The notes beneath the pieces were generated by a model that searched no databases, was not told the origin of the DNA, and saw nothing but the letters and a program-made list of their open reading frames with translations. Below, piece after piece: positions 1 through 64,000 of a DNA stretch of 64,000 bases. This DNA comes from Nemertoderma westbladi (Eukaryota > Animalia > Xenacoelomorpha). The stretch spans positions 1 through 64,000 of the forward strand of contig JAUCBJ010007177.1 of assembly GCA_032718475.1 (NCBI GenBank). The letters are read 5' to 3'. Each line of letters opens with the position of its first letter. Positions within the stretch are counted from its first letter, which is position 1. Made by a program: the position numbers and the translations under genes.

Positions 1-917
1 ATTTTGTTTTATTTAATTCATTATTTAATTATTCATGGCAACAGAAATGGTAAAAAATGTACAATATTATATCCGGGCAACCTGATTTTTAATATTCTAT
101 CTTATAAACATTTTTCGAACCCACTCCCTACATTGATGAAATTTTCTTGTTTTACAAATAAAATATTAATTTAGTCAAATGACGAAAAAATTTGAAATGA
201 CGTCCAAGTCTTATAATGTCGCAGTTTATAAGATTACAGTGCAATTTTTAAAATCCGAGCCGAGCGTCAGTCAGGTTTGTGACGAGAAGGTAAACTTGTA
301 GTAAATTAATTTATTTCCGATAAAATTTTGCAATAAACAAGCCAGCTAAAATTTATTGGGGAACTTTATATCACTTTATTTTATACTCTGAAATATTAGT
401 ATGATAAAATTAATTTATAATTGATTACTGTACTGGATGGTTTACTGACATAATTCCATCATATAATCAACATTGTTCTGGTGCAACTATTCATCGGATA
501 TTCAATTCAACAAACTTCACTAATTAACTTCGCAATCCCGTTTGAATTTTTTCGTAGACATACACATTACACACAATATATTCGACTGTGTATACAGTTA
601 GCGAGAAAAAATATAAATTTATGTAATGAAATTGTGTTATGCATATACATGCGTGTGCTTTTATTTATTTATATTACGACTTTATCTATCGGGGAAAATA
701 AATCTTTCACATTATATACACGTTATATTTCATTTTCATATTACAGTGTTTTTGTTCCGCTATAACTGCCTGCAGAAAAAATATTCACTGCTCAAAACGA
801 AATATTGTTATAGCGGTATTATTATGGTTATTATGGTATTACTACTTTTTATTTTTATAGCTGTCCTATACTACCTTTTGTCCTTTATCTCAAGTACCTT
901 TCTCGACATGCATATCT

Positions 918-3290
918 CTGTTGTATCTCACTCTCATATCTCGATTATGAGTCTTTGAGCCCGGTTGTATCTCACTCTCATATCTCGATTATGAGTCTTT
1001 AAGCCCGGTTGTGTCTCACTCTCATATCTCGATTATGAGTCTTTGGGCCCGGTGTGTCTCACTCTCATATCTCGATTATGAGTCTTTGAGCCCGGTTGTG
1101 TCTCACTCTCATATCTCGATTATGAGTCTTTAAGCCCGGTTGTGTCTCACTATCATATCTCGATTATGAGTCTTTGAGCCCGGTTGTGTCTCACTCTCAT
1201 ATCTCGATTATGACTCTTTGAGCCCGGTTGTGTCTCACTATCATATCTCGATTATGAGTCTTTGAGCCCGGTTGTGTCTCACTCTCATATCTCGATTATG
1301 AGTCTTTGAGCCCGGTTGTATCTCACTCTCATATCTCGATTATGAGTCTTTGAGCCCGGTTGTGTCTCACTATCATATCTCGATTATGAGTCTTTGAGCC
1401 CGGTTGTGTCTCACTCTCATATCTCGATTATGAGTCTTTGAGCCCGGTTGTATCTCACTCTCATATCTCGATTATGAGTCTTTAAGCCCGGTTGTGTCTC
1501 ACTCTCATATCTCGATTATGAGTCTTTGAGCCCGGTGTGTCTCACTCTCATATCTCGATTATGAGTCTTTGAGCCCGGTTGTGTCTCACTCTCATATCTC
1601 GATTATGAGTCTTTGAGCCCGGTTGTGTCTCACTCTCATATCTCGATTATGAGTCTTTGACCCCGGTTGTGTCTCACTATCATATCTCGATTATGAGTCT
1701 TTGAGCCCGGTTGTGTCTCACTATCATATCTCGATTATGAGTCTTTGAGCCCGGTTGTGTCTCACTCTCATATCTCGATTATGACTCTTTGAGCCCGGTT
1801 GTGTCTCACTCTCATATCTCGATTATGACTCTTTGAGCCCGGTTGTGTCTCACTCTCATATCTCGATTATGAGTCTTTGAGCCCGGTGTGTCTCACTCTC
1901 ATATCTCGATTATGAGTCTTTGAGCCCGGTTGTATCTCACTCTCATATCTCGATTATGAGTCTTTAAGCCCGGTTGTGTCTCACTCTCATATCTCGATTA
2001 TGAGTCTTTGAGCCCGGTGTGTCTCACTCTCATATCTCGATTATGAGTCTTTGAGCCCGGTTGTCTCACTCTCATATCTTGATTATGAGTCTTTGAGCCC
2101 GGTTGTGTCTCACTCTCATATCTCGATTATGAGTCTTTGACCCCGGTTGTGTCTCACTATCATATCTCGATTATGAGTCTTTGAGCCCGGTTGTGTCTCA
2201 CTATCATATCTCGATTATGAGTCTTTGAGCACGGTTGTGTCTCACTCTCATATCTCGATTATGACTCTTTGAGCCCGGTTGTGTCTCACTCTCATATCTC
2301 GATTATGACTCTTTGAGCCCGGTTGTGTCTCACTCTCATATCTCGATTATGAGTCTTTGAGCCCGGTGTGTCTCACTCTCATATCTCGATTATGAGTCTT
2401 TGAGCCCGGTTGTCTCACTCTCATATCTCGATTATGAGTCTTTGAGCCCGGTTGTGTCTCACTCTCATATCTCGATTATGAGTCTTTGACCCCGGTTGTG
2501 TCTCACTATCATATCTCGATTATGAGTCTTTGAGCCCGGTTGTGTCTCACTATCATATCTCGATTATGAGTCTTTGAGCCCGGTTGTGTCTCACTCTCAT
2601 ATCTCGATTATGACTCTTTGAGCCCGGTTGTGTCTCACTCTCATATCTCGATTATGACTCTTTGAGCCCGGTTGTGTCTCACTCTCATATCTCGATTATG
2701 AGTCTTTGAGCCCGGTTGTGTCTCACATGATTATGTGTTCCCGCCTGTCGGGTGAACCCGGTTGTGTCTCGCATGATTGAGTCTTTGAGCCCGGTTGTGT
2801 CTCACTCTCATATCTCGATTATGAGTCTTTGAGCCCGGTTGTGTCTCACTCTCATATCTCGATTATGAGTCTTTGACCCCGGTTGTGTCTCACTATCATA
2901 TCTCGATTATGAGTCTTTGAGCCCGGTTGTGTCTCACTATCATATCTCGATTATGAGTCTTTGAGCCCGGTTGTGTCTCACTCTCATATCTCGATTATGA
3001 CTCTTTGAGCCCGGTTGTGTCTCACTCTCATATCTCGATTATGACTCTTTGAGCCCGGTTGTGTCTCACTCTCATATCTCGATTATGAGTCTTTGAGCCC
3101 GGTTGTGTCTCACATGATTATGTGTTCCCGCCTGTCGGGTGAACCCGGTTGTGTCTCGCATGATTGAGTCTTTGAGCCCGGTTGTGTCTTACATGATTAT
3201 GTGTTCCCGCCTGTCTGGTGAGCCCGGTTGTGTCTCACATGATTATGAGTCTTTGAGCCCGGTTGTGTCTCACATGGTTCCCGCCTGTCT
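918..3290. repeat. 44-bp tandem array (GAGCCCGGTTGTGTCTCACTCTCATATCTCGATTATGAGTCTTT), ~53 copies
   Basis: Period read directly (ccggtt at 961 and 1005). A variant block CACATGATTATGTGTTCCCGCCTGTC recurs at ~2724, ~3111 and ~3191. Confidence 0.97.
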
Positions 3291-5199
3291 GGATTAGGTC
3301 GTGAAGAGGATTCAACACAATATCGTGTTTCTATCCACTACAAGATGCTGACCAGAATTTGGCAAATGCAGCAAAAAATAAATAAAAATAGGGGTGTGCC
3401 GGATATTCCGCCGGATTTTGAGAAAAAAATCCGGTCCCGGTTCCGGCTCCTGCCGGATTCAATTTTTTGGCCTGATTTCCATTTCAACGAATTGTTGACA
3501 AAATTTACAACTAATGAATATTTTTAAATTCAAACAAATTTAAACATAAGCAAATGCAATGGAATACAATACAATTGTTTTCATAGTTTGTATCATATTC
3601 ATTCATATTATTATAAATATGATGTGTCTAAAGCATAGATATCATTTTATGACAATCTATATGCTGAGCTGAAACTAATTTTTGCCAAAAATATTTGTAT
3701 TTGGTTGGGTTCAGCTCAGCCTCACTAACACTTAATTACAGAAGACCGTTAGGTACTTCTTAATGTAAAAGTATTCACTATCTATCTATGTATATATGTC
3801 TATCGGGTGAACTCCTCCGAAGCTATACCTCGTCCTTCAATCGACGCAGCTCAACCCAGGATGTGGAAAAAAACTTTCGAGAAAAATTATTGAAGTGTCT
3901 TTTTTTATTTCGAAAAATAGCCCCATAACACGAAAATTGCCATCAACTCAACGATAGAAACACCAGCTGCTGGTACTCATGTGGGCCTAGTAAGCTACTA
4001 CTATTTATTGAATGGATAGGCCCAAACTGCACAGAAGTATATTACTTGCCAAATTTATTACTCTCTCACTCTATTCCAGACAGTAATCAAACATCAACTA
4101 TTAGTTTTTATAATGTATCACCCCGACAGCTGAATAGCTCTTCCCAGTGAATCCTATGGGCGTTTCGGCAAAAAGTTGCGTTTCGGAAATTCCTAGATGT
4201 TACTGTAGATCGGGGTTAAATTCAATAATTAAAATTGTAGTGGTTTTTTTTATGTCAATTATGCAAGTTAGGTGGTATTATAAATATACTAATATTATTT
4301 TATTTATTTGTATGGAATTAATTTCGCACTATTGTTGCCAGTTGCCACTTAAATATTTTCCAAGATTCAGCTTAAACAGATTAAGGTCAAGGAAATTGGG
4401 GAGGTTAGCACTTACATACTTAGGATGTGTTCTATCATATCTGACTAGCTTCAGCTTGCGGAATGGGGCAAATATTTTTTATATTTTAATTAATCTGATT
4501 TGATTGATTAATATATTTTTTCGTAATTTAATTAACCTTTCTAAACAGATTACAACAATTAAAGTAAATAAATATATATTTCATTGTCATTCGTTTTTTA
4601 ATAAATGCTTATAATAAGAATAAAGTAAAAGTATGCGTGGTGCACCCCTATAGTTACAAATAAACAATGAGTTACCTTTTACCTTTATTTATACGCAAAT
4701 CAATATCGGATATTATTCTAAGTAAAATATTATAAGATAGGAGGACTCTTCCATTATTGTTCACGCAAATAAAAAAAATATTTTTGACCATAGATACATA
4801 GGCCAATTGTAAGGTCCAATTATCATTTTCAGACCCAAGGGGCGAGTGGTCTACGAATGGGACGCTCTGATTAGCCGAAACTGAAACTCAATAAATCTCG
4901 ACTACTGTAGAATTAAACGAAACTCGTCCATACTCGCTAAGAACATCCCTCATTTTAGTTTCAACACCATAATATTAATATTATTATAACATTTGAATTT
5001 TACAATTTTTGTTGCTAATATAATTATTATTACAGAAAAGTAATACAAAGTAATACAGTACAGTAGTTAAACAGAAAGTTTAAACAATGCTGCGATAATG
5101 CAAGTTATCTATTAGCTTGTCCAAGCCTGCAAGTTAAATAAAATGACCTTGCCCAAAATGGACAAATTATTTATTAGCTTGCCAAAACTGGCAAGTTAA

Positions 5200-6557
5200 G
5201 GGGGGCACTCTGTAATTAAATTTTTTTTTTTAAGAATTTTGGTCATTTTTTTTATTTTTTGTTCTAAGCCGATTTTTAATGGAGATTCCAAATATGCAAA
5301 CGGTTTGACAGAGCGACTTTTAGTTTTCGAGATATATGGACTTTCGTACACCTTAATCTGGCACAAAAATATCCAAATTTTTCGTATTTTCACTCATAAG
5401 AAGTTTATTTTCGGTTTTCTGGTGTATCCAGTGTAATGTTGCTTAGCAACTGTATCTAAGCATCAGTGGCGGTAAATTTAAACGAGTATCTGTGAACATT
5501 AGTCCCTTTCCCTTGTACTGTCTGACTGTGAATTCGGCTCTAACGCAAATCTGTCCCTACCCACACTGCCGTACCGGTAGTGTGGGTTAATTTTTTTGGT
5601 TAGGGTCAACATAGTCAGAACCCCAACCTAACTGTAATCTAACCCTAACCCCAATATTAACCGTTTGCTCCCTAATCCTAGCAGGAACCGTCTGCCTAAC
5701 CCTAGCTCATGGTAGCTAGAACAGTCACAGCTGTTAGGTTAGCCTAGGATTCTGAAATTCTGATTACACGAATTACAAGATTGCAGTAGTATATGCCCAG
5801 AACGTAAATGTCAAAATCACTATGTCACAATGTCATAATCATTAATTAATATACATCGTATTTGGTGATCTTTACTTAAAACCGAAAATTCCGCATGTAG
5901 CACATGGAGCACTACATGTTAAAAAAAAAAAATTCGTAAATAGAGTTATTTTAACTGAAAATATTGCAAAACTAAGATATTTTTATCAAACTAATCTGCT
6001 TTCGAACTTTAAATTGGATTTATTCCTATTTCATTTTTTTGCACTTTTTTATATTTTAAAATGCTACTACTTGTAGGGAATTGGTCAAAACTGGCTGATT
6101 TTTGGCATGCGTGGTCTTGATGAAGTGTTTTAACTATGCAATTGACAAAATTTTGAAATTTTGATTTTAACCAAAGTTATAGTCAAAATTCGAAATTTTT
6201 TGTGACTTTTTCGAGTTTTTTAGTTATTTTTGGTGAAAAATTTCGAAAAAATGGAATAATTTTAAAAGTAAGACAGATGTTTAAATTCTGTCAATTGCAT
6301 CGTTTTATAACATTGTTCCGGACATTCGAACCAAATTTTGGACAATTTGAATCAAAATTGCGGTTCTAGAAGCCTTTTTTTAAAAATTTGAATAAATTAT
6401 GTTAATTAGCAAAATTAAAATTAAAAAAAATTTTTTTTGCGATTTTCAGTTTTTTGGATCTATATTACATAGGTTTGCCAAATATTACTATTTTTGAACA
6501 TAGTCCCGCGCCAAAATTAAGAAAATAAAAACGTCATTCAATTACAGAGTGCCCCCC
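5200..6557. mobile_element. TTAA-flanked MITE with GG...CC termini (Kolobok-type)
   Basis: TTAA-GGGGGGCACTCTGTAATT ... AATTACAGAGTGCCCCCC-TTAA, with an 18-bp perfect TIR. It interrupts a short ATTAGCTTGCC..AACTGGCAAGTTAA repeat. Confidence 0.85.
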
Positions 6558-7925
6558 TTAAATATATTAGCTTGCCCAAACTGGCAAGTTAATGTATATT
6601 AGCTTGCTCAAATTCACACGTACTGTAATGTATTTTATTCCAAAATTGTAACATTACTCAACGCCGTTAGTATTAGCAGCGAGTTGTTATTTAGTACTTT
6701 ACAACTTTACAGGACATTACAGCATTGTATTGGCCTGTATATTTAGTATTGTATTTGGTGTTATTGTTTACGTGGTAACCCATGACGGCGTTAAGTAATG
6801 TCCACAAAGGGGACATTACTTAACACCGTCATGGGTAACCACGTATACAATAGGTGGAAATTTGCCTGAAAGCTAGATAGGCCTACTGCATTACCTACCG
6901 GTAGGCGGGGTATAACCTTTAATAACCAGTAGGGCCTAGCTATATTATTATAACAGGCTCCAAACGCCACCATAAATATAAGCTAACTTATTTATAACAT
7001 AATTTATGTCATTTTTACATTTATTTATATAGCAACTAATATAATTTGTGCAGTTTCTATCACTTATAATGTATATGTACAATCATGTCGTAATGTTAAA
7101 ATTTTGGAATAAGATTTTAAATATGGAATTGAATATTGGAATAAGATTTTGGAAAAAAAACTACATACATACTTGTTGCAAAGTACTTTACAGTGTCCTG
7201 ATCCTCGTGGCTTCATTTTCACTCACTCACTAACGTTCGTTCGTGTAACAAGCCACTCGGATCATCACACTGTAAAGTGCTACTTTACACACAAGTATGT
7301 AAATAGTTATATTTGGTTTTGATTTATTATGTTCAATTGACCTTTGCTTGCAGTTTAATTTTAGTGCATTATTTAGGTTTTGAATTGAACTACCGTTAGG
7401 TGTTTTATGATTTATGTAACAATAAATGCAACAGGAAACTGCTATTTTACAAAATCTTTACGTTTTAGGAAAGCGGGCTCTTTTACTTTCCTGTAATGGG
7501 CCCAGGCGCGGTACTCTACTCCACCTGTACACAATATTTACATCACCATCTTTAATTGTACGAACCTGCCCAGAAAGCCTCTTACTTAGAACTTTCGGGC
7601 CTCACAAAAATTAATGATTAACACGACGACGTACAGTATACCTATACAACACTATTCCAGGGCAGGGTACAGTAGATTAACTTTTATTAGCATTTCAACT
7701 AACGAACGAAAGTGCTATTGTGTTGTATATTTATAATGTCCTGCTTGTTTCACTTTTCATTTTACTTGTATTGTTGATAGTATAGTGTATTCTCCTGCAA
7801 TAAAGAAATAATTTTGCCGAAACGCAACTTTTTTCCGAATCGCACCTTTTTGCCGAAACGCGACTTTTTTTTGCCGAAACGCATCTTTTTTTGCCAAAAC
7901 GAAACTTTTTTTACCGAAACGCGAC

Positions 7926-8256
7926 TACTACTACTATGATCGGCATGCTGCATTGCAGTTGCATTTTTAAGAATGCTGTGCCGGCTTGTCGACAAAATTG
8001 CGCCGCCACAATTCCCTATCACCCATGACATTTGCTACATCATCCGCATCTTCAACGCCAGTGTCCTTTAAGATGCGTCTCAAGAAAGACATGGGCTGTC
8101 CACCATGCTTATTCACTCCATGTGGCTGCCAAAGTACAAGATTATGCACTGGCTGGTCCTCACGGCGAAAGCAATGTCCTGCAAAGCGGAGGCGATTTTG
8201 TTCAAGTGTCAAGCTTGGGGGAACCAATGAGACACCTCCAATGTTATATAGTGACT
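7926..8256 (-). mobile_element. 5'-truncated RTE-clade LINE 3' end
   Basis: Translation RLRFAGHCFRREDQPV...W.P...LKDTG...DRELWR is the typical RTE ORF C-terminus. It has a (TAG)n tail and a candidate TSD AAACGCGAC at 7917-7925 and 8257-8265. Confidence 0.8.
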
Positions 8257-9111
8257 AAACGCGACGACAACTGTAGGGGCTAGGATTACTCTCATTCAAA
8301 CTGTAAGCAAAGCTATTCAATGCGGTGAGGGACCTACTACACTACGTTTGACTATGGACGGTCTTCTTATAGCCAGCTTGCTGGCTTTTCTAGTATATAA
8401 TAGTACACGTATGCCCATATATTAAATATAACTAGCCAATAATGATTATTATATTGTCCCAACGCATAAGATTAACCTTGCCACAGTGAATGACCAGTTC
8501 ATATATTCGACAGTTAATTTAGAAACTCTAGTAAATCCAATTTAAACTTAGAGAGTATAAAAAAACTACAGCTATTATTACTTCGTTCTATTTTTCCATT
8601 TGCATTTTATTTCATTTCATTTTCATATTTAACATTTATCAATATCAAATCAATCCATTATATCAAATTGGCGTAGATTATGGTGCAAATGGTTATGGTG
8701 ATGTATATTTAAAAAATCCGGCTTGGATTTTTTTTATTTGAAAATGGTCAATCCGGCACATCTCTAAATAAAAACCAATTATAATAATTCAATTGGTATT
8801 ATAATTATTAATTATAATAATTCAATATTAATTATATTAATAACTGCAAAATGCTTTCAAGTAGGCAGGTGTTCTGTTCATCCAATTGGTAACTAGGGGC
8901 AGCAGGTAACTAGGGGCAGCACATTCCTTCATAAATGTAAATATTTCTCATTGAGATTCCGTAATTTATTTTAATTTATTTTATTTTAATTTATGTTTTG
9001 AATTATTTTTAATTTATTAATAAATTTTTATTTTAATCTATTTATGTCCATATTATATTCTCTACACAGCAACACAAATTATAATGCTACATAGTACATG
9101 ATCCATATAGT

Positions 9112-9954
9112 CTACACTGCTACACAGATTATAATGCTACACTGTCCATACATGGTCCGGTTGGCGTCCATCCTTTCCATCTCCTCCTTTGCCCGACCTG
9201 CCTCTTTATTCTTCTCCACTACCTGAACGGCGGTCTCCAACTCCTCCGAACTCAGAGTACTCCAGAAGGAATCCCCATCCCTGAACTCTTTCTTAAGCGG
9301 CCCCTCAGGATCCCAATACATCCGGTCTAGGAGCACGCCCAACAACGGAGCGTACGCCTCCACCACCACAAACCCGGAATCTCTCAACCACACCCCGAGC
9401 TCTTCCATGCTCGCGTGACGTTGGGTCAGCCTACGTGTCGCTTCCGGTAGCAGTTTCGAAAACCAAATAGATTCTACAACCTGTTTTGGTGTCGAATGGT
9501 TGATGATAAAAACACCACCTTTCTTTGTGACGCGCCGAACTTCCTTAAAAGTTTCCCGAATAGCAGAGTATTTGTTTTCCCCTGCTGGCGGGTTCGATAG
9601 ATGATGCAGAACCTGGTTTATCATCACAGCATCGAAAAGCTCTTCCGCAAACACGATTTTAGGAAGTATTCCTTCCACCGTTTCTTGGATTCTGTTTCCG
9701 TAGGAACTGAGTTTCTCCTTGGCGACAGATAACATCCCTGGGCTGCCATCAAAGAGACTAACTTTACCAACGCCCAGGTCTAACAGCGCTTTGGAGTAGG
9801 ACCCAGTACCGCATCCCAGGTCTAACAGATGTATCTCCCCCAAGGGTTTATCTAGTAGCGAAATAAAGCTGCCGATATAGGCCTGTATACCAACTGGTTT
9901 GCGTGACTCATCGTATAGTTTACATATAGAATCATAATCGGCATAATTCGACAT
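9112..9954 (-). CDS. Class I SAM-dependent methyltransferase (Methyltransf_11/UbiE-like), 280 aa, single coding exon
   Basis: Motif I LLDLGCGTG, post-I LFDGSPGML and FDAVMINQVLHHL/KKGGVFII. Intact ORF. Candidate acceptor AG at 9973-9972 just upstream of the ATG. Confidence 0.92.
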   Translation of the reverse strand: MSNYADYDSICKLYDESRKPVGIQAYIGSFISLLDKPLGEIHLLDLGCGTGSYSKALLDLGVGKVSLFDGSPGMLSVAKEKLSSYGNRIQETVEGILPKIVFAEELFDAVMINQVLHHLSNPPAGENKYSAIRETFKEVRRVTKKGGVFIINHSTPKQVVESIWFSKLLPEATRRLTQRHASMEELGVWLRDSGFVVVEAYAPLLGVLLDRMYWDPEGPLKKEFRDGDSFWSTLSSEELETAVQVVEKNKEAGRAKEEMERMDANRTMYGQCSIIICVAV

Positions 9955-11469
9955 TGTGTAATATATTTACCCTACATAAAAGGACAGAGATAAAAAGTAT
10001 TCAAATATGAAAGAAACTTGTTGGTGACTTTATATTACAACCTAAATTTACTACCAGTACATTGATGGATAGTTAGAGACCTATAACAACTTGAAATAGT
10101 TACGATTCAATGTAGCACATTAATTAATTGCTAATATCGCAGCAATTAGGTATATAAGTTTATCTGATGCACATTATTTCTATAATCTAAGGTGAGGAAT
10201 GTAAAATACAAACTAATTATGACTAATATCAACTATATATCTAAATAATAATAATCTATATTATCAAATATAAATGTTAGTTTCTTAATTAATGATTTAT
10301 AAATTAAGTATCAGGTTTCATAGTCCTTGTCTCTCTTTAGGCCAGTACAAAAAAATCTTATTACTTTAATAAAGTCAGTCAGGGGAGAAACTTTACGGAA
10401 ATCCCAAATTATCAATCAATCAAATTAACAATGAGAGCTTATTACAGTGCAACAGTGGCACGTTATTCTAACCAAAACTATAAAGAAGAAAGTCAATAGA
10501 ACAAAAAGTTATAACAACTTTATTTCTGCGAGTAATCAAATGTTATTTGCGTCGAGTTTCGCTTTGGAGGGGTATGAATTTTGATTACGTCGAAATGTAC
10601 TTATAACTTAACACATTCTATTCTAACGGAGTTCACCGCGTCCCATGGAGTTTGATGAGGTTCAAGCCACGGATAGACTGACAGCGACCTATTGGACGCA
10701 GCTGCCCACTCGTGCGACATATCCCAGGCCATATGAGGCGATCCACATGATTGCTGGTACTCCAAGAGATTTCTTAAGGAAACTATGTGTGCATAGGATT
10801 AATTCCCTTTGGTAAATCTACCAAGGATATTGCGCGAGACAAACCACTCAATTTTAGCTATTCCCTAAATAGACTCCCATTTTATAGATAGTTCCAGAGA
10901 CCGAGTGGATACGGTGCCTGGACTGCTTTCATAAGTGTTTGGGGGAGGCCTATTGTAAATTACCTTTACAATTTATGGCAAATGAAAGAGAGAAATAAAA
11001 ACCTGCTCCAATCTGTTCCGACAATGCAAGCCAGCCTACATGCATATCATGTTATGTATTTTTTAACGGGTCCATAATTTTATGTTTCCAAATGTGCGAA
11101 TTCAAATATTCTGCCCAACAGCTCGAGTGTAGGATAGGTGCCTGAGTTGTACAAGAGATGGCATATTTCTACCAATTGCATTAGATAAAACCTTAACAAC
11201 TTCATATTAAATAATTGTACAGAACAGATTTATCAGAAAAGTTGTTAATTTACCTTCCAACAAAAAAAGACGAGAAAATATATAGTGATGACAACCAAAA
11301 CAATAATCCATTGGTTAATTGAAAAATAAATTCAAAAAATTAAGATAATATAATATAATAATAAATAAAGTTAATTAAAATCATTCACATAATTAGCACA
11401 AAGAGAGCTAAATAAAGATAAAGGACAAAATCGGAACATTCAAAGTCGGTCGATATTTATTAACCTTTA

Positions 11470-13262
11470 GAACCACCAAATCCCAGAGCCACTAGTTCCC
11501 AACCAGAACCAATAGTTCCCAACCAGAACCAATATAGTTCCCAACCAGAGCCACTAGTTCCCAACCAGAACCAATAGTTCCCAACCAGAGCCACTAGTTC
11601 CCAACCAGAACCAATAGTTCCCAACCAGAACCAATATAGTTCCCAACCAGAGCCACTAGTTCCCAACCAGAACCAATAGTTCCCAACCAGAACCAATAGT
11701 TCCCAACCAGAGCCACTAGTTCCCAACCAGAACCAATAGTTCCCAACCAGAACCAATATAGTTCCCAACCAGAGCCACTAGTTCCCAACCAGAACCAATA
11801 GTTCCCAACCAGAGCCACTAGTTCCCAACCAGAACCAATAGTTCCCAACCAGAGCCACTAGTTCCCAACCAGAGCCACTAGTTAAAAACCAGAGCTACTA
11901 GTTCCCAACCAGAGCCACTAGTTCCCAACCAGAGCCACTAGTTAAAAACCAGAGTTACTAGTTCCCAACCAGAACCAATATAGTTCCCAACCAGAGCCAC
12001 TAGTTCCCAACCAGAACCAATAGTTCCCAACCAGAACCAATATAGTTCCCAACCAGAGCCACTAGTTCCCAACCAGAACCAATAGTTCCCAACCAGAGCC
12101 ACTAGTTCCCAACCAGAACCAATAGTTCCCAACCAGAACCAATATAGTTCCCAACCAGAGCCACTAGTTCCCAACCAGAACCAATAGTTCCCAACCAGAG
12201 CCACTAGTTCCCAACCAGAACCAATAGTTCCCAACCAGAGCCACTAGTTCCCAACCAGAGCCACTAGTTAAAAACCAGAGCTACTAGTTCCCAACCAGAG
12301 CCACTAGTTCCCAACCAGAGCCACTAGTTAAAAACCAGAGCTACTAGTTCCCAACCAGAACCAATATAGTTCCCAACCAGAGCCACTAGTTCCCAACCAG
12401 AACCAATAGTTCCCAACCAGAACCAATATAGTTCCCAACCAGAGCCACTAGTTCCCAACCAGAACCAATAGTTCCCAACCAGAGCCACTAGTTCCCAACC
12501 AGAACCAATAGTTCCCAACCAGAGCCACTAGTTCCCAACCAGAACCAATATAGTTCCCAACCAGAGCCACTAGTTCCCAACCAGAACCAATAGTTCCCAA
12601 CCAGAGCCACTAGTTCCCAACCAGAACCAATAGTTCCCAACCAGAGCCACTAGTTCCCAACCAGAGCCACTAGTTAAAAACCAGAGCTACTAGTTCCCAA
12701 CCAGAGCCACTAGTTCCCAACCAGAGCCACTAGTTAAAAACCAGAGCTACTAGTTCCCAACCAGAACCAATATAGTTCCCAACCAGAGCCACTAGTTCCC
12801 AACCAGAACCAATAGTTCCCAACCAGAGCCACTAGTTCCCAACCAGAACCAGTAGTTCCCAACCAGAGCCACTAGTTCCCAACCAGAGCCACTAGTTAAA
12901 AACCAGAGCTACTAGTTCCCAACCAGAACCAATATAGTTCCCAACCAGAGCCACTAGTTCCCAACCAGAACCAATAGTTCCCAACCAGACCCACTAGTTC
13001 ACAACCAGAGCCACTAGTTCCAAACCAGAGCCACTAGTTCCCAACCAGAGCCACTAGTTCCAAACCAGAAGCAATAGTTCATAACCAAAACAATTAGTTC
13101 CCAACGAGAACCAATAGTTCATAACCAAAACAATTAGTTCCCAACCAGAACCAATAGTTCATAACCAAAACAATTAGTTCCCAACCAGAGCCACTAGTTC
13201 CCAACCAGAGCCATTAGTTCCCAACCAAAACCACTAGTTGCCAACCAGAACCAATAGTTCCC
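11470..13262. repeat. 20-bp tandem array (TAGTTCCCAACCAGAACCAA / TAGTTCCCAACCAGAGCCAC, with 22-bp variants), ~88 copies, overlapping the ZYG11 stop codon
   Basis: Seen directly. On the minus strand the unit matches the last codons of the CDS (ELLVLVGN*). Confidence 0.97.
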
Positions 13263-15519
13263 TCACCATCTCTAGCGTGTGGGGATCGGGACTGTTCCTC
13301 AACTCTTTTATTAGCGGAACCACTCGGTTCGCATGTAGGATGCGACTGTAGCGCTGCGGTCTTCGCGAACAGACGTGGTGTATCGCCCAGACTGCCCACC
13401 GCGCCACTTCCGGTTGTCGTGTACACCGTAACAACGGAACCAGCGGGTAGAACGACCTGTAAGCAACCATTACGTCATCCTGCGGCGTCCAACTGTCCAT
13501 AGCTTCCTTCATGGCTCGCCCCAACTCATCTCCTTTAGGCGTGTAGGGCTCTTCTAACAGTAAATGAGCCGCTATTCCCACAGCAAAGTAACTTACTTTT
13601 ATATCGTCTCGACTACAATCCATCATCTTTATTATCTCTGGAAGGATATCGTCTTTAACTAAATAATGGCGTAGGTTTTGGACTTCGGCGATGTTGTTGA
13701 GCAATCCGAGAACTTTATTGGGTATAAACTTGTCGTTCTGGAAGTTATTTAGAATTTTCATAAATAAAGTAAGGCCACCGTGATGAATAAAGGCTGTACA
13801 GTTGGAAGGGCTTTCGTCTGTTAAGTTCCAGAGAGTGGAGAGAGTGTATCGGAGTACGGTGTCCCCAGGAGGGGAGTCTAAGCGGTCCGATAGCAGTCCC
13901 AGCAGCCGGGACATGTAGCGAGGGGACCCTAGAAGGGACATCTCTACCGGGGTCACCTTGGCTGCGAGTATGTAGCATATAGCGACGGCTAGACGATGTA
14001 CAGTCACGTCGTTCGAGTTGCAGACCGCTTCCAAGGCAAGTCGAGAGGCGTCATAGTAACTAAATAGAGCGAACTTTAGGATTCTGTCGTTACATAGAGT
14101 TAGTAGACAATTCCTCTGTAGTTGTACTACTTTAGGGAAGTTAGACATTGCTAGTATGACAGCGTTAGCAACTCTGGCTAGTATAGACGTGTGATATTTG
14201 TTACTTATTTGTCTCCGTGTGGTGTTATAGAGACACGCGCTGCCTGCCATCTGTACGTCCACTTTAACGGAATGGAGTTCCATGCCGGTAACTAAACAAC
14301 CAACGACCTCGGCGTTTACTGTTCCGTTAGCAATCTCGAACCACGCGTGGAAACTCCGCTGTACGTACCGCGACCGCGAGATGTACCTTCGCATCGATTG
14401 GATTATCTGAGATTTGTTTGCGTCTCCCGCTACATCTATGCAACGCAAGCGGTTGCGTTCGTTCGAGTTTCTAAGGTCGGCAATGTCGTGACAAACCGGG
14501 GTGAACATCAACCCCAGGAACGCCAAGTTATCGTGTCTCTTTACGAAAGAAAGAATTAAATTAATAGAAATTCTGTCCGCCAGTCCCGATATATCGAAGT
14601 ATGTTAATAGAGGCAGATTCACCCGGGTAAGTATCAGTTCTATAAGTTCGTATTGGGAATCCGTGTTTACTGGGACGGGTTCAATCGACAAATCGAGATA
14701 GTTTAATAGTTTACAGCAATCGAACAGGTCGGTAATCCTTGTCGATGTATCGTCGTGTAATCCGACGTTATATAAAGCGAAACGTTTAATTGTTCGAGAA
14801 ATATTTACCAGCGGTTCCAATGACGTGATTTTTGTACTGGAAATATCTAGATCCTTTAACATTAGCAGGTTTTCGCTTAGTGATTTAAAATTCTCATTTG
14901 TTACAGAAGTTGAGGAAACGTTTAAATGAGTTAAATTGGGGAAAGGGAAATCAAATTCTGAATCTTCAGGTATTTTTATAGAGGATATACTTAGTTTCCG
15001 CAGAGTTTCAACAGTTTTTGTATTAATTATGACGTAATAAATATGATTGTATGAAGCATTTATCAAATTATCGGCACATATTTCGGTTAGCACGTGGTCG
15101 GTGAGTAAAGGTAGACTTTCTATCACAGGAGAGTTACTTATGTCTATAGATTCGAGTTTACATGTTAACGGGTCACCGAACACCGTCATAGAATTGTCGT
15201 TGAGTCTGTGGGTTTCTGCGAGATGGGCCAGTAATGCCTCCGATATGCGTGGCGGTATGTAGTACGGTTTGGGAGAGTAAAACGCGTGCTGTTGAACGCA
15301 ACTTGTTACATCGTAACTTCCATAACGGTAGCTAACTACAGGGCGGTCGCACATGGCTGACGGTTTATCGTAGCAATAGTACGGCCGATCTACACTCACA
15401 CAGATAACGCTCATATTGATAGACACAGACTCCAATGAGAGTTTCTGAAGGGTTGGGGGCGAAACGAAAGTTTCTACTTCTTTGTCATACGGTTCGTCGA
15501 AACACATCCAATCTGACAT
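13234..15519 (-). CDS. zyg11: ZYG-11 family protein (CUL2-ElonginB/C substrate receptor; BC-box, LRR, ARM repeats), ~761 aa, intronless
   Basis: PPTLQKLSL BC-box-like segment, LRRs (LTHLNVSST, LKDLDISST) and ARM region (QLQRNCLLTLCNDRIL, LSTLWNLTDESP, LGLLNNIAEV). MVAYRSF resembles ZYG11B more than ZER1. First ATG is at 15519 (MSDW). Confidence 0.92.
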   Translation of the reverse strand: MSDWMCFDEPYDKEVETFVSPPTLQKLSLESVSINMSVICVSVDRPYYCYDKPSAMCDRPVVSYRYGSYDVTSCVQQHAFYSPKPYYIPPRISEALLAHLAETHRLNDNSMTVFGDPLTCKLESIDISNSPVIESLPLLTDHVLTEICADNLINASYNHIYYVIINTKTVETLRKLSISSIKIPEDSEFDFPFPNLTHLNVSSTSVTNENFKSLSENLLMLKDLDISSTKITSLEPLVNISRTIKRFALYNVGLHDDTSTRITDLFDCCKLLNYLDLSIEPVPVNTDSQYELIELILTRVNLPLLTYFDISGLADRISINLILSFVKRHDNLAFLGLMFTPVCHDIADLRNSNERNRLRCIDVAGDANKSQIIQSMRRYISRSRYVQRSFHAWFEIANGTVNAEVVGCLVTGMELHSVKVDVQMAGSACLYNTTRRQISNKYHTSILARVANAVILAMSNFPKVVQLQRNCLLTLCNDRILKFALFSYYDASRLALEAVCNSNDVTVHRLAVAICYILAAKVTPVEMSLLGSPRYMSRLLGLLSDRLDSPPGDTVLRYTLSTLWNLTDESPSNCTAFIHHGGLTLFMKILNNFQNDKFIPNKVLGLLNNIAEVQNLRHYLVKDDILPEIIKMMDCSRDDIKVSYFAVGIAAHLLLEEPYTPKGDELGRAMKEAMDSWTPQDDVMVAYRSFYPLVPLLRCTRQPEVARWAVWAIHHVCSRRPQRYSRILHANRVVPLIKELRNSPDPHTLEMVRELLVLVGN

Positions 15520-15561
15520 TATTATATTGGTATTATTATATGATAGTCTGATAGTGCAATA

Positions 15562-15752
15562 GTCTGCAAGATACCGGTAACTATAACTAAAGCTAGTCTG
15601 CAAGACTGCAAGACTGCAAGATACCGGTAACTATAACTAAAGCTAGTCTGCAAGACTGCAAGACTGCAAGACTGCAAGATACCGGTAACTTTTTTACAAT
15701 AGGCCTACAATAAAAAATTACCAGATTACAGGATTACGATACCGGTAACTAA
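15562..15752. repeat. Short local duplications (GTCTGCAAGATACCGGTAACTATAACTAAAGCTA; (GACTGCAA)n) upstream of the zyg11 ATG
   Basis: GATACCGGTAACT occurs four times between 15570 and 15750. Confidence 0.85.
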
Positions 15753-15819
15753 AGCGGGAATCAATCTGCAATCAGCAGATCAGTCAATGAACCCTTAACC
15801 AGAAGCCTACTGTATCAAA

Positions 15820-15912
15820 TATTGAATTGAATTGAATTGAATTGAATTGAATTGAATTGAATTGAACTCTCTTTTTTATTAAAATTATAAAAACATATAA
15901 GTAACGAAATAT
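15820..15912 (-). mobile_element. 3' tail of a LINE copy with a (TTCAA)n microsatellite end
   Basis: Reverse complement of the 3' end of the LINE at ~20375-20438 (TTTTATAATTTTAATAAAAAGAGAGTTCAATTCAATTCAA). Confidence 0.85.
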
Positions 15913-15966
15913 TATAAGTTTTTAGGTCCGCGTAGCGAGGGTTATGGTGCGTTAGGTCCTGGCACT

Positions 15967-17095
15967 GGAAGCAGGACAATTCGGTCCCGGACAATTCGGT
16001 CCGGACAATTCGGTCGCGGACAATTCGGTCCCGGACAATTCGGTCCCATTAATTTTGTGTTTTGGGACCGAATTGTCCGGGACCGAATTGTCCGGGACCG
16101 AATTGTCCGGATACTGACTAGGACAATTCGGTCCCAAAACATGCATATTAATGGGACCGAATTGTCCGGGACCGAATTGTCCGGGACCGAATTGTCCGGG
16201 ACCGAATTGTCCGGGATCGAATTGTCCGGGACCAAATTTAATTGGTACTACTGTACTATGTAATGGTGAATGTTTTAGAACCTTAAAAGATACGGTATTA
16301 TTATATGGTAGCTAGTGTTTTTTTTAATAGCTAGTATTTTTTTGAAAATAAAAAAATTTACTTTTTTTTGTTAACATTATTAGTTATGGTAGCTATTATG
16401 GTGTTTTTATGGAGCTTGTGAATTATTTACTAGCAAGTAATAGTATGTATTTAAAATGTTTAAAACATATTTTTTTATATATTGTGTAGGTATACTGTAT
16501 GTGTTGTTGGTTGGTTTATGGTTAACAAGCCTAAATTATTATCCTAGATAATAGCTGGATCTCATTCAGGGACTGTTATAATATCATCAATATTGTGGGT
16601 AATTAATATAATCAGCAACAGTTTAGGCCTAATTCTGAAATATCAATGTTTTTACAAGTGTTTTTATAATTTCAAGGAAATGCTAGCTAGTAAAACAAAC
16701 ACTAGCTACCTTAATAAATAATATACTGTATAATAATGTTCTCGAACACTTACCAATAACAAAAATAAAAAAAATACAGTATTTTTAAAATTTCATAAAA
16801 TACTAGCTAGTAAATTACACTAGCTACCATAAAGAAAATATCTCTACTAATGTTTTAGAACATTCACCAATATCAAAAAATCACTAAAAAGCTGCTATCA
16901 GGAACCGGACAATTCGGTCCCGGACAATTCGGTCCTAGGACAATTCGGTCCTAGGACAATTCGGTCCCGGACAATTCGGTCCCATATATTTAGTGTTTTG
17001 GGACCAAATTGTCCGGGACCGAATTGTCCGGGACCGAATTGTCCGGACCGAATTGTCCGGGACCGCATTGTCCGGGACCGAATTGTCCTACATCC
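15967..17095. mobile_element. Foldback/MULE-type non-autonomous element with 15-bp GGACAATTCGGTCCC repeats
   Basis: TIRs GGAAGCAGGACAATTCGGTCCCGG and CCGGGACCGAATTGTCCTACATCC. Perfect 9-bp TSD CCTGGCACT at 15958-15966 and 17096-17104. Confidence 0.92.
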
Positions 17096-17519
17096 CCTGG
17101 CACTTTAGGTCCTGGTAGCGTTAGGTCCGTGGCATTAGGTCCTGGTAGCATTATGTCCGTGGCGTTAGGTCCTGGTTGCTTTGGGCCGTGCCATTAGGTC
17201 AGTAGGTCCAGTCTGCCTCCAAAACCAGGCAGGTTAGTAAAGGAGCAGGTTACAGAGGCTAGTTGAAAGGAACCAAAACAAAATAAACGAGAGTTAGGAA
17301 TATTGTAGCGCTACAGCTGTATAACCAATGGGCAGCATTGGCGCAACAGCGCAACAACCTAAGATTGGTTTATACATTCCACTCTAATTTCATTGGCTTG
17401 TACATTCTGTTGCGTTCTATGGCATTCGATCTACAGTATGACATTCTGTTGCGCGATGGCGCAACAGAGTAATAAATAAAGCAAGGTACTGTACGTTCTA
17501 AAAGGGATGCGACCTATAA

Positions 17520-17700
17520 CAATCCTAGTACCAATATGGAACTCACTTCCCAGTGACGTTATCGAATCAGTAAGTGTTAAGTCCTTTTGTGACAAACTTA
17601 AAACTTGTAATTTATTAGAACATTGCCATTTCAATAGATTCGATTAATTAGGACTCATGATCATTCATTTATTTTTAGTTTCTACTCAGTATGCATAAAC
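17520..17700 (+). mobile_element. CR1-type LINE 3' fragment
   Basis: Translation LVPIWNSLPSDVIESVSVKSFCDKLK matches the WNSLP motif at CR1 ORF2 ends. Confidence 0.65.
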
Positions 17701-17789
17701 TTTTGTCCTTATAAAACATAAAGTGTTTTTATAGAGGAGTGAACTGTTATTGATGGCGTGGTTATTTGTAATTATTGCCATTTCTAATT

Positions 17790-20438
17790 CAGTCGATCAC
17801 ACTTCACCCGATCTTCCAATTATAATTGGAGGGGATTTTAACTGCCGGATAGACCAGGGTTCCCGTGGTTCTGACCTGACAGATAGCTTAGAGAGTATTG
17901 GTTTTATCTTAATCAATGATCCCTTGAAACATACATACATTTCCCCCCAAGGGGTAAGCACCATTGATTTATTTTTTGTTAAGATTACAACCCCAATGAG
18001 CCCACCTCCGTTTACCCTTATTGATGTGAACCCTATCAGAAAACACCAACGTGTTGTGCTGTCCCTCACCCTACCTGGTTCCACTACAGTACCAAATATT
18101 CGCCCAGAACTACCTTCGCGCAACTTAAAAATAACTAAACTGAAAGACAATCCTCTTCTTACTACGATACAGGATCTTTTAACAGAAAGTAGTAACATAG
18201 TTGAGGCAAACCACCTTCTTGCAAAAGTTTTTGCTGACTCTACTATTCCGAAGCAAGTGAACTACAATCATCATGGCAAATTGTGGTTTGACAATGATTG
18301 CCGCTTACTCAAATCACAGGTTATGATACTTTTTTATAACAGGGAAATCTCAGAACACGACAAGGATCTTTACTGGAATGAAAGAAAAGTTTACAAGAAA
18401 CTCCTCAAATCAAAGCGACTGAAGCACGAGGAAAAATGTTTACTCGACAAAATTGCAAAAGCTGAGATTACTCCATGGACTCTGACAAAAGAATGTAAAC
18501 CAAATCACGTAGCCCCAATTGCGATGGATGTACTGGAATCTCATTTTGAAAATCTTCTAAGTAAATCAAAAGACCCTCCGAATATACCGCCTATTCCAGA
18601 GACATCAACTGCTGAATTAGAAAACAACGAATGGTACTACAGTCCTACATGTATAACTCGTGAAGAAGTTGAGGCTGCAATTAAACACACAGGAAATCGT
18701 AAAGCATGTGGTTCAGATAATATATACTACGAACACTTGAAACACTCTTTGCCTCTAATCCTACATATTTTGGTACTCCTCTTTAATACCTGCTTAAATA
18801 TTCGTTCGCTTCCACGTACTTGGATGTATAGTATTGTCAAGATACTCTATAAAGGTAGAGGTGCGATCACATTGCCAGATAATTACCGTGGGATTGCACT
18901 CCTCAGCGTTTTATTAAAGATCTTTACTTCTATAATAAACAAACGGATATTAAATAAAATCCGCTGGTTGATACCCGAAGAGCAGTTTGGATTTCTACCT
19001 GGTAAATCAACTCTGGATGCATTAAATCGATTGATCTCTGACATAAATTCATTGATTGACGCGAATGGTAAAGTTTATGTTGTATTTGTTGATTTCCGAA
19101 AGGCTTTTGACTCCATCAGTCGGAAAATTTATCTTAACAAGCTGTTCAACGATTTCGGTGTTAAAGGCAAACTTTACAATGTTATCAAGTATCTTCTAAA
19201 TGCAAACTACATCCAGGTGTTTGATGGTCTTCGCCTTTCAAAGAAAATACGCCAGATTATCGGATTCCTACAAGGGGACTGTTTCTCCCCTACGAGTTTC
19301 ATTTTGTATATCGCCGACCTTGTTGTTGCTTTGCGGTCAGCTACTGCCTTCTTGAAATCTATATTTTTCGCTGATGATTTAGCCTTCTACTCATCAAACC
19401 CCAAAGAGATCCAAGATAGTTTAAATAACCTTCGTAAATGGTGCAAAGATAATGCTCTTGAGGTGAATCTCGTTAAAACAAAAATTGTTAAATTTCGAAG
19501 AGGAGGCCGTTTAGCACTCTATGATAACTTCTATTATGATGGCCAACTGGTAAAGATTGTGATAAATATGAGTATTTGGGTGTAGTACTCCAGCCTACTT
19601 TGACGTTCACGAAACACATAAAAGCAAAGAAAGAAAAAGCCCACGCTGCCATTGGCTGCCTGAAAAATCTCCATCTAGTCTCCGTGGAAACGGGAATCAA
19701 AATTTTTAAAATGAAAATCGCCCCTATGGCATATTACGCCCTCTCGGAAATAGGATCGAAACTTACACTACCTCAACTAAAATAATTGGATAAAATTAAA
19801 TCTACCTTTCTTAAACGGCTCCTTGGACTCCATATTTCTTCATCATCTACTCTAGCTTTAAAATTAACTCATCAAGAAACCTTCACAAACGACATCCTTC
19901 TAACATCACCAGGTATTTTAAGCGCTGAAATTCTAGAACAATACATCATCTTCAGATCGGATCGAAATGCAAATTTCATTACTGAGAATTACAATTTAGG
20001 ACCGGCCTTCACTTCAACAACATGGACTCACAGTAACCAAAGAAACAGGCACCTCATAACAAGAACGACATCTCACGGTTTTCACTATAAACTCTGCAAC
20101 AATTCAACTTTCCACACCCCGTGTCCGGACTGCACCTGTAAATTTTGTCAAAACTCAGCCAGCGATCGTTACCACGCCCTATCGTGTGCTCAATGTCCGC
20201 CTATCGCCACCTTATCTATCATCCCATAAAACTACATTTTAAAACGTGCTTTTTTAAACTCTCATACCGGTAATATTTTAATGTACATATTTAATTATTT
20301 CATTTACTCCGTCTGTGAATTTGGAGTGTATAGAATAACCTCTAATTCAGTGTATTTAAATGTAAATTGTTGATTTCGTTAGTTATTTGTTTTATTTTAT
20401 AATTTTAATAAAAAGAGAGTTCAATTCAATTCAATCCA
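17790..20438 (+). mobile_element. 5'-truncated non-LTR retrotransposon ORF2 (APE endonuclease end, RT, Cys/His-rich C-terminus), frameshifted
   Basis: IIGGDFNCR and STIDLFF (APE); NYRGIALL, EQFGF, FVDFRKAFDS, GFLQGDCFSP and FADDL (RT). Frameshift near 19570 and in-frame stop at 19783-19785. (TTCAA)n tail. Confidence 0.95.
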
Positions 20439-21531
20439 ATGCAGAGCTATACCGAGCTAAAACCGTCCTATACCAAACTATAGTGATGCCATACAGATAA
20501 CAAGTGCAACCAATTATGGTAGACAATTTAGTCTCCCCCTTCCCTTGTCAAGGGGTTAGCATATTAAATTTATTATTGCCCTCTCGTGAACAAAAGCAAT
20601 AAAAAGTAATGGAGAATCGATAAGAATCATCGGCCTATTTCCTTTGTAAACTATTTTTGAACTCTAAACATTATTAACACATTTTAGCGCGCGCAACGCA
20701 TGAAGTGAAGAATATGTAGTCTTAGCGTATGCCACTACATAGAGTACTGTATACAGGTATTCTGTAGGATACATTACTGTTGAAAGTATTTGATTGTTGT
20801 GGGTTGTATATTGAACATACCGCATTGTCTTAATTTAGTACTGAACCGCTTGGAATACAGTACGTAGGCCTACTAATGATAAACGTCGTATAGGCATAGT
20901 TATGGGTAGAACCTACGCGTAGTTATACGTAGCACCCCCGCGTAGCACCTACGCGTAGTTAATGTTAAAACTCTGAAACTTGTGATGTATGACCCAATGT
21001 TGCGAACTACGCGTAGGTCGAAAAGATTTACCATGCCTGTGCGTTGCCAACACTACAGCACTACCTGACAGCCTGACTACTTCCTGTCAGCTAATCAATA
21101 ACCAGTATTTTCATGTATTTGTAGGCCTAACTTATCCTCTTCTCTGCTTGTTGCGCCGCATCGGCGCTACAGAAATGGAATGCCATAGAACGCAACAGAA
21201 TGTACAAGCCAATGGAATTAGAGTGGAATGTATAAACCAATCTTAGGTTGTTGCGCTGTTGCGCCAATGTTGTTCATTGGTTACAGGGCTGTTGTGCTGT
21301 TGCGCCGTTGCGCTGTTGCGTGTTTTCCAGGAAGCCATATTGTAGAATAGATTAAAAGAGAATCAACAGTCAGATATATGCTATAGGACCTAATGCTACA
21401 TGACCTAATGTGCCAGGACCTAAAGCTACAGGACCTAACGCTACAGGACCTAACGCGCCAGGACCTAAAGCTACGGGACCTAACGCTACAGGACCTAAGG
21501 TATACCGATTTGGACCTAACGCTACATTACC

Positions 21532-21670
21532 GTAAGGAGACCTCAAGTATTCACTCCGTTGTTGTTGTTGTTTTTGTTGGGGTTGTTGTTGTTGTTAATT
21601 TCTCGCCAGCTTTTGGTATTAGGGATATGGCACGGCCCCAGTAGCTCAGTTGGTAGAGCGTGGGATAAGA
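21532..21670 (+). mobile_element. Helentron/DINE-like non-autonomous element fragment (continues from 15918-15939)
   Basis: TTTTAGGTCCGCGTAGCGAG + ACCTCAAGTATTCACT, (GTT)n microsatellite and TAGCTCAGTTGGTAGAGC. An uninterrupted relative lies at 63170-63300. The family assignment is inferred. Confidence 0.55.
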
Positions 21671-21679
21671 CTTGGTTAG

Positions 21680-23100
21680 AAACTCACCTGCATTCTTGTG
21701 ATGACTGTAAAGTAAGATTTACAGAATCAAGTGGTGCCATGGAGTCCAATATCATGCTTGAAATATTTAATAGATCTAAAGATAAAATTTATGAACCAGA
21801 CCATAGTCTTCGTTTCAACGAATTTGTCAGTGATGGGGATACAAATAGTTTTAACGAAATTTGTCGGGTTTACGGTTTACGGGGTCGCTGCTACAGTAAT
21901 TGTGATAAATATCTATCTATGACAGAGGAAGAAAAGATCAAATTCAATCGTTCTGTCGAGGGTCAGAAATATTGGTCATTGGTGTGATCATGATCGCGCC
22001 TGCCAGTGTTTGAAATAAGTCGACTGTATCAACCACGTCCAAAAGCGCTTGTATAAGGCTCTAAGAGACATTTCGTCTGAGACGAAAGGAAAATTGGGGG
22101 ATAATAAGTTCATTGGAGGGGCCCCCGACAGGTTAACTCACACAAACTGTAAAATTCTCTCTGACTATTATGGTAAAGCTATATACAGTAACTGCAAAAA
22201 GCTTGATGGTGAGAATGGTGAGTCAAACCAAATGCATGTGAAACGCATGAAAACGGCTATTCTACAGTAGCAAGTTTTAGACACTGCATCCTCGGTAAAT
22301 CTTCAGCTGAAAGGCATTTACTATTGTCCTATAGGACCAATTTCATGGTGTTCATTCCATCGAACAGGGAGAGAATCACCTCAAAAATCCCACTTCTTGG
22401 ATCCGATTTTTCAAGGCCTCTTACTTCCAGTATACCAGCGATTCTATGAGGACAAACTTCTTGAAAGGTGTTTACCTGGTTACACTCATGTTTACCTGGT
22501 TACACTCATGTTTACCTGGTTACACTCATGTTTACCTGGTTACCTGGTTACACTCATGTTTACCTGGTTACACTCATGTTTACCTGGTTACACTCATGTT
22601 TACCTGGTTACACTCATGTTTGCCTGGTTACCTGGTTACACTCAAAACCAGAATGAGTCATTTCACTCATTGATTGTTTTTCAAAACCCAGATTCTTTGG
22701 AAAGCAACAGGTAAAGCTGGCTGTGTTGAGCAGCATTGCATATTTTAATTCTGGAGTTGCTGGCAGACAGGAAACATTGAATCGACTATCAACCCAGAAC
22801 CATGCGGTTTCCTCTGTCAATTTGTCTGTTCGAAAAGACCTCAAACGAGCTTCAAAGGCTATAGGAACAGCTGCAAAAAGAACTAAGCATAAGCCAACTG
22901 TTATTGCTAAAGCAATCCATGACTTATCAAATCATAATCAACTTCAAACTGCGAGCCAGCAAAGAAAGAGGAAGCTGGCAATAAAGCGAAAGCTAAAAGG
23001 ATCAGGAAGAGAGATACACCCATCCTAAGTAAACAATCGCAATAAAGCAACAAAGCAGGAAACAAACTATAAGAAATCCATCTACAAGTAACGCTTATGT
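21680..23100 (+). pseudogene. Decayed DDE transposase (Mutator-like/Kolobok-like family)
   Basis: Motifs across broken frames: SSGAME, FVSDGDTNSF, DCINHVQKRL, RLT...DYYGKAI, CP.GP.SWC, CLPGYTQNQNESFHS. Contains stops and frameshifts. Confidence 0.8.
22469..22643. repeat. 20-bp tandem repeat TGTTTACCTGGTTACACTCA (~8 copies) inside the transposase CLPGYTQ codons
   Basis: Seen directly; the reading frame resumes with QNQNES after the array. Confidence 0.95.
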
Positions 23101-23196
23101 TCCTGGTGGATTTGGAGGATTGTAAAGAGAACAGGATTTTTTGAAAGTATTTAAAATCTGTTCCATATCTTGATTCGTTGTCAAAACATATCGGTT

Positions 23197-23322
23197 AGAA
23201 GAAGTGTTTGCGCCCAATCTATTGGGTAGAAGAAGTGTTTGTGCCCAATCTATTGGGTAGAAGAAGTGTTTGTGTCCAATCTATTGGGTAGAAGAAGTGT
23301 TTGTGTCCAATCTATCGGGTAG
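23197..23322. repeat. 31-bp tandem repeat (GTAGAAGAAGTGTTTGTGCCCAATCTATTGG), ~4 copies
   Basis: attggg at 23221, 23252 and 23283. Confidence 0.9.
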
Positions 23323-24959
23323 ATCTGCAGTATTGATTGATTAATATGATGAAGATTGTTGTTTGCATTCAATTTCTGTAAATTTTCAGACTCATTGGTG
23401 ATTAAATGGATAATTTCACATAAAAGAGCATCATATCCTGATATAGAAGGCAGTTGTTTTATGATTATTGAATAACAGGGCATTTGTTAAGCCATCTTCA
23501 AGCTTCCAGCAAAATACCGCATTGCAGTCATAAATAACGAGTAGTACAGTAGGTGATTGGCCCTCCCTATCGACTATTGTTATTTACTATGGGAGTTTTC
23601 ATAATTCCATCTGAATGTGACCAGGCTTTTTTTAATGAATAATGAAAATAATAATATAGTTTAAACATCATAGATCTCTAATTTTGAAATATTATCGATA
23701 TCTATGAACTGATTTCTATACCTTTATCTTTAAATGCGTTTCCTGGGAGACAACATTTTACCCGATCGGGGATTTTAAAAATCCTATTTCTTGCGAAGTC
23801 TTCATTCTGAGAAGGTGGTTTATGATTCATTTTGAAGATAATTCATGTGATAACTATTTGAATATTTTTATTTATGTTTCATTGAAAAGTTTTCATGCTA
23901 TGATACTTTGAATGAGAAATGCACTGTATTTCTGTCGCGATAGGCCTAATTTTTCAATATCTTTCCCCATAACTTGTTATGTAGTTCAGAACCAAGAAAA
24001 ATATTCAAACAATGAACAGACACCTGTATGACACCCTGGCAAAGTTTGGTCGAAATTAATTTGGGCCTTTTCCAGAAATAGGGTTTTCAATTTTTTTTTA
24101 ATTTAAAAATACCTGTGGCTTATGGTCTGGACTGCACAGAAATCAAATTTCAACATGATTTCTGAACTTTTTGGCCCAAGACGGTCTCAAATATGTATTT
24201 CGATCCTTCATACCTAATTTGGTTCTCCTGTAATGACAATTTAAACTCTTTGATAAAGTTTGCGCTAGCCCCCCCCCCCCCCCTCCTCCCTTAATCTTCA
24301 AAAAATTCGGATAATAAATAATTTTTCCAATCATTGATCTAGAAGATTATTCTGTTGATTTCGCATTATTTATTCTAGATCAGTTTAATTACGATGGTAA
24401 TTATTAATCAATTTAACATTAACTACTGTATTTAAGTGGTGGTATAAAAAGTAGACTTTTTCTCGAGCGATTGTAGGGAGACAATTAAGAAAGCAAGGGG
24501 GGTTAGCCGCCCTCTCTAACCACCCCCCCCCCCCCCCCCCCCCTCCACGATTTTTCCTTATTTTGTACATGTCTCGAATGTGGTTGAAAATGCATAGAAA
24601 ACGATATACCATCGAAAATGTGATTCTGAGATAATCGCCTTAAAAGTTCAAACCTTCCCGCGCAAAATACCTGTATTGGGTCTGGTTGGTAGTAGTATTA
24701 CGATATTCTCTTTGGGCTTAGAATATAGGGCGGATCTAGGCGGGTCTAGAATGTGTTGGTCTGCCCAGGGGATCTTCTTCGGCTCCCGTGGCTTCAGATG
24801 AACTGTTGACTTTGCAGCTGAATTTACTGCTTCAGCTTACTGAGTAGGCCTATATATCTCACAGCGGTTCATTTCATGATTTATCAGGCTGGGAGGGGTC
24901 TATTCGAAACCTTGATTGTTAATTTCTTTATAATTGGGTTTTCCAAGGTAGTTAAGGCT

Positions 24960-25260
24960 TGATGTGAGGTGGACTTTTAAGATTCTTGTTGGCACAAAGG
25001 CTTAATTTGGTCCTTCCCACAACCACAACGATGATCAGTCTGGAATGTACGCAGTGTGAGCAGTGAGGAGCAGTCAAGTACTGATCCTCTATATTTCTTA
25101 CGGATGATGAGGTGGTCTATTTATGACACTGGGTCCCACATGTGTATGCAGCTTTCTAAGTCGCTTTTGGAAATTTGTATTGGCCTAAAACAGCTCATTT
25201 CTCCGAAGAAAATCTCGCAAATGACCTGAATTTATGTTTACCAAGTATTGGAAGAGGATC
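24960..25260 (-). mobile_element. Degenerate LINE (RTE-like) endonuclease fragment
   Basis: Minus-strand translation IDHLIIRKKYRGSVLDC followed by a (S/T)DH-like motif, with stops. Confidence 0.55.
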
Positions 25261-25419
25261 GTCCTGCCCTTCCTGCATTGAAGTCCCCAAGTAGTGTGAG
25301 GAAGGCATGCTTGTCTATACAGTCAGTACCTGCTTGCAGTTGGTTATAGAATATATAATATATATTCATCAGCTACATCAGCTACTTTGGGACCTTACCA
25401 GTACATGTGAAGTTACTCA

Positions 25420-25650
25420 TTGGTTCCCTGAGATGACACTTGAACAAGGCCGCCTTCGATTCGCAGGACATTGTTTTCGCCGTGAGGACCAGCCTGTGCA
25501 CATCTTGTGCTTTAACAGCCTAAAGGAGAGAACAAGCATGGTGGACATACAGTACGCATTACTTTCTTGAGACTCCTCTTAAATGATATTGAACTTGAAG
25601 ATTGAGGATAATCTCGCGAAAGTGAAGGGGGTTAGGGATATTGGGCTACG
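25420..25650 (+). mobile_element. Second degenerate RTE 3' fragment
   Basis: TLEQGRLRFAGHCFRREDQPVH is nearly identical to the 7926-8256 copy. Confidence 0.8.
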
Positions 25651-25961
25651 GGACAGGGGAGTTTTCGTTTCGGCATGATAATGCTTTAATTAAAGGGACT
25701 GCCGGGGCGCATATCTCTCAATGGCAATGGCAATAGCAATGGTGGCTAAATGAACACCGGGAAAGTATATAGTTCCTGGGGGACCTCACTGGCAATACAG
25801 TAAGTCGAAAGACTTTGTGCGTAATCAACATAATCTAACAGCCGGAGTAAACATTAAGTTACATTTACAGTATAAAAAAAGACTAATATTACCTAATATT
25901 TATTACAAATAAATAATTAATTTTAATCTAATATGGAACAAACCAGTTACAGTTTTAACCT

Positions 25962-26360
25962 CTAAATAATTTCCAAATAACATTCGGGACCTATATCAAT
26001 GGGTATTGTTAGCTTACTTGGAAGGTCGTAAGTTTTTTCAAAGGGCATTGTGGCGAGAAAACTAATCCCCAGGGTGAAGGGGCAGAGGATAATCTTAGCC
26101 AACCTGAGTCGATTGCGTAACTTAGTTATTCGGGCTATATGTGTATCCAAGGCATTCATAGCATCTCTAGTGTCGGAAGCTATAACTAGGTACAAATGCC
26201 GAACATTGATACCAGCAGTTCTGCCAGAAACAGCGTTCCATATCTCTGTGTCCCGGTATATTCTAGAACTCTTGAGATTGTAAACGACCACAGGTAGAGC
26301 GCAGTGTAGGTAGTGAGTCATTAATGTGTGGAGATCTCGGTCAGTTAGGTCCAGACGCAT
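25962..26360 (-). CDS. Hypothetical 132-aa protein with a C-terminal hydrophobic stretch
   Basis: ATG-to-stop ORF with higher GC than its AT-rich flanks. AATAAA lies ~60 nt after the stop (TTTATT at ~25899). No homology recognised. Confidence 0.5.
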   Translation of the reverse strand: MRLDLTDRDLHTLMTHYLHCALPVVVYNLKSSRIYRDTEIWNAVSGRTAGINVRHLYLVIASDTRDAMNALDTHIARITKLRNRLRLAKIILCPFTLGISFLATMPFEKTYDLPSKLTIPIDIGPECYLEII

Positions 26361-26756
26361 TTCCCGAAATATTCCGGTAGACAGACTTCCTGCTTGGGAA
26401 GCAGCGCAGTAAGCAGACGCTCGTAGACCACCGACAGCCTAGAGGAGCGATTCTATTGGTCAAACACGGTTTCCTTGCAGTGTTGTGATAATAATTAATA
26501 TAAAACTATTTCAATAAAACCAAAATAATAAATAAAATATACTAGTTTATTTATTTACTAATTTATATATTATTTATAGTAAATATATTGTAAATTTCGA
26601 CGGTCAGAAAATGATTGCAATTAAAATAATATATATGAATATCATATTTAACAGCGGACGATATATATATTTTTGTAAGGTAACGAAGTTAAAATAATGA
26701 TTGTAAACAACATACAAATCCAATGTGTAGTTTATTTAAAGTAACTAAAGTAATAA

Positions 26757-27188
26757 TTAATTTTTCAACAAACTGCTCGCTCGCATTATTAAGCCAATAG
26801 AATCACTCCCCTTTATGTGGTGAACTCTTTTCATAATATCAGTAGGACCGCGCATTTGTGGTGCGGTGCAATTGTTAACCGCTAACTCCATTGGGTCCTT
26901 CCTATCCTTAATAAACGCAGATCCGTAACACCATTCCTTCTGGTCCTCAACCCGCCAACGTTCCACGATGCTGGCACCAGGTCGACCTTGCGCGGGACTA
27001 CCAGCTGAACGACCCTGTGACTCCCTGGAAGCAAGTTGACCTTTCGCTCTGCTAACACCGGGATAAGTTGCACCACGTTGGGACCCAATAGGAACTTGTT
27101 GCTGGGGCAACGGTGGCGTATATACCTCACGGGTTGGGAATTCCCGTTCTTCTATAAATCCCTGATTTTGGTATTCCTGTTTTTCCAT
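26757..27188 (-). CDS. Hypothetical ~143-aa protein (MEKQEYQNQ...; low-complexity P/Q/G/R N-terminal half)
   Basis: GC-elevated ORF preceded by a pyrimidine-rich acceptor-like sequence TTTTATTTTCTCTGAAG (~27218-27234). It may be a terminal exon. Confidence 0.5.
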   Translation of the reverse strand: MEKQEYQNQGFIEEREFPTREVYTPPLPQQQVPIGSQRGATYPGVSRAKGQLASRESQGRSAGSPAQGRPGASIVERWRVEDQKEWCYGSAFIKDRKDPMELAVNNCTAPQMRGPTDIMKRVHHIKGSDSIGLIMRASSLLKN

Positions 27189-28527
27189 AAATTTTACAAT
27201 TAATTTCTCAATTAGGCCTTCAGAGAAAATAAAAATAATAAAATACTCAACTAACAAATTAATCATATAAATTTGAAATATAGATTGTAAGACATTGTGC
27301 GTCCCTGGCCTAAACGGCCGAAGAAAACTCAACTTTACTTTTATATGAAAACGTTACAGAATATTATTTGTTATTATTATAACTGATTGTAATTTAGACA
27401 GAAAATCTGATTGAATTATTACACTTCGCAGAATAGAGAAATGTATTGTTAATTAGCTAAATAACAACAATAATGGTAATGAACTGATAAAATAGGTTAA
27501 GAGGCAATGTTAATTAGCTGAAATCAAATATCAATCCAAATCACTTAGACGCTCGACTTTGGTCAATAAAGTATTTAGCGGAAGTAAAGAAAATGCGGTC
27601 AAGTTAGAAACCAACCATATTACACCGCGAACGATGACATCCTGTGATAGGTGAGATGAAAAGTGACATTTACTTACAGTTTATATACAGAGCTATTAAT
27701 TTTATAAATAATAATATATAATTTTTATAAATTTTTCACGGAAATAAATTGATGGACCTGTTATCCGTATGGCCTACAACAGGCAGGCTATTTATAGCTG
27801 ATACTGTGGAAGGGTGGCTGCAGTTGAGTGGTTTAATTGCATGCAAGACAGCAATTATACGGGTTGTTGCAGCTGTTGCAAATTACAAACGGAATTGAAT
27901 TTATTTATCTTACTCAAAAGCAAAAGGACAAACACACTTTTGATAAATACGAGAAATCATTTAACAGCCGTGTTTTTATCACGACTAATAACATCTCATC
28001 AGATCAATGTCTTTAACTCGATAAAGCCAAAACCGTACTTATTCGCCATTTCGTCAAATACTCGCCACATACTCTTACCGGCGCCTGATAAACTTTTGTA
28101 ACGGTTTTGTCACCAAATGACTCTACCATACTATTAATATTTAGTAACATATATAATTATTATATATTTTTAGATTCATAAATTTCGGCTCCTTTTGGCT
28201 TCAGTTTCACAACGGATATTGGTGCGCTATCTCTATAACTATCGATATTCTCATTGGTTACCCTCCAAATATCCCAGCTGACCGACAATGGCCAGGTTCT
28301 AGAATTAATGTATCCATGCAAGGCAATGGTGCCAGTTAACTTTATGCTATATATCAGTCCGGAATATCAGTATTCCAGTATTCATTCATGTAAGTTTAGA
28401 AATCTTACCAGCAAACATGAAATTTACATTCATACAGTAATTATTATTAACCCATAAATATCTGTTTTCGAATTAGCTGCTGCACATAGAGCACTGCTCA
28501 GATCGACGTAGTTGATCGCAGCTAATC

Positions 28528-31500
28528 CGAAACCGAAGGAAGGCCAACATCTGTTACATCAAATACTCGTGGTAGCAAACCGAAGGTAGGCCAACATCTG
28601 TTACACCAAATACTCGTGGTAACAAACCGAAGGTAGGCCAACATCTGTTACACCAAATACTCGTGGTAACAAACCGAAGGAAGGCCAACATCTGTTACAC
28701 CAAATACTCGTGTTAACAAGCCGAAGGAAGGCCAACATCTGTTACACGAAATACTCGTGGTAACAAACCGAAGGAAGGCCAACATCTGTTACACCAAATA
28801 CTCGTGTTAACAAGGCGAAGGAAGGCCAACATCTGTTACACCAAATACTCGTGTTAACAAGCCGAAGGAAGACCAACATCTGTTACACCAAATACTCGTG
28901 TTAACAAGCCGAAGGAAGGCCAACATCTGTTACACCAAATACTCGTGTTAACAAGCCGAAGGAAGGCCAACATCTGTTACACGAAATACTCGTGGTAACA
29001 AACCGAAGGAAGGCCAACATCTGTTACACCAAACACTCGTGGTAACAAACCGAAGGAAGGCCAACATCTGTTACACCAAATACTCGTGGTAACAAACCGA
29101 AGGAAGGCCAACATCTGTTACACCAAATACTCGTGGTAACAAACCGAAGGAAGGCCAACATCTGTTACACCAAATACTCGTGGTAACAAACCGAAGGAAG
29201 GCCAACATCTGTTACACCAAATACTCGTGGTAACAAAGCGAAGGAAGGCCAACATCTGTTACACCAAATACTCGTGGTAACAAACCGAAGGTAGGCCAAC
29301 ATCTGTTACACCAAATACTCGTGGTAACAAACCGAAGGAAGGCCAACATCTGTTACACCAAATACTCGTGGTAACAAACCGAAGGAAGGCCAACATCTGT
29401 TACACCAAATACTCGTGGTAACAAAGCGAAGGAAGGCCAACATCTGTTACACCAAATACTCGTGGTAACAAACCGAAGGTAGGCCAACATCTGTTACACC
29501 AAATACTCGTGGTAACAAACCGAAGGAAGGCCAACATCTGTTACACCAAATACTCGTGGTAACAAACCGAAGGAAGGCCAACATCTGTTACACCAAATAC
29601 TCGTGGTAACAAACCGAAGGAAGGCCAACATCTGTTACACCAAATACTCGTGGTAACAAACCGAAGGAAGGCCAACATCTGTTACACCAAATACTCGTGG
29701 TAACAAACCGAAGGAAGGCCAACATCTGTTACACCAAATAATCGTGGTAACAAACCGAAGGAAGGCCAACATCTGTTACACCAAATACTCGTGGTAACAA
29801 ACCGAAGGAAGGCCAACATCTGTTACACCAAATACTCGTGGTAACAAACCGAAGGAAGGCCAACATCTGTTACACCAAATACTCGTGGTGACAAAGCGAA
29901 GGAAGGCCAACATCTGTTACACCAAATACTCGTGGTAACAAACCGAAGGTAGGCCAACATCTGTTACACCAAATACTCGTGGTAACAAACCGAAGGAAGG
30001 CCAACATCTGTTACACCAAATACTCGTGGTAACAAACCGAAGGAAGGCCAACATCTGTTACACAAAATACTCGTGGTAACAAACCGAAGGTAGGCCAACA
30101 TCTGTTACACCAAATATTCGTGGTAACAAACCGAAGGAAGGCCAACATCTGTTACACCAAATACTCGTGGTAACAAACCGAAGATAGGCCAACATCTGTT
30201 ACACCAAATATTCGTGGTAACAAACCGAAGGAAGGCCAACATCTGTTACACCAAATACTCGTGGTAACAAACCGAAGGTAGGCCAACATCTGTTACACCA
30301 AATACTCGTGGTAACAAACCGAAGGAAGGCCAACATATGTTACACAAAATACTCGTGGTAACAAACCGAAGGTAGGCCAACATCTGTTACACCAAATACT
30401 CGTGGTAACAAACCGAAGGAAGGCCAACATCTGTTACACCAAATACTCGTGGTAACAAACCGAAGGAAGGCCAACATCTGTTACACCAAATACTCGTGGT
30501 AACAAACCGAAGGAAGACCAACATTTGTTACACCAAATACTCGTGGTAACAAACCGAAGGAAGGCCAACATCTGTTACACCAAATACTCGTGGTAACAAA
30601 CCGAAGAAAGGCCAACATCTGTTACACCAAATACTCGTGGTAACAAACCGAAGGAAGGCCAACATCTGTTACACCAAATACTCGTGGTAACAAACCGAAG
30701 GAAGGCCAGCATCTGTTACACCAAATACTCGTGGTAACAAACCGAAGGAAGGCCAACATCTGTTACACCAAATACTCGTGGTAACAAACCGAAGGAAGGC
30801 CAACATCTGTTACACCAAATAGTCGTGGTAACAAACCGAAAGAAGGCCAACATCTGTTACACCAAATAGTCGTGGTAACAAACCGAAGGAAGGCCAACAT
30901 CTGTTACACCAAATACTCGTGGTAACAAACCGAAGGAAAGCCAACATCTGTTACACCAAATAGTCGTGGTAACAAACCGAAGGAAGGCCAACATCTGTTA
31001 CACCAAATACTCGTGGTAGCAAACCGAATGAAGGCCAACATCTGTTACACCAAATACTCGTGGTAACAAGCCGAAGGAAGGCCAACATCTGTTACACCAA
31101 ACACTCGTGGTAACAAACCGAAGGAAGGCCAACATCTGTTACACAAATTAGGGTGGTAATAAACCGAAGGAAGGAAGGCCAACATCTGTTACACCAAATA
31201 CTCGTGGTAACAAACCGAAGGAAGGCCAACATCTGTTACACCAAATACTCGTGGTAACAAACCGAAGATAGGCCAACATCTGTTACACCAAATACTCGTG
31301 GTAACAAACCGAAGGAAGCCCAACATCTGTTACACCAAATACTCGTGGTAACAAACCGAAGGAAGGCCAACATCTGTTACACCAAACACTCGTGGTAACA
31401 AACCGAAGGAAGGCCAACATCTGTTACACCAAATACTCGTGGTAACAAACCGAAGGAAGGCCAACATCTGTTACACAAAATACTCGTGGTAACAAACCGA

Positions 31501-34500
31501 AGGTAGGCCAACATCTGTTACACCAAATATTCGTGGTAACAAACCGAAGGAAGGCCAACATCTGTTACACCAAATACTCGTGGTAACAAACCGAAGATAG
31601 GCCAACATCTGTTACACCAAATATTCGTGGTAACAAACCGAAGGAAGGCCAACATCTGTTACACCAAATACTCGTGGTAACAAACCGAAGGTAGGCCAAC
31701 ATCTGTTACACCAAATACTCGTGGTAACAAACCGAAGGAAGGCCAACATATGTTACACAAAATACTCGTGGTAACAAACCGAAGGTAGGCCAACATCTGT
31801 TACACCAAATACTCGTGGTAACAAACCGAAGGAAGGCCAACATCTGTTACACCAAATACTCGTGGTAACAAACCGAAGGAAGGCCAACATCTGTTACACC
31901 AAATACTCGTGGTAACAAACCGAAGGAAGACCAACATTTGTTACACCAAATACTCGTGGTAACAAACCGAAGGAAGGCCAACATCTGTTACACCAAATAC
32001 TCGTGGTAACAAACCGAAGAAAGGCCAACATCTGTTACACCAAATACTCGTGGTAACAAACCGAAGGAAGGCCAACATCTGTTACACCAAATACTCGTGG
32101 TAACAAACCGAAGGAAGGCCAGCATCTGTTACACCAAATACTCGTGGTAACAAACCGAAGGAAGGCCAACATCTGTTACACCAAATACTCGTGGTAACAA
32201 ACCGAAGGAAGGCCAACATCTGTTACACCAAATAGTCGTGGTAACAAACCGAAAGAAGGCCAACATCTGTTACACCAAATAGTCGTGGTAACAAACCGAA
32301 GGAAGGCCAACATCTGTTACACCAAATACTCGTGGTAACAAACCGAAGGAAAGCCAACATCTGTTACACCAAATAGTCGTGGTAACAAACCGAAGGAAGG
32401 CCAACATCTGTTACACCAAATACTCGTGGTAACAAACCGAATGAAGGCCAACATCTGTTACACCAAATACTCGTGGTAACAAGCCGAAGGAAGGCCAACA
32501 TCTGTTACACCAAACACTCGTGGTAACAAACCGAAGGAAGGCCAACATCTGTTACACAAATTAGGGTGGTAATAAACCGAAGGAAGGAAGGCCAACATCT
32601 GTTACACCAAATACTCGTGGTAACAAACCGAAGGAAGGCCAACATCTGTTACACCAAATACTCGTGGTAACAAACCGAAGATAGGCCAACATCTGTTACA
32701 CCAAATACTCGTGGTAACAAACCGAAGGAAGCCCAACATCTGTTACACCAAATACTCGTGGTAACAAACCGAAGGAAGGCCAACATCTGTTACACCAAAC
32801 ACTCGTGGTAACAAACCGAAGGAAGGCCAACATCTGTTACACCAAATAGTCGTGGTAACAAACCGAAGGAAGGCTAACATCTGTTACACCAAATACTCGT
32901 GGTAACAAACCGAAGGAAGGCCAACATCTGTTACACCAAATACTCGTGGTAACAAACCGAAGGAAGGCCAACATCTGTTACACCAAACACTCGTGGTAAC
33001 AAACCGAAGGAAGGCCAACATCTGTTACACCAAATACTCGTGGTAACAAACCGAAGGAAGACCAACATTTGTTACACCAAACACTCGTGGTAACAAACCG
33101 AAGGAAGGCCAACATCTGTTACACCAAATACTCGTGGTAACAAACCGAAGGAAGACCAACATCTGTTACACCAAACACTCGTGGTAACAAACCGAAGGAA
33201 GGCCAACATCTGTTACACCAAATAGTCGTGGTAACAAACCGAAGAAAGGCCAACATCTGTTACACCAAATACTCGTGGTAACAAACCGAAGGAAGGCCAA
33301 CATCTGTTACACCAAATACTCGTGGTAACAAACCGAAGGAAGGCCAACATCTGTTACACCAAATAGTCGTGGTAACAAACCGAAGGAAGGCTAACATCTG
33401 TTACACCAAATACTCGTGGTAACAAACCGAAGGAAGGCCAACATCTGTTACACCAAACACTCGTGGTAACAACCCGAAGGAAGGCCAACATCTGTTACAC
33501 CAAATACTCGTGGTAACAAACCGAAGGAAGGCCAACATCTGTTACACCAAATACTCGTGGTAACAAACCGAAGGAAGGCCAACATCTGTTACACCAAATA
33601 CTCGTGGTAACAAACCGAAGGAAGGCCAACATCTGTTACACCAAATACTCGTGGTAACAAACCGAAGGAAGGCCAACATCTGTTACACCAAACACTCGTG
33701 GTAACAAACCAAAGGAAGGCCAACATCTGTTACACCAAACACTCGTGGTAACAAACCGAAGGAAGGCCAACATCTGTTACACCAAATACTCGTGGTAACA
33801 AACCGAAGCAAGGCCAACATCTGTTACACCAAATACTCGTGGTAACAAACCGAAGCAAGGCCAACATCTGTTACACCAAATACTCGTGGTAACAAACCGA
33901 AGGTAGGCCAACATCTGTTACACCAAACACTCGTGGTAACAAACCGAAGGAAGGCCAACATCTGTTACACCAAACACTCGTGGTAACAAACCGAAGGAAG
34001 GCCAACATCTGTTACACCAAACACTCGTGGTGACAAACCGAAGGAAGGCCAACATCTGTTACACCAAATACTCGTGGTAACAAGCCGAAGGAAGGCCAAC
34101 ATCTGTTACACCAAATACTCGTGGTAACAAGCCGAAGGAAGGCCAACATATGTTACACCAAATACTCGTGGTAACAAACCGAAGGAAGGCCAACATCTGT
34201 TACACCAAATACTCGTGGTAACAAGCCGAAGGAAGGCCAACATCTGTTACACCAAATACTCGTGGTAACAAACCGAAGGAAGGCCAACATCTGTTACACC
34301 AAATACTCGTGGTAACAAACCGAAGGAAGGCCAACATCTGTTACACCAAATACTCGTGGTAACAAACCGAAGGAAGGCCAACATCTTTTACACCAAATAC
34401 TCGGGGTAACAAACCGAAGGAAGGCCAACATCTGTTACACCAAATACTCGTGGTAACAAACCGAAGGAAGGCCAACATCTGTTACACCAAATACTCGTGG

Positions 34501-34800
34501 TAACAAACCGAAGGAAGGCCAACATCTTTTACACCAAATACTCGGGGTAACAAACCGAAGGAAGGCCAACATCTGTTACACCAAACACTCGTGGTAACAA
34601 ACCGAAGGAAGGCCAACATCTGTTACACCAAATACTCGTGGTAACAAACCGAAGAAAGGCCAACATCTGTTACACCAAATACTCGTGGTAACAAACCGAA
34701 GGTAGGCCAACATCTTTTACACCAAATACTCGTGGTAACAAACCGAAGGAAGGCCAACATCTTTTACACCAAATACTCGTGGTAACAAACCGAAGTAAGG
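28528..34800. repeat. 47-bp tandem array (CCGAAGGAAGGCCAACATCTGTTACACCAAATACTCGTGGTAACAAA), ~133 copies
   Basis: Period read directly. It includes a ~1.41-kb higher-order duplication. Confidence 0.98.
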
Positions 34801-35291
34801 TTCTTCGTTCGAATGCCTTTAGCCTATTTAATTTTTAGGGTGAGGTAAATGTCATGACCTTGTGATTTCCATAAGCAACGCCGTAAATCGGTTAAACTTA
34901 CGCTGTACAATAGTTACCATCTTATGGTCTGAGAGTTTTTGGGATGATATGCAGAAAAATAAGGATCATAGCGAAATATTATATTTAAATACTTAAACTA
35001 TAAAGTCTTGAACGTGTTACATAAAACAATTAATAAAATAATCCAGATCACCGAAATATAATAGGAAAGTTAGGCATAAGGTTGTCAGCAACAACATATT
35101 TACAATTCAACCAATCAAGACCGTTTCAGATATTTAACCTTTTAGGATGCTCTCCGGCATGGTCTACTAATAATTATTGCCACATCATCGTTTCTAAAGT
35201 TTCTAGGACAACGGACGACTCGCAAACCAATCACAACCTTGAAGAAAGATCACCAAGCAATATGCGACCAATCACGAAGTGTGGACTGAAG

Positions 35292-35505
35292 TTAGGCATA
35301 CATATCCTCACGGTCTCCAATCCCCATAGTTTCGCCCTCCTCCAAGGAACTGAAGTTGAGGAAGTGATTGGCTCGGTGAATTTCGTTATAGAATTCTTTG
35401 GGATTCGCGAGTTGTAGTTCGTACCGCATGGTGGCGTCGTGACGGACTCCCATAAAGTTGTAATTCCAGGAACCGATAGCTGGAACCATAAAGAAGCCCA
35501 GGAAC
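35292..35505 (-). CDS. PRPF8: PRP8 terminal coding exon (FLGFFMVP...DREDMYA*)
   Basis: Near-identical to the Prp8 C-terminal tail. Acceptor TTTCCACAG|G; phase fits the previous exon. Confidence 0.97.
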
Positions 35506-35626
35506 CTGTGGAAATAAACAAGTTAGAACGAGGGATGGATAAATTAGATAGAGCCTCATGCCTTTAAAATATGCTGAGAAAACTAACAATTTCGAAAAAA
35601 TATACTAACAAATCTAAAAGTCTAAC

Positions 35627-35868
35627 CTGTCAGACAGTAGCAACTGCACCCGCTCATAGTGGCTAGGCAAGTATCCCTTAGGTTGGTTACCGGTATCTCG
35701 GTTGTTTCTTCCCCACTCGTAACCGGAAGGTGTCAGTTTATACGAGCAGAGACTAACAGACCCTGGTGTGAAACTAACAGTAACAACTATTGTTCGCTCG
35801 CCGTCCCACTGGGTATTGTCCGCCATAATCTTGGCGTGGGTTGTGACATCTTGGGAGGATAGTTGCAC
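35627..35868 (-). CDS. PRPF8: PRP8 exon ([17 protein letters not shown]...LLSDR)
   Basis: Jab1/MPN domain sequence. Acceptor TTTCAG|GTG, donor AG|GTTAGA; 242 nt. Confidence 0.97.
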
Positions 35869-36105
35869 CTGAAATATGGGAAATAAAATTGAGTGGAATT
35901 CACCACTATAGTAGAGATCATTATCAGATATCTTTATCAATTAATGGACAGATAGGAGGGAGCCAAACCGAAGGCAAACTCTAGTGGAAGTTAGTAATAC
36001 CTGCAGATACAGAATATATACAATTATTATTTTATGAGCAAATTATATTTAAAAGAATGAACATAATATGACCAATACATAACATAATGATACCGTCTCG
36101 CCGAC

Positions 36106-36246
36106 CTGTTCATTTGGCTGTGTGTGGATCCAACCCAGAGGTTCCATTTCCTTAAGGTATTCATGTTCCGGTAATAGGTTGGGTAGATGTACTGTTTGGT
36201 GGGTACCCCACTGTGGTACCATTACTATACAGTGGATCTCTTTAAC
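36106..36246 (-). CDS. PRPF8: PRP8 exon ([47 protein letters not shown])
   Basis: Manual translation matches Prp8; 141 nt in frame. Acceptor TTTAG|GTT, donor CAG|GTCGGC (weak). Not in the ORF track. Confidence 0.93.
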
Positions 36247-38980
36247 CTAAATAGTAACAGGTTGGGTAGATGTAATGTTTGGTGGGTACCCCACTGTGGT
36301 ACCATTACTATACAGTGGATCTCTTTAACCTAAATAGTAACAGGTTGGGTAGATGTACTGTTTGGTGGGTACCCAACTGTGGTACCATTACTATACAGTG
36401 GATCTCTTTAACCTAAATAGTAACAGGTTGGGTAGATGTACTGTTTGGTGGGTACCCCACTGTGGTACCATTACTATACAGTGGATCTCTTTAACCTAAA
36501 TAGTAACAGGTTGGGTAGATGTAATGTTTGGTGGGTACCCCACTGTGGTACCATTACAATACAGTGGATCTCTTTAACCTAAATACTAACAGGTTGGGTA
36601 TAGATGTACTGTTTGGTGGGTACCCCACTGTGGTACCATTACTATACAGTGGATCTCTTTAACCTAAATAGTAACAGGTTGGGTAGATGTAATGTTTGGT
36701 GGGTACCCCACTGTGGTACCATTACTATACAGTGGATCTCTTTAACCTAAATAGTAACAGGTTGGGTAGATGTAATGTTTGGTGGGTACCCCACTGTGGT
36801 ACCATTACAATACAGTGGATCTCTTTAACCTAAATACTAACAGGTTGGGTAGATGTACTGTTTGGTGGGTACCCCACTGTGGTACCATTACTATACAGTG
36901 GATCTCTTTAACCTAAATACTAACAGGTTGGGTAGATGTACTGTTCGGTGGGTACCCCACTGTGGTACCATTACTATACAGTGGATCTCTTTAACCTAAA
37001 TAGTAACAGGTTGGGTAGGTGTACTGTTTGGTGGGTACCCCACTGTGGTACCATTACTATACAGTGGATCTCTTTAACCTAAATAGTAACAGGTTGGGTA
37101 GATGTACTGTGTGGTGGGTACCCCACTGTGGTACCATTCCTTTTCAGTGGATATCTTTAATCTAAATAGTAACAGGTTGGGTAGATGTACTGTGTGGTGG
37201 GTACCCCACTGTGGTACCATTCCTTTTCAGTGGATATCTTTAATCTAAATAGTAACAGGTTGGGTAGATGTACTGTTTGGTGGGTACCCCACTGTGGTAC
37301 CATTCCTTTTCAGTGGATATCTTTAATCTAAATAGTAACAGGTTGGGTAGATGTACTGTGTGGTGGGTACCCCACCGTGGTACCATTCCTTTTCAGTGGA
37401 TATCTTTAATCTAAATAGTAACAGGTTGGGTAGATGTACTGTGTGGTGGGTACCCCACTGTGGTACCATTCCTTTTCAGTGGATATCTTTAATCTAAATA
37501 GTAACAGGTTGGGTAGATGTACTGTTTGGTGGGTACCCCACTGTGGTACCATTACTATACAGTGGATCTCTTTAACCTAAATAGTAACAGGTTGGGTAGA
37601 TGTACTGTTTGGTGGGTACCCCACTGTGGTACCATTACTATACAGTGGATCTCTTTAACCTAAATAGTAACAGGTTGGGTAGATGTACTGTGTGGTGGGT
37701 ACCCCACTGTGGTACCATTCCTTTTCAGTGGATATCTTTAATCTAAATAGTAACAGGTTGGGTAGATGTACTGTTTGGTGGGTACCCCACTGTGGTACCA
37801 TTCCTTTTCAGTGGATATCTTTAATCTAAATAGTAACAGGTTGGGTAGATGTACTGTTTGGTGGGTACCCCACTGTGGTACTAATACTATACAGTGGATC
37901 TCTTTAACCTATATAGTAACAGGTTGGGTAGATGTGCTGTTTGGTGGGTACCCCACTGTGGTACCATTCCTTTTCAGTGGATCTCTTTAACCTAAATAGT
38001 AACAGATTGGGTAGATGTACTGTTTGGTGGGTACCCCACTGTGGTACTATTACTATACAGTGGATCTCTTTAACCTAAATAGTAACAGGTTGGGTAGATG
38101 TACTGTTTGGTGGGTACCCCACTGTGGTACCATTACTATACAGTGGATCTCTTTAAACTAAATAGTAACAGGTTGGGTAGATGTACTGTTTGGTGGGTAC
38201 CCCACTGTGGTACCATTACTATACAGTGGATCTCTTTAACCTAAATAGTAACAGGTTGGGTAGATGTACTGTTTGGTGGGTACCCCACTGTGGTACCATT
38301 CCTTTTCAGTGGATCTCTTTAACCTAAATAGTAACAGGTTGGGTAGATGTACTGTTTGGTAGGTACCCCACTGTGGTACCATTCCTTTTCAGTGGATCTC
38401 TTTAACCTAAATAGTAACAGGTTGGGTAGATGTAATGTTTGGTGGGTACCCCACTGTGGTACTATTACTATACAGTGGATCTCTTTCACCTAAATAGTAA
38501 CAGGTTGGGTAGATGTACTGTTTGGTGGGTACCCCACTGTGGTACTATTACTATACAGTGGATCTCTTTCACCTAAATAGTAACAGGTTGGGTAGATGTA
38601 CGGTTTGGTGGGTACCCCACTGTGGTACCATTACTATACAGTGGATCTCTTTCACCTAAATAGTAACAGGTTGGGTAGATGTACTGTTTGGTGGGTACCC
38701 CACTGTGGTACCATTACTATAAAGTGGATCTCTTTAACCTAAATAGAAACAGGTTGGGTAGATGTGCCGTTTGGTGGGTGCCCCACTGTGGTACCATTAC
38801 TATACACATACAGTGGATCTAGTTAACCTAAATAGTAACAGGTTGGGTAGATGTACTGTTTGGTGGGTACCCCACTGTGGTACCATTACTATACACATAC
38901 AGTGGATCTAGTTAACCTAAATAGTAACAGGTTGGATAGATGTAATGTTTGGTGGGTAGTACCCTGTGGTACCATTACTA
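36247..38980. repeat. 83-bp tandem array (~33 copies) made of the PRP8 acceptor plus exon 5' part, filling an intron
   Basis: Minus-strand unit: GTTAAAGAGATCCACTGTATAGTAATGGTACCACAGTGGGGTACCCACCAAACAGTACATCTACCCAACCTGTTACTATTTAG. Confidence 0.97.
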
Positions 38981-38988
38981 AGTCTCAC

Positions 38989-39264
38989 CTGGGGGTTGTC
39001 GGAAGGACTAACACCATACAGGTATCCTGCGATTTGGGTCCGTAAGTCGGATATGCAGATAAACTTCTTGAGAATGTTTTTTGGCAGAATGTAGGTGAAT
39101 CCAGATTCCTTGATGTCGTCGCTGGAGACATAGATATGGTTGGTTCGGAGATGGAGATTGGTGCAGCTGATAGCGCGAACCCGCCACTCGGTACGAGAAG
39201 AAAAGGTCTGTGACTCGTAGTTACTCGTTGTCGCTGTAATTATCTCGTCACCGTGTTTATTTAC
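38989..39264 (-). CDS. PRPF8: PRP8 exon ([33 protein letters not shown]...GVSPSDNPQ)
   Basis: Manual translation, 276 nt (92 codons). Acceptor TTTAG|GTA, donor CAG|GTGAGA. Not in the ORF track. Confidence 0.96.
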
Positions 39265-39691
39265 CTAAACCAATAGAGTTTATTCACAATCACAAAAACA
39301 GTTTATTTGTCTATAGAAATAGTTTATTTACTTACACAAATAAATGGTTTTTATTACCTACACAGATAACGAATTTATTTACCTATACAAAAATAGTTTA
39401 TTTCCCTAAACGCAAAATAGTTTATTTAAATTACAATACAATCAATCACATACAATTAAAGAGTATGGAAAACATAAATTGTTTCGAATATTTATAGTCT
39501 AAAGAAACGCCTTGGTGCTGCCAGGCTCAACAATGTTAATACCTCAACTATAATACCGGTAGTAAATTGTGTAATTGTGCGGTCACTAATAACCTTAATT
39601 GGTTGATGTGTCTATTAAACATATGTTAAAAAAATGGTTAAAATGGTTAATAATTATATGTTCTCTTTTTCACAGTATTTTATTTTTTACC

Positions 39692-42600
39692 TAAGAAAAA
39701 AAAGTACGACATAATGCTGAGGTACAATAATTTAGCATACAGTACTTTGGGAAAAAAAAGTACGACATAATGCTATGAGGTACAATAATTTAGCATACAG
39801 TACTTTGGGAAAAAAAGTACGACATAATGGTATGAGGTACAATAATTTAGCATACAGTACTTTGGGAAAAAAAGTACGACATAATGCTATGAGGTACAAT
39901 AATTTAGCATACAGTACTTTGGGAAAAAAAGTACGACATAATGGTATGAGGTACAATAATTTAGTATACAGTACTTTGGGAAAAAAAAGTACGACATAAT
40001 GCTATGAGGTACAATAATTTAGCATACAGTACTTTGGGAAAAAAAGTACGACATAATACTATGAGGTACAATAATTTAGCATACAGTACTTTGGGAAAAA
40101 AAGTACGACATAATGCTATGAGGTACAATAATTTAGCATACAGTACTTTGGGAAAAAAAGTACGACATAATGCTATGAGGTACAATAATTTAGCATACAG
40201 TACTTTGGGAAAAAAAGTACGACATAATGGTATGAGGTACAATAATTTAGTATACAGTACTTTGGGAAAAAAAGTACGACATAATGCTATGAGGTACAAT
40301 AATTTAGCATACAGTACTTTGGGAAAAAAAGTACGACATAATGCTATGAGGTACAATAATTTAGCATACAGTACTTTGGGAAAAAAAGTACGACATAATG
40401 CTATGAGGTACAATAATTTAGAATACAGTACTTTGGGAAAAAAAAAGTACGACATAATGCTATGAGGTACAATAATTTAGCATACAGTACTTTGAGAAAA
40501 AAAAAAGTACGACATAATGCTATGAGGTACAATAATTTAGTATACAGTACTTTGGGAAAAAAAGTACGACATAATGCTATGAGGTACAATAATTTAGCAT
40601 ACAGTACTTTGGGAAAAAAAGTACGACATAATGCTATGAGGTACAATAATTTAGCAAACAGTACTTTGGGAAAAAAAGTACGACATAATGCTATGAGGTA
40701 CAATAATTTAGCATACAGTACTTTGGGAAAAAAAGTACGACATAATGCTATGAGGTACAATAATTTAGCATACAGTACTTTGGGAAAAAAAGTACGACAT
40801 AATGCTATGAGGTACAATAATTTAGCAAACAGTACTTTGGGAAAAAAAGTACGACATAATGCTATGAGGTACAATAATTTAGCATACAGTACTTTGGGAA
40901 AAAAAGTACGACATAATGCTATGAGGTACAATAATTTAGCATACAGTACTTTGGGAAAAAAAAAGTACGACATAATGCTATGAGGTACAATAATTTAGCA
41001 TACAGTACTTTGGGAAAAAAAGTACGACATAATGCTATGAGGTACAATAATTTAGCAAACAGTACTTTGGGAAAAAAAGTACGACATAATGCTATGAGGT
41101 ACAATAATTTAGCATACAGTACTTTGGGAAAAAAAGTACGACATAATGCTATGAGGTACAATAATTTAGCATACAGTACTTTGGGAAAAAAAAGTACGAC
41201 ATAATGCTATGAGGTACAATAATTTAGCATACAGTACTTTGGGAAAAAAAAGTACGACATAATGGTATGAGGTACAATAATTTAGCAAACAGTACTTTGG
41301 GAAAAAAAAAGTACGACATAATGCTATGAGGTACAATAATTTAGTATACAGTACTTTGGGAAAAAAAAGTACGACATAATGCTATGAGGTACAATAATTT
41401 AGTATACAGTACTTTGGGAAAAAAAAAAGTACGACATAATGCTATGAGGTACAATAATTTAGCATACAGTACTTTGGGAAAAAAAAGTACGACATAATGC
41501 TATGAGGTACAATAATTTAGCAAACAGTACTTTGGGAAAAAAAGTACGACATAATGCTATGAGGTACAATAATTTAGCATACAGTACTTTGGGAAAAAAA
41601 GTACGACATAATGCTATGAGGTACAATAATTTAGCATACAGTACTTTGGGAAAAAAAGTACGACATAATGCTATGAGGTACAATAATTTAGCATACAGTA
41701 CTTTGGGAAAAAAAAGTACGACATAATGCTATGAGGTACAATAATTTAGCAAACAGTACTTTGGGAAAAAAAGTACGACATAATGCTATGAGGTACAATA
41801 ATTTAGTATACAGTACTTTGGGAAAAAAAAAGTACGACATAATGCTATGAGGTACAATAATTTAGTATACAGTACTTTGGGAAAAAAAAAAGTACGACAT
41901 AATGCTATGAGGTACAATAATTTAGTATACAGTACTTTGGGAAAAAAAGTACGACATAATGCTATGAGGTACAATAATTTAGCATACAGTACTTTGGGAA
42001 AAAAAGTACGACATAATGCTATGAGGTACAATAATTTAGCATACAGTACTTTGGGAAAAAAAGTACGACATAAAGCTATGAGGTACAATAATTTAGCATA
42101 CAGTACTTTGGGAAAAAAAGTACGACATAATGCTATGAGGTACAATAATTTAGCATACAGTACTTTGGGAAAAAAAGTACGACATAATGTTATGAGGTAC
42201 AATAATTTAGCATACAGTACTTTGGGAAAAAAAGTACGACATAATGCTATGAGGTACAATAATTTAGCATACAGTACTTTGGGAAAAAAAGTACGACATA
42301 ATGGTATGAGGTACAATAATTTAGCAAACAGTACTTTGGGAAAAAAAGTACGACATAATGCTATGAGGTACAATAATTTAGCATACAGTACTTTGGGAAA
42401 AAAAGTACGACATAATGCTATGAGGTACAATAATTTAGCATACAGTACTTTGGGAAAAAAAGTACGACATAATGCTATGAGGTACAATAATTTAGCATAC
42501 AGTACTTTGGGAAAAAAAAGTACGACATAATGGTATGAGGTACAATAATTTAGCAAACAGTACTTTGGGAAAAAAAAAGTACGACATAATGCTATGAGGT

Positions 42601-44132
42601 ACAATAATTTAGTATACAGTACTTTGGGAAAAAAAAGTACGACATAATGCTATGAGGTACAATAATTTAGTATACAGTACTTTGGGAAAAAAAAAAGTAC
42701 GACATAATGCTATGAGGTACAATAATTTAGCATACAGTACTTTGGGAAAAAAAAGTACGACATAATGCTATGAGGTACAATAATTTAGCAAACAGTACTT
42801 TGGGAAAAAAAGTACGACATAATGCTATGAGGTACAATAATTTAGCATACAGTACTTTGGGAAAAAAAGTACGACATAATGCTATGAGGTACAATAATTT
42901 AGCATACAGTACTTTGGGAAAAAAAGTACGACATAATGCTATGAGGTACAATAATTTAGCATACAGTACTTTGGGAAAAAAAAGTACGACATAATGCTAT
43001 GAGGTACAATAATTTAGCAAACAGTACTTTGGGAAAAAAAGTACGACATAATGCTATGAGGTACAATAATTTAGTATACAGTACTTTGGGAAAAAAAAAG
43101 TACGACATAATGCTATGAGGTACAATAATTTAGTATACAGTACTTTAGGAAAAAAAAAAGTACGACATAATGCTATGAGGTACAATAATTTAGTATACAG
43201 TACTTTGGGAAAAAAAGTACGACATAATGCTATGAGGTACAATAATTTAGCATACAGTACTTTGGGAAAAAAAGTACGACATAATGCTATGAGGTACAAT
43301 AATTTAGCATACAGTACTTTGGGAAAAAAAGTACGACATAAAGCTATGAGGTACAATAATTTAGCATACAGTACTTTGGGAAAAAAAGTACGACATAATG
43401 CTATGAGGTACAATAATTTAGCATACAGTACTTTGGGAAAAAAAGTACGACATAATGTTATGAGGTACAATAATTTAGCATACAGTACTTTGGGAAAAAA
43501 AGTACGACATAATGCTATGAGGTACAATAATTTAGCATACAGTACTTTGGGAAAAAAAGTACGACATAATGGTATGAGGTACAATAATTTAGCAAACAGT
43601 ACTTTGGGAAAAAAAGTACGACATAATGCTATGAGGTACAATAATTTAGCATACAGTACTTTGGGAAAAAAAGTACGACATAATGCTATGAGGTACAATA
43701 ATTTAGCATACAGTACTTTGGGAAAAAAAGTACGACATAATGCTATGAGGTACAATAATTTAGCATACAGTACTTTGGGAAAAAAAATACGACATAATGC
43801 TATGAGGTACAATAATTTAGCATACAGTACTTTGGGGAAAAAAGTACGACATAATGGTATGAGGTACAATAATTTAGCATACAGTACTTTGGGAAAAAAA
43901 GTACGACATAATGCTATGAGGTACAATAATTTAGCATACAGTACTTTGGGAAAAAAGTACGACATAATGCTATGAGGTACAATAATTTAGCATACAGTAC
44001 TTTGGGAAAAAAAAAGTACGACATAATGCTATGAGGTACAATAATTTAGTATACAGTACTTTGGGAAAAAAAAGTACGACATAATGCTATGAGGTACAAT
44101 AATTTAGCATACAGTACTTTGGGAAAAAAAAG
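39692..44132. repeat. 57-bp tandem array (GGGAAAAAAAGTACGACATAATGCTATGAGGTACAATAATTTAGCATACAGTACTTT), ~77 copies, intronic
   Basis: Period read directly, with a variable A-tract. A 1268-bp block duplication is present (variant CATAAAGC at ~42069 and ~43337). Confidence 0.98.
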
Positions 44133-44147
44133 TTAACTTTTACTTAC

Positions 44148-44345
44148 AGTTTTTGTCGTTGTAGAAGTTAACTGACTCTGCTCTTTGGTCTGTTTCTCGA
44201 TTTCAGCTATCTGTTGCCGTTGCTGACTAGGTGCCGATATCTCCATTCCCAGGATTATATCACGAATCTCGCTCTGTGTTAATGAACCTATATTCACATT
44301 ATTCTTCTTCCCGTAGTCCGCCAGGATTAAATCCTTTAGTTGCAC
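44148..44345 (-). CDS. PRPF8: PRP8 exon ([18 protein letters not shown]...[12 protein letters not shown])
   Basis: Matches the Prp8 RNaseH-like/linker region; 198 nt. Acceptor ATTAG|GTG, donor ACT|GTAAGT. No further upstream exon was recognised in the window. Confidence 0.97.
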
Positions 44346-44429
44346 CTAATGGGGTGTAAATCGCACGGGTAATTGAATTTCTCATCTTGATAATTAAACT
44401 GCTAATAATCTAGTGCTACTGATAATATA

Positions 44430-47400
44430 ACTCTTGATTGCAACCCAAACCTTATTACTAGACCACATAATCGAATGTACAGATAGCCTTCGGACGAAAT
44501 ACCCACCAGCCTCCACCATAATATTGGGTGATTACAATCACACACTTAATGACCAAATGTTATTTTCACAATTAGATCTATCTCAGCTTCTTAAAATAAT
44601 GTCCAACATTTGGAAAGAACACACTAGATAAAATATCAACAGATATAACTGAACATATCGCCCACAACGGGCCTACAACCTTGGCTCCTATCGGCCCATC
44701 AGAAGGTCACCGTGTGGTGTTGTGGATACCCACAATGATCATCCCAGAAAAAACATCCAAGACTATTATCACCACAACTCATCGTCCCTTCAGAGATTCA
44801 AATATTACATCGTTTGGACAGTGGATCACCCAATACACATGGGAACTCTTAACAATTACTGACCCAGATGTCGCCACTATGCAATTAAATGATATACTTG
44901 TCCAGCAATACCCCCACCACTTCCCAGAAGTAAAAATTATGAAAAAAGTTAAGGATAAGCCTTGGATGACATCTAGGATTCGACTACTAATCACACAAAA
45001 GCAGCGGGCATTCCAAAGAAACCAAGCCATAAAATATAAAACACTACGAACATCACTGAATTTGGAAATAAATGCAGCCAAATCATCATGGTATGGTAAA
45101 ACAATATCACATATGGGATGCTTACAGCCCGGGCAGTGGTATCGCTCCATTGCCAAATTAATCAATTAAACGCCAAAACCATTGAACCTCCAAGTGTGTT
45201 TGGCTGGAAACAGTGGGCAACAATTTGATAATCAAACCATTGCAAATTCTGTAAATAATTTTTTTGCTGACATTTGCAACCAACTACCCCAATTAGACTC
45301 CCTGGCTTCATACCTGACACCAAACCACCAGTGATAGATAGAAGGGAGGTGTATGATATCCTCAAAAATATCAACGTAACAAAGGCAATATCACCTGCGA
45401 TATACCAAAACCGTCCAATAAAAGATTTTGCATGTGAGATTAGTGTGCCTCTAACCCACATTTACAATATATCTATTCAGACTGGCATTTTTCCATCACT
45501 ATGGAAGGAATGTTATGCTACACCTGCACCGAATATTTAACCCCCAGCTACACCTGTACCGAAAATTTAACCTCCAAAGATGTTTGGTCAATATCATTCA
45601 CTAAAACTTTCTCAAAGGCTTTTGAACAGCTGGTAGTAAAATGGATAATTAAAGATATAAAGGACAACGTCGACAAGCGCCAATTCGGTAACATGAACCA
45701 CAGGTCCACGTCCTTGTACTTGATCATTCTTCTGGACGATATACTGAAAGCTCTTGAAACACCAGGCACCATAGTAAATGTAATGACATATTACTTCTCC
45801 AAGGCTTTCGACCGCATAGACCACACAATTCATAGTAAATAAATGTAATGACATTCTCCAAGGCTTTCGACCGCATAGACCACACAATTACTATTAACAA
45901 ACTACTCAAGATGGGGTCTACGTCCATGGTTAGCGCGGTGGCTTTGCAGTTTCCTGTCTTACCGTACCCAATCCACGGTATACAAAGGTTCTACTTCCAA
46001 AGGGCGTACTCTTAAGTTCAGGGGTTCCCCATGGGACTATCGTAGGTTTATAATTTTTCCTGTGCCAGATAAATGACGCTATGGAGCAAATTAAAGAACG
46101 CCTTAAGTTTGTAGACGACTTGTCAGTGTATGAGATTTTACAAATTCAATTGACCAGCTATTTGACTCAAATATACAACACTACACGGATATACTAATAG
46201 AATGGGCAAACGATAGTAACATGAAACTCAATCCGGTGAAATGTAAACAAATGACCTTCTACAAAGCAAAACGACCAATTGTACTTGCACAAGTCAATAT
46301 TTGTGGAACAAATGTGGATGTAGTTGGCAATGTAAAACTTCTCGGTGTTACAATATCCGCCGATCTCAAATGGAATATCCACATAACTGACACAATAAAA
46401 CGATCAGCTAAACGAATGTACATGTTACATATATTAAAAAAATGCAAAGCATCGCGGAAAGACATGGTAGCCATATACATCTCTCATATTCGGACCGTTC
46501 TAGAATATTGCACCGCGGTTTGGCATTCTAGTATCACCAAGCAACTCTCAGACGCCCTAGAAAGAGTACAGAAAAGAGCAATGCGAATCATCTTCGGTAT
46601 CCATTATAATAGTTATGAACAGGCACTACAGTCCGGGGGTTACCTACATTGAAGGACAGACGCGAAAAACTGTGTTTAAATTGTGCAAAAACCATTTATC
46701 TACACCACAGATACTTACTGTAAAACAATTTATCTACACCACAGATACTTACTGTAAAACCATTTATCTACACCACAGATACTTACTGTAAAACAATTTA
46801 TCTACACCACAGATACTTACAGTAAAACAATTTATCTACACCACAGATACTTACTGTAAAACAATTTATCTACACCACAGATACTTACTGTAAAACAATA
46901 TATCTACACCACAGATACTTACTGTAAAACCATTTATCTACACCACAGATACTTACTGTAAAACCATTTATCTACACCACAGATACTTACTGTAAAACAA
47001 TTTATCTACACCACAGATACTTACTGTAAAACCATTTATCTACACCACAGATACTTACTGTAAAACAATTTATCTACACCACAGATACTTACTGTAAAAC
47101 CATTTATCTACACCACAGATACTTACTCTAAAACCATTTATCTACACCACAGATACTTACTGTAAAACCATTTATCTACACCACAGATACTTACTGTAAA
47201 ACCATTTATCTACACCACAGATACTTACTGTAAAACCATTTATCTACACCACAGATACTTACTGTAAAACCATTTATCTACACCACAGATACTTACTGTA
47301 AAACAATTTATCTACACCACAGATACTTACTGTAAAACCATTTATATACACCACAGATACTTACTGTAAAACCATTTATCTACACCACAGATACTTACTG

Positions 47401-50400
47401 TAAAACCATTTATCTAGACCAAAGATACTTACTGTAAAACCATTTATCTACACCACAGATACTACTGTAAAACAATTTATCTACACCACAGATACTTACT
47501 GTAAAACCATTTATCTACACCACAGATACTTACTGTAAAACAATTTATCTACACCACAGATACTTACTGTAAAACCATTTATCTACACCACAGATACTTA
47601 CTGTAAAACCATTTATCTACACCACAGATACTTACTGTAAAACAATTTATCTACACCACAGATACTTACTGTAAAACCATTTATCTACACCACAGATACT
47701 TACTGTAAAACCATTTATCTACACCACAGATACTTACTGTAGTAAGTGTCTACTACACCACAGATACTTACTGTAAAACAATTTATCTACACCACAGATA
47801 CTTACTGTAAAACCATTTATCTACACCACAGATACTTACTGTAAAACCATTTATCTACACCACAGATACTTACTGTAAAACCATTTATCTACACCACAGA
47901 TACTTACTGTAAAACAATTTATCTACCCAAAGATACTTACTGTAAAACAATTTATCTACACCACAGATACGTACTGTAAATCCATTTATCTACACCACAG
48001 ATACTTACTGTAGTAAGTGTCTACTACACCACAGATACTTACTGTAAAACAATTTATCTACACCACAGATACTTACTGTAAAACAATTTATCTACACCAC
48101 AGATACTTACTGTAAAACCATTAATCTACACCACAGATACTTACTGTAAAACCATTTATCTACACCACAGATACTTACTCTAAAACCATTTATCTACACC
48201 ACAGATACTTACTGTAAAACCATTTATCTACACCACAGATACTTACTGTAAAACCATTTATCTACACCACAGATACTTACTGTAAAACCATTTATCTACA
48301 CCACAGATACTTACTGTAAAACCATTTATCTACACCACAGATACTTACTGTAAAACAATATATCTACACCACAGATACTTACTGTAAAACCATTTATCTA
48401 CACCACAGATACTTACTGTAAAACCATTTATCTACACCACAGATACTTACTGTAAAACCATTTATCTACACCACAAATACTTACTGTAAAACCATTTATC
48501 TACACCACAGATACTTACTGTAAAACCATTTGTCTACACCACAGATACTTACTGTAAAACCATTTATCTACACCACAGATACTTACTGTAAAACCATTTA
48601 TCTACACCACAGATACTTACTGTAAAACAATTTATCTACACCACAGATACTTACTTAAAACCATTTATCTACATCGCAGATACTTACTGTAAAACCATTT
48701 ATCTATACCACATATACTTACTGTAAAACCATTTATCTACACCACAGATACTTACTGTAAAACCATTTATCTACACCACAGATACTTACTGTAAAACCAT
48801 TTATCTACACCACAGATACTTACTGTAAAACAATTTATCTACACCACAGATACTTACTGTAAAACAATTTATCTACACCACAGATACTTACTGTAAAACC
48901 ATTTATCTACACCACAGATACTTACTGTAAAACCATTTATCTACACCACAGATACTTACTGTAAAACCATTTATCTACACCACAGATACTTACTGTAAAA
49001 CCATTTATCTATACCACAGATACTTACTGTAAAACAATTTATCTACACCACAGATACTTACTGTAAAACAATTTATCTACACCACAGATACTTACTGTAA
49101 AACAATTTATCTACACCACAGATACTTACTGTAAAACCATTTATCTACGCCACAGATACTTACTGTAAAACCATTTATCTATACCACAGATACTTACTGT
49201 AAAACCATTTATCTACACCACAGATACTTACTGTAAAACCATTTAAATACACCACAGATACTTACTGTAAAACAATTTATCTACACCACAGATACTTACT
49301 GTAAAACCATTTATCTACACCACAGATACTTACTGTAAAACAATTTATCTACACCACAGATACTTACTGTAAACCCATTTATCTACACCACAGATACTTA
49401 CTGTAAAACCATTTATCTACACCACAGATACTTACTGTAAAACAATTTATCTACACCACAGATACTTACTGTAAAACCATTTATCTACACCACAGATACT
49501 TATTGTAAAACCATTTATCTACACCACAGATACTTACTGTAAAACCATTTATATACACCACAGATACTTACTGTAAAACCATTTATCTACACCACAGATA
49601 CTTACTGTAGTAAGTGTCTACTACACCACAGATACTTACTGTAAAACAATTTATCTACACCACAGATACTTACTGTAAAACCATTTATCTACACCACAGA
49701 TACTTACTGTTAAATCCATTTATCTACACCACAGATACTTACTGTAAAACCATTTATCTACACCACAGATACTTACTGTAAAACAATTTATCTACACCAC
49801 AGATACTTACTGTAAAACAATTTATCTACACCACAGATACTTACTGTAAATCCATTTATCTACACCACAGATACTTACTGTAGTAAGTGTCTACTACACC
49901 ACAGATACTTACTGTAAAACAATTTATCTACACCACAGATACTTACTGTAAAACCATTTATCTACACCACAGATACTTACTGTAAAACCATTTATCTACA
50001 CCACAGATACTTACTGTAAAACCATTTATCTACACCACAGATACTTACTGTAAAACAATTTATCTATACCACAGATACTTACTGTAAAACCATTTATCTA
50101 CACCACAGATACTTACTGTAAAACCATTTATCTACACCACAGATACTTACTGTAAAACCATTTATCTACACCACAGATACTTACTGTAAAACAATATATC
50201 TACACCACAGATACTTACTTAAAACCATTTATCTACATCGCAGATACTTACTGTAAAACCATTTATCTATACCACAGATACTTACTGTAAAACCATTTAT
50301 CTACACCACAGATACTTACTGTAAAACCATTTATCTACACCACAGATACTTACTGTAAAACCATTTATCTACACCACAGATACTTACTGTAAAACAATTT

Positions 50401-51800
50401 ATCTACACCACAGATACTTACTGTAAAACAATTTATCTACACCACAGATACTTACTGTAAAACCATTTATCTACACCACAGATACTTACTGTAAAACCAT
50501 TTATCTACACCACAGATACTTACTGTAAAACCATTTATCTACACCACAGATACTTACTGTAAAACCATTTATCTATACCACAGATACTTACTGTAAAACA
50601 ATTTATCTACACCACAGATACTTACTGTAAAACAATTTATCTACACCACAGATACTTACTGTAAAACAATTTATCTACACCACAGATACTTACTGTAAAA
50701 CCATTTATCTACGCCACAGATACTTACTGTAAAACCATTTATCTACACCACAGATACTTACTGTAAAACCATTTATCTATACCACAGATACTTACTGTAA
50801 AACAATTTATCTACACCACAGATACTTACTGTAAAACAATTTATCTACACCACAGATACTTACTGTAAAACAATTTATCTACACCACAGATACTTACTCT
50901 AAAACCATTTATCTACACCACAGATACTTACTGTAAAACCATTTATCTACACCACAGATACTTACTGTAAAACCATTTATCTACACCACAGATACTTACT
51001 GTAAAACAATTTATCTACACCACAGATACTTACTGTAAAACCATTTATCTACACCACAGATACTTACTGTAAAACCATTTATCTACACCACAGATACTTA
51101 CTGTAAAACCATTAATCTACACCACAGATACTTACTATAAAACCATTTATCTACACCACAGATACTTACTGTAAATCCATTTATCTACACCACAGATACT
51201 TACTGTAGTAAGTGTCTACTACACCACAGATACTTACTGTAAAACAATTTATCTACACCACAGATACTTACTATAAAACCATTTATCTACACCACAGATA
51301 CTTACTGTAAAACCATTTATCTACACCACAGATACTTACTGTAAAACAATTTATCTACACCACAGATACTTACTGTAAAACCATTTATCTACACCACAGA
51401 TACTTACTGTAAAACCATTTATCTACACCACAGATACTTACTGTAAAACCATTTATCTACACCACAGATACTTACTGTAAAACAATTTATCTACACCACA
51501 GATACTTACTACCTCCATTGCGATCTGAAAGTAGAAACCAAAAATGGAACTCGGAAATGACAATAATATTACGTTACCAATAGCTAAAACTGATAGAAAC
51601 TCAACAATCCCGTAGATGGTCAGACTAATGAATAGTGCAAAATCACATTAACGGCCATCCGCAAAAGATAAGCAAACTACCATGACTCGCCCCACATGCC
51701 TGGCAATATACGTATGTGCTGCCGGCCACTATCTCACACATTATTGGTGTTTAACTCTGTATTTCATATAATTATTATTTTTTATTTAATTTTAATTTAA
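44430..51800 (+). mobile_element. Decayed CR1/L2-group LINE ORF2, interrupted near its 3' end by the 34-bp array
   Basis: IILGDYN, KPWMT, RQFG, FSKAFDRIDH, FVDDL, MKLNPVKCK, KLLGVTI and LERVQKRAMRII across frameshifts. It resumes ...RYLLPPLRSE after 51510. Confidence 0.9.
46686..51510. repeat. 34-bp tandem array (GTAAAACCATTTATCTACACCACAGATACTTACT), ~142 copies
   Basis: Period read directly (acagat at 46741 and 46775). Confidence 0.98.
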
Positions 51801-51878
51801 GAATTCTATCGTTGCTTAATTAATAACTAAACCTTATCAATTCAATGCCGCATTTTAATTAAAAATTTCTCTCTCACC

Positions 51879-53567
51879 TAGGAGTGCACCTGATATCCGA
51901 TCCGGCCTGCTATCCGGTAATCCGGCCGGATTGTTATAAAATCTGGTGATACGCCGGATAATTTGTATAGTCCATGTTTTGTATAACTTTTATTATTAAT
52001 ACTCACTTTTTCTTTTAACAATTTTCATTTAATAAAAATAATAAAAAATAATAAATAATAAAATTTATTTTAATAGATTTTTCTGAAAGAGTCAAAAATG
52101 GAATCTGAATTATATATTTTCTTTTATATTATACTATCAAGATCAACTCAAATCAACCAACATATACCGTAATAACTCAAATCAAATCAAGATATTATAT
52201 CATATCATCTCAAACTCTTATCTATTGAAATTTATTTCAAACTTTATCAAGTTATACACCATGACCCGTAATATAGTGTCATTTTCTGATGACACGGACC
52301 CCCCCCCCCCCAAATTTTTCTACAAATCTTTATCATATTGTTTGAAATTTGAAACACAACTAGTTCAACTCACCGTGGTTGTTACCATGAAGCCGGAATT
52401 TTCGATTTCGCCTTTAAATTTTATTTATAAGCGTTTTAAAAAAGTGTCTTTTGCGAAATCGCACCCTCTGTATCATTGCCATTCTTCACTTTAGTCGTAA
52501 TTTTTCACATCAATAGAAAGCTTGCGTTGAAAGGATTCCAAATATGTAGCAATATCTGAATTTCATTGAGAAACAGCTGAGAAATAGGCGTTTAAAAATT
52601 GCAAGAATTATTGTTCGCTGCAAGCCATTTATTATATTTAATAAATACACAAAATTCTAGAATGTGTTATTTATTTTATGAGTTGGTAGGCAACAGCGCT
52701 ATGCCTATACAATATCTATATTGCCTAGCTAATCATACATAAACAAATTGTTCCAGAATTTTGTGTATTTATTAAATAGAATAAATGGCCTGCAGTGAAC
52801 AATAATTCTTGCAATCTTTGAATGCCTATTTCTCAGCTGTTTCAAAATGAAATTCAGATATTATTACATATTTGGAATCCTTGCAACGCAAGCTTTCTAT
52901 TGATGTGAAAAAATTACGACTAAAGTTAAGAATGGCAATGATACAGAGGCGATTTCGCAAAAGACACTTTTTTAAAACGCTTATAAATAAAATTTAAAGG
53001 CGAAATCGAAAATTCCGGCTTCATGGTAACAACCACGGTGAGTTGAACTAGTTGTGTTTCAAATTTCAAACAATATGATAAAGATTTGTAGAAAAATTGG
53101 GGGGGGGGGGGGTCCGTGTCATCAGAAAATGACACTATATTATGGGTCATGGTGTAGTAAATAAAGAGGAGCTCATATCGCACCCTTCTTGGTAAGAAGA
53201 CGACTCCTCTTCTCATCTAGAATGTCTCCGAACTTGGAGAACATTGCCTCCGAGAAGATAACTGAATCCTAAAGTTAGGTGGTCCCAATCACAATGTACC
53301 ACTGTGCCAGTACTTCACGAAAATTTGAAAAGCAAATCTTCGAGTTATCTTCCAATGAGAATGGCAATGATTAAACCTAAAGAATTAGGGCGCAAATAGA
53401 TATCGCAAGACAGCTTATAATCAATTAAGCTCTGCGCTCAAAAGCAAAAACGGGTCTATAAATAAGTTAATAAGTACAACCTGGAAAATCCGGCCGGATA
53501 TCCGGCAAAATTCTACCGGATATCCGATCCGGACCGGATGCAAGAAGTGCTATCCGGTGCACCCCTA
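51879..53567. mobile_element. hAT-like MITE
   Basis: TIRs TAGGAGTGCACCTGATA and TATCCGGTGCACCCCTA. Perfect 8-bp TSD CTCTCACC at 51871-51878 and 53568-53575. Subterminal ATCCGG repeats. Confidence 0.9.
52257..53154. mobile_element. Tc1/mariner-type palindromic MITE with ~400-bp arms, nested in the hAT MITE
   Basis: TA-CACCATGACCC...GGGTCATGGTG-TA. Mirror-image ORFs 52225+ and 53216- give the same translation. Confidence 0.92.
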
Positions 53568-54256
53568 CTCTCACCCCCGAATTTAATTTCTTTCCTACCA
53601 CAGTAGAAATGAAATACAATACAATGAGATTTACATCGTTGCTAAGCAACGAGCTGCAGGGTACTCTAACAATCCCAGTTCGCCATATACCGCAGCAACA
53701 TTAGTCTATTGCTATTAGTGTGGTAAGCCATGTCGTTTCTAGCCTGGAAGGACCTGGTGACTGGTCGTGGTCATTGCGAGTTTTATAAACAGGCAAATAG
53801 GGGGATGATTTCAAAGGTTAGGTTAATTGGTTAACTAACTAAGGTTAGGTGAAACCATTATTTTTCTGACTACACTCAAAGGCAGTCACGTTCAGTCACA
53901 GTCAGACAGTAGTACCCTGGTAGGTACCCCCCTGTAGTACCGGTACATTCATTACCAGTCACGTTTTAGCTTGTATCTGAACAAGGCCTTGTATTTTACA
54001 TACTGTAACCTACTTGAATTAGAATTCGAATTTGCATTGCATTGCTGCATTGCCGTAGTTACTAGCTTGCACCCGTAGCGGTACCGTCAGACCGTACTGC
54101 CGCAGAACTACCACACCGTACGCGTACTGAACTATATAGGCCTACGGCTGTACGGAATACGGATATAGGCCCACTGATGCGCTGAGTAGCGAGTAGCCCT
54201 ATTCTCTAACCGTACAATTTGAATTTGCTAATTTCTACCGGGATAGCTGTGTTATA

Positions 54257-54634
54257 ATGGCGGGGGCTGTTGCGCGGGCGGCTGGTAAAGCGTGGAACAA
54301 AGTTCTCGATCGTGTCGAGGCGGTTCTACCCGAAAAACTCCAAAAAATCTGGGTCCATCCGGCCGGACCAAAGACCGTGTTCTTCTGGGCGCCGACCTTC
54401 AAGTGGGGGTTGGTGATAGCGGGGATTGCGGATATAGCCCGACCAGCGGACAAACTGAGTGCGTCCCAGTCTACAGCGCTGGCAGCCACAGGGACTATCT
54501 GGTCTAGGTACTCCCTAGTTATCATACCGGTTAACTACAATCTATTCAGTGTGAATGTGTTCGTAGCTGCGACCGGATACTTCCAACTCGCGAGGATATA
54601 CAACCATAGAAAGAATTTACCAAAGGAAGTCTAG
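54257..54634 (+). CDS. MPC2: Mitochondrial pyruvate carrier 2, 125 aa, intronless
   Basis: W.HPAGPKTVFFWAPTFKWGLVIAGIADIARPADKLS..QS.AL.ATG.IWSRYSLVIIP.N..LFSVN.FV is the MPC2 signature. AATAAA at ~54755; CpG-rich upstream region. Confidence 0.97.
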   Translation: MAGAVARAAGKAWNKVLDRVEAVLPEKLQKIWVHPAGPKTVFFWAPTFKWGLVIAGIADIARPADKLSASQSTALAATGTIWSRYSLVIIPVNYNLFSVNVFVAATGYFQLARIYNHRKNLPKEV

Positions 54635-55779
54635 AATCTAGATACAGAAAGATTAATGTTTATTGTTTATGTCGCGTAGCAACATATCTTGGATTGTTAA
54701 AATTAGTTCCGTCTAGAAACATATCGGCGATAATTTATTTTTAGGAAATAATTAAATAAATCACATTTTTCGTGCTCATAACTTCGTGGTGTAAATTTTA
54801 TATAGTAAATCCCACAAAATACAAGTTTAGATATTCACCCCCAGCACCGCCATATTGTGGGATTGTTGATAGACTAGATTTTTTAGCTAATTTGTAGCTG
54901 AGATAATGTGATTGATTGTATATATATAATAGTTCGGTTGCGGTTTCCCATTTAAGTACAAAATGGGTATTATTCGGAAGGGTTATCTGTGCCGCCGGGG
55001 AGATTTTTCTATATTTAAGGATTTTAGGTAGCTTTGAGGTCAATAGCCCTACTGTTACTGAGGGGGTTCATAGTTTTCTATTGTAATACTATGTCATTAT
55101 CGTTTGGTTTGTCAACCCTGCGTCACACATGAGCTTTCAACTTTCTAATAACTACGTCCCGAATCAAACATAAACATTCAACTTTCAGCTCATAAAAATC
55201 ATTGGCTATATTGCGATAGACCATAAAATTGTTGCACAATATTCAGTTGGTAAATAAAAAAATAGTAGTTACTTCTGATTGGTTGTCGATGATAGAGATA
55301 CAGCTTACAACTTTCAAGTAAGATAACACATAAGGACTATAGTGCATTTTGAAAGTTGACTGTTTATGTGTGACGTCACGTCTCCATATGCTATAATGTG
55401 TTCTATATATTAGTTGAATGTTGAAAGCTCATGTAAACCCAGGCCTAATTAAATGTTACACAAATATGTGATATTCACTCTAGGCCAGGTGCTGTAGTTT
55501 AATGTGCTCCTATTTCTATTAAATTTAATATTGAAATATTTGTTTTTATTGCCTACAAACACTATGTTGGATAACAACTGAGGTGGATGGGAGCAGTGTA
55601 ATGTGATAAAATACACACAAAAAATATGTAGTCCCCTATTTATATAAAAAAAAGCGTATTTAATTATGGAAATATGCTAATAGGTTACAGTCACAGTGTT
55701 TCTAAATAAAACAAAAACACACGTGTGCCTTTCTTTCAAGGCGCTTAAAAAATGTACCTAATTAAAATGATATTAACAT

Positions 55780-58700
55780 CTAAGTCCAGATGAACCTTTG
55801 TGAAGAGGCGAAATTAGTGTACTAGTCATTCGCCCCCTAGTGGGCGACATATGAACTATGTCTGTGTGTATAATTATCTAGAACTCTGCCTGTGTGTATA
55901 ATTCTCTAGAACTCTGTCTGTATAATTCTCTAGAACTCTGTATGTGTGTATAATTCTCTAGAACTCTGTCTGTGTGTATAATTCTCTAGAACTCTGTCTG
56001 TGTGTATAATTCTCTAGAACTCTGTCTGTGTGTATAATTCTCTAGAACTCTGTCTGTGTGTATAATTCTCTAGAACTCTGTCTGTGTGTATAATTCTCTA
56101 GAACTCGTCTGTGTGTATAATTCTCTAGAACTCTGTCTGTGTGTATAATTCTCTAGAACTCTGTCTGTGTGTATAATTCTCTAGAACTCTGTCTGTGTGT
56201 ATAATTCTCTAGAACTCTGTCTGTGTGTATAATTCTCTAGAACTCTGTCTGTGTGTATAATTCTCTAGAACTCTGTCTGTGTGTATAATTCTCTAGAACT
56301 CTGTCTGTATAATTCTCTAGAACTCTGTATGTGTGTATAATTCTCTAGAACTCTGTCTGTGTGTATAATTCTCTAGAACTCTGTCTGTGTGTATAATTCT
56401 CTAGAACTATGTCTGTGTGTATAATTCTCTAGAACTCTGTCTGTGTGTATAATTCTCTAGAACTGTCTGTGTGTACTGTGTATAATTCTCTAGAACTCTG
56501 TCTGTGTGTATAATTCTCTAGAACTCTGTCTGTGTGTATAATTCTCTAGAACTCTGTCTGTATAATTCTCTAGAACTCTGTATGTGTGTATAATTCTCTA
56601 GAACTCTGTCTGTGTGTATAATTCTCTAGAACTCTGTCTGTGTGTATAATTCTCTAGAACTCTGTCTGTGTGTATAATTCTCTAGAACTCTGTCTGTGTG
56701 TATAATTCTCTAGAACTCTGTCTGTGTGTATAATTCTCTAGAACTCTGTCTGTGTGTATAATTCTCTAGAACTCTGTCTGTGTGTATAATTCTCTAGAAC
56801 TCTGTCTGTGTGTATAATTCTCTAGAACTCTGTCTGTGTGTATAATTCTCTAGAACTCTGTCTGTGTGTATAATTCTCTAGAACTCTGTCTGTGTGTATA
56901 ATTCTCTAGAACTCTGTCTGTGTGTATAATTCTCTAGAACTCTGTCTGTGTGTATAATTCTCTAGAACTCTGTCTGTGTGTATAATTCTCTAGAACTCTG
57001 TCTGTATAATTCTCTAGAACTCTGTCTGTGTGTATAATTCTCTAGAACTCTGTCTGTGTGTATAATTCTCTAGAACTCTGTCTGTGTGTATAATTCTCTA
57101 GAACTATGTCTGTGTGTATAATTCTCTAGAACTCTGTCTGTGTGTATAATTCTCTAGAACTGTCTGTGTGTACTGTGTATAATTCTCTAGAACTCTGTCT
57201 GTGTGTATAATTCTCTAGAACTCTGTGTGTATAATTCTCTAGAACTCTGTCTGTATAATTCTCTAGAACTCTGTATGTGTGTATAATTCTCTAGAACTCT
57301 GTCTGTGTGTATAATTCTCTAGAACTCTGTCTGTGTGTATAATTCTCTAGAACTCTGTCTGTGTGTATAATTCTCTAGAACTCTGTCTGTGTGTATAATT
57401 CTCTAGAACTCTGTCTGTGTGTATAATTCTCTAGAACTCTGTCTGTGTGTATAATTCTCTAGAACTCTGTCTGTGTGTATAATTCTCTAGAACTCTGTCT
57501 GTGTGTATAATTCTCTAGAACTCTGTCTGTGTGTATAATTCTCTAGAACTCTGTCTGTGTGTATAATTCTCTAGAACTCTGTCTGTGTGTATAATTCTCT
57601 AGAACTCTGTCTGTGTGTATAATTCTCTAGAACTCTGTCTGTGTGTATAATTCTCTAGAACTCTGTCTGTGTGTATAATTCTCTAGAACTCTGTCTGTGT
57701 GTATAATTCTCTAGAACTCTGTCTGTGTGTATAATTCTCTAGAACTCTGTCTGTGTGTATAATTCTCTAGAACTCTGTCTGTGTGTATAATTCTCTAGAA
57801 CTCTGTCTGTGTGTATAATTCTCTAGAACTCTGTCTATGTGTATAATTCTCTAGAACTCTGTCTATGTGTATAATTCTCTAGAACTCTGTCTGTGTGTAT
57901 AATTCTCTAGAACTCTGTCTGTATAATTCTCTAGAACTCTGTATGTGTGTATAATTCTCTAGAACTCTGTCTGTGTGTATAATTCTCTAGAACTCTGTCT
58001 GTGTGTATAATTCTCTAGAACTCTGTCTGTGTGTATAATTCTCTAGAACTCTGTCTGTGTGTATAATTCTCTAGAACTCTGTCTGTATAATTCTCTAGAA
58101 CTCTGTATGTGTGTATAATTCTCTAGAACTCTGTCTGTGTGTATAATTCTCTAGAACTCTGTCTGTGTGTATAATTCTCTAGAACTCTGTCTGTGTGTAT
58201 AATTCTCTAGAACTATGTCTGTGTGTATAATTCTCTAGAACTCTGTCTGTGTGTATAATTCTCTAGAACTGTCTGTGTGTACTGTGTATAATTCTCTAGA
58301 ACTCTGTCTGTGTGTATAATTCTCTAGAACTCTGTCTGTATAATTCTCTAGAACTCTGTATGTGTGTATAATTCTCTAGAACTCTGTCTGTGTGTATAAT
58401 TCTCTAGAACTCTGTCTGTGTGTATAATTCTCTAGAACTATGTCTGTGTGTATAATTCTCTAGAACTCTGTCTGTGTGTATAATTCTCTAGAACTGTCTG
58501 TGTGTACTGTGTATAATTCTCTAGAACTCTGTCTGTGTGTATAATTCTCTAGAACTCTGTCTGTGTGTATAATTCTCTAGAACTCTGTCTGTATAATTCT
58601 CTAGAACTCTGTATGTGTGTATAATTCTCTAGAACTCTGTCTGTGTGTATAATTCTCTAGAACTCTGTCTGTGTGTATAATTCTCTAGAACTCTGTCTGT

Positions 58701-61700
58701 GTGTATAATTCTCTAGAACTCTGTATGTGTGTATAATTCTCTAGAACTCTGTCTATGTGTATAATTCTCTAGAACTATGTCTGTGTGTATAATTCTCTAG
58801 AACTCTGTCTGTGTGTATAATTCTCTAGAACTGTCTGTGTGTACTGTGTATAATTCTCTAGAACTCTGTCTGTGTGTATAATTCTCTAGAACTCTGTCTG
58901 TGTGTATAATTCTCTAGAACTCTGTCTGTGTGTATAATTCTCTAGAACTCTGTCTGTATAATTCTCTAGAACTCTGTATGTGTGTATAATTCTCTAGAAC
59001 TCTGTCTGTGTGTATAATTCTCTAGAACTCTGTCTGTGTGTATAATTCTCTAGAACTCTGTCTATGTGTATAATTCTCTAGAACTCTGTCTGTGTGTATA
59101 ATTCTCTAGAACTGTCTGTGTGTACTGTGTATAATTCTCTAGAACTCTGTCTGTGTGTATAATTCTCTAGAACTCTGTCTGTGTGTATAATTCTCTAGAA
59201 CTGTCTGTGTGTACTGTGTATAATTCTCTAGAACTCTGTCTGTGTGTATAATTCTCTAGAACTCTGTCTGTGTGTATAATTCTCTAGAACTCTGTCTGTG
59301 TGTATAATTCTCTAGAACTCTGTCTGTATAATTCTCTAGAACTCTGTATGTGTGTATAATTCTCTAGAACTCTGTCTATGTGTATAATTCTCTAGAACTA
59401 TGTCTGTGTGTATAATTCTCTAGAACTCTGTCTGTGTGTATAATTCTCTAGAACTGTCTGTGTGTACTGTGTATAATTCTCTAGAACTCTGTCTGTGTGT
59501 ATAATTCTCTAGAACTCTGTCTGTGTGTATAATTCTCTAGAACTCTGTCTGTGTGTATAATTCTCTAGAACTCTGTCTGTATAATTCTCTAGAACTCTGT
59601 ATGTGTGTATAATTCTCTAGAACTCTGTCTGTGTGTATAATTCTCTAGAACTCTGTCTGTGTGTATAATTCTCTAGAACTCTGTCTATGTGTATAATTCT
59701 CTAGAACTCTGTCTGTGTGTATAATTCTCTAGAACTGTCTGTGTGTACTGTGTATAATTCTCTAGAACTCTGTCTGTGTGTATAATTCTCTAGAACTCTG
59801 TCTGTGTGTATAATTCTCTAGAACTCTGTCTGTGTGTATAATTCTCTAGAACTCTGTCTGTGTGTATAATTCTCTAGAACTCTGTCTGTGTGTATAATTC
59901 TCTAGAACTCTGTCTGTGTGTATAATTCTCTAGAACTCTGTCTGTGTGTATAATTCTCTAGAACTCTGTCTGTGTGTATAATTCTCTAGAACTCTGTCTG
60001 TGTGTATAATTCTCTAGAACTCTGTCTGTGTGTATAATTCTCTAGAACTCTGTCTGTGTGTATAATTCTCTAGAACTCTGTCTGTGTGTATAATTCTCTA
60101 GAACTCTGTCTGTGTGTATAATTCTCTAGAACTCTGTCTGTGTGTATAATTCTCTAGAACTCTGTCTGTGTGTATAATTCTCTAGAACTCTGTCTGTGTG
60201 TATAATTCTCTAGAACTCTGTCTGTGTGTATACTTCTCTAGAACTCTGTCTGTATAATTCTCTAGAACTCTGTCTGTGTGTATAATTCTCTAGAACTCTG
60301 TCTGTGTGTATAATTCTCTAGAACTCTGTCTGTGTGTATAATTCTCTAGAACTCTGTCTGTGTGTATAATTCTCTAGAACTCTGTCTGTGTGTATAATTC
60401 TCTAGAACTCTGTCTGTGTGTATAATTCTCTAGAACTCTGTCTGTGTGTATAATTCTCTAGAACTCTGTCTGTGTGTATAATTCTCTAGAACTCTGTCTG
60501 TGTGTATAATTCTCTAGAACTCTGTCTGTGTGTATAATTCTCTAGAACTCTGTCTGTGTGTATAATTCTCTAGAACTCTGTCTGTGTGTATAATTCTCTA
60601 GAACTCTGTCTGTGTGTATAATTCTCTAGAACTCTGTCTGTGTGTATAATTCTCTAGAACTGTCTGTGTGTACTGTGTATAATTCTCTAGAACTCTGTCT
60701 GTGTGTATAATTCTCTAGAACTGTCTGTGTGTACTGTGTATAATTCTCTAGAACTCTGTCTGTGTGTATAATTCTCTAGAACTGTCTGTGTGTACTGTGT
60801 ATAATTCTCTAGAACTCTGTCTGTGTGTATAATTCTCTAGAACTCTGTCTGTGTGTATAATTCTCTAGAACTCTGTCTGTGTGTATAATTCTCTAGAACT
60901 CTGTCTGTGTGTATAATTCTCTAGAACTCTGTCTGTGTGTATAATTCTCTAGAACTATGTCTGTGTGTATAATTCTCTAGAACTCTGTCTGTGTGTATAA
61001 TTCTCTAGAACTCTGTCTGTATAATTCTCTAGAACTCTGTCTGTGTGTATAATTCTCTAGAACTCTGTCTGTGTGTATAATTCTCTAGAACTCTGTCTGT
61101 GTGTATAATTCTCTAGAACTCTGTCTGTGTGTATAATTCTCTAGAACTCTGTCTGTGTGTATAATTCTCTAGAACTCTGTCTGTGTGTATAATTCTCTAG
61201 AACTCTGTCTGTGTGTATAATTCTCTAGAACTCTGTCTGTGTGTATAATTCTCTAGAACTCTGTCTGTGTGTATAATTCTCTAGAACTCTGTCTGTGTGT
61301 ATAATTCTCTAGAACTCTGTCTGTGTGTATAATTCTCTAGAACTCTGTCTGTGTGTATAATTCTCTAGAACTCTGTCTGTGTGTATAATTCTCTAGAACT
61401 CTGTCTGTGTGTATAATTCTCTAGAACTCTGTCTGTGTGTATAATTCTCTAGAACTCTGTCTGTGTGTATAATTCTCTAGAACTCTGTCTGTATAATTCT
61501 CTAGAACTCTGTCTGTGTGTATAATTCTCTAGAACTCTGTCTGTGTGTATAATTCTCTAGAACTCTGTCTGTGTGTATAATTCTCTAGAACTCTGTCTGT
61601 GTGTATAATTCTCTAGAACTCTGTCTGTGTGTATAATTCTCTAGAACTCTGTCTGTGTGTATAATTCTCTAGAACTCTGTCTGTGTGTATAATTCTCTAG

Positions 61701-62940
61701 AACTCTGTCTGTGTGTATAATTCTCTAGAACTCTGTCTGTGTGTATAATTCTCTAGAACTCTGTCTGTGTGTATAATTCTCTAGAACTCTGTCTGTGTGT
61801 ATAATTCTCTAGAACTCTGTCTGTGTGTATAATCCTCTAGAACTCTGTCTGTGTGTATAATTCTCTAGAACTCTGTCTGTGTGTATAATTCTCTAGAACT
61901 CTGTCTGTATAATTCTCTAGAACTCTGTCTGTGTGTATAATTCTCTAGAACTCTGTCTGTGTGTATAATTCTCTAGAACTCTGTCTGTGTGTATAATTCT
62001 CTAGAACTCTGTCTGTGTGTATAATTCTCTAGAACTCTGTCTGTGTGTATAATTCTCTAGAACTCTGTCTGTGTGTATAATTCTCTAGAACTCTGTCTGT
62101 GTGTATAATTCTCTAGAACTCTGTCTGTGTGTATAATTCTCTAGAACTCTGTCTGTGTGTATAATTCTCTAGAACTCTGTCTGTGTGTATAATTCTCTAG
62201 AACTCTGTCTGTGTGTATAATTCTCTAGAACTCTGTCTGTGTGTATAATTCTCTAGAACTATGTCTGTGTGTATAATTCTCTAGAACTCTGTCTGTGTGT
62301 ATAATTCTCTAGAACTCTGTCTGTGTGTATAATTCTCTAGAACTCTGTCTGTGTGTATAATTCTCTAGAACTCTGTCTGTGTGTATAATTCTCTAGAACT
62401 CTGTCTGTGTGTATAATTCTCTAGAACTCTGTCTGTGTGTATAATTCTCTAGAACTCTGTCTGTGTGTATAATTCTCTAGAACTCTGTCTGTGTGTATAA
62501 TTCTCTAGAACTCTGTCTGTGTGTATAATTCTCTAGAACTCTGTCTGTGTGTATAATTCTCTAGAACTGTCTGTGTGTACTGTGTATAATTCTCTAGAAC
62601 TCTGTCTGTGTGTATAATTCTCTAGAACTGTCTGTGTGTACTGTGTATAATTCTCTAGAACTCTGTCTGTGTGTATAATTCTCTAGAACTGTCTGTGTGT
62701 ACTGTGTATAATTCTCTAGAACTCTGTCTGTGTGTATAATTCTCTAGAACTCTGTCTGTGTGTATAATTTCTAAACTTTTATTGACTACATGTGTACCAA
62801 GTTGGTTCCATCTCATTAAAGATATGCCGACTTAGTAGCGTTCAAACATTTTGACGACGAAAACGATGACGACAGACGGGTCCACTAATTTATACCCCTA
62901 CGCTAAGGCTCACCTGGAGTTAGTGGCTCGCCCCATAATA
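55780..62940. mobile_element. Possible Helentron-like (HINE) element hosting the 28-bp array
   Basis: Flanks carry CGCCCCCTAGTGG, CATGTGTACCAAGTT, (GAC)n GACAGACGG and CTAAGGCTCACC, motifs reminiscent of DINE-1/pearl-like elements. Family assignment is inferred. Confidence 0.45.
55855..62770. repeat. 28-bp tandem array (TGTGTATAATTCTCTAGAACTCTGTCTG), ~245 copies
   Basis: Period read directly. Includes 24-bp deletion variants and longer variants carrying a TGTAC insertion. Confidence 0.98.
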
Positions 62941-62974
62941 ATATTAAAAATAGTCCGGCAAATTCAAATTTTAA

Positions 62975-63800
62975 AAGGTGTGTCTTAAGACTTGCTTTAA
63001 AATGGTTTAGTGCTCTGATGTCTCGTGGAAGGAAGATCCAATTAGTCGGGGCAGCAACCGAGAAGGCGCATCTTCTTATGTAAGTACAGTAAGTTGTATT
63101 TAGGGACAACCAGTAAATCTTGTTCTGCCAATCGTAGTACGAGTGTAGGTTATGATAGGGGGTCCGATAAGGTCCGCATAGCGAGACCTCTAGTATTCAC
63201 TTAGTTGTTGGTGGTGGTCGTGTTGTTAATTTCCAGTTGGGTTTTAGTAATAAGGCTTCATACGGTGTAGTAGCGAAGTTGGTAGAGCCGTTGGAATCTC
63301 TAGGTACCGAGTAGTAGGATTGGTTTGGTAGGAAGCGATTCAAGGAGGAGACAGTTCATGTGTTAGTAGACGCGGACCTCTGCGCGATTTCGACGTAGAA
63401 TCAGGTGCGCAACCATGTAAACATTGATATGTCAGCATGGCGATCTTGAAATCTATCCTACGTTTTACCAGCAGCCGGTGCAATCGCTATAATACTGGAG
63501 TGATGTGGTCCCGTTTCTTAATGCCCTCTAGCAGTCTCACCGCAGAATTCTGAACATACTGGAAATTGTTAACAATTTTAGCGGTAGTCTTTATTATAGG
63601 GGATAGGTAGTCTAAGTCTAGCGAATTGTTATTATCATTTTTGTTTGTTACTTAAAAATGAACGAATTAATATTTCAAGATCCACCCGGGATAAATAGCG
63701 TGTTATTTTCGTTGAATTTCTGAGGTGCTAGATGCTAGAATGCATCTCAGACTGTGGCGGATATTTACTTTAGAAACGTAAGATTTGAATCCCATATTAC
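62975..63800 (-). mobile_element. Decayed L2-type LINE 3' region, interrupted by a small element at ~63165-63440
   Basis: QYVQNSAVRLL.G.KKRDHITPVL and AFSVAAPTNW..LP..IR....FKASLKTHL. Confidence 0.8.
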
Positions 63801-63939
63801 GCGCTGTATTATTGTAGCTGATTAAATCATTTCCAATTTCCATATTATATCCCCTTTTTCTTCGTGACCCCACCCCCAGACATTTTCGTTTAATTTCATT
63901 GACGTTTTAGACAAAATAAGCGACGTCCAGTCTTATTAG

Positions 63940-64000
63940 GTCCACCTTGGTGTAGTGGTTGCATTGAATTCACATCTCTCGGAGGTCGTGGGTTCGATCC
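63940..64000 (+). mobile_element. tRNA-derived SINE head or tRNA pseudogene, cut by the window end
   Basis: A box TGGTGTAGTGG (63948) and B box GGTTCGATCC (63991). No convincing anticodon stem. Confidence 0.55.

Follow-up and report, generated by a model that had tools for sequence, protein, structure and literature searches.

An intron of the PRP8 gene was found to consist almost wholly of 33 tandem copies of its own 3' splice site together with the start of the following exon. The gene lies in the window (the whole 64,000-nt stretch of DNA that was analyzed), and the intron occupies positions 38988–36247 of the minus strand. We consider it probable, at roughly three chances in four, that this array is a mirage minisatellite, i.e. 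that the acceptor and the exon start were amplified at a pre-existing intron, that the old intron body was likely deleted, and that the last acceptor is the one used.

The intron is 2742 nt long and of the GT-AG type, with GTGAGACT at its 5' end and TATTTAG at its 3' end. A period of 83 nt (33.7 copies, 95% matches) was detected by TRF at 36171–38980. When the intron was split into units, each was seen to comprise ca. 76 nt of the start of the next exon followed by TATTTAG. The donor GTGAGACT (38981–38988, minus strand) is the sole non-repeat part at the 5' end; the units follow at 36247–38980 (minus strand) and offer 32 decoys in addition to the true acceptor, 36247|36246, an arrangement backed by TRF, the unit split, and the read depth described below. 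Most units (29) are 83 nt long, two (units 2 and 3) are 89 nt, one is 85 nt, and one, unit 1, is 72 nt and begins at exon nucleotide 20, right after the 8-nt donor. The part of the intron that is not derived from the exon was measured at ca. 239 nt (8.7%), about 91% is exon-derived, and no old intron body is left. The original prediction of a 2.74-kb PRP8 intron built from about 33 copies of acceptor plus exon start, with some 8 nt at the donor and 7 nt per unit as its only other sequence, was borne out. The unit was not found elsewhere in the 64,000-nt window.

Among the 29 units of 83 nt, there are 20 distinct sequences, with a mean mutual difference of 5.1% and a difference of 4.8% from the first 76 nt of the true exon. 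Unit variants are clustered in blocks. The most diverged units are those at the 5' border (units 1–3, with 18, 9, and 13 differences vs. 1–8 in the others), whereas the unit at the 3' border is not diverged. Every one of the 33 units ends in AG. The last 20 nt of the true acceptor are common to 26 of the 33 acceptors and the stretch from −20 to +6 to 14, but the stretch from −40 to +20 is common to only four (units 27, 28, 30, and 33); these counts refine the expectation that nearly every unit would offer the same acceptor context.

Five PRP8 exons were located in the window, all on the minus strand. Their frame is open to the natural stop, and they encode the C-terminal part of PRP8. The most upstream one found (VQLK...TTKT, by tblastn) lies at 44148–44345. 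The exon upstream of the array (VNKH...DNPQ, 92 codons, 38989–39264) corresponds to human residues 2047–2138 (E 9e-52, tblastn) and is 88–90% identical to the top PRP8 matches, which confirms the predicted identity of the host gene. Downstream of the array is the true exon (VKEI...PNEQ, 141 nt, 36106–36246), which belongs to the JAB/MPN domain (Pfam JAB) and the first 76 nt of which are the template of the unit. It is followed by the exon with which PROCT starts (35627–35868; tblastn and Pfam) and by the last coding exon, which runs to the stop codon (35292–35505; tblastn). In a quick tree of 80 rows covering the first 286 residues, the highest identity was to Priapulus (87%); the protein is animal-like, and that tree gave no firm placement. 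The other introns of the gene end in ATTAG, TTTAG, TTCAG, and CACAG, and two of its donors, GTCGGC and GTTAGA, are weak yet are spliced in the transcript-like contig described below. Behind each of the 32 upstream acceptors, a premature stop is reached after 2–56 codons. Use of an earlier acceptor had been predicted to shift the frame into a TAG; a stop does await all 32, but many units contain an in-frame stop ahead of that frame-shifted TAG.

Four runs (X3, X4, X6, and X7) were compared, as contigs, with positions 34950–36290 of the window. X3 is a DNA run and is possibly the assembly's own source. Its depth was 30.6 over the unique flank and 499.6 and 450.2 for two unit-core contigs. The resulting ratios (16.3 and 14.7) were compared with the 15.3 and 13.4 expected from the assembled array, the second expectation assuming that the contig's single differing letter is the G/T variant discussed below. 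With a unique contig of depth 37 as the baseline, the ratios were 13.5 and 12.2; on either baseline, the depth agrees with the assembled copy number within ca. 12%. The depth-37 contig also reproduces the donor and the variant units 1 and 2. The depth, this contig, and the 20 unit types support a real array and speak against an artefact.

X4 comes from another study. It was taken as RNA only because its contig skips introns at GT-AG sites and the run has no depth in those introns. This contig (1194 nt, depth 449) contains the exons and the 3' UTR with no letter that differs from the window. Both introns downstream of the true exon are skipped (at CT..AC on the forward strand), and the joints of the last two coding exons are present. 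At 36248 the contig continues, past the true exon, into 30 letters that form its loose end and are the last 30 nt of the upstream exon. This is the 38989–36246 junction that the original prediction had called for, without a mismatch, and it places the splice at the last acceptor. The contig is the deepest PRP8 contig in X4, and its identity to the window's exons speaks for expression of this copy. No unit tail occurs in any X4 contig, although such contigs drop rare isoforms. X4 also holds other PRP8-like contigs (ca. 80–85% alike, depth 49–102), which may stem from a second paralogue or from further organisms that were sampled along with it. An exon-joined contig from X6 (ca. 78% alike) and a 71-nt piece of the last exon from X7 do not inform the intron position. 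Expression of the gene is supported, and so is splicing to the last acceptor, the latter by a single transcript-like contig from an individual that may or may not carry the array.

With the next donor at 36105, acceptors 33, 32, 31, and 30 would define exons of 141, 224, 307, and 390 nt. In metazoan splicing, exon definition and proximity favor the shortest exon. Duplication tests cited in PMC1557585 point the same way. Exon definition would then pick the acceptor nearest the next donor, yielding the 141-nt exon, and RNAs spliced to other acceptors would be removed by NMD. The branch site may in addition be made more open by a variant in the last unit (36247–36329, minus strand), to which the true acceptor belongs and in which the A at −27 is a candidate branch point. 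The variant is a G>T change (CATTAC for CAGTAC) that removes an upstream AG and places a U two bases before that A. It occurs in six of the 33 units, including the last, and is absent from units 31 and 32. The predicted acceptor hairpin is weakened by it from −14.0 to −8.8 kcal/mol, and the predicted unpaired probability at −30 to −25 rises from 0.35 to 0.66–0.85. Its possible role as a selection cue is a lead only: the chance of its sitting last is 18% (6/33), and it cannot be the whole selector because decoys 27, 28, and 30 are identical to the true site from −40 to +20. Its concentration near the 3' end (four of the last seven units vs. two of the first 26, p = 0.011) was not trusted, since neighboring units are related.

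Masking of the decoys by hairpins was also considered as the main selector. The consensus acceptor was predicted to fold at −14.0 kcal/mol, vs. −4.2 ± 2.2 kcal/mol in mononucleotide shuffles (0 of 500 as low, with the folding window chosen post hoc); a 390-nt fold reached a z of only −1.72. This candidate was rejected because a hairpin is nearly absent (−2.5) from the seven AG|AT decoys and because the last 12 nt are predicted to be equally paired in true and decoy sites.

A more novel reading, to which we give a low probability, is a composite one: that the acceptors are used recursively with the original body lost, or that the intron was born from the exon, and that the lineage, its PRP8 introns having turned over wholesale, is remaking them from boundary repeats. 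Its first element taken alone is unlikely. Upstream acceptors would often be used first, each splice would regenerate CAG|GTTAAA or CAG|GTGAAA as a new donor, and the intron would be removed stepwise, in a self-correcting manner, down to the last acceptor. Twenty-four of the 32 decoys do read AG|GT (19 GTTAAA, three GTGAAA, and two GTTAAC), the gene already uses the weak donors GTTAGA and GTCGGC, and human UBC is reported to be spliced at dual-specific AGGT sites that lie in tandem repeats (PMC10809524). The end product would be the same mRNA as that in the X4 contig. No intermediate was present among the contigs, though contigs could not show one. Against stepwise removal, GT is lost at eight of the 32 boundaries (seven AT and one TT, five of them in a row) and is therefore not conserved, and, according to the accessible part of another paper, F7 as well as globin duplication tests simply favor the proximal site (PMC1557585).

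A second array of the same kind adjoins the VNKH exon. This decayed array (39255–39428, minus strand; TRF) forms the end of the preceding intron, has a 23-bp period, and comprises the acceptor of that intron and ca. 10 nt of the VNKH exon. At least 14 of 22 nt agree with the true boundary in seven windows, spread over six places; the shuffle expectation was 0.17, with a maximum of 3. It is the same event at an older stage, a second mirage. Seven large arrays occupy 29.2 kb, or 45.7%, of the window, and tandem amplification is thus routine here; this abundance of minisatellites on a similar scale had been missed in the original prediction.

Other arrays and genes were noted in the window. A 57-bp array (77 copies, 39697–44130, minus strand) starts ca. 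15 nt past a PRP8 donor and takes up the greater part of a 4.9-kb PRP8 intron; each unit includes a T/C run followed by AAAG, which is acceptor-like, and no significant resemblance was found between this unit and the adjacent donor boundary (p about 0.12). A 34-bp array (ca. 142 copies, 46688–51510, minus strand) contains 139 GTAAGT donors and 122 TTTTACAG acceptor-like motifs. Its start is a donor-like site that is preceded by TTTCAG and 12 nt (51524–51513, encoding IAME), and IAME is the best match to the PRP8 sequence IKVE among 184 AG-12nt-GT candidates. On this weak evidence, there may be a microexon here and a donor-side mirage. A 20-bp array at 11483–13262 adjoins a long single-exon ORF (13237–15630, minus strand) for a ZER1-like protein; another such ORF (9115–9966, minus strand) encodes a SAM methyltransferase, the best relatives of which are only 35–40% identical. 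A LINE-type endonuclease/RT ORF and a Mutator-like transposase fragment were recognized by Pfam among 17735–19582, 21520–21984, and 44600–46649 (all plus strand). The PRP8 intron contains more ORF fragments that resemble LINEs on visual inspection but have no Pfam match, and no Rfam match was obtained at 34900–44400. An intronless gene for a mitochondrial pyruvate carrier (Pfam MPC; 54257–54631, plus strand) runs opposite to PRP8 and is situated upstream of the first exon located for it. As tblastn detected no further PRP8 exon up to position 64000, this gene may be nested in a PRP8 intron of more than 19 kb.

Two origins had been put forward for the array intron, namely takeover of an existing intron and intron birth by exon duplication. 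The unit tail bears on this choice. TATTTAG differs from the end of the upstream exon, CCCCCAG, at all five positions other than AG, and it resembles the other intron ends of the PRP8 gene. An intron-like tail that is unlike the exon end favors takeover of a presumed original intron. Birth is not favored.

The position of the intron was compared with those in PRP8 orthologues. Homologous ORFs were fetched (n = 240); the NPQ motif was present in 172, and 45 of these leave PRP8 exactly after the motif, a count that derives from length-limited searches biased toward ORFs ending at NPQ. A Val (GT) codon is found in 41 of the 45, and several ORFs that leave PRP8 at NPQ are 90–96% identical to named animal PRP8. 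At one locus (L037), the codon of the array intron is likewise interrupted, by a 59-nt intron of the form GTAAGT...TTTTAG. It is, however, the only one with an intron at NPQ|VKE among 76 scorable DNA loci (many of the other 75 are intron-free or are transcripts) and among the 31 loci with any intron in the region. Animal-like loci mostly use intron positions that this gene lacks, and none of the five PRP8 intron positions in the window (35292–44345, minus strand) is among the commonest in those loci. The sequence CAG|GT is a proto-splice site, at which parallel intron gains are expected. The NPQ|VKE position is thus either an ancient one that has been lost many times or a hot spot created by CAG|GT. 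Since other eukaryotes have introns at this codon, albeit patchily, birth is weakened rather than excluded.

Tandem genomic duplication is a documented mechanism of intron gain, as presented in the available text of two papers (PMC3443670, PMC2891723), and the model of Rogers resembles the present case in that exon sequence, duplicated where AG|GT occurs, makes up the intron. Applied here, it would start from a CAG|GTT site that had no intron and was duplicated along with the 76 nt of exon downstream of it; TATTTAG would then have arisen from the 7-nt upstream tail, and the donor GTGAGACT from the first copy of GTT, through selection and homogenization. The high exon-derived fraction with no trace of an old body, the CAG|GT insertion site, and a donor that three small deletions in a copy of the exon start could have produced all agree with this; moreover, the five positions, none of them common in animal-like loci, suggest high intron turnover in the lineage. 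We nonetheless judge birth by this route a little less likely even than stepwise removal. It needs five changes out of five in the tail, fixed in nearly all units, and the model, as stated in the accessible part of its description, requires a wholly exonic unit (PMC3443670), whereas the PRP8 unit has an intron-type end that does not resemble the upstream exon. Nor is the match of the donor significant: an equally good fit is achieved by 10–11% of GT-starting 8-mers and by 38–41% of GTRAG 8-mers. The neighboring 23-bp array also copies an intron end and not an exon end, and introns occur at the same position elsewhere (L037 and the 45 ORFs).

If an existing intron was taken over, a first duplication may have been aided by the short match between CTGTTAC (intron end) and CTATTAC (exon nucleotides 69–75). 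Every unit has a G at nucleotide 71, where the true exon has an A, and no difference is listed at this nucleotide for the X6 contig. These observations weakly suggest that the intron-derived part of the unit may be 12–14 nt long, the duplication having been seeded by that match. Unequal crossing-over or slippage, with local homogenization, would have followed, and lastly the loss of a stretch reaching from immediately after the donor into one of the units. On this view the array would be junk that is tolerated and would have no regulatory role.

That it is instead a selected regulatory device, in which the number of copies would set how much PRP8 is lost to unproductive splicing and NMD, seems very improbable. 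Splicing factors often autoregulate through poison exons, and a premature stop does follow every decoy; such stops, however, are an automatic consequence of the 83-nt unit length, 46% of the window is taken up, irrespective of function, by arrays at least about as large, and no decoy-using contig was present in X4. Least credible is an assembly artefact or a silent pseudogene copy, for although no single read or contig spans the array among the contigs compared, X3 may be the assembly's source, and other PRP8-like contigs exist in X4, the depth fits the copy number, the donor with units 1 and 2 and 20 unit types in blocks are present, the window-identical spliced contig is the deepest in X4, and the frame is open.

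The array amounts to a natural test of 3' splice-site choice: a gene with little tolerance for splicing error presents 33 near-identical acceptors, and over 60 nt three of these do not differ from the true one at all. Counts of junctions per unit would weigh donor distance, the branch-region variant, and NMD against one another. If stepwise removal or birth from the exon were true, a core spliceosome gene would still carry a natural series of 33 near-identical acceptor sites. The content of an intron can be almost wholly overwritten by the neighboring exon; an intron that looks exon-born therefore need not be new, and the PRP8 array is a caution for surveys of intron gain.

A literature search, which covered few subscription papers, returned no paper on an acceptor array in PRP8, and no PRP8 intron map was obtained from PMC9887622. 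The following comparisons draw on the accessible portions of the papers cited. In intron 7 of human F7, a 37-bp VNTR spans the exon-intron boundary and provides 5–9 identical splice sites; splicing takes place solely at the site next to the true exon (PMC1557585). F7 is the donor-side mirror of the present array; there, a 5'-3' scan picks the first site, whereas in PRP8 the last of 33 acceptors must win, which is not expected from a scan starting at the donor. Dual-specific AGGT splice sites occur in the tandem repeats of UBC and VCX3A (PMC10809524), and AG|GT likewise stands at unit boundaries in the array. The UBC and VCX3A units are coding, in frame, and spliced stochastically; the PRP8 units, by contrast, are 83 nt long, every alternative is nonsense, and eight of 32 boundaries have no GT.

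The closest relatives are the amphioxus mirages, minisatellites described in Adh3, the globins BflGb6 and BflGb9, troponin C, and PGBD5 (PMC3087553, PMC3902484). The BflGb6 mirage consists of tandem copies of an intron's 3' end together with the 5' portion of the next exon. Many mirage copies keep their AG/GT signals, normal splicing is reported to be undisturbed, the units evolve in concert with the border units excluded, and mirages have been proposed as a path to new introns (PMC3087553, PMC3902484). The PRP8 unit likewise spans a host exon-intron boundary, and its splice signals are kept (AG in 33 of 33 units, the last 20 nt shared by 26 of 33). Normal mRNA is represented by the X4 contig, in which rare isoforms would be invisible and whose source may differ in array genotype. 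Concerted evolution is evident as well, with units 1–3 the most diverged, although the 3' border unit is not. The PRP8 array departs from the amphioxus cases, as far as the accessible text describes them, in its 33 units (vs. 3–6 in BflGb6), in replacing nearly the whole intron so that 8 nt lie between exon and array, and in being hosted by a core spliceosome gene. The kind of structure is known, and it is the size and the host gene that are striking; the PRP8 array is likely an extreme case of the mirages rather than a newly born intron.

Follow-up and report, generated by a model that had tools for sequence, protein, structure and literature searches.

The closest described systems are the mirage minisatellites of the lancelet Amphioxus, tandem duplications of an intron end together with the start of the next exon, many of which keep AG/GT with splicing described as undisturbed, and which have been proposed as a source of introns (PMC3087553); a second account agrees that lancelet mirages do not disturb splicing (PMC3902484). 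The reported hosts, Adh3, the globins BflGb6 and BflGb9, troponin C and PGBD5, carry tandem copies of the intron 3' end and exon 5' start, with partial AG/GT retention, concerted evolution and diverged edge copies (PMC3087553, PMC3902484). Splice sites are reiterated elsewhere too. In CBS 844ins68, a 3' splice site at an intron/exon junction is duplicated and the distal copy is reported to be chosen (PMC4479818, PMC1802585), and in F7 IVS7 and other minisatellites the splice site recurs as identical intronic pseudo-sites while the exon-adjacent one is used (PMC1557585). A direct AG/GT juxtaposition is also found at recursive ratchet points, described in flies as conserved, generally stronger donors of long introns, the outcome depending on donor competition (PMC8605326), and at dual-use AGGT sites in the human UBC tandem repeats, which are reported to be weak, weaker than single-use sites, and nevertheless to splice, stochastically among the tandem sites (PMC10809524). 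Finally, the Rogers model, in which introns are gained through tandem duplication, as described for ATP2A1 (PMC3265369) and potato RdRp (PMC4974935), likewise derives an intron from a neighbouring exon at AG/GT.

In the window analysed here (the whole stretch of DNA, 64,000 bases), the 2,742-nt intron between exons b and c of a PRP8 gene is almost entirely an array in which its 3' splice site, together with the start of the next exon, recurs head to tail 33 times. Judged from its sequence, the array is of an already described repeat type, the lancelet mirage minisatellite: the unit spans the host intron-exon boundary with the true exon as its last copy, many but not all units keep AG/GT (AG in 33/33; GT in 24/32 internal units), and block-shared variants with diverged edges speak for concerted evolution. 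It has 33 copies where 3-6 are reported for BflGb6, and, compared with the mirages of the same report, its unit is only 7 nt intronic, the array fills the whole intron and the host is PRP8 (PMC3087553). Normal splicing and length instability are reported for the Amphioxus arrays (PMC3087553), whereas the PRP8 array is known from the sequence of one haplotype. CBS 844ins68 has one extra copy, with G runs reported to promote the distal site, compared with 32 extra copies in PRP8 (PMC4479818, PMC1802585); the F7 IVS7 minisatellites lie on the donor side and the PRP8 array on the acceptor side (PMC1557585). Unlike the ratchet points of PMC8605326, the PRP8 array is without GT conservation among its copies and without +5 G and sits in a short intron; unlike the UBC isoforms, which are reported to differ by whole ubiquitin monomers (PMC10809524), its 83-nt unit shifts the frame. 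Against the Rogers model as described in PMC3265369 and PMC4974935, the 7-nt end of the unit agrees with the end of the upstream exon at AG only.

The PRP8 intron and its 83-bp array

The host of the array is the PRP8 gene on the minus strand. PRP8 is essential and encodes a core splicing protein. Its exons in the window and the parts of the array intron are, from upstream to downstream:

44148..44345, minus strand: PRP8 exon a, 198 nt, human residues 1981-2046, donor ACT/GTAAGT (tblastn and gene model)
38989..39264, minus strand: PRP8 exon b, 276 nt, ending in ...DNPQ at human residue 2138 (homology and gene model)
38981..38988, minus strand: real 5' splice site, CAG/GTGAGACT, the sole stretch at the intron start (8 nt) not plainly copied from the exon
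38917..38980, minus strand: truncated and most diverged first unit, a copy of exon +20 to +76 followed by TATTTAG, with the branch-like variant described below
36247..38916, minus strand: 32 units in tandem, of which 29 measure 83 nt, two 89 nt and one 85 nt
36106..36246, minus strand: PRP8 exon c, the true exon, 141 nt, 47 codons, JAB/MPN domain (PF01398), its start being copy 33
35627..35868, minus strand: PRP8 exon d, 242 nt, PF08084, donor CAG/GTTAGA at 35626
35292..35505, minus strand: last PRP8 coding exon with stop codon (tblastn and gene model)

Upstream of the array, exon b aligned with human PRP8 residues 2048-2138 (E 3.5e-51). The four GT-AG introns measure 4,883, 2,742, 237 and 121 nt from exon a to the last exon, and the spliced five-exon model encodes 356 amino acids uninterrupted by a stop, with identity to P0016 at 301 of 355 aligned residues. 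All five exons in the window begin with GT, and CAG/GT occurs at three of the four mature junctions. One AG/GT site lies outside the array, within the 237-nt intron after exon c, where an acceptor-like TTCTGTATCTGCAG is followed by GTATTA (36000-36030, minus strand).

The 83-bp unit comprises the first 76 nt of exon c and the 7-nt acceptor end TATTTAG; its consensus is identical to the true exon at 75 of these 76 nt and translates as a 25-residue peptide. Tandem Repeats Finder (TRF) gave a period of 83 with a score of 4843, 33.7 copies and 95% matches, and the arrangement is not a chance one. Exon copies account for all but about 239 of the 2,742 intron nucleotides, the first 72 nt of the intron being the 8-nt donor and the truncated unit. 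On the minus strand, 32 internal acceptors run from 38917 to 36330 ahead of the true acceptor at 36247. Because each unit copies the start of exon c together with the acceptor end, the true exon c is copy 33; and because exon c begins with GT, as part of a valine codon, AG/GT recurs in the units as the junction itself was copied. The repeated AG/GT is thus a copied exon junction and no separate signal, a cause that the first-pass annotation missed when it interpreted each unit as a potential GT...AG mini-intron.

The copies form subfamilies, with variants shared in blocks and the 5' edge units most altered. Such a repeat in PRP8 could be tolerated if this PRP8 copy were a non-functional partial duplicate, or its copy number could be an assembly error, and tblastn did find no PRP8 exon upstream of 44345 within the 64-kb window. 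However, splicing of the five exons through canonical GT-AG introns gives a C-terminus that is conserved and intact, and units with derived variants shared in blocks and 23 distinct sequences among the 32 are unlike collapse or duplication in assembly. We therefore regard this explanation as very improbable.

Variation among the copies and the regenerated donors

The first-pass annotation had proposed that the units form a chain of recursive splice sites and that stepwise re-splicing makes the array self-removing and thereby tolerated. Its reading of the unit details holds. Internal acceptors mostly read TTTAG/GTTAAAG (19/32), the others continuing after AG with GTTAAC (2), GTGAAAG (3), ATTAAAG (7) or TTT (1), which amounts to AG/GT in 24/32, AG/AT in 7/32 and AG/TT in 1/32. 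Exon b ends in CAG at 38989, and its joining to a GT copy gives CAG/GT, similar to the real donor at 35626, to which the annotation had likened it and which indeed reads CAG/GTTAGA. The AG/ATT and AG/TTT copies do break the chain as dead ends. The variant copies are:

38489..38655, minus strand: three AG/GTGAAAG copies, with acceptors at 38655, 38572 and 38489
38157..38159, minus strand: copy 10, AG/TTT, the first stall point for a strict ratchet
37161..37825, minus strand: AG/ATT subfamily, 7 copies, with an in-frame stop five codons in and the predicted acceptor hairpin lost

Two GTT copies lie among the ATT copies (37825-37161). When the three longer units are excluded, 22 of the 83 positions vary across the remaining 29 units, and codon changes comprise 5 synonymous, 15 missense and 1 stop, where the neutral synonymous share is 0.22; the decay of the copies thus looks neutral. 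AG is intact in all 33 acceptors (chance P 0.54). G+1 was altered twice independently, affecting 8/32 copies, with P 0.105 for at least two changes at +1/+2, so that GT is not conserved but, if anything, changed slightly more often than expected. Comparison among the copies of the array gave no sign of GT being kept for a ratchet, and a weak test among the 32 internal acceptors gave no sign of selection purging decoy AGs. For each of the 32 internal acceptors, a premature stop follows 2-56 codons past the junction and upstream of further junctions. A role of the units as alternative or mutually exclusive exons was rejected: 5/21 codon changes are synonymous (neutral 0.22), all internal acceptors lead to a stop and the array holds no GTRAG donor, none being found when GTRAG was searched for.

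Donor strength was compared by U1 duplex energy, a crude proxy computed with the U1 5' end and no trained score. By this proxy the four real PRP8 donors gave -11.1, -7.0, -6.9 and -7.1 kcal/mol, and the regenerated donors -5.9 (GTTAAA), -8.4 (GTGAAA) and -5.6 (GTTAAC) kcal/mol, so the three GTGAAAG copies are better donors, as had been claimed. These three are the only copies to exceed the donor of exon c itself (-6.9, vs -5.9 for GTTAAA). A G at +5 is present in 4/4 real PRP8 donors vs 0/33 regenerated ones. Measured as ratchet points, the units place GT after AG in 24/32 cases, the regenerated donor is generally not stronger than the downstream donor, and AGGT is not conserved among the copies. 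Two other mature PRP8 junctions regenerate CAG/GT at similar U1 energy (-6.8 and -5.6 vs -5.9). Masking of the regenerated donor by structure was not found, its predicted unpaired probability being 0.35-0.47 vs 0.28 at the real donor.

The strict unit-by-unit ratchet was rejected, as a chain that always takes the next acceptor stalls at copy 10. As a removal route or as the cause of tolerance, the ratchet is not supported by the sequence, given GT lost in 8/32 copies, the stall at copy 10 and +5 G in 0/33. Moreover, the mature b-c junction is identical to the intermediate for some 70 nt and carries the same regenerated donor; its re-use there would skip exon c with in-frame loss of 47 JAB-domain residues, and lancelet arrays are reported to splice normally, both of which count against a self-removing array. 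Exon c skipping by this path would be a product that NMD would miss. In flies, the EJC is reported to repress donors regenerated at junctions (PMC8184009). Within the open-access library searched, no study surfaced that examined a mirage for recursive splicing.

Choice of the last acceptor and the removal route

The reading that we favour, and hold to be probable, is that the array arose as a mirage minisatellite amplified from the PRP8 intron end plus the first 76 nt of the following exon and that the intron would be removed mainly in one step, from 38988 to 36247. Growth may have occurred when the start of the exon and its copy in the intron underwent slippage or unequal crossover. The last acceptor would win as the sole one with a real donor in exon-definition range (141 nt) plus a branch-like variant that weakens the hairpin and is missing from its two nearest rivals; NMD would clear transcripts spliced by mistake to internal copies, and the regenerated CAG/GTTAAA would be mostly silent, as needed at the mature junction. 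For exon definition and for branch distance, customary ranges were applied. The variant before the true acceptor is:

36272..36276, minus strand: ATTAC branch-like motif, A at -27, from a G-to-T change at unit position 55 (motif scan and folding; putative function)

This change precedes acceptors 1, 7, 27, 28, 30 and 33, the last being the true one. Through it, the interval from -15 to -45 gains its only T-N-A branch candidate, an AG at -30 disappears, and the predicted acceptor hairpin becomes less stable (-8.8 instead of -14.0 kcal/mol). A T-N-A candidate in that interval thus precedes 6/33 array acceptors, including the true one, and 4/4 of the other PRP8 acceptors. Of the six, only the true acceptor yields an exon below 390 nt, and its two nearest rivals are without the variant; that the true acceptor carries the variant at all has a chance probability of 6/33, about 0.18, and is not significant. 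In the predicted folds, the AG of the true acceptor is fully paired (P unpaired 0.0) and the dead-end ATT copies are the most exposed (0.25-0.92). Single-unit folding was no better than shuffled (z -0.19, 0.49 and 0.43), two 137-nt folding windows gave z 0.13 and -2.02, and an acceptor-centred 58-nt window, picked after the fold had been seen, gave z -3.2 (1/200 shuffles). RNA structure as a feature of the whole unit was rejected, since only that acceptor-centred 58-nt window stood out. Control of acceptor choice by the branch variant may accordingly serve as a lead, not as a result.

How large a bias the one-step route needs was gauged with a toy model, in which one-step splicing reached the true acceptor in 3% of cases if acceptors were used uniformly and in 17% if only the variant copies were used; therefore, the bias to the true acceptor would have to be large. 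Also counting against a one-step route, the real donors are weak, three lying at -6.9 to -7.1 kcal/mol vs -8.4 for the regenerated GTGAAA. With 33 near-identical acceptors, internal acceptors or AG/GT sites might instead be used leakily and stochastically, leading to premature stops and degradation at a real cost in PRP8 output, partly salvaged by re-splicing; the uniform toy model yields 3%-59% true exon as re-splicing goes from 0 to 1. Some human donor-side minisatellites are reported to use their nearest pseudo-sites as well (PMC1557585), and stochastic splicing among tandem sites is described for UBC (PMC10809524). Against this, loss of output from an essential gene should select against decoy AGs, yet 0/32 have been lost (a weak test), and mirages in the literature are described as giving normal mRNA. 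We consider such leakage unlikely as the main account.

A recursive ladder could also be the main route, in which splicing would advance in a few jumps by way of acceptors 1, 7, 27, 28, 30 and 33, the branch-competent ones. Internal copies would re-splice with no other donor downstream, and the last copy would be kept, its own donor outcompeting the regenerated one; since a downstream donor that competes is present for the last copy alone, the internal copies could conceivably be re-spliced selectively. All five variant-bearing internal acceptors are followed by GT, forming an unbroken sub-chain that delivers 100% true exon in the toy model with perfect re-splicing, and the GT-AG intron that ends at the first acceptor is 72 nt long and bears the variant. 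The exon c donor slightly exceeds the regenerated donor in strength (-6.9 vs -5.9), which fits the donor competition described in PMC8605326, and weak dual-use AGGT sites are reported to work in UBC repeats (PMC10809524). Because the six variant acceptors are all followed by GT, a short ladder stays the main rival. However, the five of five GT has a chance probability of 0.21, +5 G occurs in 0 copies, GT is lost in 8/32 (P 0.105), re-use at the true junction would delete the 47 JAB-domain residues in frame, and fly ratchet points are described as conserved, with stronger donors and in long introns (PMC8605326), compared with 2.7 kb here. Taken together, we judge the ladder to be rather unlikely as the main route. 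The array offers a test bed in an essential gene, with 33 nearly identical acceptors distinguishable by unit variants, on which long-read RNA could show one-step use of the last acceptor vs a ratchet, and the role of the one-base branch variant.

Origin of the intron and other arrays in the window

A metagenome scan for PRP8 gave at least 597 pattern matches and at least 107 confirmed loci, of which 80 were listed, and favours loci with unbroken peptides. Among the 80 listed loci, 30 had at least one resolved intron (a few calls being doubtful), and 27 of these 30 cover residue 2138. The intron at this residue was absent in 26 of the 27 covering loci among the matches listed, none of which is known to be a close relative, and a single locus (L034, 69% identical) had the only phase-0 intron there among the matches listed; it was also missing, among the matches listed, from all 10 covering loci that have the recurrent introns at 1995, 2123, 2170 and 2216. 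This near-absence among the matches listed indicates that the intron is probably a lineage-specific gain. If it were absent in close relatives, the locus would cleanly exemplify the mirage-to-intron model as proposed in PMC3087553.

As tandem-duplication gain would have it, the intron sequence derives from the adjacent exon, all but about 239 of 2,742 nt; on the other hand, TATTTAG and the upstream exon end CCCCCAG share only AG. Two changes, both toward consensus, separate the array-intron donor GTGAGA from GTTAAA at the unit start, and one of them is common to copies 4-6. It also resembles another PRP8 donor, with 8 of the 9 first bases shared between 38980-38988 and 35618-35626 on the minus strand (GTGAGACTT and GTTAGACTT, respectively), and it is slightly favoured that the donor predates the array. 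In an alternative that we hold to be quite improbable, the intron would have been born as one 83-bp exon duplicate whose first copy was tuned to a donor (GTTAAA to GTGAGA), and would, once amplified, be removed as a six-acceptor ladder marked by a single-base branch switch; if true, PRP8 would carry a self-removing repeat in the gene of a spliceosome core protein, with intermediates barcoded by unit variants.

Exons starting with GT numbered 5/5 in PRP8 here vs 5/24 metagenome intron positions among the matches listed (Fisher P 0.002), after three doubtful positions of 27 were dropped, with one base pair chosen where loci differed and one position shared. Compared with the intron-bearing loci listed, three of the five PRP8 intron positions here were found in none and one in a single locus, and the four recurrent positions are missing here. 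This pattern suggests a lineage-wide intron turnover that may favour GT-starting exons.

Seven large arrays occupy 29,237 of the 64,000 bases, and local amplification is common in the window. Other arrays, genes and mobile-element remains are:

39265..39428, minus strand: decayed older array, about 7 copies of a 23-bp unit made of the acceptor end and the first ~10 nt of exon b
11483-13262: 20-bp array, about 88 copies, starting in the last codons of the ZYG11-like ORF and covering the stop codon region
46688-51510: 34-bp array, about 142 copies, interrupting a LINE-like fragment
9112-9966, minus strand: methyltransferase, a single unbroken ORF
13234-15630, minus strand: ZYG11/ZER1-like gene, a single unbroken ORF
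17735-19585, plus strand: endonuclease-reverse transcriptase (LINE-like) ORF
21520-21987, plus strand: Mutator-like transposase fragment
54197-54634, plus strand: mitochondrial pyruvate carrier, a single unbroken ORF

No Pfam match was found for the open frames at 25962-26438 (minus strand, 158 aa) and 26757-27353 (minus strand, 198 aa). The ZYG11-like ORF has three matches at 34-36% identity, one each from an insect, a sea spider and a starfish. Should PRP8 extend past the window, one of its introns, over 19 kb long, would enclose the gene for the mitochondrial pyruvate carrier. The 34-bp array is in frame with the LINE-like fragment at its left edge and therefore appears to have been amplified from local sequence. 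In the upstream copies of the 23-bp array, AG/GT is kept in 2/7, AG or GT being lost in the other 5/7.
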